A stretch of 64,000 nt of DNA from an uncultured virus (IMG/VR IMGVR_UViG_3300011830_000001) (Duplodnaviria; Heunggongvirae; Uroviricota; Caudoviricetes), in IMG/VR virus record IMGVR_UViG_3300011830_000001, positions 1-64,000 of that record; one strand, written 5' to 3'. Shown here in pieces: positions 1 through 64,000 of the stretch. Each line of letters begins with the position of its first letter. Positions within the stretch are counted from its first letter, which is position 1. A program made the position numbers and the translations under genes. The notes beneath the pieces are model-generated. The model had not been told where the DNA came from and ran no database searches. It was given only the letters and a program-made list of their open reading frames with translations.

Positions 1-6
1 AAGCAC

Positions 7-201
7 ATGACGCAGCAGGCCGCGCAGCAGGCGCACTACCGCTTACGCCATAACACCCTTGCGTTATGGCAGGCAGGTGAAACGGAATTGGAGACCAAAA
101 AATTTATGGAGCAATGGGACAAACAGAACCCCGTGCCAGCCGTCCAGACCGTAGAAGAGATCATTATTTCCCGCACGCCGGACATCGGAGAAGCCAAATG
201 A
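7..201 (+). CDS. hypothetical protein, possibly the 3' end of a gene starting before the window
   Basis: Stop overlaps the next start (ATGA at 198-201), typical of translational coupling. Confidence 0.5.
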   Translation: MTQQAAQQAHYRLRHNTLALWQAGETELETKKFMEQWDKQNPVPAVQTVEEIIISRTPDIGEAK

Positions 202-590
202 CTGATAACTGCCGCGAGCTACCGCTCGACGAATTCCGCGCTGAGATCAAAGCGCAGGGCTTAGAGCCGCTGGATTACGCCTTTATCTGCCCGGCCTGCA
301 ACACCATCCAGAGCGCCCGCTGGCTTATTGCCGCAGGCGCTGGCGCAGATTTTGATGAGGTACAGGGCACGCTGGGCTTTTCCTGTGTCGGTCGCTTTAC
401 TGGCGCTGGTGGTGATAAGCGCGAAGAGGGCAAGGGCTGTAACTGGACGCTGGGCGGCTTATTCCAGATCCACAAGCTCACCGTCGTGACGCCGGAAGGC
501 CAGAAGCACCCGCATTTTGAGGTGGCCTCACCTGCGCAGGCTAAAGCGCTGCGTGATGTGCTGCTAACCGAGCAGGATCTGGCCCTGTGA
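198..590 (+). CDS. Cys-rich phage protein (VVA0879-like)
   Basis: ATG 198 with GGAG upstream; motifs FICPACNTIQS, GFSCVGRF, GCNWTLGGLF. Confidence 0.7.
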   Translation: MTDNCRELPLDEFRAEIKAQGLEPLDYAFICPACNTIQSARWLIAAGAGADFDEVQGTLGFSCVGRFTGAGGDKREEGKGCNWTLGGLFQIHKLTVVTPEGQKHPHFEVASPAQAKALRDVLLTEQDLAL

Positions 591-976
591 AGTTCAAGAA
601 GCTCACTGCGAAGGAGAAGCACAAACTCCGCCGTAAGGCCATCGAGGCGCTCAAGGATGAGAATTACGGCGATGACGGTGACGGTTTTTTCCATGAGCAC
701 GCCACCGCGCAGGCGGTGATCGCGCTGCTGGACGAGATTGCCGATCTGAAAGCGGAACGCGCCCACCTGCAAACGGGCGTCGGCATACTCACAGGCCAGT
801 TTGACGAGCTAGCCGCCGCGATGGGTTGGACGACTGAGATCGCCCTCAAAGAAGGCCTGAGCCAGCGCGAATATGCGCTACGCCTGAACGCGCTGGCCCG
901 CACCAAACCGAACTGGAGACAAAATGACTGGCTTCACCACACAACAGCTGCTGGAGCGTGCAGAGGAAAACGTTAA
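587..976 (+). CDS. Ead/Ea22-like phage protein
   Basis: Coupled GTGA overlap; ATAQAVIALLDEI motif followed by a coiled coil. Confidence 0.55.
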   Translation: MKFKKLTAKEKHKLRRKAIEALKDENYGDDGDGFFHEHATAQAVIALLDEIADLKAERAHLQTGVGILTGQFDELAAAMGWTTEIALKEGLSQREYALRLNALARTKPNWRQNDWLHHTTAAGACRGKR

Positions 977-1367
977 GGCGCTCCGGCTTGCATCCCGTCA
1001 GCACGCTTTCAGTAATGTCCGCCCGGCGATAGAGACTGATCTGCGTCTGGCAGAAATCGCGCTGGAGCGCCTGCGGTATGAAGCGCTGCGGGTATTACCA
1101 GAGTTTAATGCATGGTTTGAAAGCGTAATTCGCCCCGCAATGCTGGTTAACGGAATAAAGCCCGCAGAACAGCAAATGGCTTACGGCACCGCAGAGCTTA
1201 CATGGGTAGCCTGCGCCGCCATGTACCATCAAGCACCAACAGCGCCGGAAGCGGTTACTGTCACCTGCAAATATTGCGGCGGCTCGGGCTATTTCCGCTG
1301 GCAAGAGACTTACGATCAAATGCCCTGCCCCTGTAGGGGCTGTACTCAGCCGAAGGGAAACCTATGA
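924..1367 (+). CDS. phage accessory protein with C-terminal CxxCxGxG zinc finger
   Basis: GGAG RBS; CKYCGGSG...CPCRGC. Confidence 0.65.
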   Translation: MTGFTTQQLLERAEENVKALRLASRQHAFSNVRPAIETDLRLAEIALERLRYEALRVLPEFNAWFESVIRPAMLVNGIKPAEQQMAYGTAELTWVACAAMYHQAPTAPEAVTVTCKYCGGSGYFRWQETYDQMPCPCRGCTQPKGNL

Positions 1368-1687
1368 GCGAAGCAATCAAACCGATGTTTTACATTAACG
1401 GCGAAGCCGCGAAGCGCCTCATCAAGGGTGAGAGCCGCTTTGCCAATGCCACTCTGGAGCCGAAGAAGGGGCCAGCCTTGCCACTGTACATCGATCCGCC
1501 GGAACGTCTCCGGGTGATCGATGCGGCCCGTAAGCTGGTGGCGATGTATCTAATGAACCCTGGCACGGATAGCGAATTTATCGCGTGTAAAACGCCGTCT
1601 AAGACGACGAAGGGCACCGGGGGCTGCTGGGATACCTGGACAGAGCTTAACGCGGCGCTGAGCGAGCTGGAGTTACGCAAGCCGTGA
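1364..1687 (+). CDS. hypothetical protein
   Basis: Coupled ATGA and GTGA overlaps with neighbours. Confidence 0.65.
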   Translation: MSEAIKPMFYINGEAAKRLIKGESRFANATLEPKKGPALPLYIDPPERLRVIDAARKLVAMYLMNPGTDSEFIACKTPSKTTKGTGGCWDTWTELNAALSELELRKP

Positions 1688-1947
1688 TATCAACAGAGGC
1701 ATACAGGCCCAAAATCTACAGATTTGGCGGCACCTGGTTTTGTCAGGCACCGGGTTTTCTTGGAGCTGGTGCAACACCTCGGGCAGCATGGGAAGCGATG
1801 CACGATCAATGGCGGCTGGATGATATTTTTTCTGAGCTGACCGCCCGGCAGCGTTTTTTTATTCGCACTTTATGGCTGCGGCAATTGGCTCGCCTGAGTG
1901 AAGGCCATAGCCTGACCATACAAAAAATTCTAAAAGGAGTGGCATGA
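1684..1947 (+). CDS. hypothetical protein
   Basis: Coupled overlaps on both sides. Confidence 0.55.
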   Translation: MISTEAYRPKIYRFGGTWFCQAPGFLGAGATPRAAWEAMHDQWRLDDIFSELTARQRFFIRTLWLRQLARLSEGHSLTIQKILKGVA

Positions 1948-2129
1948 CCTTCCACCAGCGCAAGGCGCATCGAACAGAGTGGTATTTCCGTTTCGAGTAT
2001 GGGTGGCGCTTAAGGCGCTGCTCATCCTGCAACGGCTCCGGTCGCTACGACCACAATGGGTCTCCCCCCTGCGGCGCGTGTGATGGCACGGGGAAAGAAC
2101 GGTATAAACATCAACGAGAGCAAGATTAG
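1944..2129 (+). CDS. small DnaJ-type zinc-finger protein
   Basis: AAGGAG RBS; CSSCNGSG...CGACDGTG. Confidence 0.65.
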   Translation: MTFHQRKAHRTEWYFRFEYGWRLRRCSSCNGSGRYDHNGSPPCGACDGTGKERYKHQREQD

Positions 2130-2131
2130 AA

Positions 2132-2953
2132 ATGAGCCTGTTTCAGTGTGAAGTTTGCGGGTGCTGTGAGAACACCGCCTACAGTAGTCAGGGCTTCGCG
2201 CCACTCAAAGAGAGCTTTAATTGGGATTACGCCCCTATGCGCTGCGGCATGAAACTTTGCAGCGCCTGTGGCCCGGCGCGTTACATCACCGGGAACCCGA
2301 CCGAGACCGCCGGGAAATGGCACGGCAGGTTTGAGCGGGTATTCCTGCCGCGTGGGGCGTTTATCACGAACAGGCTCGGCAACCTTGAGCACCGGATCAC
2401 CGGGAGCGTGGATTACCGCGCCTACGCCGTGGAACCGTACATACCGCCGCGAGGCTGGTGTCTGGTACCCGCACACCCTGATTATTTGCATTTAGAGTCG
2501 GTGGCGCGACGACTCCGCCCCGATTTTGACACTATGCCCCATCCGGAACAGATAGCGCTCCTGAACGAGATCCGCACGCTATACGAGGAAACCACCGGGC
2601 AGGGCCAGTATCAGGTAACGCCGCCGCTGGTTACTGAGGTGGAGTTTCCGACCGTGCCCGCAACAGACGTCGAACCGCACCCCAGCGCGGCGCGTGTCCC
2701 GCCTCACCGCTTCACGGAGGCGGTAAACGATATCATGGTGGCAGTACGCCGTTACGGGTCAGCACAGCAGTTGAGAGCGCGGCTGGTGGATGCCCTTAAG
2801 GTAATAGCAATACCTGACCACGCCCATTTGCGCTCTAAACCCGATGCTTATTTAGACTTGGTAGGTAATGCCATGAGCGTCACCGACTTCGACTCTGAGG
2901 AAGAATTCAGGGAAATCGCTAAGCAGGAAGGCTGGACGCCGCTCTACCGCTAA
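2132..2953 (+). CDS. multi-domain phage protein with N-terminal Cys-rich domain
   Basis: MSLFQCEVCGCCENTA...LCSACGP...GKWHGRF; last gene of the operon, followed by a hairpin near 2962-2990. Confidence 0.7.
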   Translation: MSLFQCEVCGCCENTAYSSQGFAPLKESFNWDYAPMRCGMKLCSACGPARYITGNPTETAGKWHGRFERVFLPRGAFITNRLGNLEHRITGSVDYRAYAVEPYIPPRGWCLVPAHPDYLHLESVARRLRPDFDTMPHPEQIALLNEIRTLYEETTGQGQYQVTPPLVTEVEFPTVPATDVEPHPSAARVPPHRFTEAVNDIMVAVRRYGSAQQLRARLVDALKVIAIPDHAHLRSKPDAYLDLVGNAMSVTDFDSEEEFREIAKQEGWTPLYR

Positions 2954-3141
2954 TCCTCGCGCTGGCCTTCTGTGAAAACAGTGGGCCAGCCATTGAACCG
3001 CTCAAACACACCTTCAACAGAATAAACCACCGCGAAAAAGGCATGGCCAGCCACGGCGCCTGGAATAATATATCGTTAGCTATTGGCCTTCAAAGAATAA
3101 AACACCACCTTGCAGCTATACGTTACCACGCCGTATTGTCA

Positions 3142-3191
3142 TTGATTGTGGTATCACACACTGATACTATGGCGGTATCACAAATTGATAC
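3142..3191 (+). promoter_or_regulatory. hicAB sigma70 promoter with two GTATCA-N5-TGATAC operators
   Basis: TTGATT (3142-3147), 17 bp, TACTAT (3165-3170); palindromes at 3151-3167 and 3175-3191. Confidence 0.8.
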
Positions 3192-3200
3192 TAAGATGAT

Positions 3201-3455
3201 ATGAAGAGACAACACCAAAAGACGCTGGAAGCGATTTACCGCCGTCCTGTTTCATCCGGTATTGAATGGCGTGATTTTGTGGCCCTGATGACAGGGTTAG
3301 GCGCTACGATGAATGAGGCCGAAGGTTCTCGCGTCCGGTTCGTGCTCAACGGTGAATCCCGTGTTTATCACCGTCCACACCCAAAGAGCACAATGGATAA
3401 AGGCGCGGTTAACTCAACGCGTATCTGGTTAGAGAGTATGGGAGTTAAACCATGA
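3201..3455 (+). CDS. hicA: HicA family toxin (mRNA interferase)
   Basis: 84 aa; EGSRVRF...HRPHP motif; upstream of hicB. Confidence 0.92.
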   Translation: MKRQHQKTLEAIYRRPVSSGIEWRDFVALMTGLGATMNEAEGSRVRFVLNGESRVYHRPHPKSTMDKGAVNSTRIWLESMGVKP

Positions 3456-3796
3456 ACAATATTATGAAGATTAATGGTCACACGGCGGTAATTTCGTTTG
3501 ATCCGGACATTGAAATGTTTCGCGGGGAGTTTATAGGCCTGAACGGCGGCGCGGACTTTTACGCTTACAGCGTGGCTGACCTGAAAAAAGAGGGGGAGAT
3601 CTCTTTGCGTGTCTTCCTTGAGGGTTGTGAAAAAGACGGGCTGGAGCCGTACAAGAGCTACAGCGGGAAGATTTCAGCCCGCCTTACGCCTGATGATCAT
3701 GCCGCGCTGGAGCGTATTTCTCTGGCTAGCGGCGAAAGTATCAACCAGCTGTTAAACGATGGCGTCAGGCTGGTGATCGCTCAACACGCGGAATAG
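3452..3796 (+). CDS. hicB: HicB family antitoxin
   Basis: FDPDIEMFRGEFIGLNGGADFYA; C-terminal RHH YSGKISARL...SINQL. Confidence 0.92.
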   Translation: MNNIMKINGHTAVISFDPDIEMFRGEFIGLNGGADFYAYSVADLKKEGEISLRVFLEGCEKDGLEPYKSYSGKISARLTPDDHAALERISLASGESINQLLNDGVRLVIAQHAE

Positions 3797-3805
3797 GGAT
3801 ATGCA

Positions 3806-4087
3806 ATGACTGGAGAAAGTGAAGACCAGGCACGTTTCTTTGAGCTGGTGGCAGGTTATCCGGAGATCGCCTGCTATTGGGACAGACCTACGCGTCAATG
3901 CCGTGTAGAAGCCCTGAAAGCAGATTTAGAGGTCATGAGCCACGGCGAAAAGGTACTCGCTAAGTTCTTTCTGGCTATCTGGCTGCACCGGAACGGGGAT
4001 TTCGACCTGATCGAGGCGGCTAAGGTGCTGGACTGGCGGGGCCGGATATTGGTTGCAGGCTGGCTGGCGGAGCCATTCTGGCCCTGA
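3806..4087 (+). CDS. hypothetical protein
   Basis: 93 aa ORF co-oriented with hicAB; ends WLAEPFWP. Confidence 0.7.
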   Translation: MTGESEDQARFFELVAGYPEIACYWDRPTRQCRVEALKADLEVMSHGEKVLAKFFLAIWLHRNGDFDLIEAAKVLDWRGRILVAGWLAEPFWP

Positions 4088-4099
4088 TTTGGAGGCACT

Positions 4100-4459
4100 T
4101 TGAAAAACAATCCCACGCTGGTGGATCGCCTTGAGGAACTGAACAGCCGGGGGATCCGGAAATCGGATATGGCCCGTATTGCTGGTATTACTCCGCAGGC
4201 TGTTAATGGCTGGTACAGGCAGGGAGCTATCAGCAAAAAATCGGCCCTGGCGCTTTGCGAGGTGGCAGGTGTATCGATGCAGTGGCTGATGGGTATCGAG
4301 GAAGAAGAACGCGGAGGCCTGACGGCGAGCGAAAGTAACCTGCTGGGGCTTTACCGTCAAATGCCGGAGAATGAGCGAGAGAAGATGCTCCGGTTAGTCT
4401 CCCGGCGCGTTGAAGAGTTGGCTAGTGATGACCTCTACAGCCGTTACTTTGAGAAATGA
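4100..4459 (+). CDS. XRE/Cro-C1-type HTH transcriptional regulator
   Basis: GGAGG RBS with TTG start; KSDMARIAGITPQAVNGW HTH; GVSMQWLMG. Confidence 0.85.
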   Translation: MKNNPTLVDRLEELNSRGIRKSDMARIAGITPQAVNGWYRQGAISKKSALALCEVAGVSMQWLMGIEEEERGGLTASESNLLGLYRQMPENEREKMLRLVSRRVEELASDDLYSRYFEK

Positions 4460-4464
4460 CAGGC

Positions 4465-4491
4465 AAAAAAAAAGGCGCAGCGAGTGCGCCT
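4465..4491 (-). terminator. intrinsic terminator on the minus strand
   Basis: AGGCGCA/TGCGCCT stem preceded by A9 on the + strand, giving U9 on the minus strand. Confidence 0.75.
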
Positions 4492-4698
4492 AAGACGGAG
4501 TTTGAGAGTCTTGTTATTGTACTTTTACTTACTGAGCGAAGACATTCCTACCACGAGAAAACTAGGCCAGTCACGCAAATTATCGTTAGTTTGAAAAAAG
4601 ATTTAGATTTTTTTGCCTGTTTGGTCAATAAGTAGTTCCCCCATACGCTCTCGCACCTTAAAATGATTTAGATTTTTAAATTCATTCGGGGGCGACAG

Positions 4699-5070
4699 GT
4701 GAAAACCATTAGTAACATTGAAATTGCTGATGTTTTATTGAGGGCTGGAAAGCCTGTTACATTCAAAGAAATCGTTGTGCTGATGAACGAGCACCACCCC
4801 AATTTTGATATCAACACCGGATACATTCGCCAGCGCCTGGTTCTATTCGCCCGCTCCCGCAACTGCGTTTGCGTCATCGATAAAGACGCCCGCCCCGTGA
4901 CCTATCACATGCAGTCCATCTTTCAGGAGTTTTTCCGTGGGAGCCGTGACGGACGCGTGCGCGACTTCTCGCATACGATCATCCGCAAGAAAGCGCAGGA
5001 GACCGAGGGGAGTACATCGATACTACGCCGCTTATGGCCCGCCCGCCCATACGTTACCGCCAGCGCCTGA
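4699..5070 (+). CDS. lpa: late promoter activator Lpa
   Basis: Resembles P1 Lpa (EIAD...HP..D...RL....S.....ID...RP....S...EFFR.SR); upstream of pacA as in P1. Confidence 0.8.
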   Translation: MKTISNIEIADVLLRAGKPVTFKEIVVLMNEHHPNFDINTGYIRQRLVLFARSRNCVCVIDKDARPVTYHMQSIFQEFFRGSRDGRVRDFSHTIIRKKAQETEGSTSILRRLWPARPYVTASA

Positions 5071-5081
5071 ACGCCAGCCAC

Positions 5082-5110
5082 AAAAAAGCCCGCTTAATTG
5101 CGGGCTTTGT
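5082..5110. terminator. bidirectional intrinsic terminator
   Basis: AAAAAAGCCCGC-TTAATT-GCGGGCTTT between the convergent lpa and parR-like genes. Confidence 0.8.
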
Positions 5111-5113
5111 GCT

Positions 5114-5650
5114 TTATGGATTGGTCAGGTTTTTGATGCCCGGTATTTGGGGCTTCACTGCTGGCGCTCTCTCGACCGTTGCCGTATTCCCGTGCGGGTC
5201 GATGCTGGTCACGCTGTCACCTGGTAACGCTGGTGGCGTTTCTGGCGCGTTTTCCGGCTCAGCTGGCTCGTTTTGGGCCGCTGGTGGCTGATTCTGGTCA
5301 GCTTTTACGGTTTCCCGGTTCGCTGGTGGGGTCACAGCCTGCGCCTGCGCCATCAGGTGAGCCGGAGGCGGTACATCCGACCCAAACCCCAGCAACATGC
5401 CAACGGCGCTTATCAGCGTGCTCTGGCGCTCTGAAACGCTGCTATTGGCCCAGCGCTCACTATCCAGCAGATTAGCCAGACCGGACAGCTCTGCTTCACG
5501 CATGAGCTGGCCCAGCATGATGACCTGCTGCGTCATGTGTCGGCGGTCTATGCGGCTGGTGACGCCCTCGCAGGCGTCAACAAACCGACCTCCGGCGCGG
5601 CTGGTCTGGCGCAGACCATTCGCATCGATGCGTAAATATTTTTCCGCCAT
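5114..5650 (-). CDS. putative ParR/StbB-type centromere-binding adaptor
   Basis: Starts 2 nt after the parM stop; RHH-like N-terminus (YLRID) and a Pro/Ala-rich disordered tail. Confidence 0.6.
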   Translation of the reverse strand: MAEKYLRIDANGLRQTSRAGGRFVDACEGVTSRIDRRHMTQQVIMLGQLMREAELSGLANLLDSERWANSSVSERQSTLISAVGMLLGFGSDVPPPAHLMAQAQAVTPPANRETVKADQNQPPAAQNEPAEPENAPETPPALPGDSVTSIDPHGNTATVERAPAVKPQIPGIKNLTNP

Positions 5651-5652
5651 AG

Positions 5653-6711
5653 TTACTCCGCCTGGCTCAGCATGATGAGGTGTACGCCGCGCACAATGGC
5701 CTTCTCCGGCTCGTCTGGCACGACGTGGTGAACTTTGCCCGTGGTAATGCAGGATTTGATATGAGGCAGCTTGCCGCCGATGTAGTTCGCGCCGCCGCCA
5801 ATGAACAGCACAACGTCAATGCCGGACAGGCTGCGGGAGGTTTCGCGGATATCAGCGTTGATGATCTGCCAAAATTCCTCTGCGGCCTGCTGGATAAGCG
5901 AAGTAATGTCGGTGCGCAGGTGCTCCAGCCCTTGCAGGGAGGAACCGAGGTACCCACGGCGGATAGCCATGTCGATATCTTCCAGCGAGTATTCGGCTGT
6001 TTCTTCGAGACCGAGCTTAGCCTCGTTTTCCTGAATCAGGGTATGCAGGCGCTCCAGCATGACGCGGGTACCGTTCTCTGAGGTACGGCGCTGCGGGATC
6101 TGGTACTCCTTGTTCACGACAGCGATATCACAGGTGAAACGACCGATATCAACGATCATCACCATGTTGGCGTTGCTGAACATCGGCACGGGCTGATAGG
6201 CGGCGTCCATGCTGGCGCTGGTGAAGGCCGGGATGGCCTCCGGATAGACCTGCACGTCTACGATGACAGGCATATCGTATTTGCCCGCGTAGTTGCGCAC
6301 AGGCTTGCGCAGGCTGGCCTTTTTGGCCTCAACGCGTGCCGTGTTGATGCTGCGGTTAGCGTGAAAATACTGGTTAACGGGCAGGGTGTCCGCAAGGATG
6401 ATCTCCCGACCGCCGAGGCCGGATTGTGCCAGCGCATTCATGACCAGCACACGGTGTGCTGCGCTCACCTGATAATGCGGATCACAGGTATTCACAAAGC
6501 GCCCACCGCCGTAGGTCACGGAATAGGTTTCGTCCTTGCCATCTTCACCCGCAGTGATCCACGTAGTGTCTGACTCGACAGCGCCAGTCTGTAGGTTTCC
6601 TTCGACTACCAGCGAGCGGTAGAGGAAGGTTTTAACGGCTCCGGTATCGTCGTTGTAACGTACTGCCACATTGCCACTACCAGCGTCCACTGCTACTAAA
6701 ATCGGTTTCAT
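5653..6711 (-). CDS. parM: ParM/StbA family actin-like partition ATPase
   Basis: Actin-fold motifs VAVDAGSGNV, VYPEA, IVDIGRFTCD, FIGGGA, PEKAIVRG. Confidence 0.9.
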   Translation of the reverse strand: MKPILVAVDAGSGNVAVRYNDDTGAVKTFLYRSLVVEGNLQTGAVESDTTWITAGEDGKDETYSVTYGGGRFVNTCDPHYQVSAAHRVLVMNALAQSGLGGREIILADTLPVNQYFHANRSINTARVEAKKASLRKPVRNYAGKYDMPVIVDVQVYPEAIPAFTSASMDAAYQPVPMFSNANMVMIVDIGRFTCDIAVVNKEYQIPQRRTSENGTRVMLERLHTLIQENEAKLGLEETAEYSLEDIDMAIRRGYLGSSLQGLEHLRTDITSLIQQAAEEFWQIINADIRETSRSLSGIDVVLFIGGGANYIGGKLPHIKSCITTGKVHHVVPDEPEKAIVRGVHLIMLSQAE

Positions 6712-6767
6712 GTTTTTCCCCAGGTTGATGAATTGTCAGTAATTCCGCGTCTATTGTAGCGCTAAAA

Positions 6768-6832
6768 GTCAGTTAATTAAAAGTAGGAATCAATTAGAAA
6801 TCTAATAAGTGTCATTTAAGTGACAATTAACA
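6768..6832. repeat. 11-bp degenerate direct repeats upstream of parM (parC-like)
   Basis: ATCAATTAGAA|ATCTAATAAGT|GTCATTTAAGT|GACAATTAACA at 6789-6832, plus GTCAGTTAATT at 6768. Confidence 0.55.
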
Positions 6833-6845
6833 CACTTTCCGACCG

Positions 6846-6909
6846 GATCACTTCTGCAAAAAGTCGCATAAATAAAATTGATCCAAAAAATATGATCCGA
6901 AAAGTGATC
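6846..6909. other. GATC cluster, candidate pac site
   Basis: GATC at 6846, 6880, 6894 and 6906 in A-tract DNA just upstream of pacA, with two more at 7118 and 7123; P1 pac is a cluster of Dam sites at the 5' end of pacA. Confidence 0.5.
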
Positions 6910-6961
6910 TCGCTCGGTATCATATGAAAATCGTTTAGATTTTTAATGTCGGCGTTTATCG

Positions 6962-8296
6962 ATGGATTGGCGAAAACTCTTCAAACTATTCAATGAGTTA
7001 AAATCAAAGCAAAAACTTTCCGTATCTGAGTTTGCAGGGGATGCCATACTTAATGAAACAGGCCATATCCTCAACGAGAACACACTACGTAAGCATTTTG
7101 CATACCTGAAAAAGAATGATCCGATCTTCGCCAAAGAGGCCGTAGCGGCCCGCACAGGAAGCGAGGGAAAGACCACAGGTAAAACACCGACAAAACGCGG
7201 CAGAAAGCCCGCCGTAGCGGCCTCAAGCGAGGGTGCCACCAAAAAGGCTGGCGGGGAGAAAGCCAAAAAGACAGCGAGACGTACACCATCCAAAGCGCCC
7301 ACGCGGGGCAAGAAAGAAGAGGGATCGGATCAATCGGCCCCGTCTAACGTCATCACCATGACGCCGCTGGCAGGCGTCCGGGCCAAGCATAAAAATCCCA
7401 CCGAGAGGACGGCGGCACCGTCAGAAAAAGTTGTCCCTCGGGGCAGGCCAGCCACTACCGGAGTGGATGCCTCCATCACGACAGCAGGCATCGAAGAGGC
7501 AAAGCAGCGGGTTGTTCCCTTCATGGCGAATGCCAATGTTGAGGTATCTGCCCGACTGCTGGCCCACCTCTCGCTGCTGGAGACAACGCAGGCCAACACC
7601 ATTAAGCGCATACAGCTGGTTGACCGGATCATGTGCGGGGAGATCACCCCCGAGGATGATGAATGGATAGACGTCACCAGCAGCGGCATAGCCAACCCTC
7701 TCCAGTCGCTTAACCAGTACGTCACCACCAGCACGGCAATGATCTCTGACCTGCTGATGAAGCTGCATAACATCGCCAGCCGGAACTTCGATGCTGGCCT
7801 GCGGCTGAACAAGGATGTTCGTGACGGGGAAGCCCATAAGGCGAAGCACAGCCCGCAGGTAGTCAAGGCGGCCTTTGAGCTGCGTAAGGCTAAGGGCTGG
7901 ACGGCAACGGAGACCGCAGAATGGATTGTTGAGCAGGGTGTAGAGATACCGCCGCTCATGTACGAGCTTATCAAACGCGAGGTAGCCGACGGGCAGACCC
8001 GCTCCTTTACCGATACCACCGAAGAGGCACCAGCACACATCCTGTCACCGGAGGAACTCCGCGCACGGTCACGCCTGCGCCGCGATGAACGCATGATCGA
8101 GCTGTTTAAGGCCGACCGCCGGGAGTTTGTAGCAGGCGTTGTTGACGCGGGTGGCTACGGCGATATCGACCTGTTAGGCCGTCACCGTGAGGGTGAGGGG
8201 GAAACCACCAGCACCGCAGAAGACGAGATTGATTGGGATTTGGCCCGCGAAATGTATGGCGAGGATTTTGTAGATGAGCAGCTCCAAAAAGAGTAG
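6962..8296 (+). CDS. pacA: terminase small subunit PacA
   Basis: N-terminal HTH (LNENTLRKH), basic linker and acidic C-terminus; overlaps pacB as in P1. Confidence 0.85.
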   Translation: MDWRKLFKLFNELKSKQKLSVSEFAGDAILNETGHILNENTLRKHFAYLKKNDPIFAKEAVAARTGSEGKTTGKTPTKRGRKPAVAASSEGATKKAGGEKAKKTARRTPSKAPTRGKKEEGSDQSAPSNVITMTPLAGVRAKHKNPTERTAAPSEKVVPRGRPATTGVDASITTAGIEEAKQRVVPFMANANVEVSARLLAHLSLLETTQANTIKRIQLVDRIMCGEITPEDDEWIDVTSSGIANPLQSLNQYVTTSTAMISDLLMKLHNIASRNFDAGLRLNKDVRDGEAHKAKHSPQVVKAAFELRKAKGWTATETAEWIVEQGVEIPPLMYELIKREVADGQTRSFTDTTEEAPAHILSPEELRARSRLRRDERMIELFKADRREFVAGVVDAGGYGDIDLLGRHREGEGETTSTAEDEIDWDLAREMYGEDFVDEQLQKE

Positions 8297-9806
8297 GGGC
8301 GCTAAGTCCATTATTCACGATCCACGCTGGCCCGCCTTTGTGGAGCGCTACTGCTACGATTGGGAGCGCGCCTGTGAAGAACTGTTTGGTAAGCACCCTA
8401 CCTGGCAGCAGTGCCTGGTTATCGATGCCGTACAGGAGGAAGGGAGTAAGACAACTGTTTCATCCGGGCACGGTACAGGTAAATCAGACCTGACCTCGAT
8501 GATCACCATCATCTACATGCTGTGCTACGAGCTGGCGCGTGTGGTCATCATTGCGAACAAAATCGGGCAGGTTAAGGCGGGTGTATTCAAATACCTGCGC
8601 ATCAACTGGAACACCCTCATAACGCGTGAGCCGTGGATAGAGCAGTATTTCGTGCTGACGGATACCATGTTCTATGAAAAGGCCAATAAGGGCGTATGGA
8701 GCGTTGCAGCGAAGGGCTTCCGTCCGGGTAACGAAGAGTCGCTGGCGGGTGAGCACGCAGAGCACCTGCTGAACATCATCGATGAGGCATCCGGCGTATC
8801 GCCAAAAGCGTTTGGTGTGATCACCGGCTCTCTGACGCAGAAAGACAACCGCATGCTGCTGCTGAGCCAGCCAACGCGCCCCAGCGGCTATTTCTACGAC
8901 TCCCATCACTCCCTGGCGAAGAACGCCGACAACCCGAACGGCGTCTATACCGCTATCGTGCTGAACTCCGAAGAGTCGCCACTGGTAACGCGTGAGTTTA
9001 TCGTGATGAAGCTTGCCGAGTACGGCGGGCGAGACTCTCCGGAGTACAAAATCAAGGTGCTGGGGATCTTCCCTGAGAACGCTGCTGGCTTCCTGCTGGG
9101 ACGTGACCAGTGCGAACGTGCGCAGCGCCGCCGGGTGATGATGCACAAAGGCTGGGGCTGGATCGCTACCTGTGACGTTGGCAACGGACGAGACAAATCG
9201 GTTATCAATATCGGGCGCGTCTCCGGCGACGGGGATAAAAGGCGCTACGTTCCGTTTAGCGTGGTTGAATATGATGGGGCAACAGATCCGGTTTCATTCG
9301 GTCATGTCATCCATTCATCGTGTGACCCAATAAAGTTTCCCAACATTTCAATAGGGGTAGATGGCGATGGCGTAGGCTCCGCTACAATTAAGGTGCTGAA
9401 CAACCTCGGGCGCAACGTGCAGGTTATTCGATGGGGTAAGCCTGTATTCTCTGATGAAGAGAAAAAGCGCTTTGCAAATAAACGTGCCAAAGCGTGTATA
9501 TGGGCGCGTGATGCGGTCATATATGGGCGCATGGTGCTTGATAAAAACCCTCGCACAATTGACCAAGCCTCCAAGATTCCTTCGGATATTAATGAGGCCG
9601 GGCAGTACACCATCATGAAAAAGCAAATCATGAAACAGAAGTTAAATATCTCTTCACCAGACCGATGGGATACTTACTGTTTTGTGGCTCTCATGTCCTA
9701 TACACCAGCAGAAGTGGATATGGACTATGACGTGGATAGTGTTCGTGCCGATGCGCTTAAATATCTGGATGATTTTGACGATGCAGAAGATAGCCCGCTG
9801 GCATAG
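8274..9806 (+). CDS. pacB: terminase large subunit PacB
   Basis: Walker A SGHGTGKS, Walker B IIDEASG, nuclease motifs DVGNGRD and SPDRWD. Confidence 0.95.
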   Translation: MSSSKKSRGAKSIIHDPRWPAFVERYCYDWERACEELFGKHPTWQQCLVIDAVQEEGSKTTVSSGHGTGKSDLTSMITIIYMLCYELARVVIIANKIGQVKAGVFKYLRINWNTLITREPWIEQYFVLTDTMFYEKANKGVWSVAAKGFRPGNEESLAGEHAEHLLNIIDEASGVSPKAFGVITGSLTQKDNRMLLLSQPTRPSGYFYDSHHSLAKNADNPNGVYTAIVLNSEESPLVTREFIVMKLAEYGGRDSPEYKIKVLGIFPENAAGFLLGRDQCERAQRRRVMMHKGWGWIATCDVGNGRDKSVINIGRVSGDGDKRRYVPFSVVEYDGATDPVSFGHVIHSSCDPIKFPNISIGVDGDGVGSATIKVLNNLGRNVQVIRWGKPVFSDEEKKRFANKRAKACIWARDAVIYGRMVLDKNPRTIDQASKIPSDINEAGQYTIMKKQIMKQKLNISSPDRWDTYCFVALMSYTPAEVDMDYDVDSVRADALKYLDDFDDAEDSPLA

Positions 9807-9823
9807 CGCAGCGGGCTGGTGGA

Positions 9824-10675
9824 TCATACAGAGACCGCGTTAGGATTCTTTGTCCTGGACGCCTTGCGACGTTTAGCCATCGTCGCTGTGCGCGCCTGGC
9901 GCTTCTCTTCCTTTGCTGATTCAGCAGCGGATTTAGTTTCCGTCCTCAGTTGCTTGATGCGATCTACGTCGTCCTGTAGGTAAATCTCAAAGTTCGGGTA
10001 GATAGAGCACGGGATAGTAACCAGCTCGTCATAAAAGTACGGGCCTTTTCCTTCTATTTTATTTCGTATCCTGAAATACGATGGATCTGGCATATCGCGT
10101 GTATCTAATATGCAGCCTGAGCGAGTGACCCTTATTGAATCATACCGCCCGCGATATGACCCTTTATTATAAAGGTAGATCATTGTGTCACGATATCCGC
10201 ATGCCCTGAGACGGAACATAGTTCCCTCGGGGAATTTGCTGAATCGCTCAATGTCATTTTGCATATTTTCACGGTCAATCGGATTAGGATTGTTTCGATA
10301 TTTCTTGTCGATAAACCCTAATATCTTCTCACGCGATGCCTGCTTGATGCTGGCCGCTTCAAATTCATTGACTGTAAAGCCAACAAAGCCGGAAATAATG
10401 GAAGGCACTTGCTGATAGTACAGAATAGATTGAACTGTGCGGCCTGTGCGTGCGCAATACTCGTCTGCAACTTCCTTGAATGCTTCCCACTTATTAATAA
10501 TGGCCCGCGCTTCTTTAATCAGCGTAATATCAGAGGTCATTCCGATAGGCCGGAACTCCTCATCAAACTGTGAATGTGATGAGTGGATTTTTATTTTCTC
10601 CACCAGCGCATACCACTTATCACGTAGCCTCAAAAAGCTCTTTACTTGTTTCTCAAACTCAATTTCTGTAATCAT
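9824..10675 (-). CDS. c1: C1 repressor homolog (283 aa)
   Basis: ATG 10675 with GAGGTG RBS; FRLRACGYRDTM and FYDELVTIPCSIYPNFEIY align with P1 C1 as recalled; lies between pacB and lox. Confidence 0.85.
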   Translation of the reverse strand: MITEIEFEKQVKSFLRLRDKWYALVEKIKIHSSHSQFDEEFRPIGMTSDITLIKEARAIINKWEAFKEVADEYCARTGRTVQSILYYQQVPSIISGFVGFTVNEFEAASIKQASREKILGFIDKKYRNNPNPIDRENMQNDIERFSKFPEGTMFRLRACGYRDTMIYLYNKGSYRGRYDSIRVTRSGCILDTRDMPDPSYFRIRNKIEGKGPYFYDELVTIPCSIYPNFEIYLQDDVDRIKQLRTETKSAAESAKEEKRQARTATMAKRRKASRTKNPNAVSV

Positions 10676-10873
10676 AAGCACCTCTTTTACCCTCCGTGGC
10701 TGTCTAAACAATTTTTGGACGGCCTTATCCTGCCTGATTCAACTTGAGAAAGCTTATCACACGGTATCAAGTGCGAATCAAATCAAGTCTAAATCTTCAT
10801 GTAAATTAAACGTAAACCAAGCACTAAACGCCAGGTAAACGCAAGCACTTTTTACCATGCCCCTTCCCATTTC

Positions 10874-10910
10874 CATGACTTCGCATTATTATAAGGAATG
10901 CGAAGTCATG
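10874..10910. other. lox-like recombination site
   Basis: Perfect 14-bp inverted arms CATGACTTCGCATT / AATGCGAAGTCATG around the spacer ATTATAAGG; arm matches the loxP arm ATAACTTCGTATA at 10 of 13 positions; upstream of cre. Confidence 0.9.
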
Positions 10911-11075
10911 AATTAAAAGCCCACATTAAGTGGGGTGAGTAAAGCTACTCGATCTTTTTAAAGGTAGCAATGTTTCGGGTAGGAATTTGTTTAGTTGTGA
11001 ATCTAAAACCACATTATTTCGGAACAGTATTAGAGTAGAAAGTTACGCAGTAAATAGTTAATCTGGGGGAATATA

Positions 11076-12101
11076 GTGATAGACAATAATAACACCGCGT
11101 TATCGGTGGGCGTTACCACGTCAGACGAGATATTAGACCGTCTTAAGATGTTTGCTGCGGACAAAGATGCTTACGCAAAAAACACCTGGACGGAAACGCT
11201 CAGGACGTTCCAAAAATGGCTGGCTTACGCTGAAAAACACGGGTATCAAGGCTTGCCCGCCAATCCTACGCACGTTCGTGCGTATTTAATGGATCTGCAA
11301 GCCAGTGGCCGCAGCGCGGCAACCGTCAAGGTGCATCTGTCACGCATTAATATGGTTCACAGCAACCTGGGCTTGCCGCGTCCCGGCGTGGATCCGGTTG
11401 TCCGTCGCGTAACAAAGAGCATCACGCGCAGCGCCGTGCAGGACGGCGAACGCCAGGGCCAGGCCGTGCCATTCCGGCGCGATGACCTTAACACCCTTAC
11501 TGAGCTATGGGCCGAGTCTCCGGCGCTGATGGATTTGCGGGATCTGGCTCTGCTGGGGATCGCCTGGAACACCATGCTGCGTATCAGCGAGGTTTGTCGT
11601 ATCCGGGTACGCGATATCGCATGGCAAGATAACGAGACAGCCCTGATCCACATCGGCTGGACGAAGACCACCGTTAACGCGAACGGCATCGTTAAGGCGC
11701 TGGCCCCGCGCACCACCAGGCAGCTGCGTAACTGGATGAAGGCCGCAGACCTGATGGATAAGCCGGACTCCCCTCTATTCATACCAGTGCACCACCGCAG
11801 CCGGAAGCCTATCTATACTGATAAGCCACTCACCACGCGCTCCGGGCAGAATATCCTTAACCGCGCCTGGCTCGCCGTGGGCCATACCGACCATACGCCT
11901 GTAAAGGAAAGGTATGCCAGCTGGAGCGGACACTCTGCCCGTGTTGGCGCGTGCGTTGATCTGCTGGAGTCCGGCGTGTCCCTGGAGAAAATCATGCTAT
12001 TGGGGAACTGGAAAAGCCCGGTGATGGTACTGCATTACCTCCGCAACGCACTGGCTGGCAACGACGAATTAAGCGCCCTCATACCTGATAACCCGCTCTA
12101 A
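11076..12101 (+). CDS. cre: Cre-type tyrosine recombinase
   Basis: 341 aa; LRISE, TKT, WSGHSARVG, GNW and HYLR catalytic motifs. Confidence 0.95.
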   Translation: MIDNNNTALSVGVTTSDEILDRLKMFAADKDAYAKNTWTETLRTFQKWLAYAEKHGYQGLPANPTHVRAYLMDLQASGRSAATVKVHLSRINMVHSNLGLPRPGVDPVVRRVTKSITRSAVQDGERQGQAVPFRRDDLNTLTELWAESPALMDLRDLALLGIAWNTMLRISEVCRIRVRDIAWQDNETALIHIGWTKTTVNANGIVKALAPRTTRQLRNWMKAADLMDKPDSPLFIPVHHRSRKPIYTDKPLTTRSGQNILNRAWLAVGHTDHTPVKERYASWSGHSARVGACVDLLESGVSLEKIMLLGNWKSPVMVLHYLRNALAGNDELSALIPDNPL

Positions 12102-12217
12102 ACGAAAACATAAAACCGCGCCAGTGCTGAACTGTGCGCGGTTATTGCCGATATATAACGACTAAAATGTTTTTGTGTGATAGTTTTCATTCAGTTTTCG
12201 AGTACGAGTTAAACCGA

Positions 12218-12529
12218 ATGAGCCGAAACGAAAGCATCCTCTTCATTATGTGGGCGTACTACCTCCACGCCGACCGAACCGTCGTTGATACAGCCGACAT
12301 TCGTTCCCTCATTCGGGCCGAACTTCCCGATCTTGATTGTGATAACGGCATCTGGCGGCGGCATATGAAACAGCTTATGCGCCGCAACCTGATCAATGAC
12401 CGCAGCGGCAACCGCACTGATGAGCCGGATGATTTGCGCCGCACGCCAACACAAATCTGCCTCACCGCCGCCGGACGCATCAATGCCCGCCGGATTTATG
12501 AGCAACATGAGCGCCGTAAGAATAAGTGA
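12218..12529 (+). CDS. hypothetical protein, winged-helix-like
   Basis: MKQLMRRNLI...ICLTAAG wing motif; start uncertain. Confidence 0.55.
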   Translation: MSRNESILFIMWAYYLHADRTVVDTADIRSLIRAELPDLDCDNGIWRRHMKQLMRRNLINDRSGNRTDEPDDLRRTPTQICLTAAGRINARRIYEQHERRKNK

Positions 12530-12840
12530 GTAAGCCGACCGTATATCGTCAATTCGAGGTAGACGGTATCGCCTGCACGCTGGCGGCTGGTATGAAAGCC
12601 CGGCGGGCGCTGGTGGTATTTGGTTTCAGGCCGGATTTAAACCAGCTAGCAAACGTCACCATCGAGTACCCAATGCGCACACTACAGGCCGCGAATGAGT
12701 TTGTGGCGCTGGCGGACGACGACACGATCCGGCGCGGGATAGCGAAGTACCAGAGCGATATAGAGGATCTGGCCCGGCGTGTAAACGCGGCGCTGAATAA
12801 GCCGTACAGGGAAGATAAGGGGTACAAAACGAGGGGTTAG
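12526..12840 (+). CDS. hypothetical protein
   Basis: Coupled GTGA overlap; 104 aa. Confidence 0.65.
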   Translation: MSKPTVYRQFEVDGIACTLAAGMKARRALVVFGFRPDLNQLANVTIEYPMRTLQAANEFVALADDDTIRRGIAKYQSDIEDLARRVNAALNKPYREDKGYKTRG

Positions 12841-12943
12841 GTATCGGGCCGCAGTGAGCTACAGCCCGAAGTGCTTTAAGTGCCAACCTGGGGGGAAAGC
12901 ATTGAAAGCGCGTGTAGGTTAACTAATTAATAAGGAAAATCCA

Positions 12944-13774
12944 ATGAAAGAGATTATTTTCAACGAGAGTTTTTCACTAAAGCACAATGAAAATGGGCTT
13001 TTTGACCGTATCGAACTGGAGATTGCCGCCAGCCTGCTCCTGGGTTTTCATCTGTTGGAGCGCACCGAGCGCGGCGACGTGATTATGACGAACGGACAGG
13101 GTAAATTCTTCCTGACCAAAGAGGACAGCCCCAGCATGGAGCTGCTTGACCAGCTCAACACCGAGTACAGCGCCGAATACCTGGCACCGATGAACAGCAA
13201 AAGCCTGTGCCAGCAGCTAATGAAGGTCTTCCCCATGTTTATCAGCAGCCAGGTTGCCAACATGGGTGAGCTGGTGGCCCGCTGGATCGTGGAAAGCAAC
13301 ACAGTGTTTGGCGCGGGCAATCCGGAAATGGGGATCCATACAGGCCGTGACTCCTGGGTAGTCACTGCCAGCGAGAATATCTGCGAGGCCATTGTGCTGA
13401 ACGCCCTGCGCCAGGCTGGCTGTATGCGCCAGGCCGCTATTTACTTCCCGAAAGCCATCGACAGCGCGTCGCTGATTTGGGTCACGCCGGAGACCGCCTC
13501 TGTTATTCAGCAAAACCCTCAGCTAAGCGCCTCTACCGTGTTTGTTCCCGCGTTCGACCGCTACGCCCTTACTGGCGTGCCTCCGGAGGAACTGGAAAGC
13601 GAGATTGCCACCGCCAAGCTGGAATGGCAGGTAGCGATCACCCGCTTCTATAAAGCGCAGGGCCAGAAACCGCCTAAAGAGCTGTTTGAATCTGAGCGTG
13701 CTGAACAGCCGCAGCAGGAGCCACAACCTGAATCGCAGGCAGAGCCGCAGCCGGAACAGGAGACTGCCGAGTAA
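12944..13774 (+). CDS. hypothetical protein
   Basis: TAAGGA RBS; 276 aa with an EQPQ-rich tail. Confidence 0.8.
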   Translation: MKEIIFNESFSLKHNENGLFDRIELEIAASLLLGFHLLERTERGDVIMTNGQGKFFLTKEDSPSMELLDQLNTEYSAEYLAPMNSKSLCQQLMKVFPMFISSQVANMGELVARWIVESNTVFGAGNPEMGIHTGRDSWVVTASENICEAIVLNALRQAGCMRQAAIYFPKAIDSASLIWVTPETASVIQQNPQLSASTVFVPAFDRYALTGVPPEELESEIATAKLEWQVAITRFYKAQGQKPPKELFESERAEQPQQEPQPESQAEPQPEQETAE

Positions 13775-14118
13775 TGAAAAGCGTATTGCTGTTAATCCCG
13801 CTGCTGCTGGTGGGCTGTGATGAGTCGAGCCTTAAGGAAGTGCGCCAGTACGATCTGGCCCGAGAAAGCCATGAACTGCGCAATGAGAGCCGCTTTGATA
13901 TGCGCGTGGTCGATGATTTCTACGACAGCAATGCGCACCACCCTAAGCGCGATATCTTCATCATTACCGACAACAAAACCCATAAGCAGTACCTGGGCGT
14001 TGAGGGTGTCGGCGTCACTGAGCTGTCAAATCAGCTGAACCAGCAGGACGATGATGATCAGATCACCCAGGTGGCGGTTTCCTCTGCTGCGAAAGCGACA
14101 AAGGCGGTATCCCAATGA
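13774..14118 (+). CDS. lipoprotein
   Basis: Signal peptide with lipobox LLVGC. Confidence 0.8.
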   Translation: MKSVLLLIPLLLVGCDESSLKEVRQYDLARESHELRNESRFDMRVVDDFYDSNAHHPKRDIFIITDNKTHKQYLGVEGVGVTELSNQLNQQDDDDQITQVAVSSAAKATKAVSQ

Positions 14119-14471
14119 AGCGCTTAGCCCTGCTCCTGTCCCTTCTGCTGGTGGGATGCAACCAGACCAGCGGCGACGTCATGAGCCGTCCGGAGCTGCA
14201 TGCCCGCGCCTACATCAGCAAGATGGCCCAACACCAGCGCATCGATATAGAGCGCAGCATGCACGCGGCGATCCCGGCGTTTGAGCGTGCCTACCACGCG
14301 GGCCAGCTGGAGCGTAAGAGCCATGCCAGTGATGACAAAGCCCGCTATGACGCTGATCGCATCTACCGGATGAACGTGATCGACGTCGGCACAAATGACG
14401 ACCGCCGCGACTCGGTGATATTCGCCAGCGAGATCCGCGAAACCTTCCTCGATGGTTACGCCGGAAAATGA
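14115..14471 (+). CDS. Exc2-like lipoprotein
   Basis: Lipobox LLVGC; PELHARAY and C-terminal ETFLDGYAGK resemble the Exc2 family. Confidence 0.65.
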   Translation: MKRLALLLSLLLVGCNQTSGDVMSRPELHARAYISKMAQHQRIDIERSMHAAIPAFERAYHAGQLERKSHASDDKARYDADRIYRMNVIDVGTNDDRRDSVIFASEIRETFLDGYAGK

Positions 14472-14479
14472 CCACCAGC

Positions 14480-14508
14480 CAGCCCCTTGATTGGGGCTGT
14501 TTTTATTT
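14480..14508 (+). terminator. intrinsic terminator
   Basis: CAGCCCC-TTGATT-GGGGCTG-TTTTTATTT. Confidence 0.85.
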
Positions 14509-14530
14509 CGTCTTAACTTTAGTTTAGATG

Positions 14531-14590
14531 TTGACGATGCGCACGACCGTGCGTATATTCCAAATCAGGCAATACGCACAATCGTGCGTA
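14531..14590 (+). promoter_or_regulatory. strong sigma70 promoter with two 18-bp palindromic operators
   Basis: TTGACG (14531-14536), 17 bp, TATATT (14554-14559); TGCGCACGACCGTGCGTA (14538-14555) and TACGCACAATCGTGCGTA (14573-14590). Confidence 0.85.
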
Positions 14591-14620
14591 CCATGAAACA
14601 AAGCGATGAGGAATACCGAC

Positions 14621-14917
14621 ATGTTCTTTTCAACAAACGCCCGCCTGCAACGCCTGGCTGTCTCCTGCAACGTCCCGGCATGGAATGTCATGGTTGACCC
14701 TAAAACAGCCTTCACCCGCGAGGATGACCTGACCAAAATCGTGCTGCTGAACAAAGAAGGCCACCAGGTAGCGTGGGGCTATGCCAAATACGATTACGCC
14801 TGGGAGCGTATGGAAGCCGAAATGAAGAAGTTTGCCGAAACCGAAGAGTGTAAAGAGGGCTGGGCGAAGTATGTTGCCGAGGGCCAGCCTGCTATTGATA
14901 CCCTGGGAGCAATGTGA
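14621..14917 (+). CDS. small hypothetical protein, candidate anti-CRISPR/anti-defence protein
   Basis: GAGGA RBS, 98 aa; first gene after the operator-bearing promoter and upstream of an Aca-like HTH gene. Confidence 0.7.
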   Translation: MFFSTNARLQRLAVSCNVPAWNVMVDPKTAFTREDDLTKIVLLNKEGHQVAWGYAKYDYAWERMEAEMKKFAETEECKEGWAKYVAEGQPAIDTLGAM

Positions 14918-15180
14918 TGATCCGTAAACCACTGACCAAAGAACAGGAGGCGGCTAAGGCCGCTTTCCCTGACGGCGAATTTAGCCGCGAGCAGGCGCAG
15001 GAGCTGATGCGCCACTTTACGCGCCTGCGCATCATCAATGACCAGCGCACCCACTTCATGCTGGAGACCCGCACCAACGACTATGGGTATGACCAGCTGG
15101 AGTGGCGCGTATGGAACTTCCAGCCGGATGCCGGGGCGACATTAAAGCCTTACCTGTACGACGGGGAAGCCATGCAATAA
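14917..15180 (+). CDS. DUF905 (YkfF-like) protein
   Basis: PDGEFSREQAQ...DQRTHF...WRVWNFQPDAG matches the DUF905 pattern. Confidence 0.8.
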   Translation: MIRKPLTKEQEAAKAAFPDGEFSREQAQELMRHFTRLRIINDQRTHFMLETRTNDYGYDQLEWRVWNFQPDAGATLKPYLYDGEAMQ

Positions 15181-15183
15181 TCT

Positions 15184-15212
15184 AACGGGCTGCGGCCCGT
15201 TTTCGCTTTTTT
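15184..15212 (+). terminator. intrinsic terminator/attenuator
   Basis: AACGGGC-TGCG-GCCCGTT followed by T-rich sequence. Confidence 0.65.
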
Positions 15213-15263
15213 GCGGATCCGTCAACCAACTATTTTCGGGAAACCAGGGAAACGTCAACCACT

Positions 15264-15515
15264 ATGCTGATCACCTCACCCACGCAGGAATTTATCTACC
15301 TGAACAACCACGCCGCCAACATCAAGCGGCTGCGCAAGAAGATAGGCCTCACGCAGAAGGCCTGCGCCGAGCGCTTTGGATATGCGCTGCGGACGTGGCA
15401 GGCCAAAGAGCAGGAGGCCAGCGCTGAAAACTCCCGCCCGCTCTCTGATGGCGAATTTGAATTGCTGTTATTATTGGCAGGTGAGCACCCATCGTTTACC
15501 CTAAAGGAAAAGTAA
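15264..15515 (+). CDS. small HTH regulator, Aca9-like
   Basis: NIKRLRKKIGLTQKACAERFG...TWQAKE...EFELLLLLAGEHP resembles Aca9 as recalled. Confidence 0.65.
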   Translation: MLITSPTQEFIYLNNHAANIKRLRKKIGLTQKACAERFGYALRTWQAKEQEASAENSRPLSDGEFELLLLLAGEHPSFTLKEK

Positions 15516-15535
15516 ATCTAAACCTGGGGACACCA

Positions 15536-15823
15536 ATGAACGATTCACGCGAAAGGTTCGAAAGCCACATAATCGAGACCAAACCGCACTTGCCGATTGT
15601 GCGCCGCTTTGACGGCGGCTATGAGAACGTTAAGACCAATACCCTCTGGCAGATATGGCAGGAAGCGCAGCGCGAGCCGGAAGCCCGCTGCGCTAACCTC
15701 ACCGCTATGGTTATGCGCCTGGCTAACCAGATACGCAAAAAGCAGCCTAAGAACGCGGTAGCCGAGAAGGCAATCCAGTACCTCACCGAGAACAAACTTA
15801 TTCAATTTCTACGAATCGAATAG
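15536..15823 (+). CDS. hypothetical phage protein
   Basis: GGGGA RBS; SRERFE...GGY...LWQIWQ type phage domain. Confidence 0.7.
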   Translation: MNDSRERFESHIIETKPHLPIVRRFDGGYENVKTNTLWQIWQEAQREPEARCANLTAMVMRLANQIRKKQPKNAVAEKAIQYLTENKLIQFLRIE

Positions 15824-15847
15824 AACTAAACAATTTTCTTGCGGTTT

Positions 15848-15868
15848 CCAGTAAACCTTTTTTACTCT
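15848..15868 (+). promoter_or_regulatory. putative Lpa-dependent late promoter
   Basis: CCAGTAAAC-6 nt-TACTCT, the same architecture as four other late-operon promoters. Confidence 0.6.
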
Positions 15869-15875
15869 CTCGCAC

Positions 15876-15981
15876 GTCGGGGATGGCGTTTGCGGGGGCC
15901 GTAAATTTCGACGTTTATCTAACCCGATTTTTCGCGCACCAATCCTCGACACTGGCCTCTTTATTGAGGCCTTATTTTTTT
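15876..15981 (+). ncRNA. candidate structured late small RNA or leader RNA
   Basis: Follows the late promoter; GTCGGGGAT (15876-15884) pairs with ATCCTCGAC (15942-15950); ends in a GGCCTC/GAGGCC hairpin plus TTATTTTTTT. Confidence 0.55.
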
Positions 15982-15998
15982 CCAGCGAGGGTTAACCT

Positions 15999-16655
15999 AT
16001 GTCCACCGTTAAGCGTATCGCCGTCCTCACTACCTCCACCAACCAGCCCATGATGATCCAGGCCGTCTACAAAGACGGAATGCTCACGTTTGGCAAGCTC
16101 AAGTCCCTCCCCGTCTCCCGTATGGCCTTGCACGCTACAGCAGTGCCGATTCTGGCGACGCTGGTGGCCCGTGGCTTTACGGTGCTGGTGGATGAGCGTG
16201 ACGGCTCCCTATCGCGCCTCTCCGGCGCTCAGCACATCACGTTTGGTACGAAGTTCGCCACTGGCGAGCCGATGATCGTCATGGCCTTCAACCTGGTGCG
16301 CGAAATGAAGCGCCAGCACGCCATTATCCCGCCGGAGGATAACCCGTCTGGTTTCGACGTGCCGGATACCGTGGTTAACGAGGTGTACAGCCAGTCGGGC
16401 GATATCAGCTACCGCGTGGATTGGGAGAACCTGCGCACCGAGCATTACCTGACCCTGCTGGCAGCTTACGCGACTGTGCATAACGCCGTGGGTACCGCCG
16501 CCTATATCAGGGCTGTCATGGGCGGTGCCGAGCCGGAGACGAAAATGCCTGATCCGCTGTCGGCAATCGTGGCCCATGAGCAGGCCAGAGCCGATGCGCA
16601 AATGCAGCCGAGCCTGACGGGTACCCGTCCGGACGAAAACACCTGGATCTTCTGA
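15999..16655 (+). CDS. mat: particle maturation protein Mat
   Basis: Resembles P1 Mat (KRIAVLTTST.QP.M, VLVDE, YRVDWENLRTEH, SLTG...DENT). Confidence 0.8.
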   Translation: MSTVKRIAVLTTSTNQPMMIQAVYKDGMLTFGKLKSLPVSRMALHATAVPILATLVARGFTVLVDERDGSLSRLSGAQHITFGTKFATGEPMIVMAFNLVREMKRQHAIIPPEDNPSGFDVPDTVVNEVYSQSGDISYRVDWENLRTEHYLTLLAAYATVHNAVGTAAYIRAVMGGAEPETKMPDPLSAIVAHEQARADAQMQPSLTGTRPDENTWIF

Positions 16656-16999
16656 TGGCACTCAAGTCCCCAAACCAATATAGCCGCCTCGATGACCGCA
16701 GCGTCGAAGACCTCATTCTCCGGGCCTACTTGCACCGGGAGATCATCCAACAGTCCGAGCGGTTCGATGATGAAAACAACTTCACCTACACCATCAAGCC
16801 AGATGAGAAGTACCGTCCGGATCTGGCCTCCTATCGCGCCTACGGGACGGTAGAGCTGCGCTGGGTGATAAACAGGATTGCAGGCCATGAAAGCGAGCTG
16901 GAGCCGTTGCAGGCAGGCCAGGATTTAAGCCTGCCGTCTACCGCGTTTATCCGTGACCGCGTGCGCCATTACGTTGAAAATCCCGAGATCGAAAGCTGA
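16655..16999 (+). CDS. baseplate protein gp26 (LysM-like)
   Basis: SRLDDR...PDEKYRPDLASYR...ELRWV as in P1 gp26. Confidence 0.85.
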   Translation: MALKSPNQYSRLDDRSVEDLILRAYLHREIIQQSERFDDENNFTYTIKPDEKYRPDLASYRAYGTVELRWVINRIAGHESELEPLQAGQDLSLPSTAFIRDRVRHYVENPEIES

Positions 17000-18213
17000 T
17001 GCCAGTAACGGAACAGGAATTTGAACGCAGGCCAAACGGCTCGTTTAAGACCACAGGCCTCACGGCTAATGACTTCAACAAGCTGTTTAACCTGGTAGCC
17101 AAAAAGCAGCGGGCCACCCGCCGCAAGGGAAAGCGCCAGCTGACCAAAGGGCTGCTGCGCAATAAGAACCTCGAAGACATTCTCAAGCTCGGCAAAAAGA
17201 AGGACGGGACATTCTTCACGCCGGATGACCTGAAAGCCTTCCAGAAGCGCCGGGACGTTATTAAGCGCACGCTCGGGCATGAGACGACCGGGATCACGTA
17301 CAACCAGCTGATCGCCCACTCGCTCCCCATCGATGTGAAGCGGGCCAATAACAAGGTAGATGACGGATCCGGTATTTCGTCCGCCGCTTTCGTGGGGATG
17401 AAAAACGATACGCTGGTGGTGAGCGTTACAGCGTCACGCGTATCAGTCCACCAGCATCACCGCGTTGAAATAAAGCTGGAAGAGTGGCGGGACGCGCAGG
17501 ACAACCTGACGGACGACAAGAAGAAAAATGCGAAGGTGATCGCCAACCTGTGCGCGGGCCGCGTGTCGGTCAACTGCGACTGCGGGCGCTGGCAATTCTG
17601 GTATCGCTACGTTGCCACCGTCGGCAACTACGCGCTTAAGCCGTTCGAGCACGTCTTCCCAAAAATCCGTAACCCGAAGCTGGCTGGCGTCGCGTGTAAG
17701 CACATCATCCACGCCCTCACCCGCTTGCAGTCCGGCACGTGGCAGGTAGCCGTTGCACGGCAGCTGGATAAGTCCACTAACGTGATCGGCTTCGGCGATG
17801 ACAAAAAGCGCACCACGAAATTCTTTAGCGAGAAGGAGATCAAGAAGCTCTCCCGCAACCGCAAGGCGCAAACCAATCAGGCCGAGGCCCGCAAGGCTTA
17901 CCTCAAGTACAAAAAATCCCAGCGTGCCTTCACGAACAGGATCGAGAAGACCAGCGACGAGCTGGAGATGATGCGCAGCCAGCTCAACCGCCAGCGCAAA
18001 ACCATCCAGGGTAAGACGGCAAAGATCCGCCAGCAGCAGCAGGAAAATAAGCGCCTGCAAAAGATTATCGACTCCTTTTCCCAATCCGTGCAGGACGGGC
18101 TGGCCCTCCAGCGCCAGACGTTTATGGATGCCCTGGTGATGACGGGCAAGACGCCGGAGGACGCCGCCAAAGCGTGGCTGGAATACTTCAACGCAAAAAT
18201 TAAGGGCAAGTGA
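16999..18213 (+). CDS. P1 gp25-like protein (SWIM-type Zn motif)
   Basis: LGKKKDGTFFTP, HQHHRV, CDCGRWQFWYRY...ACKH. Confidence 0.88.
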   Translation: MPVTEQEFERRPNGSFKTTGLTANDFNKLFNLVAKKQRATRRKGKRQLTKGLLRNKNLEDILKLGKKKDGTFFTPDDLKAFQKRRDVIKRTLGHETTGITYNQLIAHSLPIDVKRANNKVDDGSGISSAAFVGMKNDTLVVSVTASRVSVHQHHRVEIKLEEWRDAQDNLTDDKKKNAKVIANLCAGRVSVNCDCGRWQFWYRYVATVGNYALKPFEHVFPKIRNPKLAGVACKHIIHALTRLQSGTWQVAVARQLDKSTNVIGFGDDKKRTTKFFSEKEIKKLSRNRKAQTNQAEARKAYLKYKKSQRAFTNRIEKTSDELEMMRSQLNRQRKTIQGKTAKIRQQQQENKRLQKIIDSFSQSVQDGLALQRQTFMDALVMTGKTPEDAAKAWLEYFNAKIKGK

Positions 18214-19046
18214 TGAACTACAACGATGATGAGGATTTCCCGGACGTCGATCCGCTCGCGCCGACGCCGGAAGAAATCGCGCTGGTGCGGGCCAGCCTGA
18301 ATCCGGTACCCGCGCCCGCTGCGCCTGTGCACCCGCTCACTACAGCCGAGGTGACTGACAACACAAACCACTCCGGATCGCCGGGCACTCCCGAGGATTC
18401 ATCTGATAAACAGGCATGGCCAAACCCTGAGAGCGAGATTTTATCTCGTACTGATGCCGGGCAGCAGGCCCACCAGCCCCCGCAGAAAACGGCGCTGCCC
18501 CAGCTGGATAAGCTGCATGACTTGAGCCAGATGCGCCGCCGCTTCACCGTGGATGAGCCGTTTAATAACCTGGTACGCGATGACTGGCAGAAGGCCATCG
18601 AGGGCGACCCGTTTGCTTTCGATGCCCTGCTCTTTTTGCCGGAGTATGCAGACCGCCCGGCGGACGCAGCCAGCGGTTTCGAAAAGCCGGAGTTCACCGA
18701 GATTAACGCCAACCAGCGCGAGCTGACCTACGGCGATCCGGTTGTTGTCACGCTGCTGGATTGCCCGGATGAACGCGACTCTTTCTATGCGACCGACAGC
18801 GACCAGGAAGACGACGGCAACGTTGATGATTTTCTCGTTGTGCGCAGCAGCGCCACGGGGATCCCGATTGGCTCCGTGCTGGGATGGTTTGAGAAGAACG
18901 CCGCAGGCCAGGACGTCCCGCGCTGGTGGTATGTGCTGAAAATCTTTGCCTATGGCTCGGCGAAGGTCGGCTCACTGTATTTCATGATCCCGGCCCGTAA
19001 TTTCCCCGAACAGCAGCAGGCGGAGGCTACCCATGCACTCGACTAA
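18213..19046 (+). CDS. P1 gp7-like neck/tail protein
   Basis: FNNLVRDDWQKAI, LLDCPDERD, KIFAYGSAKVGSLYF. Confidence 0.85.
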   Translation: MNYNDDEDFPDVDPLAPTPEEIALVRASLNPVPAPAAPVHPLTTAEVTDNTNHSGSPGTPEDSSDKQAWPNPESEILSRTDAGQQAHQPPQKTALPQLDKLHDLSQMRRRFTVDEPFNNLVRDDWQKAIEGDPFAFDALLFLPEYADRPADAASGFEKPEFTEINANQRELTYGDPVVVTLLDCPDERDSFYATDSDQEDDGNVDDFLVVRSSATGIPIGSVLGWFEKNAAGQDVPRWWYVLKIFAYGSAKVGSLYFMIPARNFPEQQQAEATHALD

Positions 19047-19815
19047 ACGGCACCGCCTGATCGACGTCCTGCGCACTAATGACCTGACAGATACGGGAAA
19101 GCGGGAGGTCTCCGGCTTCCATGAGGTCGATATTGCTTTTGGCAATTTCATCACTGACCTGATTGACGGCTTCTGCATTAACGAGCCGGATGCCATAAAT
19201 GCGGCCTTCCACGCCTACTGTGAGCGACCCAAAGCGGAAAAGGTGGTAATGGGTCGGTTCGATGACGTTAACGCCCTGCTGACGCACATACGCCGCGCCC
19301 GTGAGAAGGATAAAGACAACGGCAACCAGGTGCAGCTACCGCTGGTGAATATCAGCCGTAATTTTATGGTGACGTATGGCAACGGGGATCGGGCAATCGC
19401 CGATACCCATACAGGCGATTTCGTCTACAACGACAAGAAGGAGATCATCGGCGTGACCGCCAGCGTGCCTGCGACCCTCACCTATGACCTGTGGGTAGTC
19501 GGCGCGGATAAGGAATCCACCAGCCTGCTGATCAATGCGCTGGCGGCTGAATTCAGCCTCATGCTGAACACGGGCTTTAAAGCCCATACGCGTATCGCTA
19601 CCGGGCCTGCCGTACTGGATTGCGGCATCGATGGCGTGCGTAACTTCATGATGAACGACACCAGCCCTGACAGCGAATCTGAGCGCCTCTATGTGGGCGC
19701 TACCCAACTGAACGTCATCACCTCTGTCCTGATCGTCTACAACGTGACGCACGTTCGATCACGTGTACGGGTCATGACCCCTGAAACCATGCCGGAAAGT
19801 TCCACCCATGAATAA
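19033..19815 (+). CDS. P1 gp24-like tail terminator/completion protein
   Basis: Follows gp7 as in P1; LPLVNISR motif. Confidence 0.75.
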   Translation: MHSTKRHRLIDVLRTNDLTDTGKREVSGFHEVDIAFGNFITDLIDGFCINEPDAINAAFHAYCERPKAEKVVMGRFDDVNALLTHIRRAREKDKDNGNQVQLPLVNISRNFMVTYGNGDRAIADTHTGDFVYNDKKEIIGVTASVPATLTYDLWVVGADKESTSLLINALAAEFSLMLNTGFKAHTRIATGPAVLDCGIDGVRNFMMNDTSPDSESERLYVGATQLNVITSVLIVYNVTHVRSRVRVMTPETMPESSTHE

Positions 19816-22795
19816 GATCCCTTTCGCATTAGGCCGCGCCTCGGGCGTGGCGGCATCCGAGCCGGAGTATAACCAGGAGGTTAAATACATCCGGGGCCAG
19901 GCTGTCTTTGCCGGGCTGGTGGTGGCCCGCCGTGGCAAGCCGTTCTCCGTGATTACCGTGGATGCCGATAACTGGCAGCGTAAATTAGGCACGCCTGCAC
20001 ACCCGCGTGAAGGCAGGCAGTTTGAATCCCTGCGCCACGTCGCGCAGGCCGTCAACGGCGGATCCGGCAAAGTGGTGCGCGTGGTCGGGCGTGATATGCG
20101 CGTGCCGCTGCTGCGCCTGACCGTAAACGACACTCCGGCACCAGTTACAACAGGTAAGGTCAACCTCGCCGTATCCACCTTCTCTGTCAGCAAAAAGGTT
20201 TTGCTGGCGGACGGTAAAGACGAAATCACCGTGCAGCTGGTTGCCAAAGACAAAAACAACAATCTGTTGCTGAACCAGAGCACTATCGTATTCAAGTCGC
20301 TGGGCCGCACGCAGCCGACTATCAGCCAGACCTATGAGATTAACGGTACCTACTACGCCACCCTCACTGCCAACAAATCGGATCGCCTTCTGCTGATCGT
20401 GCTGGAGGGTAATGAGCGCATAGGCACTTTTGAGGAATATGTTGATGTGCGCCCGGCAATCATCGACCCGGACAAGAGCATATTCACCGCGACGCCGGAT
20501 ATCCTTGATGGCGATGGAAGCCAACAGGCCACGCTCCTGCTTAAGGCGATAGATCCGGATGGACTGGAGATCAGCGGCCTGAACAATATTGAGTTCGTGG
20601 TAACGGGTAACGCCAACCCACTGATGACCAATATTCTGGAGGTTATGCCGGGCGTTTATCAGGCCAAAGTATCCGCCAGCAACCAGGGCACAATGGTTGT
20701 CACTGTGCGTCAGAACGGCGTGCTGATGGCCCCGCTACAGCTCTCTATCCGCCTGGTGAAGGTTGTGCATGGCGGTATGACATTTGAGAATGCCAGCACA
20801 TTTGACGTCATCCCGCGTGAAATCTATGCCGATGGAAACGACACCTCTAATCTCATCTTCACCGTTGCGGATAAAAACGGGGCGCGGATTAAGGGGATCG
20901 CAAACCAGCTGAGCTTTAAGGTGGAGGGCATTACCCAATTCACGCTGAGCGCTATCACAGAACAGCGCAGCGGCCTCTACGAGGCAACCCTGCAATCAAC
21001 CGATAAGGGCCAGGCCACTATTACCCCCGTGCAGTATTACAACGGTCGGGATGTTGAGCTAAAAAAGCTTGCAGTAGACATTGAGGCCATTGAGACACCT
21101 CGCGTTGATGCAGCCCTTACTACGCTGACTAAAGACAAATCGCGCATTATCAACAACGGGACGGACTGCGTTGCTTATACGCTCAGGCTGAATGACGCGC
21201 AAAATAAGCCGATCTCCCATCTGCACGGGCTGTCTGTGGTGGTCACATCCGGGGCGGGCACGATCTCCCAGCTGAACGAATCCAAACCGGGCGTTATCAC
21301 GTTTACTGTCACCAGCACCTACTATGGCGACGTTGAAGTAAGCCTGATGCAATACGGCGCACCGCTCGGCACCATCACAGATCGCTTTGTCTCCGCCCCT
21401 GTTTCCGCCCTGACGCCGACGAACAGCACGCTGGTGGTTAAGGCTATGCAGACCGATGGCGTGGCGCAGGTGATGATTGAGCAGCCGGAGGTCAGCGCAT
21501 TAGCTGTCATTCCACCAGCTGCCCCAGCCGTTAAAACGTGGGTGCATGTCAACTTTGCTGCCGTAGAGCCATTCAGTGAAGTGACTGACGAGGGCAACCC
21601 AATCACCCTGGCCGATGATGACCTGATGGTCATTTATCCGGATGACGGCGAAGCCAGCACAAACCGCAGCGTGGAGATCATGCCGGACGTTGAGCCAGGT
21701 AAATGGCTGCTGGTACTGAACGAGACCGACAACATGGGTATTGATACCATGCTGGAGCGCTGGTCATTCAGCCTCGATCCGCAGGGCCGGGACGCGTATG
21801 GCCTGCCGGACTGGCTCCCTCTCAAGCTGGAGGCAAAAAATTCCCGCCTCCGGGCTATTGTGCAGCCGGGCGTGCCCTTCCCGGATACGTTTACGGGGAT
21901 TGAAAGTACGCGCTTTGTAGGCGGCACTGACGGCGACAATAACGCGCTAACAGTAGCTGACTACCGCCGCGCCCTGAACGCGCTCAGTGCCTCGATGGAC
22001 ACCTACAACGTTATGCTGTCGCTCGGCTGCTATGAAGGCGCGGTGATCGAAGACCTGGCCCAACATGCATGGGATCGGCGGATCGATATGTTTGCCGACG
22101 TGCCGTGTGAATACAGCCCCCAGCAGGCGTTTAACTTCATGCGTTCGCTGAGCCTGGGCAACTTCCCGAACGTGGCAATGTATCACTTCCCGTACAGCTC
22201 CCGTGACCCGTTCACCCGAATCCCTGTTGTCTATGGCCTGTCCGGAGACGTCTTCTACGCGAAAGCACGCGGCGTGCTACAGGTGCGCGGCTGCGGTGGC
22301 TGGCACTTCGCTCCGGCTGGCATGGCCCGCGCCACTATCCGCCGCTTGTCCATTGTTCCACTGCATGAGAACGCGGACGAGATCGACCGTGAAGCGTACG
22401 TGACGGCCCGCCTTAATCCGGTAGCCTCCGGTGTAACCGGGGCGCTCCAGATTGATGACTCACTGACGACGTGGAGCCAGAACAACGATCTGCAATATCA
22501 GAACATCACCAGCGTGATGAACAGCATTACCCGTGATCTGTATGAGATCTGTAGGGTGATCAAACACGACCCAAGCAATGTGCCCGGCGTGGCGCTGCGC
22601 CGGGAGATTCCGCTGCTGCTTGATGAGTATGTGAATGCGGGTGCGCTGGTGGCACCGATAGATCCAACCAGCACACCGCTGCCGTACCTGTATGAGGTGG
22701 CGGAAGACGGCTTTGACGCGTGGAAGATATCGGTAGCCGTGTGCATTGTCGGCACGGCACGCCGGATCCAGTGCGAACCAATTATTTACCGTTAA
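19808..22795 (+). CDS. second tail-sheath paralog with about 4 inserted invasin-type Ig domains
   Basis: N- and C-termini align with the 36203 sheath (MNKIPFA, RGKP, IDREAYVTAR.NPVA, TTWS.NN, ARR...EPI..R); four ~100-aa ADG..T...D..G repeats in between. Confidence 0.88.
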   Translation: MNKIPFALGRASGVAASEPEYNQEVKYIRGQAVFAGLVVARRGKPFSVITVDADNWQRKLGTPAHPREGRQFESLRHVAQAVNGGSGKVVRVVGRDMRVPLLRLTVNDTPAPVTTGKVNLAVSTFSVSKKVLLADGKDEITVQLVAKDKNNNLLLNQSTIVFKSLGRTQPTISQTYEINGTYYATLTANKSDRLLLIVLEGNERIGTFEEYVDVRPAIIDPDKSIFTATPDILDGDGSQQATLLLKAIDPDGLEISGLNNIEFVVTGNANPLMTNILEVMPGVYQAKVSASNQGTMVVTVRQNGVLMAPLQLSIRLVKVVHGGMTFENASTFDVIPREIYADGNDTSNLIFTVADKNGARIKGIANQLSFKVEGITQFTLSAITEQRSGLYEATLQSTDKGQATITPVQYYNGRDVELKKLAVDIEAIETPRVDAALTTLTKDKSRIINNGTDCVAYTLRLNDAQNKPISHLHGLSVVVTSGAGTISQLNESKPGVITFTVTSTYYGDVEVSLMQYGAPLGTITDRFVSAPVSALTPTNSTLVVKAMQTDGVAQVMIEQPEVSALAVIPPAAPAVKTWVHVNFAAVEPFSEVTDEGNPITLADDDLMVIYPDDGEASTNRSVEIMPDVEPGKWLLVLNETDNMGIDTMLERWSFSLDPQGRDAYGLPDWLPLKLEAKNSRLRAIVQPGVPFPDTFTGIESTRFVGGTDGDNNALTVADYRRALNALSASMDTYNVMLSLGCYEGAVIEDLAQHAWDRRIDMFADVPCEYSPQQAFNFMRSLSLGNFPNVAMYHFPYSSRDPFTRIPVVYGLSGDVFYAKARGVLQVRGCGGWHFAPAGMARATIRRLSIVPLHENADEIDREAYVTARLNPVASGVTGALQIDDSLTTWSQNNDLQYQNITSVMNSITRDLYEICRVIKHDPSNVPGVALRREIPLLLDEYVNAGALVAPIDPTSTPLPYLYEVAEDGFDAWKISVAVCIVGTARRIQCEPIIYR

Positions 22796-22807
22796 GAGGG
22801 ATACATC

Positions 22808-23827
22808 ATGGCTACGTTGATGCAGATGTATCTGCAATCAGTCACCATTAACGGCGGTGAGGTTAACCGCCAGGACATTTTCGAGGCCTCCTACCTGGAG
22901 GTCATGGACTTTGACGGCCCTGTCCTGATGCTGAAAATTCGGGACTCGACTAACTACTACACCGATAACCTGAAAGTGTTGTTTGATGCCACTATTGTGG
23001 CCTCTCTCGGCGATCCGGGCGGGCAGTCGCTTTTCCAGGAGACCTTCTCCATCGTGCAGGCTCCCTTGCATGGTGACTTTATCGAAATCGTGGCTATCAG
23101 CCAGGCGGTACGCCAGCTGCTGACGCCGACGGTACAGCCGCAATACTTTGTGGACTCATCGCCGTCCGACGTCGTGCGCAGGCTGGGAAGCGGCTTGCGT
23201 ACCGATCTGGATGGCCTGAATACGTCCGGTACATGGCACCTCAACAACGGCATGAAGCCCGCCGTGCTGCTCAAACAGATCGCCCGTGACGCGGGCGCAC
23301 GCGCATGGGCGACACGCGGCACGCTGAAAATGAAATTAGTGGCCTCAATGCTGAGCGCGGCCCCGTCGTACACCTACGAAATGAACAACCCCAAAGCGAC
23401 GTTTACCATCAACAAATGGCGCTGGATAAACACCGACCACGCCGCGCAGGCGAAGCACAGCCACCAATTTATGAGCTATGACGAGCAAAAAGGGTTTGTG
23501 AGCACGGGCGCGGATGGCATGCCCGTACGCCTCATCTCTAACCCGGATTTAGGCGTACTCCAGGGGCAAGCGCTGGGCCTGCTCCCCAAACTGGACGCCG
23601 AGGTCGGCGGCAATCCGGGGATCGCGGTCGGGATGACGATTAAGGTGGTGATCAACCGCTACGACAAGGAGAGCCGGGAGAACGAATCCATTCCTTCGGT
23701 CATGGTGGTGGAGCGCGTGTGTCAGTATGAGGGACGCTTTAACCATCTTACCCGGATGATCCTTGCGGTTCCCAACCAGTCCAATTCCAGTGGCCTTATG
23801 TCAGGCCAGACCTCATCGTTTAAATAG
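22808..23827 (+). CDS. P1 gp6-like baseplate hub protein
   Basis: 339 aa; YLEVMDFDGPVLMLKIRD; precedes gp5. Confidence 0.8.
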   Translation: MATLMQMYLQSVTINGGEVNRQDIFEASYLEVMDFDGPVLMLKIRDSTNYYTDNLKVLFDATIVASLGDPGGQSLFQETFSIVQAPLHGDFIEIVAISQAVRQLLTPTVQPQYFVDSSPSDVVRRLGSGLRTDLDGLNTSGTWHLNNGMKPAVLLKQIARDAGARAWATRGTLKMKLVASMLSAAPSYTYEMNNPKATFTINKWRWINTDHAAQAKHSHQFMSYDEQKGFVSTGADGMPVRLISNPDLGVLQGQALGLLPKLDAEVGGNPGIAVGMTIKVVINRYDKESRENESIPSVMVVERVCQYEGRFNHLTRMILAVPNQSNSSGLMSGQTSSFK

Positions 23828-23839
23828 GGTTGTTTTCTG

Positions 23840-24583
23840 ATGGTTTTCGATAAGCAATACCGCGCCGTGGTGGTGAATCCTGTTGACGCCAAAGGCCGCA
23901 ACAAGGTGCAGATCAAGTGTGACGGCATCATGGAAGGCATACCGGATGACGCCCTTCCCTGGGCTGAATTCCTGCTCCCGCTCAATTACCGCTATACGCC
24001 GCTGCTGAAAGGGGATCTTGTGTGGGTGGACTTCCCCTACAACGGTGACAGTCGCCGTCCGCGCATAATAGGCGGTGCGCAGGACTGGAAAGGAGACGGC
24101 AAGGCCAACGTGCCCGCCGAGGCTGGTGGCAAGTCATCAGAGCTGTACAAGCCTAAGACGGGCGGGAATATTCCGGCGTGGGCCAAATCGCAGCCGCCCC
24201 AGGTTGACGATGTGCTGGCCCGCAATAAGCTGCTGGAGGTGCGCACAGTCGGCGGCGGGTACCAGATAACCAACATCGATACGGGGGCCACGGTCGGCTT
24301 TAACGAGGCCGGGGATCTGATACTCATTGCCAAAGGCCGCGTTTACATCGCTGGGGAAAACGGGGTGATCGAGACGTCCGGCAATATGCTGATGAAGATA
24401 GGCGGCAAGTTCGATCTGGAGGTGGCTGGAGATATGACGCAGACCAGCGCCAAACTGACCGTAACGGCGAAAGGAGCGTGGGCGCAGAAAGCGGCCTCTG
24501 CTGACGTCAATATCAGTGGTTCGTACACCTTCAAGGCCAGCAGCGCCAGCTACAGCGCGTCTACGTTCGCCTTCAAACAATAG
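23840..24583 (+). CDS. baseplate spike gp5 (gpV-like)
   Basis: OB-fold LPWAE...KGDLVWVDFPYNGDSRRP and a beta-helix-like C-terminus. Confidence 0.88.
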   Translation: MVFDKQYRAVVVNPVDAKGRNKVQIKCDGIMEGIPDDALPWAEFLLPLNYRYTPLLKGDLVWVDFPYNGDSRRPRIIGGAQDWKGDGKANVPAEAGGKSSELYKPKTGGNIPAWAKSQPPQVDDVLARNKLLEVRTVGGGYQITNIDTGATVGFNEAGDLILIAKGRVYIAGENGVIETSGNMLMKIGGKFDLEVAGDMTQTSAKLTVTAKGAWAQKAASADVNISGSYTFKASSASYSASTFAFKQ

Positions 24584-24622
24584 CGGGCAAAACAACCCGC
24601 CGGAGCTGCGGCGGGTATCGTG

Positions 24623-24904
24623 TTACAGTTTCAGATACGTGGCGAGTTTCTTCGCCGCTTCATCCGTCAGCGGTTGTTTAGAAAAATCGAACAGACCAGG
24701 CATGTGATGTTCAATCCAGACCATCATGCTCGCAGCATCATCCGGTATGGTCGATTTGTTAATCACAATCGCATCTTCCGGAAGCGGGACTGCGTAAGGT
24801 TCTTTGCCTTCGTTATTGATCATGTATTTCGTTGATTTATCCAGCTCAAAGGTTTTGGTTTTCATACCTTCGCTGGTGTCATAGCTCACATTAACTTTTA
24901 CCAT
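24623..24904 (-). CDS. hypothetical protein
   Basis: GAGG RBS before ATG 24904; hairpin near 24594-24616 separates it from gp5. Confidence 0.65.
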   Translation of the reverse strand: MVKVNVSYDTSEGMKTKTFELDKSTKYMINNEGKEPYAVPLPEDAIVINKSTIPDDAASMMVWIEHHMPGLFDFSKQPLTDEAAKKLATYLKL

Positions 24905-25122
24905 AATCCTCATTCCCCCCGTTGAGTAACTGCCTCTGCAAGTAAGTACATGCGGCATAAGCCTTAACTAATTCCTACCCATTCTACAGTGAAATAAATT
25001 AAATCTAAACGTAAGTGGTAAACCTTTTCGCGTATAGGTTTACTTTGATGAGCCTGCATTTTTTCGCGGTCTAACAAGACCAATAAGCCGACCCGGTTAG
25101 AGGGGATTTTTTCGCCCCGGCA

Positions 25123-25143
25123 CTAATAAACTCCCGTTATCCT
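25123..25143 (+). promoter_or_regulatory. putative late promoter
   Basis: CTAATAAAC-6 nt-TATCCT. Confidence 0.7.
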
Positions 25144-25174
25144 CCTGGCGTAAATCAACCCATGAGGAAAAATC

Positions 25175-26773
25175 ATGTCTACACAACTGGCCCAACTCGA
25201 CAACCGGGCTAATGCCGTGCTGTCTCTGCTGTCGTCCAAAGGGTGTGATGGTCTGATGTGTGAAGGCGTCTCCGACGTCGCCCGCCATCGCGTAAACGCC
25301 ATCGCTAAGACCTGGCGCGAGGCGCTGGAGAACTATCAGGCTAAATTCAGTAAACTGCCGCCGCGTGACCTGCTGGCAAGCGCACACGGCGCACTGGAGC
25401 GCCTTCTCGGCAAAGATGCACTCGACCGCATCCCGCAGGAGCATCGCCCTTTGATGGAAGCCGCAGCGGGCGATATGAGCACCTCCGGCAAAGGCGTTGA
25501 CCGTCTGGCCCACTATGCGGCGATCTACCTGCCTGCCCTGCTGGCGCAGGAAACAATTAACCTCGCTTCCTGGGTAGACTGCTCACGTGGTCAACGGCTG
25601 GTGGAGGTGGTGCAGCTGGTTCCCGTCACGACCACTGCATTTGGTGGCGTGGACGCTGGCAAAGAGCTGCCACTGGCAGCGCCGGATATGTTCTATACCG
25701 ACTTTACTAGAACTGGCCCGTTTGACGGCACGCCGGATGGCAATCAGGCGCTTTTCTACCATACCCAGCCGGACAAGATGGCGATCAAGCCTGGTACTCT
25801 GCGCGTGCGTATCGATAACAAAGTTGTCTCCGGCTATGACGATCCGGCGAATGGCTTTGTTGATGTGACCGGGCACCCGGATTACAACGGCGCACGCCTG
25901 TCAGTAGACAACTCCACCAGCCCTGCCCCGATCCTGACGCTGGACTTCACCAACGCCAAACAAAAACCTGCGGCGGGTACCGTGCTGGCCTATGAATACT
26001 GTATCGATGACGAATGGCTCGCCAACTACCACCCGGAATTAATGCCGGGCATCAATTTCAGGATGAGGAAGATCCAGCACGCGCTCAAAAACGCGCTGCT
26101 GCGCTTTGATACCACCGTCATGGCAGCATTTGATGCGCAGCGCGAGATGGGCGTTGACCTGGGAAGCCTGGCGACGCAGGTGATGATCGGCATCATGTCA
26201 GGGGATTACGACCTGGGCCGCGTCATGCGCCTGGCGCAGACCTGTACCGACCATAGCGATATCGCGCTAGACCTGAGCCAGGATGACGGCGTTAAGGCCA
26301 ACCGGAAGATTTACCGTACCATTCTCGGCCTCAATAGCGATCTCGGAAAAAAAGCCAATTTCCTCGGCGCGTCGTCCATCGTCGCGGGTGAAGAGATCGG
26401 GAGCTGGCTGATGACTCACCCGACCTTTATCCCGGCGGTGCAGTCGCCGTCTAACCTGATGCCAGGGCGTGTCACGCGTGTAGGCTATGTGTTTGGCATG
26501 GAATTGTTCGTTGTGCCTAAGACGCTCACCGATGCAGTGAAAAATCTGCCGACCCTGAAACTTACCGAGAAGACCGTGATCCTGGTGGCGAATGACGGCA
26601 ACGGTCGCGCCCCGCTGGTGGCAGGCGACGCTATCCCGCCTGTGCCTCTGGTGGAGCGCCAGGCATCGCCGAACCTGAAAAGCACCTCTGTACTCATCAC
26701 CCAAACGCTGGGGGGTGAGAACATCGACGGGTCTAATTACTGCATTAGTGCAGATATTACTATCACCGAGTAA
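25175..26773 (+). CDS. major-capsid-protein paralog (532 aa)
   Basis: Aligns with the 34392 protein (LMEAAAGDM vs MFEAASGDM, IKPG vs IRPG, DAQREMGVDL vs DAQREFGLDL, LVAGDA shared); own late promoter and a hairpin near 26779-26802. Confidence 0.85.
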   Translation: MSTQLAQLDNRANAVLSLLSSKGCDGLMCEGVSDVARHRVNAIAKTWREALENYQAKFSKLPPRDLLASAHGALERLLGKDALDRIPQEHRPLMEAAAGDMSTSGKGVDRLAHYAAIYLPALLAQETINLASWVDCSRGQRLVEVVQLVPVTTTAFGGVDAGKELPLAAPDMFYTDFTRTGPFDGTPDGNQALFYHTQPDKMAIKPGTLRVRIDNKVVSGYDDPANGFVDVTGHPDYNGARLSVDNSTSPAPILTLDFTNAKQKPAAGTVLAYEYCIDDEWLANYHPELMPGINFRMRKIQHALKNALLRFDTTVMAAFDAQREMGVDLGSLATQVMIGIMSGDYDLGRVMRLAQTCTDHSDIALDLSQDDGVKANRKIYRTILGLNSDLGKKANFLGASSIVAGEEIGSWLMTHPTFIPAVQSPSNLMPGRVTRVGYVFGMELFVVPKTLTDAVKNLPTLKLTEKTVILVANDGNGRAPLVAGDAIPPVPLVERQASPNLKSTSVLITQTLGGENIDGSNYCISADITITE

Positions 26774-26879
26774 GCCGCTGGCGGGGTAATATTGCCCCGC
26801 CAATTCCAACTCTAAACTTTGCGAAATCTAAATGCGACTCTGATATGATTTTACAATTACTCACATCAGAGCCAACCAA

Positions 26880-27863
26880 ATGTCCAGAAAGCCCGCTTTT
26901 CTCAAGCTCTTTAAGGCCGCGCAGATTTACTCTCTTCGCGCCGACACCTCTGTTTTATCTGACCCGGAAGAACTATCCGCAGCTCTAAACGCTTCCCCTT
27001 TCCAGCGCTGCGGCACGCAAGACTTTTCCCGCTCTGGCTGGAAGATGAAGGAAACTGAAGACGGCGAAGACACGGCGGATATTATTCACGAAAACGGCGA
27101 TATTCTCCTGACCGTTGTGACCGAGACGAAGAAGATCCCCGCCCGCGCCGTCAACGAAGAACGGGCCATTCTGATCGCCGCCTATGTGCAACGCACGGGC
27201 CAGCAGCCAAAGGCCGCTGAGCGTCACGCGATGCGCGTGGAAGCGATGCAAAAGCTGGTCACTAAGGCCTTCACGACGACCAAAGAGACACAAATCTGGA
27301 TCGACCTGAGCAGCAAGCTGGTGATCGTGGATACCGCCATCCCCAAACAGGCAGAGTTCGCGCTGGCGCTGCTGCGTAAATCGCTCGGCTCTCTCCCTGT
27401 TATCCCGGTAGTGACCACGAAGAACGTGGAGACCGAAGTTACCGAGTGGGTGAAGAAGAACGATTACCCGGAAAAAATTTGGGCGTCCGAATCGTTGCGC
27501 GTGGCGAAGTTCGAAGGCCTGATCCAGGGAAGCGGTACCGTGAACTACCGGGATGAAGACCTGCAAACCGACGTCACCACCCTGCTGCTGGAGTCCGGCA
27601 AACTGATTTCCACTATTGGCCTGTGCGTTGCTGGTGAGGTGGATCTGGTGCTTGACAGCAACGGGCAGCTTAAGCGGATCGCCTTCCCGGATGAAGTGAA
27701 AAACCCGGACGGCGAAGCCGATGACTTCGAGCAGGAAGACGACGACGAGGCCGAGCAAGACCGCGAAGCAATGCGCCGGGCTGACTTTATCCTGATGTGC
27801 GATACGCTCCGCAAAGCGATTAAACGCATCTATGACGCGCTCGGCGGCATGGCGGAATGCTGA
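26880..27863 (+). CDS. rdgC: recombination-associated protein RdgC (P1 HrdC)
   Basis: F..CG.QD.SRSGW, LALLRKSLGSLPVIP, ADFILM. Confidence 0.93.
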   Translation: MSRKPAFLKLFKAAQIYSLRADTSVLSDPEELSAALNASPFQRCGTQDFSRSGWKMKETEDGEDTADIIHENGDILLTVVTETKKIPARAVNEERAILIAAYVQRTGQQPKAAERHAMRVEAMQKLVTKAFTTTKETQIWIDLSSKLVIVDTAIPKQAEFALALLRKSLGSLPVIPVVTTKNVETEVTEWVKKNDYPEKIWASESLRVAKFEGLIQGSGTVNYRDEDLQTDVTTLLLESGKLISTIGLCVAGEVDLVLDSNGQLKRIAFPDEVKNPDGEADDFEQEDDDEAEQDREAMRRADFILMCDTLRKAIKRIYDALGGMAEC

Positions 27864-29890
27864 CCTACGGAAGCGTATGCAGCGGCGTAGAAGCCGCCAG
27901 CCTGGCCTGGGAGCCGCTGGGCTGGCGTCCGGCGTGGTTCGCTGAGATAGAGAAATTTCCTTCTGCGGTGCTGGCGTTGCGCTGGCCCGACGTCCCTAAC
28001 CTGGGTGATATGACCACCCTGCCCGCCCGCATCCGCGCCCGCGAAGTGCCCGCGCCGGATGTGCTGGTAGGCGGTACACCGTGTCAGGCATTCAGCCTGC
28101 CGGGCAAGCGACAGTCACTCACTGACCCGCGTGGACAGCTCACCCTCGCTTTTGTGGAAATAGCCAATGCAATCGACGAAATCAGAAAGGCCGACGGCCT
28201 CCCGGCGTGCATCGTCGTCTGGGAAAACGTCCCCGGCGTGCTCAACCTCGCAGACAACGCCTTTGGGTACCTTCTCGCCGGACTATCTGGAGAGCCTCAA
28301 GCTCTCGAACCTGGTGAACGACCAGACCGGGGGCGCAGCTCCCGATACTGGCAGTGGAAGAAAAAAACCAATAACCATGCTGCAAAGTGGACGCGCGCTG
28401 GTGGTGCTTATGGACAGCTGCGAAGCGTTGCGTGGCGAGTCCTTGACGCTCAATTCTTCGGAACGCCCCAGCGACGCAAACGAGTCATCGTTATCGCAAG
28501 TGCTGGAGACGGATTCGATCCCCTCCAGGTACTTGCTGAGTCCAAGAGCGTGCGCGGGGATCTTGCGCCGGGCGGCGAACCGCAACCGCAATCTGCCGCA
28601 GCTGCTGCGCACGGTGCTGGAGATGAGTACGAAGGCTGCACCGCCTTTGGAGGCGGAAACACGCAAGGGCCAATAACCGTCTCGACCACGCTGACCACCA
28701 GCAACCAGCGGATCGACTTCGACACCGAGACGCTGATCACCTTCCCGGCGCAAATGTCCGGCACGCAGTACCAGTGCAATGACGGCTCTGTCAGCCCGAC
28801 GATTCAGGCACGCAACCCGACCGCTGTTTGCATGGGCCAGCCGCACATGCTGGTGCGCCGTTTAACCGTGCTGGAATGTGAGCGCCTCCAGGGCTTTCCG
28901 GAGGGCCATACAGACATTATCTATCGCGGCAAGCCTGCCCCGGATACCCCGCGTTACAAAGCAATCGGCAACTCGATGGCGGTGCCTGTTATGGCCTGGC
29001 TCGGTCGCCGTATCGCCGCAGCGCTTACCGCTGCGCCTACACCTCAACCCATGAGCAAACCCGTGACAACCAAACATCAAAAATCCTTCCTCAGATGGGC
29101 CGGAGGGAAGTTTTTACAGCTCAACCAGGTATTGCCCCACCTCCCAGCCGGAAAACGCCTCATAGAGCCGTTCGTTGGCGCTGGTAACGTCTTCATAAAT
29201 GCACCCGGCTATGAGCGTTATCTGCTAGGCGACACCAATCCGGATGTGATCAACCTGTTTAACATGCTGATGTACGCCAACGATAAGGTGCTGGAGCAGC
29301 TGCGCTGGTGGTTCCAGCCCGCGTTTAATACGCAGGATGCTTTCCTGAAAATCCGCCAGCAGTTTAACCGCCACGAATTCACCGCTCCCGAGCGGGCGGC
29401 GGCGTTTATCTATCTCAACCGTCACTGTTTTAACGGCCTGTGCCGCTACAACCAGCTGGGTGAGTTCAACGTAGGGTTTGGGAGCCTCAAAGCGCCCTAC
29501 TTCCCTGTAGACGAGCTGGTGGCCTTTGACGGCCTCAATCATGACAAGCTGACCTTTAAGGCGGGCGATTACAGCAAGCTGCTGTACGTCGCCGGAGAGG
29601 GTGACGTGGTGTACTGCGATCCGCCGTATGAGCCGTTACCGGGTACCGACGGCTTCACCTCCTACAGCGGTGACTCATTCAGCTTTGAAGAACAAATTCG
29701 GCTCGCCAGCCAGTGCGTAGCCGCGCACGGACGCGGGGCGCGGGTGGTGATCAACAACTCCGGCGCACCGAAAATCACCGAGCTGTATCAAGACCTCGGT
29801 TTCACCCTTCACCCGATGAAAGCAAAGCGCTCAATGTCCTGTAAGCAGGCCGGGCGCTTAATGGCAAATGACATAACGGCGGTTCTATGA
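27857..29890 (+). CDS. dmt: Dmt-like fused C5-cytosine plus Dam-type adenine methyltransferase
   Basis: N-terminal GGTPCQAFS, WENVPG, QRRKR, ERLQGFP, IGNS; C-terminal WAGGK, EPFVGAG, YCDPPY. Confidence 0.93.
   Translation: MLTYGSVCSGVEAASLAWEPLGWRPAWFAEIEKFPSAVLALRWPDVPNLGDMTTLPARIRAREVPAPDVLVGGTPCQAFSLPGKRQSLTDPRGQLTLAFVEIANAIDEIRKADGLPACIVVWENVPGVLNLADNAFGYLLAGLSGEPQALEPGERPDRGRSSRYWQWKKKTNNHAAKWTRAGGAYGQLRSVAWRVLDAQFFGTPQRRKRVIVIASAGDGFDPLQVLAESKSVRGDLAPGGEPQPQSAAAAAHGAGDEYEGCTAFGGGNTQGPITVSTTLTTSNQRIDFDTETLITFPAQMSGTQYQCNDGSVSPTIQARNPTAVCMGQPHMLVRRLTVLECERLQGFPEGHTDIIYRGKPAPDTPRYKAIGNSMAVPVMAWLGRRIAAALTAAPTPQPMSKPVTTKHQKSFLRWAGGKFLQLNQVLPHLPAGKRLIEPFVGAGNVFINAPGYERYLLGDTNPDVINLFNMLMYANDKVLEQLRWWFQPAFNTQDAFLKIRQQFNRHEFTAPERAAAFIYLNRHCFNGLCRYNQLGEFNVGFGSLKAPYFPVDELVAFDGLNHDKLTFKAGDYSKLLYVAGEGDVVYCDPPYEPLPGTDGFTSYSGDSFSFEEQIRLASQCVAAHGRGARVVINNSGAPKITELYQDLGFTLHPMKAKRSMSCKQAGRLMANDITAVL
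28167..28676 (+). CDS. overlapping out-of-frame ORF inside dmt, resembling the M.EcoHK31I beta polypeptide
   Basis: SLSQVLET...YLLSPRACAGILRRA...LP.LL motif; start codon uncertain. Confidence 0.6.
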   Translation: MQSTKSERPTASRRASSSGKTSPACSTSQTTPLGTFSPDYLESLKLSNLVNDQTGGAAPDTGSGRKKPITMLQSGRALVVLMDSCEALRGESLTLNSSERPSDANESSLSQVLETDSIPSRYLLSPRACAGILRRAANRNRNLPQLLRTVLEMSTKAAPPLEAETRKGQ

Positions 29891-30075
29891 GCACTCCACC
29901 ACTCCAGAAACACAACTCTTGCCCGCACTGCGGGAGCATTAAACAAGCCTCAAGCCCACGCATGAATCACCGCGTGGCGATTTACTGTCTCGGCTGCGGC
30001 GCATATGGCCCGGAAAGTCCGGACGTCAAAACCGCCTGGGAGGCCTGGGATAATCGCACTGAGGCAAAGAAGTGA
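29887..30075 (+). CDS. Lar-family restriction alleviation protein
   Basis: CPHCGS...CLGCGAYGP...AWEAWDNR. Confidence 0.75.
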   Translation: MSTPPLQKHNSCPHCGSIKQASSPRMNHRVAIYCLGCGAYGPESPDVKTAWEAWDNRTEAKK

Positions 30076-30121
30076 ATCCTCAAGCCGGGCTGGACGGCAC
30101 CCACATGAACGGAGAAAAACT

Positions 30122-30577
30122 GTGAGCATGTTAGTTTATATCGGCACTAAGCTGGTGATGGCGGAGACAATGAGCCGCCTGGAGTACAACGTTTACCGGG
30201 GCTGGAAAGTGCCCGCTGATGAGAACCCGGCGGACGCTGGCTATCTGGTGGAGTATTTAAACAGCCCGCCGAACGTGGAAGGCCGCAAGGGTTATGTATC
30301 ATGGTCGCCAGCGGCACAGTTTGAGGCCGCTTACTTGGGACTGGAAGATGTGACCGAGAAAACGCCGGACTGGCTTATCCGGGTAGTGGCGGAAAAGGCG
30401 CAGCTCGACGACAAAATGAAGAAGCTCGATCTCTACCGTAGCACGCAGCATTTTGCCGATTTGCCGGAAGATGATCGCACCCTGCTAACCTCTCAGTTAA
30501 GGGCTATGCAAGATTACTCTACGGTGCTCGGCCTGCGCCTCGGCAGTGCCCGCAAGAAAGGTTTGCTGGCGGAGTAG
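30122..30577 (+). CDS. two-domain protein (YIGTK...GYVSWSP domain plus crAss001_48-like helical domain), candidate anti-defence protein
   Basis: GGAG RBS before GTG 30122; RVVAEKAQLDDK..KL...LL..QL.AM..Y..VL..R. Confidence 0.75.
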   Translation: MSMLVYIGTKLVMAETMSRLEYNVYRGWKVPADENPADAGYLVEYLNSPPNVEGRKGYVSWSPAAQFEAAYLGLEDVTEKTPDWLIRVVAEKAQLDDKMKKLDLYRSTQHFADLPEDDRTLLTSQLRAMQDYSTVLGLRLGSARKKGLLAE

Positions 30578-30619
30578 TAAAACGAAAAAGGGCAATGCCT
30601 TCCGGCTTGCCCTTCTGTC

Positions 30620-31351
30620 TCATTCTGTTTCGGGTTTACTGTCTTTCAGCGTATCGATGATCGTGAATTTAAAGCTGGAGCCTTCAATGGTGACTGCTAC
30701 GCGTAGCGGGGTGTGCTTGTTGATCTGCTTTAACGCGCTGTCTAAAAATCCTCGCTTCACCCATGACGGCCTGCCTATAACCGAATCAGTGAAATCATAC
30801 CGCGCCGCGAAATCATCCAGTGTGGTATTCCACCAGCCACTATCGCGCCTTAAGCACAGATCCTCGTAAAGCCTAATCTGGTTCGTGCTGGTTAACTTGC
30901 CGCATTCTTTCATGTTGAACCGGGCAAAGCCGCGCTCCAGCTCTTTCAGGTAAGGCATGACGCTGGCGGTAAAAATCACCTCATGCTCAGCAGTTGGCTT
31001 GCCTTTGCCGTTACTTTTCACCATTTCCAGCCAGCGCATTTCGATCTCTTCCCACTCTGAATCATCAGAGGGTGAAAATCTCACGGTGCCTTCATACAGA
31101 GCCGCCAGCCCGGCCCGCACATCACGGGAAGCCTTAGCCGCGTCACAGCCAAAGTAGGTGCGGTAGCGTGCTGCGCTTATCTTAAATACCCCATCATGCG
31201 CATCACGCGAATCTGCCATATTCAGATCAGAGAGGCACATCAACAGGATGCGTTTTGCAGACAGCGGCATGACATACACTGAATTCATCAAAGCCCTGCC
31301 CTGGGCGATGCGAGGGTTGTCTTTCGTCGTTAAGAGTTTGCTGCTCATCAC
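30620..31351 (-). CDS. Rep_3 family (RepB/RepE-like) plasmid replication initiator
   Basis: KRILL, F...VMPYL.EL..GF, IRLYE, FL..ALKQINKHT; adjacent to an iteron origin. Confidence 0.9.
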   Translation of the reverse strand: MMSSKLLTTKDNPRIAQGRALMNSVYVMPLSAKRILLMCLSDLNMADSRDAHDGVFKISAARYRTYFGCDAAKASRDVRAGLAALYEGTVRFSPSDDSEWEEIEMRWLEMVKSNGKGKPTAEHEVIFTASVMPYLKELERGFARFNMKECGKLTSTNQIRLYEDLCLRRDSGWWNTTLDDFAARYDFTDSVIGRPSWVKRGFLDSALKQINKHTPLRVAVTIEGSSFKFTIIDTLKDSKPETE

Positions 31352-31353
31352 AC

Positions 31354-31386
31354 TACCGTGTAGTAAAAGTAAGTTACTACACGGTA
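31354..31386. promoter_or_regulatory. Rep autorepression operator (inverted half-iterons)
   Basis: TACCGTGTAGTAA-7 bp-TTACTACACGGTA immediately upstream of rep. Confidence 0.75.
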
Positions 31387-31418
31387 ACGCTGTCAGCCGC
31401 GACCCGCAAGATATTTTT

Positions 31419-31924
31419 GCGTGTAGTAAACTACAATCACCTTACCGAAATGTGAGGAATCCAGTGACCACCCGGCTGTTTTTAATGCTAAAAACTGGTG
31501 TGGATAAGGTTTTATTAACATCTGCAAAACCTCTCAGTATAAAAAACAATCAAAAACGGCTGAAAGTCGCGCTATATAAGGGTTTGAAGGGATTGGGATT
31601 GTAGTTTACCGCACGCTGGGGATATCGCTTTTGAGGTATGTAGTTTTCTACACGGGTAGCTTGTAGGTTTTTACACGCAGCCGCTTTTTAGGATGTAGTT
31701 TTTTACACGCGGGTATGTAGATTTCTACACGCGAGTATGTAGGTTTCTACACGCAATCGCTCTGAGAGCCGCGCCAGCTCTGGCCTGCCAATCCCTATTA
31801 CTTGTTATTACTGTTTATTACTTTAAAACCATTACTGGTTTTTATTACTAGGCTGTGGATAAAAGCGAAACAGCAGAGGTGAGCGATCCGTCTACCTTAC
31901 CTGGGTATGTAGTTTTCACCACGC
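31419..31924. repeat. plasmid origin: iterons, AT-rich repeats and DnaA boxes
   Basis: Iterons of type TGTAGwTTTyTACACG near 31597, 31635, 31659, 31691, 31711, 31733 and 31903, inverted copy at 31419; (T)ATTACT five times at about 31796-31849; TGTGGATAA at 31499 and 31854. Confidence 0.9.
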
Positions 31925-31939
31925 CCGCGCTAACCCCCA

Positions 31940-31960
31940 CTATTAAACTCTGGCTATCCT
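31940..31960 (+). promoter_or_regulatory. putative late promoter
   Basis: CTATTAAAC-6 nt-TATCCT. Confidence 0.7.
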
Positions 31961-31987
31961 CCGGCCTTTCAACCAGAGGATATTTTT

Positions 31988-32272
31988 ATGCCCGCTGTAG
32001 CAATACTCGGCTCAATGGGATCGGGGCACGGTAGCTTTTCACCCCGCCCCTCTATCGAGGGTGATCCGCTCGTCACAATCAACGGTGTGCCCGTTATGGT
32101 CAACAGCAACGCCTTTCCCCCACATACCGACGGCAAAACCTCGCACCCCGGCGTGGCGGTTTCCTCGCGCCCGTGGTTCTCGATCAACGGTAAGGGGATC
32201 GTCTGTGTCGGTGACAATGTTTCCTGTGGCTCGGTCATCGTTACTGGTGACGCAACTATGCAGGTCAGCTGA
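31988..32272 (+). CDS. PAAR spike-tip protein (P1 UpfC-like)
   Basis: GHG..., V.INGVPV, PH...H, NGKGIVCVGD.VSCGS. Confidence 0.9.
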   Translation: MPAVAILGSMGSGHGSFSPRPSIEGDPLVTINGVPVMVNSNAFPPHTDGKTSHPGVAVSSRPWFSINGKGIVCVGDNVSCGSVIVTGDATMQVS

Positions 32273-33042
32273 TGTTCGATAATCCCAAACAGTTAGCGGC
32301 GTATAAGCTGCTTAAGGCCAGTGCGGGCCACGGCTCCGCGCACAGCATCGCCACCGTCACCGCTGGCGTGGATAACGCGAAAGCCAAAAGCACCGCCGTA
32401 GCGGCGCTTAAGAAGGCTGATAAGACCTATCCGGGTACCGTCTCCGCTTCACTGGCTGTGCTGGCGCAGCTGGTATCTGTCCTCGATGCCGCTCAGCAGC
32501 AAGGTAAGGCGCTGGTGGACGGGATCGGCAAATACCAGGACGTCAACGAGCTGATGAATATGTCGGTAGGCTTTGACGCGTATATCCGGGCCAACGAGCT
32601 GGACGCCAGCACCGGATTCCCGCTGGTAACAGCTATAGCGGATACGGCTGTTTCTGACGCCTTTAAAGCGGCGACAGACGGCATTAACCTGACGGCGATC
32701 ACCAGCGCAATGGGTGATATTAATCTGGCGGTGCCCTCCACTACCGGTACCGGGACAGGAACGGGAACGGGAACGGGCACAACGTCGCCTGGCCCAACAC
32801 AGGCGCAAATCACTGCGCTATCCAATGCCACCAGCGCACTCGCTGCGCCAATGGCAACACTCACCACGGCAACCGCCGGACTAAAAACCTTAACCGACCA
32901 GGCAATCGCCAGCGTCAATAATGCCAGCCAGGCGTTTCATGACGGCGTGGCGATTTCAATGTTATCTGTGCTGAAAGACGATCCCCGCATGGCGGGCGCG
33001 TTGTCGGCGCTGGTACCGCAGAATGTTCTGGACTCGCTGTAA
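32272..33042 (+). CDS. upfB: P1 UpfB-like virion protein
   Basis: QLAAYK.L, Y.RANE, AMG.IN, Gly/Thr linker, ALVP..VLD.L. Confidence 0.75.
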   Translation: MFDNPKQLAAYKLLKASAGHGSAHSIATVTAGVDNAKAKSTAVAALKKADKTYPGTVSASLAVLAQLVSVLDAAQQQGKALVDGIGKYQDVNELMNMSVGFDAYIRANELDASTGFPLVTAIADTAVSDAFKAATDGINLTAITSAMGDINLAVPSTTGTGTGTGTGTGTTSPGPTQAQITALSNATSALAAPMATLTTATAGLKTLTDQAIASVNNASQAFHDGVAISMLSVLKDDPRMAGALSALVPQNVLDSL

Positions 33043-33050
33043 GAGGATTT

Positions 33051-33365
33051 ATGGAAAACGACACGTTAGGACTCCAGGAAAAAACGCTTAGTGACCGCCT
33101 GCACGACTGGCTGAAAGCGCTGGCTCTGATCGGCATTGCTATCTACCTGATGTATGCCATCGAGCAGGAACAAACGCATTACACACAGATGGAAAATGCT
33201 CTGCTCCAGCTATCCGGGCGCAACCGTGCCCTCACTAATATGCTTCTGGCGTGCCAGAAAAACGCGGGGAGTGAGCCTGATTCTGCTTTAGGTAGCCAGT
33301 ATCACCTGAAATATGAGTCAGATAAGCACGATATTCTGCTAAATGCGCTTTATGGGAAGGGTTAG
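33051..33365 (+). CDS. single-pass membrane protein with coiled coil
   Basis: GAGGA RBS; transmembrane segment ALALIGIAIYLMYAI. Confidence 0.7.
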   Translation: MENDTLGLQEKTLSDRLHDWLKALALIGIAIYLMYAIEQEQTHYTQMENALLQLSGRNRALTNMLLACQKNAGSEPDSALGSQYHLKYESDKHDILLNALYGKG

Positions 33366-33587
33366 AATATTCCCCTGTATTTAACAAATGAGCGAGGCCT
33401 GATCAGTGTAAAATTCTGCAAACGGCCTTTTTTACAGGATAGGAGGGACATAACCCCATCAATTATATTAGTTATCAGTTGATACTAATAATTTTGACGG
33501 ATTTAAAAAGTTTTTATAGTTTGCGCCGCTAGTTTCATCGTACAAATTTCAGCGGCCCTGGCATAATATTTCAATTTAAGTGAGTAC

Positions 33588-33932
33588 ATGGACATTGATA
33601 CAAAACTTTTAGGCATCAGCTTGTTGCCTTCACAACCGATCATGATGCTGTCGCCAGCGCTCATTAGCGCAGTTGCCGACAAACTACGGGTACCGTTCCG
33701 CGCAGCTAACATGATTTTTGAAGTGGCCCGCTATCTTTGGGAGTGTGGGGCCGCACTGAAAGTAAATAAAACGATTGAAGGCTACAGGGCGATCCTTGCC
33801 GCTGTAGAAGCCGAAAAGGCTAAGGTAGATAAATATCTTTTTCAGTCAACTCCGGCTTCGCCTTTAGAAACAGAGTTTGAAGCCCCCGACTCAGATTACC
33901 CTTCCCCAGCTTCTCCAGTTCTAATGCAATAA
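33588..33932 (+). CDS. hypothetical protein
   Basis: 114 aa in an AT-rich insert; 3' end overlaps the convergent ORF by 113 nt. Confidence 0.4.
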   Translation: MDIDTKLLGISLLPSQPIMMLSPALISAVADKLRVPFRAANMIFEVARYLWECGAALKVNKTIEGYRAILAAVEAEKAKVDKYLFQSTPASPLETEFEAPDSDYPSPASPVLMQ

Positions 33933-34215
33933 CCTCCGGGATAACCACACTTAACTTTCGGGGATTAATAAGCCGGTGCTTATTTCCCCGATGAGGCCAC
34001 GAAATTAACTTCAAGGCATCCATATTAAACAGCTCTACCGGAATTACTGCCAATTCACGCAAGTTATGATGCAGGTGAATGGTCTTCGCCGTCAGTTTCA
34101 AATCCTTGTCATTCGCCATTTCCGTCAGCTGGGCCACGGCCTCACTTTTGAAGCGGTGAGAGGTCTCAGCGCTGGTACGCCCGTTTGGATAGGTTGCGTA
34201 AATTTTGTAGGTCAT
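33820..34215 (-). CDS. hypothetical protein with C-terminal ribbon-helix-helix-like motif
   Basis: TAAGAAG upstream of ATG; RKLSVVIPE.....LEKLGKGNLSRGL. Confidence 0.6.
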   Translation of the reverse strand: MTYKIYATYPNGRTSAETSHRFKSEAVAQLTEMANDKDLKLTAKTIHLHHNLRELAVIPVELFNMDALKLISWPHRGNKHRLINPRKLSVVIPEVIALELEKLGKGNLSRGLQTLFLKAKPELTEKDIYLP

Positions 34216-34317
34216 ATCTTCTTACTCAGAATGTCGTCATTTTTTCGAGCATACCGGGAGTTTATTAGAGGCCGGGAACCTTTTTTCGTGCTGATCCAAA
34301 AATTTCCTTCACATTCG

Positions 34318-34338
34318 TTAATAACCTTTTTTTACCCT
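34318..34338 (+). promoter_or_regulatory. putative late promoter of the capsid operon
   Basis: TTAATAACC-6 nt-TACCCT. Confidence 0.65.
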
Positions 34339-34391
34339 TAGTCCGTCGAAATTTACACCCCGTGATAGCGCAATAATTATGGGCCTATCCC

Positions 34392-36137
34392 GTGAAGAAC
34401 CTAATTCAAGAGCGTCAGATCGATACTGCGACCCGCGCTAAAGAAGTGATGGCGTTTGCCGTCGAGCCGCAGTTTAACGATGGCAAATATATCGAAGATG
34501 ACGAAGCTCGCCGTACTGCGATCTTCGAAGCAGCAGTTAAATCACCTCTGTTCGAAGGTGCGCCGGAGCCGTTCGTGCGTATGGTTTCTAACGCATGGGC
34601 CACCTCTATCGGTGAGTACGCGACTAAGTACGACGTGTACCCGAACGCCGAAGAGTTGGCGAACTCCCACCGTGCAGCTCAGCGCTTCATGATGGAGTCC
34701 GCTAAAACCCAGCACAGCGGCTTTGCTGGCCCGATGTTCGAAGCGGCTTCCGGCGATATGCAGAAATCTGACGGCATTATGCGCCAGGCGCTGTTCGTTG
34801 CGATGATGCTGCCTGTGGCGCTGGGCGCTGCAACTGGCGACGCCTGTACTTTCGTACCGTGCGAACGTGACGAATCTGATATCTACAGAATCACCCAGGT
34901 AGCTGCGTCTACTTTTGGTAGCTACAAGCCAGGTGATGAGCTGGATATGCAGTCTGCTGGTGTCTATAGCCAGTTCCAGCGTACAGGCCTGTTCCCGGCT
35001 ACCTACGCCGACGTTAAAACGCCAGGCGTCACTGCGAACGCGGGCGATAAAAACGTCCCTGATGGCTCCCTGACCTTCTTTGGTATCAAGGTATCTGGTC
35101 TTGAGTCTGCGTTTGGTCTTAGCAAAGATCTGCCTATTCGTCCGGGCCGCACCATGCTGCTTATCAACCGTATGCCTGCCCGTAGCTATGATGATGGCTT
35201 AGGTAATATTTACTGGAACGGTAAGGATGCTAAAGGCAACGCGTTCAAAGTTGCAGGTACCATCTGGCCTACCGAGGGTGTGGTTGAAGTTAAGTTTGAT
35301 ACCGCGCCTCCTGCTGGTACCGAGCTGGCTCTGACCTTCGAGCTGGACGTTGAAAACAAGCCAGAAATCATCCCGCTGATCAACCAAAAAATGGTGAAAT
35401 TCACCGTTAAGCCGTCTCAGTATGCTCTGGCTACTGAATACAGCGTGCAGGCGCTGATGGACGCGCAGCGTGAATTTGGTCTGGATCTGTCTTCCCAGCT
35501 GTTCAACGGTGCACGTAACTGGCTGTCTCACGAAACCGATATGAAGCGCCTGCGTGAAATGCTGTGGCGTGCCGTATACACCGCAAATATCAAAACTGGC
35601 TGGAAGTCTGGCGATCAGGTTGATGCTTTCGCATCTCGCCTGCGCGTGCAGTTTAACAAGCTCAGCAACGACATGGTGCAGCGCACCAAAACTACGGGCG
35701 TCCGTGGCGGCTTCGCTGGTGCTACCGTGGTCAACATGCTGCGCTCCCTGCCGTCCTCCATGTGGACACCAGCGCCGGGCTATGCCGAATCGCCGTACGT
35801 GCAGTTTGCAGGCACCCTGTTTGGCTCGATCCGCATCTATGAAGTGCCTAATAAGGTCTGTGCTCAATTCGTGAATGAAGGCCTGCCGCTGGATGATTCC
35901 TCCTGCCTGTTCTACGGTCGCGGCGAAAACATTGGCGATGCTGGCCTTGTTGCTGGCGACGCTGTAGCAGCCATTCCATTCGTTCACCCAACCACTCCGC
36001 AACTCGTTAACCGCGTCACCCTGTGGGGCAGCGCTGTGAACGTTGTCCACCCGGATCACGGCGAAGACTACTTCACCCTGGCGAAATTCTCCGAAACCGA
36101 TCTGGATGGCGTGATCACCGTTCACTCCAACCCGTAA
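34392..36137 (+). CDS. major capsid protein gp23
   Basis: 581 aa P1 gp23-like; codon usage typical of high expression; first gene of the 23-22-21 block; hairpin at 36153-36173. Confidence 0.93.
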   Translation: MKNLIQERQIDTATRAKEVMAFAVEPQFNDGKYIEDDEARRTAIFEAAVKSPLFEGAPEPFVRMVSNAWATSIGEYATKYDVYPNAEELANSHRAAQRFMMESAKTQHSGFAGPMFEAASGDMQKSDGIMRQALFVAMMLPVALGAATGDACTFVPCERDESDIYRITQVAASTFGSYKPGDELDMQSAGVYSQFQRTGLFPATYADVKTPGVTANAGDKNVPDGSLTFFGIKVSGLESAFGLSKDLPIRPGRTMLLINRMPARSYDDGLGNIYWNGKDAKGNAFKVAGTIWPTEGVVEVKFDTAPPAGTELALTFELDVENKPEIIPLINQKMVKFTVKPSQYALATEYSVQALMDAQREFGLDLSSQLFNGARNWLSHETDMKRLREMLWRAVYTANIKTGWKSGDQVDAFASRLRVQFNKLSNDMVQRTKTTGVRGGFAGATVVNMLRSLPSSMWTPAPGYAESPYVQFAGTLFGSIRIYEVPNKVCAQFVNEGLPLDDSSCLFYGRGENIGDAGLVAGDAVAAIPFVHPTTPQLVNRVTLWGSAVNVVHPDHGEDYFTLAKFSETDLDGVITVHSNP

Positions 36138-36202
36138 CAGCCTGATGTGACCGCGCCGAAGTTCTTTCGGCGCATATATTGACTAAATGTGAAGGCTATT
36201 AA

Positions 36203-39200
36203 ATGAACAAGATTCCTTTTGCCGTCGGGCAGGCAGCAGCGATTGCTGTCATGCAGCCGAACGCCGATGCCACCTACAGCAATGCTGCGGGTGGGTTAAG
36301 CGTTTTTGCGGGCATTCTGCCAGCTAAACGCGGCAAACCGCTCTCAGTGCTCCAACTGACTAAAGATAACTTCCTGAGCGTGCTGGGCGATGCGATTGCA
36401 CCGCATGACGGCATCGCCTTCGAGCCGATTCGCCACGTGCGCCAGGCGCTGAACGGCGGTAACGGCTATGTAGTCCGTGTGTGTCCTAAATCCATGCGTA
36501 TCCCGGTGCTGAAACTGCAACAGCCAGCCAGCAGCGCAAGCCAGGTGATCGACTTTAACCGCTCCGTCTTCAATACCGATCTGGACGCGCAGGCTGCCGA
36601 CGGCTACAGCCGCATTGTGCTGCAATTCACGCCGAAGGACTCAAAAGGCAACGTTATTACGGGCCTGGGTAAATCGGTTATCGGGTTTGCCGTATCTCCT
36701 GCTGCTGATGCGCAGATCTCCGCTGTGACCGAGAGTAACGGCGTTTACACTGCCTACCTGACGTCTACCGTGTCTGGTACGCTTAGCATTAGCGTTACGC
36801 AATCCGGCATCCCTATGCCGACCTTCTCGCGCTCTGTCGTGATGAAGCCTGCACACGTTGATACTGTGCGCTCCACGATTAGCGTAAGCCCTGGTGCTAT
36901 CACCGCGAACAACAGCGAAACTGCTATCGTCACCCTGATGGCCCGTGATGCGAGCAACGCGGCAATCACTGACGTTGATAACATCGATTTCGTTGTCACT
37001 GGCAACCAGGCTGTGAGCATCATTACCAAAAAGCCTTCTACCGACGGCAAAGGTAACTACTCCATCCAGGTGAAAGCGTCCGCGCCGGGCGATGCCACTA
37101 TCCAGGCACGCCAGGACGGTTCTAACATCGCTGGCATGGCTGCGGCATTGCAGGTTAAAGCGGTCAGCTCAAGCGTCACTCCAGTCATCGATCCGGCTAA
37201 CTCAAACATCCTGGTTTCTCCGGGTCAGATTGAAGCGAACAACAACGATCAGGCGACGATCACCTTCACGGCAGTAGATAATGCAGGCGCACCGCTGGCG
37301 GGCCTCACTGGCCTCTCATTCGTGGTATCCGGCGTTGCTGGTTATAACGTGAGTGCTATCACTGACAAGGGTGACGGTTCCTACACTGCCTCGATCTACT
37401 CTTCTGGTGATGGTGCGGCAATCATCAAGGCGCAGCTGGACGGAAAAGATATCGGCAGCAAAACCGCTTCCCTGTCCATCGTCAAAACTGCTGCTCCGGT
37501 CATCAACGCCAATCAGTCCTCCCTGACCCGCAGCCCTGCTACCATTGCGGCAGACGGCAAGGCAGCAAGCGTCATTACCTTCCTGGCGGTTGACACCACG
37601 GGCGCGAAAATGACCGGGCTGGCCTCTCGCCTGGCATTCAACGTGAACGCCAGCGGGGCCACCATTGACCAGATCGTCGAAAACGCGGGTTCCCCAGGCT
37701 CCTACTCTGCCAACCTGACCGCTACCAAAACGGGATCTTTTGCGGTATCCGTATCACTGGATAACGTGCTGGTGGGCGTGCAGAGCGTGTCTGTCACCGT
37801 TGCCCCGGTTAACATCAATGGCGTGGATGCAGCTAAATCCGTGCTGAATGCCAGCATCAGTGCCGGGATCGCAGGGGATGACACTGCTACGCTGACCTTT
37901 GAAGCCAAAACTGCTTCGGGCAACGCGGTAACGGGCCTGACTGATGTGACATTCCATCTGTCCAACTATCCGGGCGAGCAGGCTCTCAGAGCGACGGAAT
38001 ATACCCCTGGCACCTATACAGCAGATCTGCCACTGGCAGGCGTGGGTGATATTGCCGTAACTGTGTCCGCTAACGGTGCACTGGTGCAGGGTAAAGCCCT
38101 GAACATTACCGTTAAGCCGGGTGCAGACGAAGGCAGTTCTGATTTCACCCTGTCCAAAGCCGCAGGCACGGCGGGGAGTGACACCACCGATCTGGCGTTT
38201 ACGGCGAGAGATACGAATGGCGACGCGGTGACTGGCCTGAGCGTTACCGTGGACATTACAACTGCCAGCGGTAAGGCAACCATCAAAATGCCGGAAGACG
38301 GCATTACGGGCGTGTATAAGCTCCATTATGTGATGGTTGAAGCGGGTAGCGTGGCCTTTGCAATTAACGTCGGCGGTAAAGCGCTGGCGGCGGCGAAATA
38401 CAGTAAAACGATTACTGTTGCCAACCCTGTGCAGCTCATCGACCCGGCTAAATACAAGGTTAGCGTCTCCCCTGCTTCCGCTGTTGCTGATGGCACTGCT
38501 GTTGTTACCGTGACTCTGGAGCCTATCGCTGCGGCGGACAAAGTGGAAGGTCTCACTAACCTGACCCTGGGCCACACTGAATCTACAGTGATGACGCAGT
38601 ATGTCACCGCCAACAAATTTGTCGAAGACGCCGCCACCAAAGGGACGTATACGGCAACTGTTACCTCGACTCTGCAAGGTGCCGTACAGCTCGTTGCACA
38701 GGAAGCAGGTGCGAACCTCACTGGCCTGAAAACGTCGGCAACGTTTACCGCGAATGCCGATAACGTAGACAAATCCAAGTCCAGCCTGGTGCTGTCTAAA
38801 AAGTCCATCATCGCTGATGGCAACGATACCACCAACGTCAACTACACGGCGAACGACAAAGAAGGCCAGCCGATTATCGGGCTGACCAACGTAACCGCAG
38901 TTGTTTCCGGCGTGACAGGTATCACCATCAACCCGACTACCCTGTCTAACGGCGGCAATGGCGTTTACACCACCACCATCAAAGGCAACAAAGATGGCTC
39001 TGCGACCGTAGACATCAAAGTTGGCACCCAGGACGGGATCGCTACGCCGCAGACGCTGACGCTTGCCGTGGTGGCACCAGTTGCGGATGTGAGTGGCGCG
39101 GGCGGTTCGTTCTCTGTTTCGTCCAATACAGCTGTAGCTGATGGATCCACGTCTGTCGTGGCTACCCTGGTGCTGGTGGATACCAAAGGCCAACCGTTTA

Positions 39201-41788
39201 CAGGCGCAGCGGGCGATCTGACGCTGGATGCTGGTAACGTGTCTGGTGTAACTGCGGGTACGTTCACCGAAACTGCGACCCTCGGTACTTATACCGCTAA
39301 TGTAAAAGCCTCGACTGCCGTTGCCTCGCTGATGCTGAAAGCGAACTACAAGGGCACGCTGATCCCAGGCTTCACCAAAACCGTGACCTTTACTGCGGCT
39401 CCGCGTGTCGATTTCGATGCAGCTGACACCACTATCGCTGTACACGGCGGAACGGGTACGGCGAACAATGAGGTCACGCTGTGCTACGGCTCAACCACTA
39501 CTGATATTGTGCTCGACCTGCACTTTGTCAAAGATGGCAATCCGGTAACGGGTATCTCCAACGTTACGCTGACAAGCTCCGATCCGTCCGTGCAGTGTGG
39601 CGCAATCACAGCAGCTGTCCCGGCGTCCGCTGGTGATTACACCGCTACTCTCAAAGTCAGCAAAAAAGGCACCTTCACCGTTACGCTGGTGGATGATGGC
39701 GCTGACACCACCGTCACTCTGGCTGTTAAAGTTCTGGCCTCGAAAGCGTCCAGCATTAACATCGGCAATTCCAGCTTTACCGCATCAGCGAGCAGCCTGG
39801 CTGCGGGCGGTACCGATACAGTTAGCCTGACCTTTACTGCGAAAGACGATGCCACTCCGACGCCGGGCGCGGTCTCTGGCCTGCTGCCTGATCTGACCTT
39901 TGCGCCGAAAGCAGCGAACGCGAAAATCCACATCGGGACGATCTCCGAGGGCGCTGATAGCAACGGTGTGTACACTGCAACTGTGACGGGTGATACCGGC
40001 TTTGCGACCACTGAAATCGTCGTGAAATGGAAAGGCGCACAGATCGGCACTTTCTCCAGCATCATCACTGAGAAGGCTGTCACGACCCCAGCCACGCAGT
40101 CGATTGACCCGGAAGAGTCTGTCTTTACAGCAGTTCCTGCCACGTTCACTGACGACGGTTCTGACTCGATCACGCTGACCTTCACCGCGAAGGACAACAC
40201 CTCGGGCCATGCCAATATGAGTGGCCTGAACGTTGTATTTGAAGCGGCGGCGACCACTACGGGCCTGATCATTGGCTCCGCGACAGAAGTGGGTACCTCC
40301 GGCGTTTATCAGGCCGAAGTGACGTCCACTGCGCAATTCACGGATCTTCAAATCGACGTCTACATTGGCGGATCTAAGGCCAGCGGCGGCGTGAAAGTAG
40401 CGATCCCGACAGCGAAAGCCGTGAAGGTAACGTGTACTGACCACACATCCCCTGTCACTGCTTCGCGCATGGTGACTCAAATCAACGGGCCATACTCTGC
40501 TGCCTCTGTTGCGTCAACCAGCGCGGTAACGTACGCAGCGCCTGTTGCAGCCAGCCAGGCTATCACCATCGCGTCTACCACCATCAGCGTGGGGCAGGAT
40601 GTTGTGCTCGGTGACAATGACCTGATGGCTATCTACGTGGACGATGGCGATGCGTCTACAGACCGTCAGATCACACTGTCACCGCAGGATGATGGCCTCT
40701 GGCTGCTGACGCTGGAGCAGCTCGTTACGGGCGGAACGAAAGTGCTGGAGTCCATCGAATTCAGCCTGTCCACGAGCGCGATTGATGACATGGGCCTCCC
40801 GGCTTACCTGCCTACCAAACTGGAAAACAGCAACTCTCGCCTGCGTGCTGTGGTAGCGAAAGATGCAGAATTCCCGCTGGGCTTTACGGGGATCGCAGAT
40901 CCGGCGCTGTTCGTGGGTGGCTCAGATGGCGATCTGGACTCCCTGACGCCGGACGACTACGCGCAGGCGCTCAGCGTTCTGTCCGCCTCAATGGTGAACT
41001 ACACCGCCGTGCTGGGCCTGGGTTGTTATGACGATATTGTGCTGCATTCCCTGGCACAACACGCCTCAGACGTCCGCGTTGATATGTTCTGTGATATCCG
41101 TCCTGGCCTCTCCGGCACGCAGGCTATCACGGCAGCAGCAGCGCAAAACTTTGGCGGCTATGCCAACGTGGCCCGTTACCACTTCCCGTATTCCTCCAAA
41201 GACCCGATCTCCGGGGCACAGATGGTTTACGGCCTTTCTGGTGATGTGTTTACCGCGAAAGCCAAAGGCGTTGCGCTTAACAACGACGTCGGCGGCTGGC
41301 ACTACAACCCGGCTGGCCCGGCCCGCGCAACGCTGGATCGCGCCAACATCAAGCCACTGCCTGGCGCGGCTTCCATCGACCGTGAAGCGTATGTGACGGC
41401 CCGTATCAACCCGGTAGCAGTCGGCTCTGACGGCTCTGTTGTGATTGACGATGAGCTGACTACCTGGAGCAAGAATAACTACCTGCGCTTCCAGCACGTC
41501 AACTCCACGTTGAACGCCATCGCACGTGCCGCCTATGACATTTGCCAGAGTCTCAAACACGAGCCGGACGGCATTACCCGTAATGGCCTGACCAAAGAGC
41601 TGACCCGCCTGCTGGAGCGCTACGTTGCCTCCGCCGCGCTGGTAACGCCACGCGATGCGACTCAGGGGACTTCGCCTTTCGTGGTTGAAGTGACTCAGGC
41701 CGAATTCGATCTGTGGAACATTCGCCTGTTCGTTTGTCCGACTGGCGTGGCCCGTCGCATGAGCGTTGAACCGATCCTGTTCCGTTAA
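36203..41788 (+). CDS. tail sheath protein gp22 with about 12 inserted invasin-type Ig domains (1861 aa)
   Basis: P1 sheath N- and C-termini (RGKP.SVL, NNYLRFQHV, CPTGVARR) flank 12 Big-like repeats at about 36550-40430. Confidence 0.92.
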   Translation: MNKIPFAVGQAAAIAVMQPNADATYSNAAGGLSVFAGILPAKRGKPLSVLQLTKDNFLSVLGDAIAPHDGIAFEPIRHVRQALNGGNGYVVRVCPKSMRIPVLKLQQPASSASQVIDFNRSVFNTDLDAQAADGYSRIVLQFTPKDSKGNVITGLGKSVIGFAVSPAADAQISAVTESNGVYTAYLTSTVSGTLSISVTQSGIPMPTFSRSVVMKPAHVDTVRSTISVSPGAITANNSETAIVTLMARDASNAAITDVDNIDFVVTGNQAVSIITKKPSTDGKGNYSIQVKASAPGDATIQARQDGSNIAGMAAALQVKAVSSSVTPVIDPANSNILVSPGQIEANNNDQATITFTAVDNAGAPLAGLTGLSFVVSGVAGYNVSAITDKGDGSYTASIYSSGDGAAIIKAQLDGKDIGSKTASLSIVKTAAPVINANQSSLTRSPATIAADGKAASVITFLAVDTTGAKMTGLASRLAFNVNASGATIDQIVENAGSPGSYSANLTATKTGSFAVSVSLDNVLVGVQSVSVTVAPVNINGVDAAKSVLNASISAGIAGDDTATLTFEAKTASGNAVTGLTDVTFHLSNYPGEQALRATEYTPGTYTADLPLAGVGDIAVTVSANGALVQGKALNITVKPGADEGSSDFTLSKAAGTAGSDTTDLAFTARDTNGDAVTGLSVTVDITTASGKATIKMPEDGITGVYKLHYVMVEAGSVAFAINVGGKALAAAKYSKTITVANPVQLIDPAKYKVSVSPASAVADGTAVVTVTLEPIAAADKVEGLTNLTLGHTESTVMTQYVTANKFVEDAATKGTYTATVTSTLQGAVQLVAQEAGANLTGLKTSATFTANADNVDKSKSSLVLSKKSIIADGNDTTNVNYTANDKEGQPIIGLTNVTAVVSGVTGITINPTTLSNGGNGVYTTTIKGNKDGSATVDIKVGTQDGIATPQTLTLAVVAPVADVSGAGGSFSVSSNTAVADGSTSVVATLVLVDTKGQPFTGAAGDLTLDAGNVSGVTAGTFTETATLGTYTANVKASTAVASLMLKANYKGTLIPGFTKTVTFTAAPRVDFDAADTTIAVHGGTGTANNEVTLCYGSTTTDIVLDLHFVKDGNPVTGISNVTLTSSDPSVQCGAITAAVPASAGDYTATLKVSKKGTFTVTLVDDGADTTVTLAVKVLASKASSINIGNSSFTASASSLAAGGTDTVSLTFTAKDDATPTPGAVSGLLPDLTFAPKAANAKIHIGTISEGADSNGVYTATVTGDTGFATTEIVVKWKGAQIGTFSSIITEKAVTTPATQSIDPEESVFTAVPATFTDDGSDSITLTFTAKDNTSGHANMSGLNVVFEAAATTTGLIIGSATEVGTSGVYQAEVTSTAQFTDLQIDVYIGGSKASGGVKVAIPTAKAVKVTCTDHTSPVTASRMVTQINGPYSAASVASTSAVTYAAPVAASQAITIASTTISVGQDVVLGDNDLMAIYVDDGDASTDRQITLSPQDDGLWLLTLEQLVTGGTKVLESIEFSLSTSAIDDMGLPAYLPTKLENSNSRLRAVVAKDAEFPLGFTGIADPALFVGGSDGDLDSLTPDDYAQALSVLSASMVNYTAVLGLGCYDDIVLHSLAQHASDVRVDMFCDIRPGLSGTQAITAAAAQNFGGYANVARYHFPYSSKDPISGAQMVYGLSGDVFTAKAKGVALNNDVGGWHYNPAGPARATLDRANIKPLPGAASIDREAYVTARINPVAVGSDGSVVIDDELTTWSKNNYLRFQHVNSTLNAIARAAYDICQSLKHEPDGITRNGLTKELTRLLERYVASAALVTPRDATQGTSPFVVEVTQAEFDLWNIRLFVCPTGVARRMSVEPILFR

Positions 41789-41827
41789 TACTGGTGGCCC
41801 CCGTGGGGGCCATTTTTGAGGTGAAAA

Positions 41828-42670
41828 ATGAAAGACAAATTTCGTCAAGGCTTGCTGAATAGCTCCCTGTCCTATGCCTTTGCAACCCCGGTCGGCAACA
41901 TGATGCTGGAATCTGCCCGCCAGGAAAACGAGGCCGAAGCGCTACGCCTGAAAGAGCAGGAAGACGAGGCCAAAAAGGAGCAGGAGCGCACTGCCCTGCT
42001 GGAATCCGCAGAGCGCATTGTTGAAGAACGCCGCATTGAGCTGGAAGAACGTGAAGCAGCTGCGGCCCTGGCCCTGAAAAACGGTGAGCCGGAAATCATG
42101 TTCGCTAACGCGCTGATGGAAGCCGCTGCAACCAATGATCGCGGTACCGCTGCGGCATCCGTGCTCCAGTGGAAATCCGACGGCGACGCCTCCAGCGAAT
42201 CCTTTGAGGAATACGCCTTTGCGCTGGCAGGGATCTCCGATGACGAGACCGACCTGACTGACGACGAAGTAGACAACTTCAATACCCAGCTGGATCTGAT
42301 GGCGCAGGCTGCTATCGCGCTGGGCGCGAGTGCAGACGACGTGGCAACCATGATCGACGAGGACGACAGCGACGCGGCGCAGGCAGTAATTGATGCCATC
42401 AGTACCCCTGATGACGAAGACGCAGCAGTCGCCTCCTTCGCCGTCTCCGGCGGTGACAACGGCGCAATGATGGAAAGCGCCATGATGGAAGCGGCGATCA
42501 AAGTTGTTCGTAAGGGCCAGATTGTCCTGAAACGCAAGGTGCCGCACAAAGTCCGCCTGTCCAGCCTGCAAAAAGCAGCCCTGAAAAAGGCCCGGATGAA
42601 GGCGCATACCGCTATGGCGAATATGTCCCGTGCGAAGTCTATGAAGGTGCGCCGCAAGCGCGGTCTGTAA
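41828..42670 (+). CDS. P1 gp21-like protein (acidic body, basic C-terminus; probable head core)
   Basis: ALAGISDD, KVVRKG, QKAALKKARMKAHT...SMKVRRKRGL. Confidence 0.85.
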   Translation: MKDKFRQGLLNSSLSYAFATPVGNMMLESARQENEAEALRLKEQEDEAKKEQERTALLESAERIVEERRIELEEREAAAALALKNGEPEIMFANALMEAAATNDRGTAAASVLQWKSDGDASSESFEEYAFALAGISDDETDLTDDEVDNFNTQLDLMAQAAIALGASADDVATMIDEDDSDAAQAVIDAISTPDDEDAAVASFAVSGGDNGAMMESAMMEAAIKVVRKGQIVLKRKVPHKVRLSSLQKAALKKARMKAHTAMANMSRAKSMKVRRKRGL

Positions 42671-42709
42671 GTGATACGCCCCCGCTTTGCGGGGGCGCTG
42701 AGAGGTTGT

Positions 42710-43414
42710 ATGAACGTCTGTGGCGCAGTATTTCAGGACTCCGTGAGTCCATATCTGAAACTGTACATCACCGATTTGCTTAGCGGCGATTTCGTTGCGG
42801 GCTATATCGGGGAAGGCAGTACGGCGTCTCTCTCCGGGGAATGGTCATCACCGTTTAAATCCCTCGATCTTGCCTCGCTTGCGGGAGCCAGCGCAGCCAA
42901 AGGCGGCGGTATGCTGGCTGATGCTGCGGGGAAGCTCGGCGGTAAAGCGGGGGCGCTCGGAAGCGTAGTGTCCAATGGCATTTCCAACGCAGTAGGTAGC
43001 GCTGCTGGATCCGGCACGCTCTCCGCTGCGCTGTCAGCCTATGGGTATGCCACGGCGGCGCAGATTAACAGCCTGATGGTATGGGAAGGCCAGCAGCCAC
43101 CGCAATTTGCGATAGCTCTCGATCTGATTGCGCACTCTAACCCCTATCTGGAAGTGCAGCTCGCGATCAAGGTGCTGGAACAAATGTGCTCACCGCAGCT
43201 CGACGCGCTGACGCCCGGCGGACGCCCACCTAATACCGTCACATTCGATATTGGGCGGCGTATCAAACTGACCGACGTGATCATTACCGACGTCAGCTAT
43301 GACCTGTCCGCACCGAAGAACGCCGAAGGTTATTTCCTGGAGAACCGGGTCAGCCTGACCTGCTGCGGCTCGACGATGTACAACAAAGACGAATTCGATT
43401 CGATGTTTATTTAA
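42710..43414 (+). CDS. pmgG: PmgG tube-initiator/baseplate protein
   Basis: VSPYLK, NSLMVWEG..PP.F, IGRRI. Confidence 0.85.
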   Translation: MNVCGAVFQDSVSPYLKLYITDLLSGDFVAGYIGEGSTASLSGEWSSPFKSLDLASLAGASAAKGGGMLADAAGKLGGKAGALGSVVSNGISNAVGSAAGSGTLSAALSAYGYATAAQINSLMVWEGQQPPQFAIALDLIAHSNPYLEVQLAIKVLEQMCSPQLDALTPGGRPPNTVTFDIGRRIKLTDVIITDVSYDLSAPKNAEGYFLENRVSLTCCGSTMYNKDEFDSMFI

Positions 43415-43424
43415 GGATAAAGAT

Positions 43425-43916
43425 ATGCCTGGTTTTAGTAATGCAAAAGCGAACCTCGGCTTTGTTAAATCCCGCTACAACATGAACAAAGCAGCGGGTG
43501 AAAAGCTGATCGGCTCTGATTACTGGTTGATCATCAAGGGCTACGAAAAACTGTCCATTCTGGTGCGCACCGTGCAGCTCCCGGAAATTACCCGTGAAGA
43601 CGTTGAAGACGTGGCCCCCGGCGGCGCGAAATTCAGCCAGCACGGACCTTTCCGTAACTCCGGTGAAACCCAGGTGCAGTGCGTTGAGACCATTGAGGGC
43701 GATGTGCTGAAAGCCGTGCGCGATCTGGTCTTCAACAAGCGCTATGTGGATATCGATCTGTACCTGTCCTCTGAGTCCAAAGGTGGCCCTGGTGACACTC
43801 CGGTGTGCTCTATGGAAGACGTGAAAATTTACTGCGATGCAGTCGATTTCGCTTCCGAAGATACCACCGCCGTTGTGCGCCCTTCCCTGCGTCTGGTCTA
43901 TAACTGGCACGAATAA
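43425..43916 (+). CDS. bplB: BplB tail tube protein
   Basis: TREDVED, QHGP.RNSGE.QVQCVETIEGD, VRPSLRLVYNW. Confidence 0.9.
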   Translation: MPGFSNAKANLGFVKSRYNMNKAAGEKLIGSDYWLIIKGYEKLSILVRTVQLPEITREDVEDVAPGGAKFSQHGPFRNSGETQVQCVETIEGDVLKAVRDLVFNKRYVDIDLYLSSESKGGPGDTPVCSMEDVKIYCDAVDFASEDTTAVVRPSLRLVYNWHE

Positions 43917-43926
43917 GAGGCATTAA

Positions 43927-44475
43927 ATGAGCACACCTAAAGAGCTGTTGGAATCGGTGAAAACCCGGTTTGCCCCGCTACTGGTAACGGATGAGAAAGC
44001 CCTCGATCAGATGCTGATTAAGGCGCTCACCACATACCAGGATCGGGCCGGATATGCTCGGCGTGCCATTTTGACGGGTACGGATACATGCTATCCGTAC
44101 CCGGATGATTATCTTGAACTCATCCACGTTATCGACAATCGCGGCGGACTGGTGCTGGCAGATCCTTACGATCAGCTCCTGCTACAGCCCGACCGCCGCA
44201 GCGTGCGACCGTTCACCCTCGTTTACCTGGTGAACCTGCGTGAGGTCAATTTAGAAGAATGGCAAATCCCGGCAAGCATTATCGGCTACCTCGATGACTA
44301 CCTGTACCACCTCATTCTGATGGCAAACACCGAGCGCGTCCGCCGCGTGAGTATCTCGGGCAAGCTCGACGTGAGCGCCCTGCCGGATGAAGTCACCCTG
44401 TACCAGCGTAAGATCGACCTTGAAACCGCGATGAGTGCCAACCGCGCAATCATCACGGGTGCAACCATGCTTTAA
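43927..44475 (+). CDS. pmgC: PmgC head-tail adaptor
   Basis: TYQDRAG, GKLD.S.L.DE.TLYQRK.DLE. Confidence 0.9.
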   Translation: MSTPKELLESVKTRFAPLLVTDEKALDQMLIKALTTYQDRAGYARRAILTGTDTCYPYPDDYLELIHVIDNRGGLVLADPYDQLLLQPDRRSVRPFTLVYLVNLREVNLEEWQIPASIIGYLDDYLYHLILMANTERVRRVSISGKLDVSALPDEVTLYQRKIDLETAMSANRAIITGATML

Positions 44476-44486
44476 GGACAAGCGCC

Positions 44487-45230
44487 GTGAACCTGTTTAA
44501 ATCGATACTCAACGAAGGCCTGGGCTTCAACAACCTGAAAGATTTCGGTAAGGCGCTCGGCGGCGACTTTATCAATAACCTGCTGGAGCGCTCTATAGGG
44601 GCGCTGAGCAACCAGCAGGGCTACGCTGGCCCTTCGGGCGATATGGTGGCGCAAAAGGCCATGATGAAGGCCGCGCTGCGCATGATGTACCAGCAGGGCT
44701 GGCAGTTTGCCGTTGAGGTGGACGGATTTAAAGATTTCAGGATGTTCTGTAAAGACATTACCTATGCGCCTGTGACCATCGAGACGATGAGCAAGCAGAT
44801 CGGCGGCGGCAACTTTAACCGCCCGCAGGCCAAAACGGTGAACACGGTCGCTATGACTGTGCGCGATACCTCCAATAACCAGATAAAGGACTGGTTTACG
44901 GCGCGTGCTAAGCGTGTCGTCAACGATGACGGCACCCTGAACGTGCCCTCTCAATACCTGATGAACCTGACGATCTACAACCTGGGGCATGACGGCACTT
45001 TTACCGTAGCTGATCAATACAAGGTTTATCCGTCTGGCCTGGGCGATATCACGCGCTCTCTCGACCAGGTGACGGAGTTTTTCAGCTACCCGATCACCTT
45101 CACCATTTACAGCAGCTTTAGCGGCGGCGCGGGTGGCGTCGGCGAAATGATGAAAGGTGCTATCACGGGTATTGGCACGTCGTTTGTGAAAGGTGCGATC
45201 AGCGAAGTGACCAACCTGATTAAGTTTTAA
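44487..45230 (+). CDS. tub: Tub tube-related baseplate protein
   Basis: QGWQFAVEVDG, KDITY, DGTLNVPSQYL, DQVTEF. Confidence 0.88.
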   Translation: MNLFKSILNEGLGFNNLKDFGKALGGDFINNLLERSIGALSNQQGYAGPSGDMVAQKAMMKAALRMMYQQGWQFAVEVDGFKDFRMFCKDITYAPVTIETMSKQIGGGNFNRPQAKTVNTVAMTVRDTSNNQIKDWFTARAKRVVNDDGTLNVPSQYLMNLTIYNLGHDGTFTVADQYKVYPSGLGDITRSLDQVTEFFSYPITFTIYSSFSGGAGGVGEMMKGAITGIGTSFVKGAISEVTNLIKF

Positions 45231-45243
45231 GGACAAGTGAGCT

Positions 45244-46131
45244 ATGCAGATCCCTTTATTCCCGCTGCCGTCGAACATCACGACGGAAATTAATTTCGGT
45301 ATGCCTTCCGTGCAGATGGCTATGGACTATTGCAGTGCAGACGCCACACAGGAAGAAGCGCTCACCACGCGCTATCTGAACGAGCTACAGCGCCCCGGAG
45401 ACGCTTTCCGGGATAGTGCGTTATGGACAGCACAGGATCGCCGTACGGCGCTCTGGTGGGTTTTCACAAACAGCCGCATTGATACCATGCTGACCTGCTC
45501 CTATATGTGCCCGCACTGCGGCGATATCCATTTTGTCGATACCGATATGCGGGAACTGGCGGACGGTCTGGAGGTGCTGAGCGAAGGTGCAACCAGCGAA
45601 TACGAAGGTACCCGGAAAGACGAGCCTGTCACGCTGACGATCACCCACCTGGACGGACGCGCTATGGTGCATCTTGAAAGCCTGCGCGCGCAGCTGCCGC
45701 CGGAAGACAGCGACGAATTCAGGGCCGAGTGGATAAACCTGCGCATGATCGAGATAGCTCACCAGCTGCGCTTCCCGGACGAGCCGGAGGACTTTCTTGC
45801 CGCTGCGGAGTACCGCTATAACGCGCTCAGGGAAATGGATCTGGAAATGGAGTTTCAGCCGCTGGTGGCCTCCGTTCAGCTGTTTAACCGCCGCAATGCT
45901 CACGGCCTTGATATCGCCATCAACAAGGGTGTGACCGTCCTTAATCTCCCCGATCATCCGTGTCCTAAATCCGGTAAGGAGGGTGCCGCGCCGTTGTTCA
46001 CGCCGCTGCACCTGCCATTTCGGAATAGCCAATTCCTTCCGAATTTTCGATCTGAGTGGCTGGGATACGCTGACGAACAATCTCGCGCTGTACGGCAATC
46101 AGCCGATTGGAGACGTACTCCGGCTGGCTGA
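45244..46131 (+). CDS. pmgB: PmgB, probable tail assembly chaperone
   Basis: PLFPLPS, WTAQDRRTALWW, CPHCG; precedes the tape measure gene. Confidence 0.85.
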   Translation: MQIPLFPLPSNITTEINFGMPSVQMAMDYCSADATQEEALTTRYLNELQRPGDAFRDSALWTAQDRRTALWWVFTNSRIDTMLTCSYMCPHCGDIHFVDTDMRELADGLEVLSEGATSEYEGTRKDEPVTLTITHLDGRAMVHLESLRAQLPPEDSDEFRAEWINLRMIEIAHQLRFPDEPEDFLAAAEYRYNALREMDLEMEFQPLVASVQLFNRRNAHGLDIAINKGVTVLNLPDHPCPKSGKEGAAPLFTPLHLPFRNSQFLPNFRSEWLGYADEQSRAVRQSADWRRTPAG

Positions 46132-46209
46132 ATGGAAGGCGATCCGGCTCAACGAAGCACTTGAGAACAAGTACAAAAAGCAGCCAGCTTAGCGCCATTC
46201 ATCAGTCCC

Positions 46210-46251
46210 TTATCTGGCGCTTGTTTGTCTAAATAAATAAGCGCCAGATAA
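46210..46251. other. long hairpin/palindrome
   Basis: TTATCTGGCGCTT (46210-46222) / AAGCGCCAGATAA (46239-46251). Confidence 0.7.
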
Positions 46252-46323
46252 CAGCCAATACAAGGCACTTAGGGACTGTTTACGTAAAATTTAAGTGCTC
46301 CTTTTTTGCCTCTTGTCGCCTCC

Positions 46324-46428
46324 GCTAATTAAATGTCAGTAAAATGGCAATTAGTAGGCATTCAAGGAGCATTTAAAAGGCAATTAACAGCAGCGTTCAA
46401 GCCAGTGACCTTATAACGGCATTTTAAG
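46324..46428. repeat. 11-bp degenerate tandem repeats, candidate centromere
   Basis: GCTAATTAAAT|GTCAGTAAAAT|GGCAATTAGTA|GGCATTCAAGG|AGCATTTAAAA|GGCAATTAACA, plus GGCATTTTAAG at 46418. Confidence 0.65.
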
Positions 46429-46471
46429 TGCTAGTTATGAGACAGATAGCGATCTATTAAATGGCGGTTAT

Positions 46472-49400
46472 ATGCGAAAAGACACATCTACGATTGGCGA
46501 TATTCTGGATGCCATCGACAGCGCGAGCGATCAGGAGCTGCGTTTACTCCAGGGTATCCGGGGCGATATCAGGAAGCTCCAGCCGTCTAACATGCGCATC
46601 ACGCGCAGCAATGCGAAGCCTGGCGAGCACTCAGAAAAGCCCGAGCTGTTCGTATTGCGGGACGTGCTGCGGGAACTCCAGACGCAGGGGCGGAACTCCA
46701 GTAGCCTGAACGCCGCCGCGCTGGCCCGCAACCAAAGCGAACTCAAATCACCCGACCGGGCGCGTGCCCGCGCTGCCGCTGAGCGTATCGTGCATGCGCC
46801 CACGCGTCCGCGTACCTATAACCGCGATCTACAGGGCCGGTTCGTGTCACCGAAGCGTCTGGGCGGCAATGATCTGAATATCAAAGTGACGGCCCCAAAA
46901 CAGCCGAAGCCGGACTCTCTGTTTAGCAAGGGCGATATGGATGCGCTGGCGAAGGAGATCGGCGACGAGGTTAAGAAATACCAGCCCAAAACCAGGCAGT
47001 CTGTTACTAAATCCCAGCAGCAGGAAGCCCGCAATATTGCCGCCGCGCAGCGCGAATTTGAGGAAGAACAAAATCAAGAGACTCTCCAGCGCCAGGACAC
47101 CACCAACCAGCTGCTGCGTAACCTGCTGAAAGAGGAACGTAAGAAAAAGCCGCTCGTCTCCGGCGGAACGGGTGGCGGTCTGGATATCAATGTCGGTAGG
47201 GGTGGCCTGTTCAAACGCCTGCGCGACCGGATTACAGGTAGGGCACGGGGTAAGGGTGGCAAGGCCGGGATACGGGGTAAAGCTGCTGGCGCTGCGGAAG
47301 ATGTTACGGACAACATGAAGAGGCGCAAAGGTGCTGCATCCTCATCAGGTGACGCTGCCGAGAAGAAAGCTGGTGGTGCAGGGCGTGACGCCTCCGGTCG
47401 ATTCATAAAGAAAGGCGCAGAGGAGGCCACCAGCAAGGCCGAAAAGAGAGCGGTTAGAGCCGTCGCTGAGAAGGTCGGCACAAAGGCGCTGCTGGGAACT
47501 GCCGTGCGTGCGGTACCCGTCATTGGTACCGTGCTGGGCGCAGGCTTTGATGCTGTTGGCGGCTACAGCGACAACGAAGGCCAGCAGAACGCGTTTACCC
47601 TCAAAAAGGGGCAGGAAGCCAGCACGCGCCAGAAGACCGAATATGCGCTGGCAAACATCGTGGATATGGGCGGGCTGGTATCCGGCGGCTCCCAGCTGCT
47701 GAGCATGGGGGCCAGCGCCTTTGGATTCGATGACGCGGCTAAAGCGCTGGACTTCTCCACGGAGGATATGGCACGCGGCATTGATAACATCGGTACCGAC
47801 GTTGTTAAGGGGGTAGGGGACGCCTGGGGCGACTTTAAGGACGTTTTCACCAGAGACAGCACCACTACTGAGAAATCAGCTGATAAGCGCAACGATAAGC
47901 TGATTACTGCCGTTGAAGCCCTGGGTATGCAGGCAGGAAACCCGCTCTATGGCGGGGGCGCGAACTTCCAGCTCGGCACGTTTGCCAACGATAACCCCAC
48001 GCAGGCCGCTTTACGCCACCAGCGCAATATGAGCGCGGTAGAGCAGGCGCAGATCACGGCAAACGAGCTGAAATATGGCGGTATCGTAGAGAAGACTGCC
48101 AAAGAATACGGCGTCGAATCCTCGGATATCTCTACCATCATCGGCAAGGAATCGTCATGGGATCCGACTGCTGCCAGTGGTACCGGGCCTGTAGGGCTGG
48201 GCCAGATATCAGAAGGTAAAGCTAAGGACTTAGGCTATAGCCTCGATGACCGTCTCGATCCGCAGAAAAACATCGAGATGACCAGCAAGCTGTGGGGCAA
48301 GCTGCTTAAGCGCTATCACGGTAACAAAAAGCTTGCGCTGCTGGCCTACAACCAGGGGGAAGGTAACGCCGATAAGGTAGCCAAAGGTGGAGAAATATCC
48401 TCTGATGGTGCGGCCTACCTGGAACGCTTTAACGGCACGATGGGGCTGGATAAGTACAGCACCACTGCGCAGGTAGACACGAAAGCGGGCGCGATTGGGG
48501 ACGGTAACAGCAAGACTGCTGACCAGTCGAAGATGATGAAGGCTTATGGCGATTTTAAGGACATCTTCACCGCGCCAAACGAGACCGCGACTAAGCTGCT
48601 GGCTGCGCATCGTATCGGGCATTTCGGGCAAAAGCCGTCTAAAGAACTGACGATGCCCGCTGGCGCTACCGTGCCGGACGCGCTCAAGGTGCAGCCGCAC
48701 CAGCTGGCTCAGCTGCAAGATCAGAATGGCACCGTATTGCCCGCCGACGCCACGGCTCCCTATGCCACAAGCCGGGGCAACCAGTACAGCCTGTCCAGCC
48801 CTGCCGCCGTGTCTGGTAGCCCGCTGACTAACGCAGGGAAGGGGTTAACGCTTGCCAACGCGCCGGAGGCCTTTACCGATATCGTGCGCAACGCGGGCGC
48901 AGACACGATCCAGAACATGACCGCAGGCATGTCCGGCGGCGGAGTTATGTCTGTCCTGACACAGAGCCTGCCGCCGCAGGTACAAGGGATGCTGGCCCCG
49001 CTCACGGGTATGCTCGGCAACCAGCTTGAATCCGCTATCTCCAGCGGGCGCGATGCGCTGACGGGCTTTATACGCGGCACGCCGGACAAGCCTGCACTAT
49101 CCGCGCCTGTCACTCCGGAAGCGGGCGGTACCGCTCTTAATACTCTGAATGCGCCCACCCCGGATACGGTACCCGCGCCGGACGTGGGAACCACCATCGA
49201 GGATGTGCTACGCGGCGCTACGGGGGACACGTTCAAAAACGCCACGGCGGGGATCTCCGGCAGCGGCATTATGTCTGCCGTCACAAACACCATGAATCCG
49301 CAGGTGGCATCTATTCTCCAGCCGCTAACGGGGGCGGTCGGTAACGGACTGGACTCCATGATCGGGGCAGGGCGGAGCAGCGTTATGGGGATGCTCTCCG

Positions 49401-49693
49401 GCGGGCCAGCGAAACCAAAATCCGTTACTGACCTGAGCGCCAGCAGTGTCACGGAAACCGTGTCCCGTGATGCCAGCACCCAGGCCGATAACAGTCAGAG
49501 CAACGACCTGCTAAGTCAGATCGCCGACCACATTCAGAGCCTGATTGGCATCACTAAAGACAGCCAGAAAAAGGACAGCGAAAAGCAGACCGCCAACCTG
49601 CCTACGGGTACCAACCAGCCTATGCCAAACGCCAATATTCCTATGCAGGCCACTGGCTCTGCCTTTGAAGAAATGATTAGAGGTCTCTTCTGA
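46472..49693 (+). CDS. sit: Sit tape-measure protein with lytic transglycosylase domain
   Basis: 1073 aa; IGKESS.DP.A.S..G..GLGQ...ALLAYNQGEG. Confidence 0.9.
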   Translation: MRKDTSTIGDILDAIDSASDQELRLLQGIRGDIRKLQPSNMRITRSNAKPGEHSEKPELFVLRDVLRELQTQGRNSSSLNAAALARNQSELKSPDRARARAAAERIVHAPTRPRTYNRDLQGRFVSPKRLGGNDLNIKVTAPKQPKPDSLFSKGDMDALAKEIGDEVKKYQPKTRQSVTKSQQQEARNIAAAQREFEEEQNQETLQRQDTTNQLLRNLLKEERKKKPLVSGGTGGGLDINVGRGGLFKRLRDRITGRARGKGGKAGIRGKAAGAAEDVTDNMKRRKGAASSSGDAAEKKAGGAGRDASGRFIKKGAEEATSKAEKRAVRAVAEKVGTKALLGTAVRAVPVIGTVLGAGFDAVGGYSDNEGQQNAFTLKKGQEASTRQKTEYALANIVDMGGLVSGGSQLLSMGASAFGFDDAAKALDFSTEDMARGIDNIGTDVVKGVGDAWGDFKDVFTRDSTTTEKSADKRNDKLITAVEALGMQAGNPLYGGGANFQLGTFANDNPTQAALRHQRNMSAVEQAQITANELKYGGIVEKTAKEYGVESSDISTIIGKESSWDPTAASGTGPVGLGQISEGKAKDLGYSLDDRLDPQKNIEMTSKLWGKLLKRYHGNKKLALLAYNQGEGNADKVAKGGEISSDGAAYLERFNGTMGLDKYSTTAQVDTKAGAIGDGNSKTADQSKMMKAYGDFKDIFTAPNETATKLLAAHRIGHFGQKPSKELTMPAGATVPDALKVQPHQLAQLQDQNGTVLPADATAPYATSRGNQYSLSSPAAVSGSPLTNAGKGLTLANAPEAFTDIVRNAGADTIQNMTAGMSGGGVMSVLTQSLPPQVQGMLAPLTGMLGNQLESAISSGRDALTGFIRGTPDKPALSAPVTPEAGGTALNTLNAPTPDTVPAPDVGTTIEDVLRGATGDTFKNATAGISGSGIMSAVTNTMNPQVASILQPLTGAVGNGLDSMIGAGRSSVMGMLSGGPAKPKSVTDLSASSVTETVSRDASTQADNSQSNDLLSQIADHIQSLIGITKDSQKKDSEKQTANLPTGTNQPMPNANIPMQATGSAFEEMIRGLF

Positions 49694-50043
49694 TGAATGA
49701 AATTCACAGCCAACTAAAAGTTGATGTAGGTGGGGTAATTCTCTTCCTAGATGAGAATGCGATCCCGGCCCGGCTCACTGAATGGCTCCAGACGCCCGAG
49801 GGGGCTGTGTGGGGCTGGCCTCAGTGGGGCAACCCGATGAAGCGGTTTAGCCACGATCCGACCAACGAGAATACGGCAATCGCCATTGAGGCCTATCTGA
49901 TAAACAAACTGCGCACCGACGTACCCGACCTTAAATTAATCGGGATACGCTGCGAGGCAATCCAGTCTGATATGTACCGGGTGCAGTTTTTCCACCAGTC
50001 CGGCGCGTATGAAATATTTATGCAGAGCGAGAGCGCACAATGA
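49693..50043 (+). CDS. pmgA: PmgA baseplate protein
   Basis: RLTEWLQTPEGAVWGWPQWGN; position between sit and bplA. Confidence 0.85.
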   Translation: MNEIHSQLKVDVGGVILFLDENAIPARLTEWLQTPEGAVWGWPQWGNPMKRFSHDPTNENTAIAIEAYLINKLRTDVPDLKLIGIRCEAIQSDMYRVQFFHQSGAYEIFMQSESAQ

Positions 50044-51536
50044 CCGTCCAGGAACTTTACGACAAATTTAATACCCTCATCACGGATAACCGCTGGTGGA
50101 GCCGTTTTGCGAATAGTCAGTTTATTCGCATGATGGCGATGTTTGGCGCACAGGTGATTTATGTTTGCCGCAGCTATGCAGAAACAGCCCTTCCGGAGGG
50201 CTTTATCTCGACGGCGAACAAGCGATCTTCCATCCTCGCAGCGGCAGAAGACAGGGGCTATGTGGCCCGTATGGTTAAGGCCGGGTACGGTACCGTTGAT
50301 ATTAACAATAAGACCAGCTCGCCTATTCAGCTCCCCAGCAATATGACGCTGTGGGGCGAAAACCAGTACCCCTATGTGCTTACAGATGCCGTCACAATCC
50401 CAGCGAATGGCGTGATACAAAATGCTGCTGTTGAGCAAAAAGAATTAGTCACAATTGACACCAATATCGATAAAAGCGTCGAATTTTTGTCAATTCTGCT
50501 GCCGAAGGATATCACCGCTAAGACCGTTGACATTACGGTTTACGTTATCTCGGATGGAGTAAGCGAAAAATGGGAGCATAACGCTCAGTTTCGGCTGGCT
50601 ACAGGTAAAAGTAAGAACTACACGACATTTTATAAGCCAACCGAACAAATCGGGATCCGCTTCGGTGATGGCTCTATTGGCATGATGCCGCCTGATAACT
50701 GCACTATTCGTTTACAGGTATGGACGTCGGAAGGGGATCTGACGCTGGTGGCAGGCCAGCGTCTGAAACCATCCGGTGATTTCCAGTATCTGACGACCTC
50801 GGTTGAAATCATGACGTCAACGCCTGTTACCAATGGTGCCGATATTGAGTCAACGGAAGAGACCCGCAATCGTGCAATGTACAGCGTGGTCTACGATGAC
50901 CAGATCGTGTGGCGGGGCGATTATAAATTTTACCTGATGGGTAAACTTCCCGGAATCTCGTGGCTGAACGTGTGGGGCGAGAGCGACGAGGAAACGGCGA
51001 ACGGCAAAAATGCAATGCTGAATGGTGCACCAGCAGACGGCATTTATACGCCGCCCGGCGGTCTGCCGTTGAAGATGGTTAACGGTAAGTTGATGGATGT
51101 TCAAAACATCAACACTATTTTCTTTTCCGCACATAAACCCGGCGTGACTGACCAGGAAATTGGAGATTTGATAATTACTGCGCTAACCTCAATTCCCACC
51201 CGGATGAATAAGAAATTTAAGCACTATCTGCCAAATAAATTGCCGTTCACCCTCACTTTAACAGGCAAGGTTAATCCGGAAGTCATTATTTCCGATGCCC
51301 TCACGAATATTCGCCAGGCGCTTGAATCTCAATTCGGCATTGATTCGACTACTGTTGCCGATCAGCGCGTACGTGGATTTAATACCATCAAAGAGAATGA
51401 CATTTGGGCGGCAATTCAGGCGTTGAGCTGCCTTTCTGAATTTAAAATAGAGGTGATCGGGATGAGTGAAGCCGTTCTACCTTATGATTTTATCTATCTC
51501 AACGTGCAGAACAGCACGATTAGCATTTCCTACTAG
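50040..51536 (+). CDS. bplA: BplA baseplate wedge protein
   Basis: EGFISTA.KRSSILAAAEDRGY, IRFGDG, NVWGE. Confidence 0.9.
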   Translation: MTVQELYDKFNTLITDNRWWSRFANSQFIRMMAMFGAQVIYVCRSYAETALPEGFISTANKRSSILAAAEDRGYVARMVKAGYGTVDINNKTSSPIQLPSNMTLWGENQYPYVLTDAVTIPANGVIQNAAVEQKELVTIDTNIDKSVEFLSILLPKDITAKTVDITVYVISDGVSEKWEHNAQFRLATGKSKNYTTFYKPTEQIGIRFGDGSIGMMPPDNCTIRLQVWTSEGDLTLVAGQRLKPSGDFQYLTTSVEIMTSTPVTNGADIESTEETRNRAMYSVVYDDQIVWRGDYKFYLMGKLPGISWLNVWGESDEETANGKNAMLNGAPADGIYTPPGGLPLKMVNGKLMDVQNINTIFFSAHKPGVTDQEIGDLIITALTSIPTRMNKKFKHYLPNKLPFTLTLTGKVNPEVIISDALTNIRQALESQFGIDSTTVADQRVRGFNTIKENDIWAAIQALSCLSEFKIEVIGMSEAVLPYDFIYLNVQNSTISISY

Positions 51537-51546
51537 GGGCCGCGCT

Positions 51547-52593
51547 ATGCTTAAAGACTGGTTACGTAAGCAGCTGCCCCCGGCAAAGGCGGAAAGCGAA
51601 ATGTGGAGCGGCTATGTGGCGCTGCTCCAGGAGCTGGCTGAAACCCACGTGGAACCTCTGTTGCTGCGCATCGATAACAGGAAAAGCCTGTTTACGATGG
51701 CGGAAGAGGATTTAGATACCCGGATGGCGGAGCTGGGACAATTCTTCCAGATCCGCGCCAGCAACACCGCCAACAAACCTATACTGCTCGCGCAGCGTAC
51801 TGACGAGATCCACTTCAAAGGCACAGACCGCCCGATAGTGGCTACCTTCTGGCGTGAATTTAATAACCTTCCGGCACGCTGGGAACCGCTCTATGCGCCG
51901 TCTGACGTTGACCAATTCCCTTACGGAACGTACTTCACGACGGCGGACGGCGTGCCATACGCGAAGCACACTTACGGCGAGTTCTTCTTAACGTCGCGTG
52001 GCAAAATAACCCTCTCCATTAACGTCCTGTACAACATGTACGGGGCGGAACGCCCGGATGAGCTGCTACGCCGCTTACAGGAAGAGTTTGAGGGGATTGT
52101 AGAGCCACTATTGCCGCTGGATATCGTGATGGATGGCTTCCTGATGTACCTCGAATTTGAGGTAGAGGAACTGTCTGATCAGATCACGCTGACTAACGTT
52201 ATTACCACCCTGAATTTTGAGCCTATCGTGGTTCGTGGTGACACGATCAGCACCTTTTCCACCAAAATAATGCTACCTCTGATCGCGCTGGAACCCGGCG
52301 TACGGGTCATGGAGGACGTGGCTCAGCGCTTCGATTTACAACCGCTTGACTCCTGGCGTCAGGATGCTGTTATTCGCCCGCCGATCTTACCCGGCGTACC
52401 CTCCGCAGATACACGCATGGTGATCGACGCAAACAGTACCGCTATTGAGGTGCAGGGGGCACGGGAAATCGCCGTGGATTATTCAACGGGAGAGACGGAG
52501 TATTACGACACGACCGGGCAAACAGTGATGACCTTGCAGATCCCGCGCAGCCGGGCCGAGCAGATAACGGCTATTTTTTATACCTTCAATTAA
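51547..52593 (+). CDS. gp16 baseplate wedge protein
   Basis: RKSLFTM.EEDLDTR..ELGQFF, DEIHFKGT.RP, FLTSRG. Confidence 0.85.
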   Translation: MLKDWLRKQLPPAKAESEMWSGYVALLQELAETHVEPLLLRIDNRKSLFTMAEEDLDTRMAELGQFFQIRASNTANKPILLAQRTDEIHFKGTDRPIVATFWREFNNLPARWEPLYAPSDVDQFPYGTYFTTADGVPYAKHTYGEFFLTSRGKITLSINVLYNMYGAERPDELLRRLQEEFEGIVEPLLPLDIVMDGFLMYLEFEVEELSDQITLTNVITTLNFEPIVVRGDTISTFSTKIMLPLIALEPGVRVMEDVAQRFDLQPLDSWRQDAVIRPPILPGVPSADTRMVIDANSTAIEVQGAREIAVDYSTGETEYYDTTGQTVMTLQIPRSRAEQITAIFYTFN

Positions 52594-52658
52594 AATCGCT
52601 CACTTTCGTTAAATTACTCGTCGTAGCCTCATTCAACATTTCGAATGAGGCTACTTTC

Positions 52659-53102
52659 ATGGCTGCAACAATCTCAACTAACAATGGCCTTTTCAAAGGC
52701 AAGATGCTGGATTACTACTATGTCCGCCGCGCTGAATCAGCCATCGGGGGCGATCAATTTATCCTCGCCAGAGCCGCGTTTGGCACCTCCAGCCTGGTCA
52801 CGCAATCGAGCACGCAAAATGGCTGGGTCATCGCCGATATTCCGCCTGACTTTAAAAAATCAGACCTGCATAGCCGCTTTGCTGAATGCCCGCTGGTGCT
52901 AAGCCTGAGCGGTGCAAATATCAATATCAGCGCCACCCTGTCCGATTCTGATCTGGCGGATGACGCGCCACACAATCTCAATACCATGATCCTTCTGGAT
53001 AACAAGGGGGAAGCCGTGGCGGTGCTGTGCTGCCAGCAGGACACCGTTTATCGCGGTAAGGTCTTCCAGGCCATGATGACCATTGAGCAGAGGGCGTCCT
53101 GA
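52659..53102 (+). CDS. gpR tail-fibre attachment protein
   Basis: LDYYYVRRAES, FGTSSLVT as in P1 gpR. Confidence 0.88.
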   Translation: MAATISTNNGLFKGKMLDYYYVRRAESAIGGDQFILARAAFGTSSLVTQSSTQNGWVIADIPPDFKKSDLHSRFAECPLVLSLSGANINISATLSDSDLADDAPHNLNTMILLDNKGEAVAVLCCQQDTVYRGKVFQAMMTIEQRAS

Positions 53103-56053
53103 TGTCAACAAGCGTAGGCGGGCAAATCATTACTGCCCCCGATATTTCAACGCTGGCGCTCCTGGCGGATATTCAGTATTTCGAGCCGTACAGTGCATCA
53201 GCGCTTAACCGCAAAATGCGCGGGGTAGTGCTGCCGGGAATTTACTCTGGTTTCACGCCCCGGCCTGGCGGTGGTCTCAATCTGCTGATCACCTCCACCG
53301 ACGTTGGTACTGGTGCGCTATCCGTTGATGTGGGAGCTTACTTCCAGGTCAATGTGCAGCAGATTAAAGACATTTTGATTCCGCTATCTGCCGGGCGTAG
53401 TTACATCATTGTCTGTGAGGGTAATTACGCCTATGGCACCCTGACAAAGCAGGTTTCCACCTCGTCCAACATTGACGCGGCGCGTATCTTCGCTATCCCT
53501 GTAACGCAGGCGCTGGCCCAAAATCAGCTGGAGCTGTGCCGCCTGACCATCCCGAATGGGGCAACGGCTATTACTCAGCAGATGATCGACGGATCACATC
53601 GCATCACACGTGCGCTGGGCGTCCTGTTGTCCGATGCAACAAATTCCTCTGATCCGACCGTGGCGGCGTCTTCCAAAGCTGTTAAGGACGCGCTGGATGC
53701 AGCAAAGGCGGACTCGGCGACACGTCTTGTGGCAGGAGCGATGGGGATCGGTGCGCAGGCCATCAATTTTGCGCAAAATTTTGACTGGCAAACCTACCCG
53801 TTTCATGGCGGCGAGTGTGTGCTAATTGACTGGGGAACAGCCCGGAATAACCCGCCATTAGGCTATCCAAATGGCGCATACCAGATAACGGTAATGGGCC
53901 TGTCAAATACGGATAATCAGTCTCTTCTGATTCGTCCAGTCAACGAACTGCTACCGCTGACACCGTTTTTTATCAGCTGGACGGGTGCCGCCGGTGCGCG
54001 TGATATCCGGTTCCGTGGCGTGCATACAAACTGGCCTGATATCACCAGCATAACAGGCGCTACGCCCAACTTACTGACGACTCGGGCTAATAGTGGGACG
54101 TATGACCAGAACATCAATGCTGGTGCACTGGTATCGCTGGGTTATCCCATCCAGGAGGCGGGTGTATTAACCGTCTCCCCTGGCCCATATGGCGTCGTGC
54201 AGGAGTACACCACGTACGCCTCCGGGCGTAAATTTTTCCGCGCCTCAACGTCAGAATCGACATTCAACGCCTGGAGTGAATACCCGACTTTTCAACGCGA
54301 CCTGTTTATGGCACGCGGCAAACTGATCGGAGTAGAGGCAGGCGAAGCCAACCGGGTTTATCTGGACAACCGCACATGGGGTATGAACGAGATCGTTGGC
54401 GGCGTTCGCAGTGAATGGTACGGACATAACGCCTATGCTGGCCTGCGGCGCAGTACAGACGTTAATATTATCGGCTATTCCATCGAACTTGATGGGGCAG
54501 AGCGCCTGCGCTTAAACACGTCTTCTTTACAGTTATACCTAAATCAGGTAGGGGTATATGACAATAATCCGGCTTATTGTCTTTATGCTTCAAATGGGGT
54601 GCAGTTAGGCAACATCCAGGCAGATGCTACAAAAGGTACACTGCGTATTTGGAACGGCGACAATACTACATTCAACTTCCAGAACGGGATGATTAATAGT
54701 GTAGGGAAGAAACCATCCGGGCCGACTCAGGCATTGCTGCGTGGTGAAACAGAAGGAAGTGGCTGGGGAGACTGGCGATCCCGTTCCAGTGGGCTTCAAG
54801 TGGATATGCCCGCTACTGGCACAGCTTATACTATCTGGAAAGCCACGCGCTGGGGTGATGTTGAGATTGCTGCAATGTCTGCGGCAAAACTGAATGTAGG
54901 CAACAGCGTACGTCTGCATGTTGGAGTATCAGACTTCATTTTCGATGAAAATGGGAACCTGGCTGCTCCCGGCGTCATTAGTGCAGCTAATGGTCAAACA
55001 AGGCTCGCGAGTAATGCTGTTTACGTTGTAGGCGCTGGAAATAAGCATCTGTGGTTTCAAAATGCGGCGGGCAATGAGGTGGGGCTGATCTATGCCTCCG
55101 ATGACTATAAACTCCATCTCCGTGCAGCTGCTGGCCCCTCACTGGATATCGACAGTGGGGGTAACGTCACGATGAATGGCGTCGGTACGCTTTCCGCTCC
55201 TAATGTGTACGTTAAAAATACGCTCAACATCGGTGATAACGATTCCGGCCTGTGGGCCAAAGGTGACGGCACCATTTCTATTCGCTCAAACTCGGGTGAA
55301 GTGGGCTACTGGAATCAATCTGATTTCACTCTGAATATTAACCTCAAAACCGCTGGCACCTTAGCCGCCTCAAACATTGAGCTTTTAGGCGGTGAGCCTT
55401 TTATCGACTTCCATCGACCGGGTACCAACCAGGACTATAACGTCCGGCTTATCAATGATACTGACAATCGGATGCGACTCGTTGGGTCACGTGAAGATAC
55501 CGTGTTCATGAATGAATTTGGTCAGTTTATAGGTCGGGGCCGGGGTACCGCCTGGAACCAGGAGTATGGCACAACTAACATTGCGGCCTTTAACACTACC
55601 CGGTTTTACCTGCCCGCTGGAGATTCATGGTGCCCCATGATCAAAGGAGAAGGGTATAAATCAACGGGTTATACAACCGCCGTATCATATGGTTATTACA
55701 TCTCGCCACTGAATGTCTTTAACGATCCGGTCATCAGCGCCACGAACGATAACGGCAGTTTCGGTATGTGGCGATTCAACAACCAGGGCGGTGGCATTAC
55801 GTACTGGAACAGAGGCGGTAGTAAGGAGGTTATCTTTGACTCCGATCTGGCAGCAAAAGGTTTTATCTCGAATGTGCAACGTGGCGCGCCTGTTTCTCCT
55901 GGAAGAACGGATGATTATGGCGGTGTTGAAGCCCCTCAAGGCTGCGTGCTGACGAACGCCCGCCACGATCCAGGTGCACCCTACGGTATCCTCATAACTT
56001 ATCGACCTTTACAGATTTTGGTTAATGGCGCATGGCGCACTATTGATGGTTAA
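53102..56053 (+). CDS. tail fibre protein S
   Basis: P1 Sc-like N-terminus (ADIQYFEPYSASALNRK); knob-like segment (AGVLTV...QEYTTY); C-terminal YRPLQILVNGAWRTI. Confidence 0.93.
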   Translation: MSTSVGGQIITAPDISTLALLADIQYFEPYSASALNRKMRGVVLPGIYSGFTPRPGGGLNLLITSTDVGTGALSVDVGAYFQVNVQQIKDILIPLSAGRSYIIVCEGNYAYGTLTKQVSTSSNIDAARIFAIPVTQALAQNQLELCRLTIPNGATAITQQMIDGSHRITRALGVLLSDATNSSDPTVAASSKAVKDALDAAKADSATRLVAGAMGIGAQAINFAQNFDWQTYPFHGGECVLIDWGTARNNPPLGYPNGAYQITVMGLSNTDNQSLLIRPVNELLPLTPFFISWTGAAGARDIRFRGVHTNWPDITSITGATPNLLTTRANSGTYDQNINAGALVSLGYPIQEAGVLTVSPGPYGVVQEYTTYASGRKFFRASTSESTFNAWSEYPTFQRDLFMARGKLIGVEAGEANRVYLDNRTWGMNEIVGGVRSEWYGHNAYAGLRRSTDVNIIGYSIELDGAERLRLNTSSLQLYLNQVGVYDNNPAYCLYASNGVQLGNIQADATKGTLRIWNGDNTTFNFQNGMINSVGKKPSGPTQALLRGETEGSGWGDWRSRSSGLQVDMPATGTAYTIWKATRWGDVEIAAMSAAKLNVGNSVRLHVGVSDFIFDENGNLAAPGVISAANGQTRLASNAVYVVGAGNKHLWFQNAAGNEVGLIYASDDYKLHLRAAAGPSLDIDSGGNVTMNGVGTLSAPNVYVKNTLNIGDNDSGLWAKGDGTISIRSNSGEVGYWNQSDFTLNINLKTAGTLAASNIELLGGEPFIDFHRPGTNQDYNVRLINDTDNRMRLVGSREDTVFMNEFGQFIGRGRGTAWNQEYGTTNIAAFNTTRFYLPAGDSWCPMIKGEGYKSTGYTTAVSYGYYISPLNVFNDPVISATNDNGSFGMWRFNNQGGGITYWNRGGSKEVIFDSDLAAKGFISNVQRGAPVSPGRTDDYGGVEAPQGCVLTNARHDPGAPYGILITYRPLQILVNGAWRTIDG

Positions 56054-56588
56054 TTTCATGATCTTAAAAAATGTATCCCGGTATTACCCGGAAGAAATGC
56101 CTTTTGGGAATGGCGTGCAATATTTTCAGTGTGCTGACGGACAGGACTTTTACGAGTCGATGGACAAATTCACTGCTCGTTACAAGCTGTGCATTGATCC
56201 CGGTTCAGCGGTGATCCGTTCCTTTGCAGAGGATGTTTCAACCCTCTATCCTGCGGGCTTTGACATTGCGGAAACAGACGTCCTGCCTGATGGTTTCAGT
56301 ATTAACGGTGACTGGCAGTTTGTTGGCGGCAAGGTAGTGCCACGCGTTTATACTCCCGCCGAGCAGCTGGTGATGGACACGAACAAGCGCGATATGCTGA
56401 TGACAGCCGCCAGCGCCCGCATCACTGCACTGACAGAGGCTCAGGAGGACGATGATATTACGCCGGAAGAGGTGGCAGAACTTGGTGCCTTACGTTCTTA
56501 TCGTGTCAGCCTGCGCCGTCTGGAGCTGGTAGAGGGCACGGAAACCGTCTGGCCTGATAATCCCGCCTTGTCCTCTAAAAAAAATTAA
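56046..56588 (+). CDS. tail fibre assembly chaperone (U/Tfa-like)
   Basis: DGQDFYES..KF, DVS.LYP, YRV.LRRL...WP..P. Confidence 0.9.
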   Translation: MVNFMILKNVSRYYPEEMPFGNGVQYFQCADGQDFYESMDKFTARYKLCIDPGSAVIRSFAEDVSTLYPAGFDIAETDVLPDGFSINGDWQFVGGKVVPRVYTPAEQLVMDTNKRDMLMTAASARITALTEAQEDDDITPEEVAELGALRSYRVSLRRLELVEGTETVWPDNPALSSKKN

Positions 56589-56593
56589 ATCTA

Positions 56594-56617
56594 AACCCGC
56601 TTCGGCGGGTTTTTTTA
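56594..56617 (+). terminator. intrinsic terminator
   Basis: AACCCGC-TTCG-GCGGGTT followed by a T run. Confidence 0.9.
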
Positions 56618-56627
56618 TTCCCGCCCG

Positions 56628-56648
56628 CTAATAAACAAATTTTATCCT
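56628..56648 (+). promoter_or_regulatory. putative late promoter of the dar operon
   Basis: CTAATAAAC-6 nt-TATCCT. Confidence 0.7.
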
Positions 56649-56675
56649 GCGCTCCTGAACAACGAGGGGGCTTGC

Positions 56676-56993
56676 GTGGACTTCGATAACAAAGACGTGG
56701 CAATCGTGGCAGCAATTTCGCTGCTGTGCGGCATTGCGTCATGGATGCAGGGACGACGAGAAGGGCGTAACGAATCGGTGTGGGACTTAGGTGGCGAATT
56801 ACTTAATTCGCTGGTGGCGGGCGCTATCGCATTTTGCGGAGGGAAATACGAGGAATTTAATCAGTATTGCATCCTCCTGGCAGTGCTGATGGCGGCCAAC
56901 AATGCAACAGAGGTGAGGCAGAAGTGCCGGGATTTAGTCAGGGGTATCGAAATCTCCAAAATCATGGCGCTGCTGGGTAAAGGGAAAAAATAA
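56676..56993 (+). CDS. lydA: LydA-like holin
   Basis: 105 aa with hydrophobic segments; first gene of the dar operon. Confidence 0.75.
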   Translation: MDFDNKDVAIVAAISLLCGIASWMQGRREGRNESVWDLGGELLNSLVAGAIAFCGGKYEEFNQYCILLAVLMAANNATEVRQKCRDLVRGIEISKIMALLGKGKK

Positions 56994-57415
56994 TGCTGAT
57001 TTCAACGTCAACAGTCGCGCTCGCCGCTCTGGCGGTCGCCGTGGCAGATCGTGTATTGCTCCGCCGTTGCGGGGTGAAGCTGGTAAATCTCGGGGCGGCT
57101 CAGAAAGAAGGGGAGCTGACCGCTTTCCCTATCGCGTTTGTGAAACGCTCATCCCGTCTTAAAGGGGCGCGAATCGAATACTGGCTGCGTCGCGCCGACC
57201 AACCCAACCTGATCATATCGGGTGTCCACCGCACGCTTGACCTGTCCAGTGCCGGGATTAACAACGAACTCCTGACTTTCAAGAGCGCATATCTCACGCC
57301 TGGCGAGTGGGAATTGCAGGTAAGGATCACGCATGGCGACAGCTGCTGGAATCCGGTTTACCGCCTGTTTCCGAACCAGAGCATTACCCGCAAGCGGGTC
57401 ATCATCCGGGGCTAG
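56993..57415 (+). CDS. lydB: LydB-like antiholin
   Basis: N-terminal hydrophobic segment; GA.IEYWL, RTLDLS..G.N.E, THG....NP.YRLFP. Confidence 0.78.
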   Translation: MLISTSTVALAALAVAVADRVLLRRCGVKLVNLGAAQKEGELTAFPIAFVKRSSRLKGARIEYWLRRADQPNLIISGVHRTLDLSSAGINNELLTFKSAYLTPGEWELQVRITHGDSCWNPVYRLFPNQSITRKRVIIRG

Positions 57416-57417
57416 TC

Positions 57418-58041
57418 ATGGCAAACACCTATCACGTACTGAATTTTGACGATCTGAACCCGAAAGGCCTTAAGCCGCTGATGAACGCGCTTAAAAAAGC
57501 GGGTGGCGACATTGTGAAACTGGAGCCAGCCGGGCCAGCCCGGCGCAAAGACGGCGTACAGATGAAGACCTTTGGCCTGATCAACGTGGACGGGCAGGAG
57601 ATCGCCATTAACGTCACCGAGACGGGCGATATCTCCGGCGCAACGCTGAACGGGAAGAACTATCCGGCGCTGGCCCCACAGAACATCACCGACATGGCGC
57701 AGCGTATCGTTGCCGCGTTTAACGCGAACGCTGCCGCCTATGCGAATGCGCTGGCGAGGAAGCTGGTACGCGCCGCCAATCAGGATACCGACCGCGCCAC
57801 GCGTGCGGGCGTGAAATCTGTAGCCCAACGCGTCAAAGAAACACGGGAGAAGGTCGGCACGCTGCACGGCAATATTGATCTGCTGAATCAGACCATTACC
57901 GAGCAGCAGCAGCGCATCAACGCTGCGCAGACCACCGCCAGTAACGCCACTTCGACCATTACCACGGAGACCGCCAAACAGCGTGCGCTGCGGGCTGAGA
58001 TCAAACAATTGAAGGACGCTATTTATGAGTATTCCAACTGA
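57418..58041 (+). CDS. hdf: Hdf (DarA-related antirestriction component)
   Basis: FDDLNPKGLKPL, RKDGV..KTF, TGDIS...LNGK; C-terminal coiled coil. Confidence 0.82.
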   Translation: MANTYHVLNFDDLNPKGLKPLMNALKKAGGDIVKLEPAGPARRKDGVQMKTFGLINVDGQEIAINVTETGDISGATLNGKNYPALAPQNITDMAQRIVAAFNANAAAYANALARKLVRAANQDTDRATRAGVKSVAQRVKETREKVGTLHGNIDLLNQTITEQQQRINAAQTTASNATSTITTETAKQRALRAEIKQLKDAIYEYSN

Positions 58042-61000
58042 TTTTTACCCACGTATCCGGGTAAAGGACTCTCCCGTAGCGATGTTCCCGAAAATGGATG
58101 ACAGCGCGGCAGAATCCCTGTTTACCAGCGACGCCAGAGAGGGGCTTTTGCTGGAGTCCTGCTCTCTGTCTGAGGTGGAAAACGCCTATATCGGTCACGA
58201 GCTGGTGAACGTGCAGTATACGGCGATGTTTGAGGCGATCAGCACCACCCGCTCCCAGCTGTCCCGCTCCATGCGTGCGTTTATCCGCAGGCTGAATTCG
58301 GCCCTGGCAAGCCACAACATCACCGCCGGAACGAAAGAGGGCGATCCGGACAGTGAGGACGGGATCGGCGGCGCGGAGATCAGTAAAGTCCGCAAGATCG
58401 CAGGCATCCCGATTATCGTGGCCCGCATCCCGCTAAGCGATGGTCAGTCTGTGTCGTTCGTGTTCCATTCGCCGACCAGCAACGGCAACAACATCACCGC
58501 ATCAGACACGCTGACCGTCTTCCGCTTTCTGTTGAACAAGCGCGACGTAACGCATGTTGTCGCCCCGCAAAACGGTGCAGATATCTCCCTGGCGCAGGTG
58601 ACGACCTATATGGCGAAGCTGATTGGCCTCAACAGCACCAAATTTGCCCGCAGCCAGTCTATTGCGAAGCGCACGCGGGACGAGCTGGGAGCCGCCGAGG
58701 CTGATGCCAATAACCTGCTTGCGCAGCAGGAAAGCCTGACCGAACAGGCCAACAGCCTGACCGCACAGGCGGACACCGCCGAGGCGGAGATCGTAAGCGT
58801 GACCGATAAGGCCACCAAAGCAGAGGCAAAAACTGCACAGCTCACCCAACAGCGCGACGAGTTACAGGCACAGCTTGAAGACCTGAAAAACCGCGCCCCG
58901 GAGGTTAACAACGCGCATGATGCCTTTACGCTGGGTTACACCGACGCGCAGACGGGCCAGCAATCTGGCATGGCTAATGTCGATGAGGCCTTTGTCGCCG
59001 ACTACAAAAAGGGCTGGAATCAGTTTCTGGCTGAGCAAAAGCAATATCTCAACACCCACGGCAACCTCGACGGCTTTATCCCCAATCCGAACCCGACCGT
59101 TACCCCGCTCAATCCGGATGACGTCTCCGGCGGGGATAAGCGCCCTGGGCTGTCCGGCGGCGGCAAAGATCTGACCGATGCCAGCCAGAAGGAAAAAGAC
59201 GACGCTGATGCTGATAAAAACCGCGAGAAGGGCGAGCACGAAGATCGCACCAGTGCTTTATTCTGGTATGGCCTGCGCCTGCGTGCAGCAGCGCCCGGCT
59301 CGGTACCGTCCAATCCGGCGGCAACCCTGACCGCTGACGAGACCGCCGAGCTGGAGATCGTGAAAAAACGTGGCATCACCCCGGACAACTTCCGCTTTGG
59401 TGCCGTCGGGTACTCCACCATGCTGACGCCTTCCGATCTCGATGCCTATGACCTGGTGGACTTCTCCAACCTCATCACAGGCAAGACCAACGTCGAAGCG
59501 CTGGATACCCTGCACGCGTGGGTGAATCAGATGGCCCGTACCGAAGAGGACATGACCTTTACCGAGTTTTGGGCGACGTTCTTCAACCCTCGGGGCGACC
59601 GCACTGATGAAGTACCGTTTAAAAACGGCAACGGGCAATTCGACGGCAAAGGCCTGATGCTGGCGATGCGCCAGCACTTCCCGAAACAGTCCCCGGCGGC
59701 GGTGATCGAGAACTGGTGGAATGAGGTAGAAAACGACGCCGAAGCTGACGCGACAAGCCAGCTGGCCCCAATGGCAGTGTTTGGCCTCCAGATTCAGGCC
59801 GAGCGCCCGAAGGTGCCCGGCGAGGCGATCTATAACGCGCTGGTGGCGGGCCAGTACGACGAAGACAGCAAGCTCCCTGCGCAGTTTATCCGCTCCGGCG
59901 CGTTCAACGCCGAGAAGCTCAACAAGCTACTCAAGCAGGCCTATCCGCGCCAGCCGGAGGCGATTGCCTACGCCGCGCTGCTGCGCGACACCAAAGCGGG
60001 CCAGATGACCGATCAGCTGATCGCCAACGGCGCAGAGAAACTGCTGGCAGGCCTGAAAAATCGGGGCATCGAGCTGCCGGAGAATATCGTTGAGCAGATC
60101 CAGACCGACGAAGCCGCCGCCCGCGCAGCGGTGCAGGCCAGCAGCGACGCGGCTAAATTCTTCGCTACCCCGCAGGGCAAAGCACAGTTTGGCAGCGTCA
60201 ACGACGCGATTATCGTCTATATCGTAAAAGCGCTGACGGGCATCTCTCCGGAGGTGACTGGCGCGGTCGAACAGCTCCAGAAAATGCTGACCTTCACCAG
60301 TGACGATCCGGCGGCATGGGAAGACCTCAAAGATCAGCTCCATATCTTCCGTGTGCTGCTCAAAATGAACGGGCAGATTCAGCAGAATCAGGTGCTGATG
60401 GATCAGGTAGAGCAGTACATCCAGGACGGCATTGCGAAGATCAGCACGGGCCAGCGTGATATCGATACGGGCGAGAAGGCCGCAACTTACATCACGTATC
60501 CGGTACCCGCCGACCTGTCAGAAATGTCCTCTAAAGACGTCTCTGACATGGTGCAGCGCATGAATTTTGTGACGATGCGCCTCGGTATGATCAAAAAGGC
60601 GTTTGCCACCTCCACAATCCAGGGCGGCAATGACGAGCTGGCGCAGCAATCGAAGTTCCTCGAAGACGTCTTTATGCGCAAGGGCGCGAGCACGGACGAG
60701 TGGAACGCGTTTTTGTCCCTGCTGGCCCCGGTACAGACCAGCAGCCGCGACGGCTTCACCAATGCCATCAATGACCGTATCGCCTGGGTCAATAAGCTGC
60801 TGGAGCCGCTGGAGGCTGAGCGCCAGAAACGCCGCGCTGAATTCATTGCAGGCAAAGCCGACCGAGAAGCGCGTAACGAGCGCATCCGCGCTGCTGTGAA
60901 GCTGCTGGAAAACACCTTTGACCTGACCCCGCTGACCATTGAAGACCTAAACGCGGGCGATCAGGAAGTGGCTGACGCTATCAAAGTCCTGAACGACGAA

Positions 61001-61360
61001 GGCGTTACCGACCAGTACACCTCCACCATTGCCGACGCCCTGAGTGATATGGCGGGCTACCGGGCGGAATTTATGGCTCAAAACGATACCACCAGCGCCA
61101 CTGACGAAACGCCAGTAAACGGCGCGACCGCAGCGGGCAACGAAAGCATTGCAGCGGCCCTTGCCGTTATCAACTACGTGAACGAACTGGACACTGACGA
61201 TCAGACCCGCCTGACCGATGCACGCCAGCGTATCCGCGTAGCGGCGAACTACCTGAAAGAGCAGGGCCAGTATGACGCCCACTTTGACAAACTCGACAGC
61301 GCGACGAAGAACCTTTCCCGGCTCATGATCGCCGTCGCCAACAAGCTGCGGGAGGCGTAA
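58025..61360 (+). CDS. darA: DarA antirestriction protein, C-terminally extended (1111 aa)
   Basis: IPLSDGQSVSFVFHSPT, FLLNKRDVTHVVAP; DarA_C-like YGLRLR.AAPG.VP motif near 59260. Confidence 0.88.
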   Translation: MSIPTDFYPRIRVKDSPVAMFPKMDDSAAESLFTSDAREGLLLESCSLSEVENAYIGHELVNVQYTAMFEAISTTRSQLSRSMRAFIRRLNSALASHNITAGTKEGDPDSEDGIGGAEISKVRKIAGIPIIVARIPLSDGQSVSFVFHSPTSNGNNITASDTLTVFRFLLNKRDVTHVVAPQNGADISLAQVTTYMAKLIGLNSTKFARSQSIAKRTRDELGAAEADANNLLAQQESLTEQANSLTAQADTAEAEIVSVTDKATKAEAKTAQLTQQRDELQAQLEDLKNRAPEVNNAHDAFTLGYTDAQTGQQSGMANVDEAFVADYKKGWNQFLAEQKQYLNTHGNLDGFIPNPNPTVTPLNPDDVSGGDKRPGLSGGGKDLTDASQKEKDDADADKNREKGEHEDRTSALFWYGLRLRAAAPGSVPSNPAATLTADETAELEIVKKRGITPDNFRFGAVGYSTMLTPSDLDAYDLVDFSNLITGKTNVEALDTLHAWVNQMARTEEDMTFTEFWATFFNPRGDRTDEVPFKNGNGQFDGKGLMLAMRQHFPKQSPAAVIENWWNEVENDAEADATSQLAPMAVFGLQIQAERPKVPGEAIYNALVAGQYDEDSKLPAQFIRSGAFNAEKLNKLLKQAYPRQPEAIAYAALLRDTKAGQMTDQLIANGAEKLLAGLKNRGIELPENIVEQIQTDEAAARAAVQASSDAAKFFATPQGKAQFGSVNDAIIVYIVKALTGISPEVTGAVEQLQKMLTFTSDDPAAWEDLKDQLHIFRVLLKMNGQIQQNQVLMDQVEQYIQDGIAKISTGQRDIDTGEKAATYITYPVPADLSEMSSKDVSDMVQRMNFVTMRLGMIKKAFATSTIQGGNDELAQQSKFLEDVFMRKGASTDEWNAFLSLLAPVQTSSRDGFTNAINDRIAWVNKLLEPLEAERQKRRAEFIAGKADREARNERIRAAVKLLENTFDLTPLTIEDLNAGDQEVADAIKVLNDEGVTDQYTSTIADALSDMAGYRAEFMAQNDTTSATDETPVNGATAAGNESIAAALAVINYVNELDTDDQTRLTDARQRIRVAANYLKEQGQYDAHFDKLDSATKNLSRLMIAVANKLREA

Positions 61361-61363
61361 CCA

Positions 61364-61726
61364 ATGGCTCTTGACCCGTTAGAAAGGCTCGGCTTGCTGG
61401 ATGATCTCCAGGACTACCAGATCGCGCTGAACGGTACCACCGACCCGCTCGACCGCATGGACATTCTCGACGGCATCGCCAGCGTGATCGCGCAGCTCGG
61501 CGGCGAAGCCGAACCGCAGCCGGAGGGAACGCCGCAGCCGGATGCCGTGCCGGATATCGTCACCGCTTTTCTGAATGGCGATCTGTCCGATGCGACCAGT
61601 GACAACTTCATCAAGATCCTGGAAGAACTGGAGCAGTACGTTGGCAAATTCCTGACCCTCGCCGAGGTGATTGGCGGCGCGGAACAGTGGTGGGATGTGA
61701 CCGGGCACAAAGAACAGCAAGCCTGA
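61364..61726 (+). CDS. ddrA: DdrA
   Basis: 120 aa; L..LE.L.L.D.L pattern; follows darA. Confidence 0.7.
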   Translation: MALDPLERLGLLDDLQDYQIALNGTTDPLDRMDILDGIASVIAQLGGEAEPQPEGTPQPDAVPDIVTAFLNGDLSDATSDNFIKILEELEQYVGKFLTLAEVIGGAEQWWDVTGHKEQQA

Positions 61727-61761
61727 TAACCGCCCCGCCGCAGGGCGGGGTAAGGGAGAAT

Positions 61762-64000
61762 ATGCGTACCCGCAAAATGCGTACTCGCAGAATTACTGCC
61801 AGCTTTAAACTTTTCGGTAAGACGTCCGTTGCGCCGGATAAGCTGGCCCGTCAGGTGGATATCATTCGCCGGGCGATTAACAACCCGTCAGCGCGTGAAC
61901 GTATGCGCCTGATGGAAATGTATGGCTATTACGAAGTGCGCCCTACGGGCGAAGACCACGAAAATCCGCCAGCCTTCCGCACGATCAGCGTGAAGGTGGA
62001 CGACGACGGCACCGTCACCCATGTACAGGAACTGTTTGGTACGGAAACAGGTGATGAGGTCAGTGCTATGCAGCGCTCCGGCGTGGGCGGCTGGTCATGG
62101 GCTTATACCGATGGGCTTGGGCGTCCTGATTTCCGTGTGTTTAGCGGATTCGACTATAAGCGGTACCCAAACATCAATGATCGCTTCGGGAAGACTTCCG
62201 CGCTGTTTGAGGGTGCTCCGGAGGACGATCAGCGCCTGAGCATGATCAAGACCGGAACAGGGGCCAGCGTGTCTACCCAATGGCAGATCCGCGACCTGTC
62301 CGATCTGGTGATGAGTAACAAGCCCGACGGGCGCATCAATCCGGACTTCCCGGCGGAACTCCAGCCGCGTGACCGTACCAGACTCAAGAGCCAGCTACAG
62401 GTGCTCGATATTGCCCGTACGATGGACTTTGACCGCCTGAGCCGCTCGGAGTGGGGCGGAGCAGGTGCGCCGATTATTGGCCCCGATAACGTCGTGGAGT
62501 CTGGAAACGGTCGGACGATGGGGATAGCGCGAGCGTATGGCTCACAGCAGGCCGATCAATATCGTCAGAGCCTCATAGCCGCCCTGGGTGATTTCGGCCT
62601 CTCTAAGGCCGATTTAGACGGTATCAGCGAGCCTGTGCTGGTGCGCCAGCGCCTCGATGACGTTGACCGGGTGCAGTTTGCGCAGGATTGCAATGTGCAG
62701 CCGACCGGGCAACCGGAAGAGACCCGCGCCATGCTGGAAGCCGCCCGTAAGCCGAAGATCGACGAACCCGCGCCGCCGCCGTCCTTCCGGATGTGCAGCA
62801 GCGTGAAGGACGTGATCGGGCTTATCAGGGTGGCACAGGGCAAGCTCACCATGCAGGACAGGCCGCTGACCGTGATGAAGTTCGTTGCCGATCAGCTGAT
62901 GGCTCTTAAAAACCGCCAGCTGACGCGTACGGAATACATCCGGCTCACGCGCCCGCTGCTGGGTAAACCGACTGACGCCTACATGTTTCAGCCCGATAGC
63001 ATGATGGATACGCTCCGCCAGGTGCTGCCGAACTGCCCGCCCGCCGCGCTCCCGATTGACAGTGAAGCCTTTGAATTCGTCGTCTACGAGGGTAAGGGCT
63101 TTGACGTGCCAGCAATGGTGCGCCGCTGGGTGCAGGCCGGAAACGGGAGCAATGAGGCCAGCACTGACCAGCGCCGCGCAGCTGCACAGGACATCCTTAA
63201 AGCCTCAGAAGATGCGATGACGCTCAGTTATGCCAACGGATTGCCTGTCGTCAAATCGTATAACGGGCGCGTGTGGGCGTGGCTCGGCTGGATTTGTGAG
63301 GGCCAGCTCCCTGATATTAACGCGCTACGGCGGGCCAGTTACCAGCTGGCGAAATATGACATGCCGTTACCAGCACAGGCCAAAAAGCAGTATGACGAAG
63401 CGGTAGGTTTCGGGCAGTCATGGCTTGAAAGCGCTGAAGCACCGCGTAAGGCAACGCTCAAGGCGATGCGCGAAGATATCAGCGAAGGCAACCTGGCGGA
63501 TTATCTGACCAGAATCCGTGCGAAGCATCCGGGTCTGGCGAAGTATGCAAGCCGCCTTACGGCAATGATCCACTCCGGGCAATTTATCCAGTCTGGTGAC
63601 GGGGCTATGGACGGGATCGGCGTCGTGCTGGTGAACCTCGATTACTACAACGAGCCGTCATGGGGCCACTCATCCGCCACCGTGCAGCTGCGCGGCCTGA
63701 TGCAGCCCTACATGGACGCCATTAAAAACGAGGTGCAGCAGTTTATTGCCACCAGCAAGGTGAAACAGGCCGACGCCGATCAGTGGATCGGCACCATAGA
63801 TATCGAAGCGAAACTCTTACGCGCCCACGAAAAACGCTGGGGCAAAGGCGTGCTGCTGAGCTGGATCAAGGAGTGCTACCAGCTGGGCGGCGGGAAGTTC
63901 AAGACGCTGCGCTATTTCATCCTCGACCGCCGGAAAAAGCCCCGCGCATGCGCTCATGAGAAGGGCTATATCGTCATGAGCGGCGATACCACTAAAGAAA
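61762..64000 (+). CDS. ddrB: DdrB-like protein with N-terminal prohead-protease-like domain (3' truncated by the window)
   Basis: AGGGAG RBS; open to the window end, hence missing from the ORF track; ParB-like motif DGRINPDFPAELQPRDR...GAPIIGPDNVVESGNGRTM. Confidence 0.8.
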   Translation, partial: MRTRKMRTRRITASFKLFGKTSVAPDKLARQVDIIRRAINNPSARERMRLMEMYGYYEVRPTGEDHENPPAFRTISVKVDDDGTVTHVQELFGTETGDEVSAMQRSGVGGWSWAYTDGLGRPDFRVFSGFDYKRYPNINDRFGKTSALFEGAPEDDQRLSMIKTGTGASVSTQWQIRDLSDLVMSNKPDGRINPDFPAELQPRDRTRLKSQLQVLDIARTMDFDRLSRSEWGGAGAPIIGPDNVVESGNGRTMGIARAYGSQQADQYRQSLIAALGDFGLSKADLDGISEPVLVRQRLDDVDRVQFAQDCNVQPTGQPEETRAMLEAARKPKIDEPAPPPSFRMCSSVKDVIGLIRVAQGKLTMQDRPLTVMKFVADQLMALKNRQLTRTEYIRLTRPLLGKPTDAYMFQPDSMMDTLRQVLPNCPPAALPIDSEAFEFVVYEGKGFDVPAMVRRWVQAGNGSNEASTDQRRAAAQDILKASEDAMTLSYANGLPVVKSYNGRVWAWLGWICEGQLPDINALRRASYQLAKYDMPLPAQAKKQYDEAVGFGQSWLESAEAPRKATLKAMREDISEGNLADYLTRIRAKHPGLAKYASRLTAMIHSGQFIQSGDGAMDGIGVVLVNLDYYNEPSWGHSSATVQLRGLMQPYMDAIKNEVQQFIATSKVKQADADQWIGTIDIEAKLLRAHEKRWGKGVLLSWIKECYQLGGGKFKTLRYFILDRRKKPRACAHEKGYIVMSGDTTKE

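What the first reader, a model, noticed from the sequence alone, without database searches (positions are those of the whole stretch)
15876..15981. Late structured RNA with exact 13-nt complementarity to the major-capsid mRNA leader 18 kb away
Seen: a ~105-nt non-coding unit lies between a late-type promoter (15848-15868) and a terminator (15954-15981) and folds into a long imperfect hairpin. Its apical segment GTAAATTTCGACG (15901-15913) is the exact reverse complement of CGTCGAAATTTAC (34344-34356), located at the 5' end of the capsid transcript just after that gene's late promoter. Pairing extends through GCGGGG (15892-15897) with CCCCGT (34358-34363). The capsid gene starts with GTG, has no recognisable Shine-Dalgarno sequence, and has a GATAG/CTATC hairpin just before the start. 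Inference: a trans-acting phage RNA controls capsid translation, or the capsid leader controls read-through of this terminator into the mat-26-25-7-24-sheath-6-5 operon, coupling head and tail expression. I know of no such pair in P1.
Basis: partly seen in the sequence, partly recalled or inferred. Interest (0 to 1): 0.85.

Follow-up and report, generated by a model that had tools for sequence, protein, structure and literature searches.

The report
Phage RNA mirrors capsid mRNA start
A small structured RNA made just upstream of the phage's mat gene carries a stretch that base-pairs with the first letters of the major-capsid messenger, and this pairing is kept by matching changes in every P1-like and D6-like phage examined, P1 itself included, so it is probably an unrecognised RNA control of capsid production.

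Summary
GTAAATTTCGACG (15901-15913) is the exact reverse complement of CGTCGAAATTTAC (34344-34356). It lies in a promoter-to-terminator unit that folds well (z -3.07).

In this genome alone the match is not beyond chance. There are 273 exact inverted 13-mer pairs, and shuffled seeds score as well.

The case rests on relatives. I examined 10 P1/D6-like phages and phage-plasmids, falling into 7 distinct seed classes. In all 10, a homologous ~110-nt unit sits between a lineage-specific late promoter and a terminator, directly upstream of mat. Its apical hairpin pairs (9-18 contiguous bp) with the first nucleotides of that lineage's capsid late transcript.

The paired sequences differ between lineages but change together:
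- D6: 17 bp exact.
- P1: 13 bp with 1 G.U.
- Salmonella Newport plasmid: 14 bp.

Each unit's longest helix is with a leader of its own class. In P1 the unit lies inside the annotated 5' end of the mat CDS.

I found no Rfam family and no paper describing it. The most likely reading is a leader-derived small RNA that pairs in trans with the 5' end of capsid mRNA. Whether it raises or lowers capsid output is unknown. No RNA data could be obtained.

The parts
15853..15869 (+). Late-type promoter of the unit: AAACCTTTTTTAC motif, with a predicted -10 TACTCT at 15864-15869
   Evidence: AACCTTTT occurs only 4 times on the + strand, all intergenic (15854, 25021, 34277, 34323). In relatives, mat and capsid also share a lineage-specific motif at this place. 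The -10 and the start site are inferred.
15876..15981 (+). Structured non-coding RNA unit (mat-leader RNA). Outer stem 15876-15889 with 15934-15950; inner stem 15893-15896 with 15923-15926; apical hairpin 15901-15906 with 15913-15918.
   Evidence: fold (z -3.07); a covariance model built only from D6-clade units finds 15873-15979 as its best hit in the window (17.5 bits, E about 0.0055).
15892..15913 (+). Seed: GCGGGG (15892-15897) and GTAAATTTCGACG (15901-15913), complementary to the capsid leader
15954..15981 (+). Intrinsic terminator: GGCCTC-loop-GAGGCC, then TTATTTTTTT
   Evidence: The same element is present in all 10 lineages.
15999..16655 (+). mat homologue (218 aa), first gene of the baseplate/tail operon
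   Evidence: 34% identical to D6 'maturation control protein'.
34322..34338 (+). Late-type promoter of the capsid gene: TAACCTTTTTTTAC motif, with a predicted -10 TACCCT at 34333-34338
34344..34363 (+). Target: CGTCGAAATTTAC (34344-34356) and CCCCGT (34358-34363), at about +1 to +20 of the predicted capsid late transcript
   Evidence: The position relative to the -10 is inferred.
34365..34389 (+). GATAG/CTATC hairpin, with a weak GGG Shine-Dalgarno-like element in its loop
34392..36137 (+). Major capsid gene (581 aa, GTG start)
   Evidence: phrog_1014, E 2.7e-139. (45.5% identical to the D6 major capsid protein, 41% to P1 gp23).
4699..5070 (+). Lpa-like late promoter activator, the presumed driver of both promoters
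   Evidence: phrog_1704. (PF25716 BPP1_LPA, 80.9 bits against a cut-off of 35).

Best explanation
The ~105-nt unit is a conserved structured RNA. It is transcribed from the phage's late (Lpa-type) promoter and mostly ended by its own intrinsic terminator. Read-through transcripts carry it as the 5' leader of mat.

The 5' arm and loop of its apical hairpin base-pair in trans with the first 13-20 nucleotides of the major-capsid late mRNA, which is made from the same type of promoter 18 kb away. I infer that this duplex at the extreme 5' end sets how much capsid protein is made, by changing the stability or the translation initiation of an mRNA with a GTG/TTG start and a weak, partly structured ribosome-binding site.

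**Shown here:** the anatomy, the homology of the unit across the P1/D6 family, and the covarying complementarity.

**Inferred:** that a discrete RNA exists, that the two RNAs meet, and the direction and sign of the effect. I lean slightly towards activation or stabilisation.
For: 1. **Anatomy.** Promoter motif, well-folding stem-loops and terminator are all present.

2. **Homologous units upstream of mat in 10 of 10 lineages examined.** These are this phage, D6, E. coli pMUB-MIN14-1, Enterobacter pJBIWA008_2, Pantoea pPSP-26e, Citrobacter pNY2385-2, the Xenorhabdus megaplasmid, P1, Salmonella pCVMN1543 and Cronobacter phage JK004. A model built from five D6-clade units finds this window's unit as its top hit in the window.

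3. **The outer stem covaries.** In the P1 clade, 24 pairs are 95% paired against 30-41% when slid. Helix 1 is 100% paired, with 3 of its 9 pairs changed on both sides.

4. **The longest unit-leader helix always falls in the same two places.**
- Lengths in bp / G.U: this phage 13/0, D6 17/0, MIN14 18/1, JBIWA 17/3, PSNIH1 12/1, Cfre 10/0, Xbov 9/1, P1 13/1, Newport 14/1, JK004 14/1.
- The helix always lies in unit nt ~21-50 and at the leader's 5' end.
- The paired letters differ between lineages, for example GTAAATTTCGACG, TGAAGGTTCTTTTGACG, TGGATCCCTTTTC and TGGAACTCTTTTCA.

5. **Units match their own leaders.** In the 10x10 matrix every unit's best leader belongs to its own seed class. The diagonal sum is 132.5 against a permutation mean of 87.7, and 1 of 100,000 permutations reaches it.

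6. **Genome-wide rank.** The capsid leader is the best non-self hit in D6 and P1 and the second best here.

7. **Interruptions inside helices favour RNA.** They are 6 G.U, 1 A.C and 2 other.

8. **The target begins 6-8 nt after the predicted -10**, that is at about +1, in all 10 lineages.

9. **All 10 capsid genes start with GTG or TTG**.
Against: - **No RNA evidence.** No RNA run was available, so a discrete RNA, its ends and any pairing in the cell are unshown.
- **Not above chance in a single genome.** both show this.
- **Few independent lineages.** The 10 lineages are 7 independent classes at most, and I chose them from hit lists.
- **Energy-based scoring is weaker than contiguous helices.** The cognate leader is best for 7 of 10 units. 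JBIWA, Cfre and P1 are slightly beaten by a leader of another class.
- **No G.U excess in the flanks.** Over the 6-nt flanks there are 23 G.U against 20 A.C.
- **No predicted effect on the ribosome-binding site.** Blocking the target in silico does not change its predicted accessibility: 0.31-0.54 stays within 0.03 in 9 lineages, and P1 goes from 0.63 to 0.72. The sign of regulation has no computational support.
- **Terminator read-through is required.** mat and, in this phage, essential baseplate genes lie behind the terminator, so much read-through must occur.
- **Outgroups are unclear.** Two more distant relatives (a Vibrio plasmid and Pantoea CCBC3-3-1) show no clear unit and only 11-12-bp helices with 3 G.U each.
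Confidence: 0.6

Rival explanations
1. The regulation runs the other way. The abundant capsid leader pairs with the nascent mat leader and changes how often the terminator stops transcription, which tunes Mat (and, in this phage and D6, baseplate genes) to capsid mRNA output.
For: - A strong terminator stands between the only visible promoter and mat in all 10 lineages.
- The same complementarity supports either direction.
- A paper read in passages (PMC10695390) says no P1 antiterminator protein has direct experimental evidence, although the authors see strong indications that P1 encodes antiterminators.
Against: - The seed is 40-50 nt upstream of the terminator, inside a closed outer stem.
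- I saw no alternative antiterminator pairing in the folds.
- In P1 only mat lies behind the terminator, so head-tail coupling is not general.
Confidence: 0.17
2. The shared sequence is a DNA site for a lineage-specific protein, for example a late regulator. It is bound in either orientation at both promoter-proximal regions, and RNA pairing plays no part.
For: - Both sites lie within 50 bp of late promoters whose upstream motif also changes with lineage.
- Flank-wide counts show no G.U excess: 23 G.U against 20 A.C.
Against: - In all 10 lineages the two copies are inverted relative to transcription.
- Inside the helices the departures are G.U (6) rather than A.C (1).
- The site in the unit sits in the arm and loop of a hairpin enclosed by a covarying stem and followed by a terminator.
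- The sites have different distances from their promoters: about +1 for the capsid leader and about +21 for the unit.
Confidence: 0.08
3. The complementarity is a leftover of common descent or chance. The capsid leader resembles the 3' arm of the unit's own hairpin, so the 5' arm matches both without any trans function.
For: - In a single genome the match is not above chance.
- By eye, the D6 and P1 leaders resemble the 3' arm of the unit's hairpin in the sequences.
Against: - Trans helices (13-18 bp) are longer and cleaner than the cis hairpin stems (5-8 bp with G.U).
- Seven seed classes keep the match through different sequences. Neutral decay would have erased it at 28-36% Mat identity to this phage's Mat.
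Confidence: 0.05
4. The region codes for protein, either an N-terminal extension of Mat as annotated in P1 or a leader peptide whose translation through the terminator governs read-through.
For: - The P1 record annotates mat from 2716, inside the unit.
- ATG or TTG stands at the 5' edge of the seed in every lineage. In this window the ORF 15883-16053 crosses the terminator.
- By my reading of the sequences, the ORFs of P1, Newport and PSNIH1 cross it too.
Against: - By my reading of the same sequences, frame and length are not conserved. The ORF is in frame with mat in P1, out of frame here, and 17 codons ending before the terminator in D6 and JBIWA.
- No Shine-Dalgarno sequence precedes these codons.
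- Other annotated records start mat at the downstream ATG.
- Mat alignments begin at the downstream start.
Confidence: 0.04

Closest known systems
C4 antisense RNA of phages P1/P7 (immI) and the CI RNA of P4 (own knowledge, not from a call)
   Same: A phage-encoded, highly structured small RNA made from the 5' part of an operon. Short exposed stretches pair with a phage mRNA to control a key gene.
   Different: - C4 acts on the ant region of its own transcript and serves immunity. This RNA is late, and its target is another transcript 18 kb away (56 kb in P1).
- No Rfam family, C4 included, matches this unit or those of 6 relatives' loci.
Small RNAs that pair with the extreme 5' end of an mRNA and stabilise it: FasX-ska in Streptococcus pyogenes, RoxS-yflS in Bacillus subtilis (own knowledge)
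   Same: The target is the very first nucleotides of the mRNA, so the duplex would cap the 5' end.
   Different: - Those are host RNAs in Gram-positive bacteria.
- Here the effect is untested, the host is enterobacterial, and both partners are phage late transcripts.
Leader-derived small RNAs made by premature termination that act in trans: SreA/SreB of Listeria, rnTrpL of Sinorhizobium (own knowledge)
   Same: A terminated 5' leader of a gene doubles as a base-pairing RNA for a distant target.
   Different: - Those leaders sense a ligand or translation.
- No ligand-binding or attenuation switch is evident here.
Anti-antisense activators DsrA/RprA acting on the rpoS leader (own knowledge)
   Same: In the D6 clade the target abuts or overlaps a leader segment predicted to pair with the start codon. 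This is the layout such activators exploit.
   Different: - In silico masking of the target did not open the start region.
- The layout differs in the P1 clade.

Membership tests
Trans-acting base-pairing small RNA | Own promoter and intrinsic terminator bounding a short non-coding unit | tested here: met
   - Promoter motif.
- Terminator.
- Same layout in 10 of 10 lineages.
- The promoter is predicted, not mapped.
Trans-acting base-pairing small RNA | Seed complementarity to a target mRNA that is conserved or covaries in relatives | tested here: met
   - 9-18 bp in 10 of 10 lineages across 7 seed classes, and each unit's best leader is in its own class.
- by energy, the cognate leader is best for only 7 of 10 units.
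Trans-acting base-pairing small RNA | A discrete RNA species exists in infected or induced cells | not testable with these tools
   The one run search listed no RNA holder.
Trans-acting base-pairing small RNA | Changing the seed changes target expression, and a compensatory change restores it | not testable with these tools
   This needs an experiment.
C4 antisense RNA family (Rfam) | Match to the family's covariance model | tested here: not met
   - No family reached the gathering score in the window.
- Nothing relevant at E up to 10 around the unit.
- Nothing at E up to 0.1 in 11 relatives' loci.
P1-type Lpa-dependent late promoter | An Lpa homologue is encoded | tested here: met
   - phrog_1704.
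- PF25716, 80.9 bits against a cut-off of 35.
P1-type Lpa-dependent late promoter | P1's 9-bp element (AAGTGACTT at LPmat and LP23) about 4 bp upstream of a -10 | tested here: not met
   This phage has AACCTTTTTT instead. D6 and the other lineages each have their own motif, shared by mat and capsid. It works like a late promoter, but the sequence is lineage-specific.
P1-type Lpa-dependent late promoter | The motif precedes the late operons generally (11 in P1, from passages of PMC10695390) | tested here: inconclusive
   - Only 4 + strand copies, in 3 intergenic regions: before mat, a capsid paralogue and capsid.
- The regions upstream of the terminase, tail-fibre and lysis genes lack it.
Transcription attenuator (cis leader switch) | Terminator between promoter and gene | tested here: met
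   The terminator ends 17 nt before the mat ATG.
Transcription attenuator (cis leader switch) | Mutually exclusive antiterminator structure | tested here: inconclusive
   None is visible in the minimum-energy or centroid folds. I did not search for one exhaustively.

The most novel reading that the evidence does not exclude
The RNA and the protein encoded right behind it work as a pair. Mat's predicted fold resembles the RNase H-like nuclease domain of large terminases. In this reading Mat would use the mat-leader RNA as a guide or partner to process or protect the 5' end of capsid mRNA. That would explain two things: why the unit has stayed glued to mat in every lineage, even in P1 where mat moved away from the baseplate genes, and why mat mutants are described as 'maturation control' mutants.
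Probability: 0.06. Interest if true: 0.92.

Novelty: new variant of a known kind. Interest (0 to 1): 0.8.

Why it matters
P1 is one of the most studied phages, a standard laboratory tool, and the type of a large group of phage-plasmids. The P1-type unit is in 696 PLSDB plasmid records and the D6-type unit in 121.

If the pairing is functional, late capsid production in this whole family has a post-transcriptional layer that nobody has annotated. It would be an RNA made together with the poorly understood mat gene that addresses the first nucleotides of the capsid messenger.

It can be tested directly in P1 in laboratory E. coli with seed and compensatory mutations. It would also correct the P1 mat annotation, and it gives an explanation for the conserved GTG/TTG capsid start.

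Tried and rejected
**Close relatives not found**
- DNA searches with the unit region found nothing in phages (near and distant modes) or plasmids. The near search with the capsid region found nothing in phages. The capsid-region search in plasmids hit only inside the gene, at 68-73% identity.
- Protein-seeded locus searches found no relative. I tried Mat alone, a 4-sequence Mat alignment, and capsid, in viral, genome and metagenome contigs.
- The big protein collection holds only 3 Mat relatives (97, 50 and 48% identity). I could not fetch their DNA.
- Exact-pattern scans of viral contigs gave 26 and 34 loci. None of the 60 is related to this genome by blastn.

**Sequencing runs**
- No RNA holder was listed.
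- Laying 4 runs gave contigs over both sites: X5 covers 15500-16788 with 36 differences and 33644-34387 with 26 differences plus a 1-nt deletion at 34372. X7 covers 34263-34571 and is identical.
- The table of differences was cut to 40 rows with 658 more not shown, and none of the rows shown lies at either site. Covariation in near relatives therefore stays untested.

**RNA family and model searches**
- Rfam gave no family.
- The MAFFT alignment of six units gave a useless consensus fold.
- The D6-clade model does not detect P1-clade units. Its 19.7-bit hit in P1 at 84279-84369 lies in the pap-pmgT spacer, and I took it as chance.

**Pairing analyses that did not discriminate**
- Full-length duplex folding over-extends and does not separate cognate from non-cognate pairs.
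- Masking the target in silico does not change the accessibility of the ribosome-binding site.
- G.U and A.C counts over the flanks show no excess.
- Duplex folding of this phage's unit against the capsid-paralogue leader gives -30.9 kcal/mol over a longer stretch. I did not take that as a second target.

**Other**
- The Vibrio and Pantoea CCBC3-3-1 outgroups were inconclusive.
- Paper searches and passages of three papers mention no RNA upstream of mat. The P1 genome paper was not held, so I cannot say what it states about this region beyond the GenBank record.

Full report
**What the window is.**
The window is the first 64 kb of a 99,199-bp viral contig with terminal repeats. Its genes identify a distant relative of phages P1 and D6. 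Found:
- an Lpa-like late activator (4699-5070; PF25716, 80.9 bits);
- PacA/PacB-like terminase;
- a Cre-like integrase;
- mat followed by baseplate and tail genes (15999 onward);
- the major capsid gene (34392-36137), followed by sheath, tube and pmg genes.

Mat is only 34% identical to D6 Mat and 28% to P1 Mat. Capsid is 45.5% and 41% identical. No DNA-level relative of the unit exists in the phage or plasmid collections.

**The observation.**
The unit folds at -38.6 kcal/mol against -27.7 for shuffles (z -3.07). It has a long outer stem, an inner stem, and an apical hairpin whose 5' arm and loop are the 13-mer. A terminator-like hairpin and T-run follow at 15954-15981, 17 nt before the mat ATG.

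In this genome alone, the complementarity proves nothing:
- The genome holds 273 exact inverted 13-mer pairs.
- A scan of the seed region against both strands ranks the capsid leader second among non-self hits.
- Shuffled seeds do as well (best-anywhere 13.6 +/- 1.3 against 13.0).

The context is what is unusual. AACCTTTT occurs four times on the + strand, always intergenic, and all four lie in three intergenic regions: before the mat unit, before a capsid paralogue at 25175, and twice before the capsid gene. In both the unit and the capsid leader, CGTCG follows the motif at 8-9 nt.

**Relatives decide it.**
In D6 the region upstream of mat is also a promoter-to-terminator unit. It holds TGAAGGTTCTTTTGACG, the exact complement of 17 nt at the 5' end of the D6 capsid leader. 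So the two places match again, with other letters.

I then took capsid and mat loci from further lineages. Ten lineages could be compared. The longest contiguous unit-leader helix in each:

| Lineage | bp | G.U |
|---|---|---|
| this phage | 13 | 0 |
| D6 | 17 | 0 |
| E. coli pMUB-MIN14-1 | 18 | 1 |
| Enterobacter pJBIWA008_2 | 17 | 3 |
| Pantoea pPSP-26e | 12 | 1 |
| Citrobacter pNY2385-2 | 10 | 0 |
| Xenorhabdus megaplasmid | 9 | 1 |
| P1 | 13 | 1 |
| Salmonella pCVMN1543 | 14 | 1 |
| Cronobacter phage JK004 | 14 | 1 |

The helix always lies in unit nt ~21-50 and at the 5' end of the leader, ending 30-43 nt before the start codon. Reading the sequences of SJ46 and an E. albertii plasmid by eye, they carry the P1 version at these sites; they were not in the 10-lineage computation.

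Between classes the changes are compensatory. For example, the P1 unit has GGATCCC opposite leader GGGATTC, while Newport has GGAACTC opposite GAGTTCC. D6 has GGTTC opposite GAACC, while pPSP-26e has GGAAT opposite GTTCC.

In the 10x10 matrix each unit's longest helix is with a leader of its own seed class, and there are 7 classes. The diagonal sum is 132.5 against 87.7 for permutations, and 1 of 100,000 permutations reaches it. The lineages are kin and I chose them from hit lists, so this is not a clean probability.

Genome-wide, the capsid leader is the top non-self hit in D6 (17.0) and in P1 (12.5).

**Weaker results.**
- Energy scoring is less clean. The cognate leader is best for 7 of 10 units.
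- Within helices the interruptions are 6 G.U, 1 A.C and 2 other, which favours RNA over DNA. Over the 6-nt flanks G.U and A.C are equal, 23 against 20.
- Two outgroups, a Vibrio plasmid and Pantoea CCBC3-3-1, show no clear unit.
- A Klebsiella IncF plasmid keeps unit and mat but has no capsid gene.

**The unit is one RNA family.**
All ten units share the same order of parts:
1. a lineage-specific late-promoter motif, shared with that lineage's capsid gene (AAGTGACTT in P1, annotated as the -22 region of LPmat and LP23; AAATCACAAA in D6; AACCTTTTTT here);
2. an outer stem;
3. a seed hairpin;
4. a small second hairpin;
5. a spacer;
6. a terminator;
7. mat.

A covariance model built from five D6-clade units finds the Xenorhabdus unit (19.5 bits) and this window's unit (17.5 bits, the best hit in the window). 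In the P1 clade the named structure is 95% paired against 30-41% when slid, and 3 of the 9 outer-stem pairs changed on both sides. Rfam has no family for any of these.

**P1 itself.**
In P1 the elements are:
- LPmat -10: 2691-2696;
- outer stem: GCCCGGTAC 2705-2713 with GTACCGGGC 2757-2765;
- seed: TGGATCCCTTTTC 2717-2729;
- terminator: 2789-2814;
- an ATG at 2827 with a Shine-Dalgarno-like GGGGG before it.

The record starts mat at 2716, inside the unit. Mat alignments begin at the downstream ATG, and other records annotate that start. The seed's partner GAAAAGGGATTCA begins 8 nt after the annotated -10 of LP23, so at about +1 of the late transcript. The same holds, by predicted -10, in all ten lineages.

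**How it most likely works.**
Shown here are a conserved structured unit and a covarying complementarity to the extreme 5' end of the capsid late transcript. I infer that the unit is released as a small RNA by its terminator, and is also carried on read-through mat mRNA. I also infer that it pairs with capsid mRNA and affects its stability or translation.

All ten capsid genes start with GTG or TTG behind a weak AGGG-type element. In predicted folds the start codon is mostly paired (unpaired probability 0.01-0.41). In the D6 clade the segment paired with the start codon abuts or overlaps the target, a layout that suggests activation. Masking the target in silico did not open the site, however, so the sign stays open.

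The reverse direction, with the capsid leader acting on terminator read-through, remains possible. So does a DNA-site reading, less probably. Both are scored among the rival explanations.

**Known or new.**
Five paper searches and passages of three papers gave nothing on an RNA upstream of mat. The P1 genome paper was not held. The closest known things are the C4/CI antisense RNAs, 5'-end-pairing stabilisers such as FasX and RoxS, and leader-derived trans RNAs. These are named from my own knowledge. The scan's notes hold an analogous, unrelated case in a crAss-like phage, which I did not test.

The P1-type unit occurs in 696 PLSDB records, all at 95% identity or more, and the D6-type unit in 121.

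**Mat.**
Mat has no Pfam family. A model of medium confidence (pLDDT 71.9, pTM 0.66) resembles large-terminase nuclease domains (Foldseek E 2.7e-4, TM 0.39-0.47). This is a lead for the boldest reading, not evidence.

Noticed in passing
P1 record NC_005856, 2716-2826 (locus L077): The annotated mat CDS starts at 2716, inside the RNA unit, and runs through its terminator. The alignment with other Mat proteins and other records' annotation point to the ATG at 2827 as the real start.
   Followed up: partly
window 25021-26773: There is a second, diverged copy of the capsid-family gene (532 aa, phrog_1014, E 3.1e-39). It has its own AACCTTTT motif and a CTAATAAACTCCCG element, which recurs inverted at 34255 before the capsid region and resembles (from memory) a P1 C1 operator.
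   Followed up: no
window 19808-22795 and 36203-41788: Two very long proteins (995 and 1861 aa) carry a tail-sheath domain (phrog_1036) only at the C-terminal end, behind large N-terminal regions. One sits in the baseplate operon and the other follows the capsid gene.
   Followed up: no
window 15999-16655: The Mat model (pLDDT 71.9) resembles the RNase H-like nuclease domain of large terminases (Foldseek E 2.7e-4, TM about 0.4). No Pfam family matches.
   Followed up: partly
window 31650-31760: Four direct repeats of a ~16-nt unit of the form GTAG.TTT.TACACGC lie beside the replication-initiator gene (30620-31351, - strand). They are probably iterons of the plasmid origin.
   Followed up: no
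whole genome, e.g. 4660, 6930, 25000, 80570, 92250, 93800, 96500: A TTTAGAT / ATCTAAA motif recurs in many intergenic regions, often 6-8 nt before a -10-like hexamer. It occurs ahead of lpa, the terminase genes and presumed early genes. It is a second promoter class or a regulator site.
   Followed up: no
P1 locus L064 629-675: Transcripts from the two sigma-70 promoters annotated upstream of LP23 would include CTCTTCC, which is complementary to the GGAAGAG Shine-Dalgarno region of gene 23. The late transcript would lack it. This is a possible block on capsid translation outside the late phase.
   Followed up: no
locus L083 (Klebsiella pneumoniae plasmid NZ_AP021910): A conjugative IncF plasmid keeps the unit, mat and the next baseplate genes of a P1-like element, but has no capsid gene.
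   Followed up: no

Follow-up and report, generated by a model that had tools for sequence, protein, structure and literature searches.

Why should the contractile tail sheath of a P1-like phage carry a long array of immunoglobulin (Ig)-like domains of the type used by bacterial adhesins? This question is raised by a giant gene, termed S1, in a window of 64,000 nucleotides (positions 1 to 64,000 of the uncultured virus record IMGVR_UViG_3300011830_000001 in IMG/VR), which is part of a complete 99-kb (99,199-bp) P1/D6-like phage genome. An earlier note, made from the sequence of this DNA, had described P1-type sheath at the first ~110 and last ~400 residues, interrupted by about 12 diverged repeats of ~100 aa resembling the Ig domains of invasin and intimin, and had proposed that every sheath subunit projects a long Ig filament. 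Known sheaths gain one to a few extra domains; sheath proteins with 70-85% of their length as adhesin-type Ig arrays are of a different order, and no published description of this sheath type was found in the literature. With this system the purpose of Ig-like domains on phage particles can be addressed directly.

Results

The sheath ends of S1

The S1 frame runs through 1861 codons without interruption (Table 1), for a product of about 190 kDa, and the surrounding gene order (capsid, sheath, gene 21, pmgG, bplB, pmgC, tub, pmgB, sit) is as in P1 and D6. The PHROG profile phrog_1036, 'tail sheath', matched S1 in two stretches (E 3.7e-143), and residues 1441-1860 covered positions 114-530 of this 531-position profile. 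In a search of PDB sequences, P1 gp22 (8jaj and four more entries) matched S1 with an E-value of 1.9e-116; residues 5-112 of S1 paired with gp22 residues 7-115 (i-Evalue 1.9e-17), and residues 1459-1860 paired with 117-528 (i-Evalue 1.1e-96). By the domain limits of PMC10304247, residues 1-112 hold the counterparts of the N-terminal arm of gp22, of the initial part of domain II and of the opening residues of domain III. Moreover, the model of residues 742-1861 showed the sheath fold, matching 8jan_m in Foldseek (E 1.6e-31, 42% identity). Homology at both ends, fold and position in the tail cluster established the identity of both halves of S1 as gp22-type sheath. The measured ends, ~112 and 403 aa in the gp22 alignment, are close to those first read from the sequence, and gp22 itself, put at roughly 530 aa in the earlier note, has 529 aa.

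Contigs from four runs of four studies covered S1 at 95-100% identity with no indels listed; all 30 bins were covered in one run, with no single listed piece spanning the whole stretch. Because these independent contigs tile the gene without listed indels, S1 is not an assembly artefact. Two short joints in one run were judged to reflect cross-matches rather than deletions. None of the listed runs was on record as RNA.

Table 1. Coordinates of S1, S2 and neighbouring tail genes in the window
Feature	Residues (aa)	Position (nt)	Strand	Remark
S1, giant tail sheath gene	1861 aa	36203-41788	+	Ancestral gene-22 position, capsid gene to gene-21 homologue
S1 N-terminal sheath segment	1-112	36203-36538	+	gp22 alignment (query 5-112)
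S1 array of 12 Big_1/Invasin_D3 Ig-like domains	117-1404	36551-40414	+	Pfam, self-built repeat profile; fold for domains 8, 9, 11, 12
Ig domain 1	117-215	36551-36847	+	
Ig domain 2	220-319	36860-37159	+	
Ig domain 3	330-427	37190-37483	+	
Ig domain 4	435-534	37505-37804	+	
Ig domain 5	542-638	37826-38116	+	
Ig domain 6	642-738	38126-38416	+	
Ig domain 7	747-849	38441-38749	+	
Ig domain 8	856-957	38768-39073	+	
Ig domain 9	964-1064	39092-39394	+	
Ig domain 10	1072-1178	39416-39736	+	
Ig domain 11	1186-1291	39758-40075	+	
Ig domain 12	1302-1404	40106-40414	+	
S1 linker, Ser/Thr/Ala/Val-rich	1405-1458 (54 aa)	40415-40576	+	Returns chain to sheath body
S1 C-terminal sheath body	1459-1861	40577-41785	+	Rest of domain III, domain II, domain I, C-terminal arm
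S2, sheath paralogue	995 aa	19808-22795	+	Design as S1; in same 99,199-bp genome
S2 Ig domains (4)	119-528	20162-21391	+	
Gene 24 homologue (tail terminator in P1)		19033-19815	+	Immediately upstream of S2
Gene 6 homologue (baseplate hub in P1)		22808-23827	+	Immediately downstream of S2
Major capsid protein homologue (P1 gene 23)		34392-36137	+	Upstream of S1
Gene 21 homologue		41828-42670	+	Downstream of S1
Tail tube (BplB) homologue		43425-43916	+	Only one in genome

The Ig array and its linker

Only four Pfam families were found in S1, namely Invasin_D3, Big_1, Filamin and YtkA. Invasin_D3 (PF09134) matched 11 stretches (E 2.3e-84; 278.6 bits against a curated cut-off of 33) and Big_1 (PF02369) matched seven (E 1.5e-45; 153.7 bits against 34.9), so that both profiles, which the earlier note had named as a check, lie far above their cut-offs. 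A profile made from the repeats themselves gave exactly 12 full Ig copies; a weak match to a 13th, partial copy in the linker, seen with the first such profile, was gone with a broader one. The 12 domains share 16-37% identity in pairs, and DNA-level repeats longer than 31 nt are absent from S1.

FdeC (4e9l) and InvD (5ldy) matched S1 among PDB sequences at 6.3e-16 and 2.2e-10, respectively. The AlphaFold model of residues 742-1861 (pLDDT 67.4) matched FdeC (5.8e-15) and invasin (1.1e-13) in Foldseek in addition to gp22, and a beta-sandwich fold like that of these adhesins was supported for domains 8, 9, 11 and 12. Domain 10 was poorly modelled, and domain 7, which the alignment probably misplaced, had no confident model. 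The linker was predicted to be disordered (pLDDT below 50 at residues 1396-1451, fragment residues 655-710). The count of repeats and their invasin/intimin type, as first proposed, were therefore both borne out, the latter by Pfam, by the FdeC and InvD sequence matches and by Foldseek searches with two models.

Two candidate origins of the array were rejected. The D6 gene orf49, a small Ig-domain gene between capsid and sheath, gave no BLAST match to S1 or S2 and a marginal profile match only (E 0.0015), and descent from a duplicated sheath domain III was unsupported, the D6 sheath reaching only E 0.25-0.62 against the Ig profile.

Insertion site and display

The insert of ~1345 aa sits between the equivalents of gp22 residues 115 and 117. 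This site is within domain III (residues 100-242), which 'extends outside the sheath' in P1 (PMC10304247), and surface display of the array is thus well supported. On structural identity alone, S1 is very probably a subunit of the sheath that exposes an Ig array at its surface. Because the array leaves and re-enters the sheath body at adjacent residues, it should be anchored at both ends, forming one closed loop per subunit rather than a free filament; an exception would arise if the N-terminal 112 residues swapped into a neighbouring subunit. The loop form is suggested by the chain topology, AlphaFold being unreliable on domain arrangement, and the reach of a closed 12-domain loop is about half that of a free filament. 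Arithmetic on the dimensions in PMC10304247 gave a surface of ~43 nm2 per subunit in the extended state and ~25 nm2 in the contracted state, which suffices for an out-and-back pair of Ig chains. A coat of protein loops probably surrounds the contractile tail. The earlier proposal of a long filament on every subunit therefore holds for the outward direction of the array, but the topology favours a closed loop, and 'every' is uncertain because there is a second sheath paralogue with only four Ig domains.

The second sheath paralogue

This paralogue, S2, makes two sheath proteins in a single gene set. Its AlphaFold model (pLDDT 85.8) contains four beta-sandwiches and matched gp22 (TM 0.84-0.85 by target; 9ay3_A 0.85), invasin 1cwv (8.8e-21), FdeC and InvD in Foldseek; its linker, at about residues 531-596, was disordered in the model. 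In both S1 and S2 the N- and C-terminal arms are complete and the conserved core is retained. S2 is absent in P1 and D6 and lies between the homologues of gene 24, the tail terminator gene in P1 (PMC10304247, PMC12810830), and of the hub gene 6, which are adjacent in D6. It belongs to an operon of low-copy parts (stopper, terminator, hub and spike), and its first 8 nt, start codon included, overlap the end of the terminator gene with its stop codon; S2 appears translationally coupled to that gene. S1 has a GAAGG ribosome-binding site, whereas none is evident for S2. The S1 core shares 52% identity with the D6 sheath and S2 shares 40%, and the S2-type stem branch measured 0.52 against 0.19 in a quick tree. 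The codon usage of S2 is like that of minor tail genes, which is weak evidence as the reference set was our own choice. No tube paralogue was found in an all-against-all comparison of the proteins of the genome, so both sheath paralogues would have to fit the same tube.

A pattern built from five annotated P1 late promoters gave three matches with at most one mismatch against 1.25 expected by chance, of which only the one before gene R was plausible; no such box was found upstream of S1. The pattern is therefore uninformative on the expression of S1 and S2. A second motif searched in addition gave four matches.

Relatives and variation of the array

The Ig-sheath clade is rare and occurs in Enterobacter and Citrobacter records, among them isolates of Enterobacter hormaechei, E. 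cloacae and Citrobacter portucalensis (MEG5932554.1, HFU2857320.1 and P0110); its support was 88 in the quick tree, by SH-aLRT only. The design of N-terminus, Ig array and C-terminus is shared by 11 of the 98 representatives matching the C-terminal domain, and a length-restricted search with the C-terminal region found 12 proteins of 1023-3257 aa. Type-1 proteins, resembling S1 (five counted, 1665-1923 aa), have 10-12 Ig domains, and type-2 proteins (up to 3878 aa) have 4, 9, 20, at least 20, at least 22 and 24, so that the repeat-number survey that the earlier note had recommended gives 10-12 for type 1 and 4 to at least 24 for type 2. One gene of each type appears to be present in each of five genomes, the four pairs besides S1/S2 being putative and based on equal lengths of the longest contig. 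The S1 reading frame is intact in the four independent runs and in all type-1 relatives. Core identity among type-1 proteins is 60-68%, and that of the arrays about 24-27%; domains correspond one to one between relatives for the first one to three only, and interior domains not at all. Other P1-type sheaths (P0043, P0048) carry CBM_5_12 carbohydrate-binding modules in the same region, and an unannotated 1179-aa stretch of P0011 gave only weak Ig-profile matches, with a spacing of ~60 to 240 aa, in a local scan.

In the phage collection, none of 23 matching records had the insert or covered at least 80% of S1. Megablast of the S1 gene against plasmids gave no match, and none of 902 matching plasmids in PLSDB exceeded 60% identity to the S1 C-terminal domain, the best being a normal 526-aa gene of Xenorhabdus bovienii. 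IMG/VR yielded three loci at 34-44% identity and the GTDB species representatives eight, all of the latter with matches of about 1560-1580 nt, which is the normal length. The relatives are named 'invasin domain 3-containing' or 'Ig-like domain-containing' at NCBI, not sheath, and such names could pass for bacterial virulence adhesins on Enterobacter or Citrobacter plasmid-like contigs.

Discussion

The reading that we favour, somewhat above even as a whole, takes S1 as the major sheath protein, its Ig loops as an adhesive brush and S2 as a minor component. The S1 core would behave as an ordinary gp22-type protein, polymerising through its N-terminal arm, domains I and II and C-terminal arm, while the 12 Ig domains and the flexible 54-aa linker, inserted in a loop close to where domain III begins, would point off the tube. 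On the outside of the tail, each subunit would then present its 12 beta-sandwich domains as a closed and flexible loop. The P1 sheath consists of 53 rings of six subunits (PMC10304247) and is about 20 nm wide, and if S1 forms a whole P1-like sheath, several thousand Ig domains per virion would make a brush round the tail. Such a brush would most likely provide weak multivalent adhesion to polysaccharide of host envelopes or of the surrounding matrix, which would hold the virion near susceptible cells until the tail fibres engage. Binding to glycan, capsule or host surfaces, as the earlier note had suggested, is plausible by analogy, and we give adhesion as the function of the array an even chance. 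As a counterpoint, the arrays have no C-terminal lectin-like tip, the part to which invasin and intimin owe their specificity, only the four Pfam families being found in S1.

Ig domains commonly mediate protein-protein contacts, which would suit a purely structural role, in which the arrays touch neighbouring arrays or sheath bodies and cement or cushion a very long P1-type tail without binding anything else. P1-type tails are indeed unusually long (2450 A; PMC10304247), and stabilisation is among the possible roles of extra sheath domains, with phage 812 cited (Evseev et al., PMC9230969). However, cement should hold a fixed geometry, yet type-1 arrays range over 10-12 domains and type-2 arrays over 4 to at least 24, interior domains have lost correspondence between relatives, the linker is predicted to be disordered, and P1 and D6, with similarly organised tails, do without any insert. 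Adhesion is preferred over a lattice cement because of this variation and of the divergence of the arrays relative to a core at 60-68% identity, and also because of the CBM_5_12 modules in related sheaths and of the adhesive role proposed for extra Ig-like sheath domains by Evseev et al. in 2022 (PMC9230969); we regard the structural role as improbable. A passive steric coat, that is, a hydrophilic brush without a specific ligand that protects against aggregation, unproductive sticking to debris or vesicles and external attack, is judged even less probable. The several thousand domains per tail expected from the P1 copy number if S1 makes all rings would serve it, as would a Ser/Thr/Ala-rich linker and fast-diverging domains, as expected where only bulk counts. 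On the other hand, the Big_1/Invasin_D3 signature is kept in each domain over long divergence, which suggests selection beyond bulk, and true carbohydrate-binding modules occupy the same region of related sheaths.

The remaining alternatives concern the paralogues. With two sheath genes one could be a spare, and S1 might not be a working sheath at all, the tail being built by S2 or by a processed form while S1 is absent, trimmed or has another role. We see only a slim chance of this, as S1 takes the ancestral place of gene 22, immediately behind the capsid gene, its core is nearer to those of D6 and P1 than the S2 core is, and its frame is intact in every run and every type-1 relative; moreover, the 112 N-terminal residues required for the fold occur only upstream of the insert, and trimming would leave two associated pieces. 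Co-polymerisation of S1 and S2 along the whole sheath, mixed or alternating, would give a two-length brush and seems doubtful, though less so than the preceding alternatives. The complete arms and conserved core of both proteins and the single tube protein would permit it, and the sheath of some contractile injection systems is made of at least two proteins (PMC10304247); the place of S2 in an operon of low-copy parts, its apparent coupling to the terminator and its long stem branch argue against it. S1 is most likely the major subunit, in view of its ancestral position after the capsid gene and of its ribosome-binding site. S2, inserted between genes 24 and 6, without an evident ribosome-binding site, overlapping the terminator gene and having a longer stem branch and a codon usage like that of minor tail genes (weak evidence), is most likely a minor specialised component, perhaps of one or a few rings by the terminator, rather than an equal partner. 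This division of labour is our inference, and gene position and coupling to the terminator hint at distinct layers.

A bolder form of the favoured reading would be a two-component, self-decorated sheath throughout this clade, with an S1 trunk bearing the 12-domain loop brush and S2 in one or a few terminal rings whose loops, tens of nm long, form a collar or whisker; the sheath would be the primary low-affinity adhesin, and gain and loss of domains would tune the length of the loops. We consider this form tentative and on balance unlikely. If true, these subunits would exceed all other known sheath subunits in size, and the sheath would be the first contractile one to serve also as the primary low-affinity adhesin of a phage. 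S1 and S2 take up 8.6 kb of the 99-kb genome, and in an Enterobacter hormaechei relative the sheath genes account for about 16.6 kb of 115 kb; such a cost implies that the benefit is strong. Furthermore, the question whether a contractile sheath can bear very large surface cargo is relevant to display and to the engineering of tailocin-like particles.

Comparison with known systems

The S1 core is homologous to P1 gp22 (8jaj, 8jan, 9ay3-9ay5) and to the D6 sheath on both sides of the insert and has the same locus and neighbours, its C-terminal part sharing ~44% identity with P1-like phages and 52% with D6. In P1, gp22 is the only sheath protein, with 529 aa, according to PMC10304247, whereas the present phage adds an insert of ~1345 aa and a second paralogue. 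With inverse-autotransporter adhesins (invasin, intimin, FdeC and InvD), S1 has in common domains of the Big_1/Invasin_D3 type, used in tandem in the manner of a rod; however, Pfam showed neither a beta-barrel or secretion part nor a lectin-like tip, and the array is internal and closed at both ends. Both ends of S1 being sheath, it shares the domain type of that family without belonging to it.

Decoration of tails has several precedents. In siphophages, the tube proteins lambda gpV (Big_2) and Chi gp22 (Big_1) put an Ig-like domain on every helical tail subunit, a domain that assembly does not require and that is thought to help infection (PMC9022992); these are single C-terminal domains on non-contractile tubes, in contrast to 12 domains arrayed inside the protein of a contractile sheath. 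The 'hairy' tails of the jumbo phages CBB and phAPEC6 bear flexible filaments off a contractile tail, with a proposed part in host interaction (PMC5259590, PMC7247149), but the fibres of phAPEC6 occur at three annular positions and its sheath protein has a mass of 97 kDa (PMC7247149), whereas in S1 the sheath polypeptide itself supplies the projections. Two or more sheath proteins that arose by duplication, as here, occur in AFP and PVC (PMC10304247) and in the jumbo phage PaBG (PMC7412058). Multi-paralogue sheaths are not known for P1-like phages, and here each of the two paralogues has its own Ig array, the two differing greatly in length.

A further likeness is to the 'type 2' and 'type 3' multi-domain sheaths of Evseev et al. 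(PMC9230969), which also have a core made of N- and C-terminal parts with extra beta-sandwich domains facing off the tube. The extra domains in that survey number from one to 'five and more' and occur mostly in genomes above 100 kb and in jumbo phages, whereas here a phage of 99 kb has 12 in tandem, all of one adhesin-type family, and its relatives reach at least 24.

The giant sheath gene and its Ig insert

The giant tail sheath gene, S1, comprises 1861 open codons, and its two ends matched the PHROG 'tail sheath' family phrog_1036 in two stretches (E 3.7e-143). The top PDB sequence match was the P1 tail sheath protein gp22 (8jaj and four further entries, E 1.9e-116), with S1 residues 5-112 aligned to gp22 7-115 and residues 1459-1860 to gp22 117-528, and by this homology the two ends are those of a contractile tail sheath. 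Since all gp22 residues were accounted for, about 1345 residues of S1 are a pure insertion between the gp22-equivalent positions 115 and 117. In Pfam, the insert matched both Invasin_D3 (E 2.3e-84, 11 stretches) and Big_1 (E 1.5e-45, 7 stretches), as the earlier note had expected of its repeats. Moreover, a profile made from the S1 repeats located 12 complete Ig copies at aa 117-1404, followed by a 54-aa linker rich in Ser, Thr, Ala and Val; the copies share 16-37% pairwise identity, and no DNA-level repeat is left among them. The countable description in the earlier note (1861 aa, sheath at both ends, 12 repeats) was thus correct throughout.

S1 is a genuine gene. The IMG/VR virus record whose first 64 kb make up the window is 99,199 bp long, has a 77-bp terminal repeat and is rated 100% complete. 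S1 was tiled at 95-100% identity by contigs of four runs from four studies (wastewater, food, food fermentation and a coded organism), with no insertions or deletions listed in these contigs. One run filled all 30 bins of S1, and no listed piece covers the whole stretch. Genes are ordered as in P1 and D6 (capsid gene 23, sheath 22, gene 21, pmgG, bplB, pmgC, tub, pmgB, sit), and likewise after sit (pmgA, bplA, R, S, U, holin, hdf, darA-like, ddrA). The phage records matching S1 (n = 23) were all P1-like, and none of the 23 reached a query coverage of 80%. The replication-initiation homologue in this genome is consistent with a plasmid-prophage lifestyle as in P1 and D6. The darA-like product, which matched the DarA family (phrog_1926) in its first ~290 residues only, is longer than that of P1 darA (1920 nt, ~640 aa).

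Coordinates of the sheath genes and other features (window positions, except the D6 gene)
Feature	Position	Strand	Remarks
S1, giant sheath gene	36203-41788	+	1861 aa
S2, second sheath gene	19808-22795	+	995 aa
Main capsid homologue	34392-36137
Second capsid-like gene	25175-26773	+	532 aa; phrog_1014, E 3.1e-39; between gene 5 and hrdC
Replication-initiation homologue (phrog_4402)	30620-31351	-	between dmt and PAAR gene
darA-like gene	58025-61360	+	1111 aa
CTAWTAAAC-N6-TATCCT	25123-25143	+	upstream of second capsid-like gene
CTAWTAAAC-N6-TATCCT	31940-31960	+	upstream of PAAR/upfC homologue
CTAWTAAAC-N6-TATCCT	34248-34268	-	upstream of minus-strand ORF
CTAWTAAAC-N6-TATCCT	56628-56648	+	upstream of holin
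T-rich box region	34216-34395		upstream of main capsid homologue; by eye
T-rich box region	15820-16002		upstream of ORF at 15999; by eye
T-rich box region	24950-25180		upstream of second capsid-like gene; by eye
T-rich box region	46125-46475		upstream of sit; by eye
D6 orf49	L003 (phage D6) 1951-2229	-	92 aa; between D6 capsid and sheath genes

The second sheath gene

S2, the second sheath paralogue, also matched phrog_1036 in two stretches (E 3.5e-115) and carries four Ig domains (aa 119-528) at nearly the coordinates of the first four S1 domains. The two proteins are colinear, with 33% identity over residues 1-517 and 49% identity between the C-terminal domains. According to tblastn against D6, S2 is flanked by gene 24 on the left and gene 6 on the right, which in P1 are described as the tail terminator and the baseplate hub (PMC10304247, PMC12810830); these two genes abut in D6, whereas the phage here has S2 between them, and S2 matched only the single sheath gene of D6. 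S2 begins with a start codon that overlaps the stop codon of the terminator gene by 8 nt; no ribosome-binding site was evident for S2, whereas S1 has GAAGG. An all-against-all comparison of the genome ORFs returned as paralogues the two sheaths, two capsid-like proteins and one unrelated pair, and no second tube or terminator gene. We favor S1 as the putative major trunk subunit and S2 as a putative minor, specialized one. This preference rests on where the genes lie, the coupling of S2 to the terminator, the branch length and, weakly, codon usage.

The second capsid-like protein shares 26% identity with the main capsid homologue, and D6 has nothing at its position; it may be a specialized vertex or decoration paralogue. 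Together with S2, it gives this phage a paralogue, as judged by homology, for each of its two high-copy surface proteins. The motif CTAWTAAAC-N6-TATCCT occurred four times with at most two mismatches, against 0.05 expected by chance, and may be the phage's own late-promoter type; at the same threshold it is absent before S1. A T-rich box (AACCTTTTTT and variants) recurred in several intergenic regions.

Relatives and array evolution

The S1 C-terminal 421 aa were searched exhaustively with HMMER against 1.84 billion representatives (E up to 0.001), which gave 98 proteins, 11 of which had the design of N-terminus, Ig array and C-terminus. The S1 type (type 1) comprised the S1 cluster itself, P0003 (1757 aa), P0004 (1859), P0005 (1671) and P0006 (1910), and the S2 type (type 2) comprised P0009 (1560 aa), the S2 cluster (995), P0011 (3878), P0012 (3637), P0013 (3280) and P0014 (2834). 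Where given, the source names were 'invasin domain 3-containing protein' or 'Ig-like domain-containing protein'. Five more type-1 proteins (1665-1923 aa), one of them from Citrobacter portucalensis, came from a length-restricted search at 90% clustering. A quick maximum-likelihood tree covered 48 C-terminal domains, each with 370 or more aligned positions, after removal of seven near-duplicates of our own proteins. In this tree, the 11 Ig-array sheaths formed one clade (SH-aLRT 88) that divided into type 1 (98) and type 2 (100), and a 422-aa fragment and a D6-like 551-aa protein fell just outside. The simplest history would be one array acquisition followed by duplication of the already enlarged sheath gene. 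There are five apparent type-1/type-2 pairs including this genome, the other four being deduced from equal longest contigs (104,989; 85,242; 115,344, Enterobacter hormaechei; 116,306, E. cloacae).

The repeat number in relatives, which the earlier note had proposed to survey, varies from 10 to 12 in type 1 (12, 11, 12, 10 and 12) and from 4 to at least 24 in type 2 (9, 4, at least 20, at least 22, 24 and 20). P0011 residues 2056-3234 (1179 aa) gave only weak Ig-profile matches, spaced roughly 60-240 aa, and no Pfam family; this stretch may contain strongly diverged beta-sandwich domains, or something different. A clear same-position counterpart in relatives was limited to domain 1 and at times domains 2 and 3, and deeper domains scored no higher between proteins than within them. 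Among type-1 proteins, the cores are 60-68% identical, compared with ~24-27% for the arrays. Furthermore, other branches of the P1-type sheath family carry different inserts in the same region, including CBM_5_12 carbohydrate-binding modules in P0043 (678 aa) and P0048 (1004 aa) and non-Ig inserts without a Pfam match in P0021 (803 aa), P0045 (741 aa) and P0049 (762 aa). Insertions in general seem to favor this place at the start of gp22 domain III. D6 orf49, a free-standing 'structural protein with Ig domain', showed no detectable relation to the S1 and S2 arrays (no BLAST hit, profile E 0.0015).

Predicted structure and geometry

The AlphaFold model of whole S2 (995 aa, 38-row alignment; mean pLDDT 85.8) showed four confident beta-sandwiches, a confident core and a disordered stretch at 542-596. 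Foldseek ranked P1 gp22 first (8jaj_a, E 6.2e-36; 9ay3_A, TM 0.85 by target), followed by invasin 1cwv (8.8e-21), FdeC 4e9l and InvD 5ldy. The model of S1 residues 742-1861 was weaker (mean pLDDT 67.4) and matched gp22 (1.6e-31, 42% identity), FdeC (5.8e-15) and invasin (1.1e-13). An Ig fold of the repeats, as the earlier note proposed, was supported by the models of the four S2 domains and of S1 domains 8, 9 and 11 (pLDDT 70-90) and, moderately, 12; domain 10 was low, domain 7 lacked a model, probably owing to its alignment against the homologues' N-terminal core, and domains 1-6 are assigned by sequence profiles.

In the cryo-EM tail paper, the 529 residues of P1 gp22 fall into five parts. 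Domain I (426-516) forms the inner wall and touches the tube, domain II covers 35-99 and 243-425, domain III (100-242) 'extends outside the sheath', and the N- and C-terminal arms interlock subunits (PMC10304247). The insert therefore lies about 15 residues into the outermost domain, which is strong indirect evidence that the S1 array is shown on the tail surface with the tube contact and interlocking arms undisturbed. The outward position of the proposed Ig filament is thus supported; the chain, however, exits and re-enters the body at neighboring residues, and the 12 domains should therefore form a closed loop rather than a filament with a free end, unless the S1 N-terminus (112 residues) complements a neighboring subunit. 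From the dimensions reported there, the surface per subunit was computed as ~43 nm2 in the extended sheath (205 A diameter, 40 A rise) and ~25 nm2 in the contracted sheath (275 A diameter, 940 A over 53 rings) (PMC10304247). Given the usual size of an Ig domain, either area leaves enough room for two Ig chains, one running out and one back.

Possible function

The Ig arrays fit a surface-exposed, fast-evolving appendage whose exact length would be free of the helical lattice. Such variability argues against precise cementing of the sheath, for which array length would be fixed by the lattice, and for adhesion or a passive coat. Adhesion ranks first, with about an even chance of being the function of the Ig arrays; it was proposed for extra sheath domains in general by Evseev et al. 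(PMC9230969), and single Ig domains on siphophage tubes have been discussed along the same lines (PMC9022992). A passive coat would also suit a fast-evolving surface appendage of variable length and is placed below adhesion, as are structural cement and the possibility that S1 is not in virions.

Comparison with known systems

Searches of open-access papers and preprints turned up neither a sheath with an Ig array nor a P1-like phage with two sheaths. The P1 sheath is described as gp22 alone in the cryo-EM tail paper (PMC10304247), as opposed to the two sheath genes here. A survey of multi-domain sheaths reports one to 'five and more' extra domains (PMC9230969), as against 12 in S1. The nearest published cases are this survey, the 'hairy' jumbo phages CBB and phAPEC6, the latter described with fibers at three rings on a 97-kDa sheath, and the jumbo phage PaBG with its two sheath proteins.
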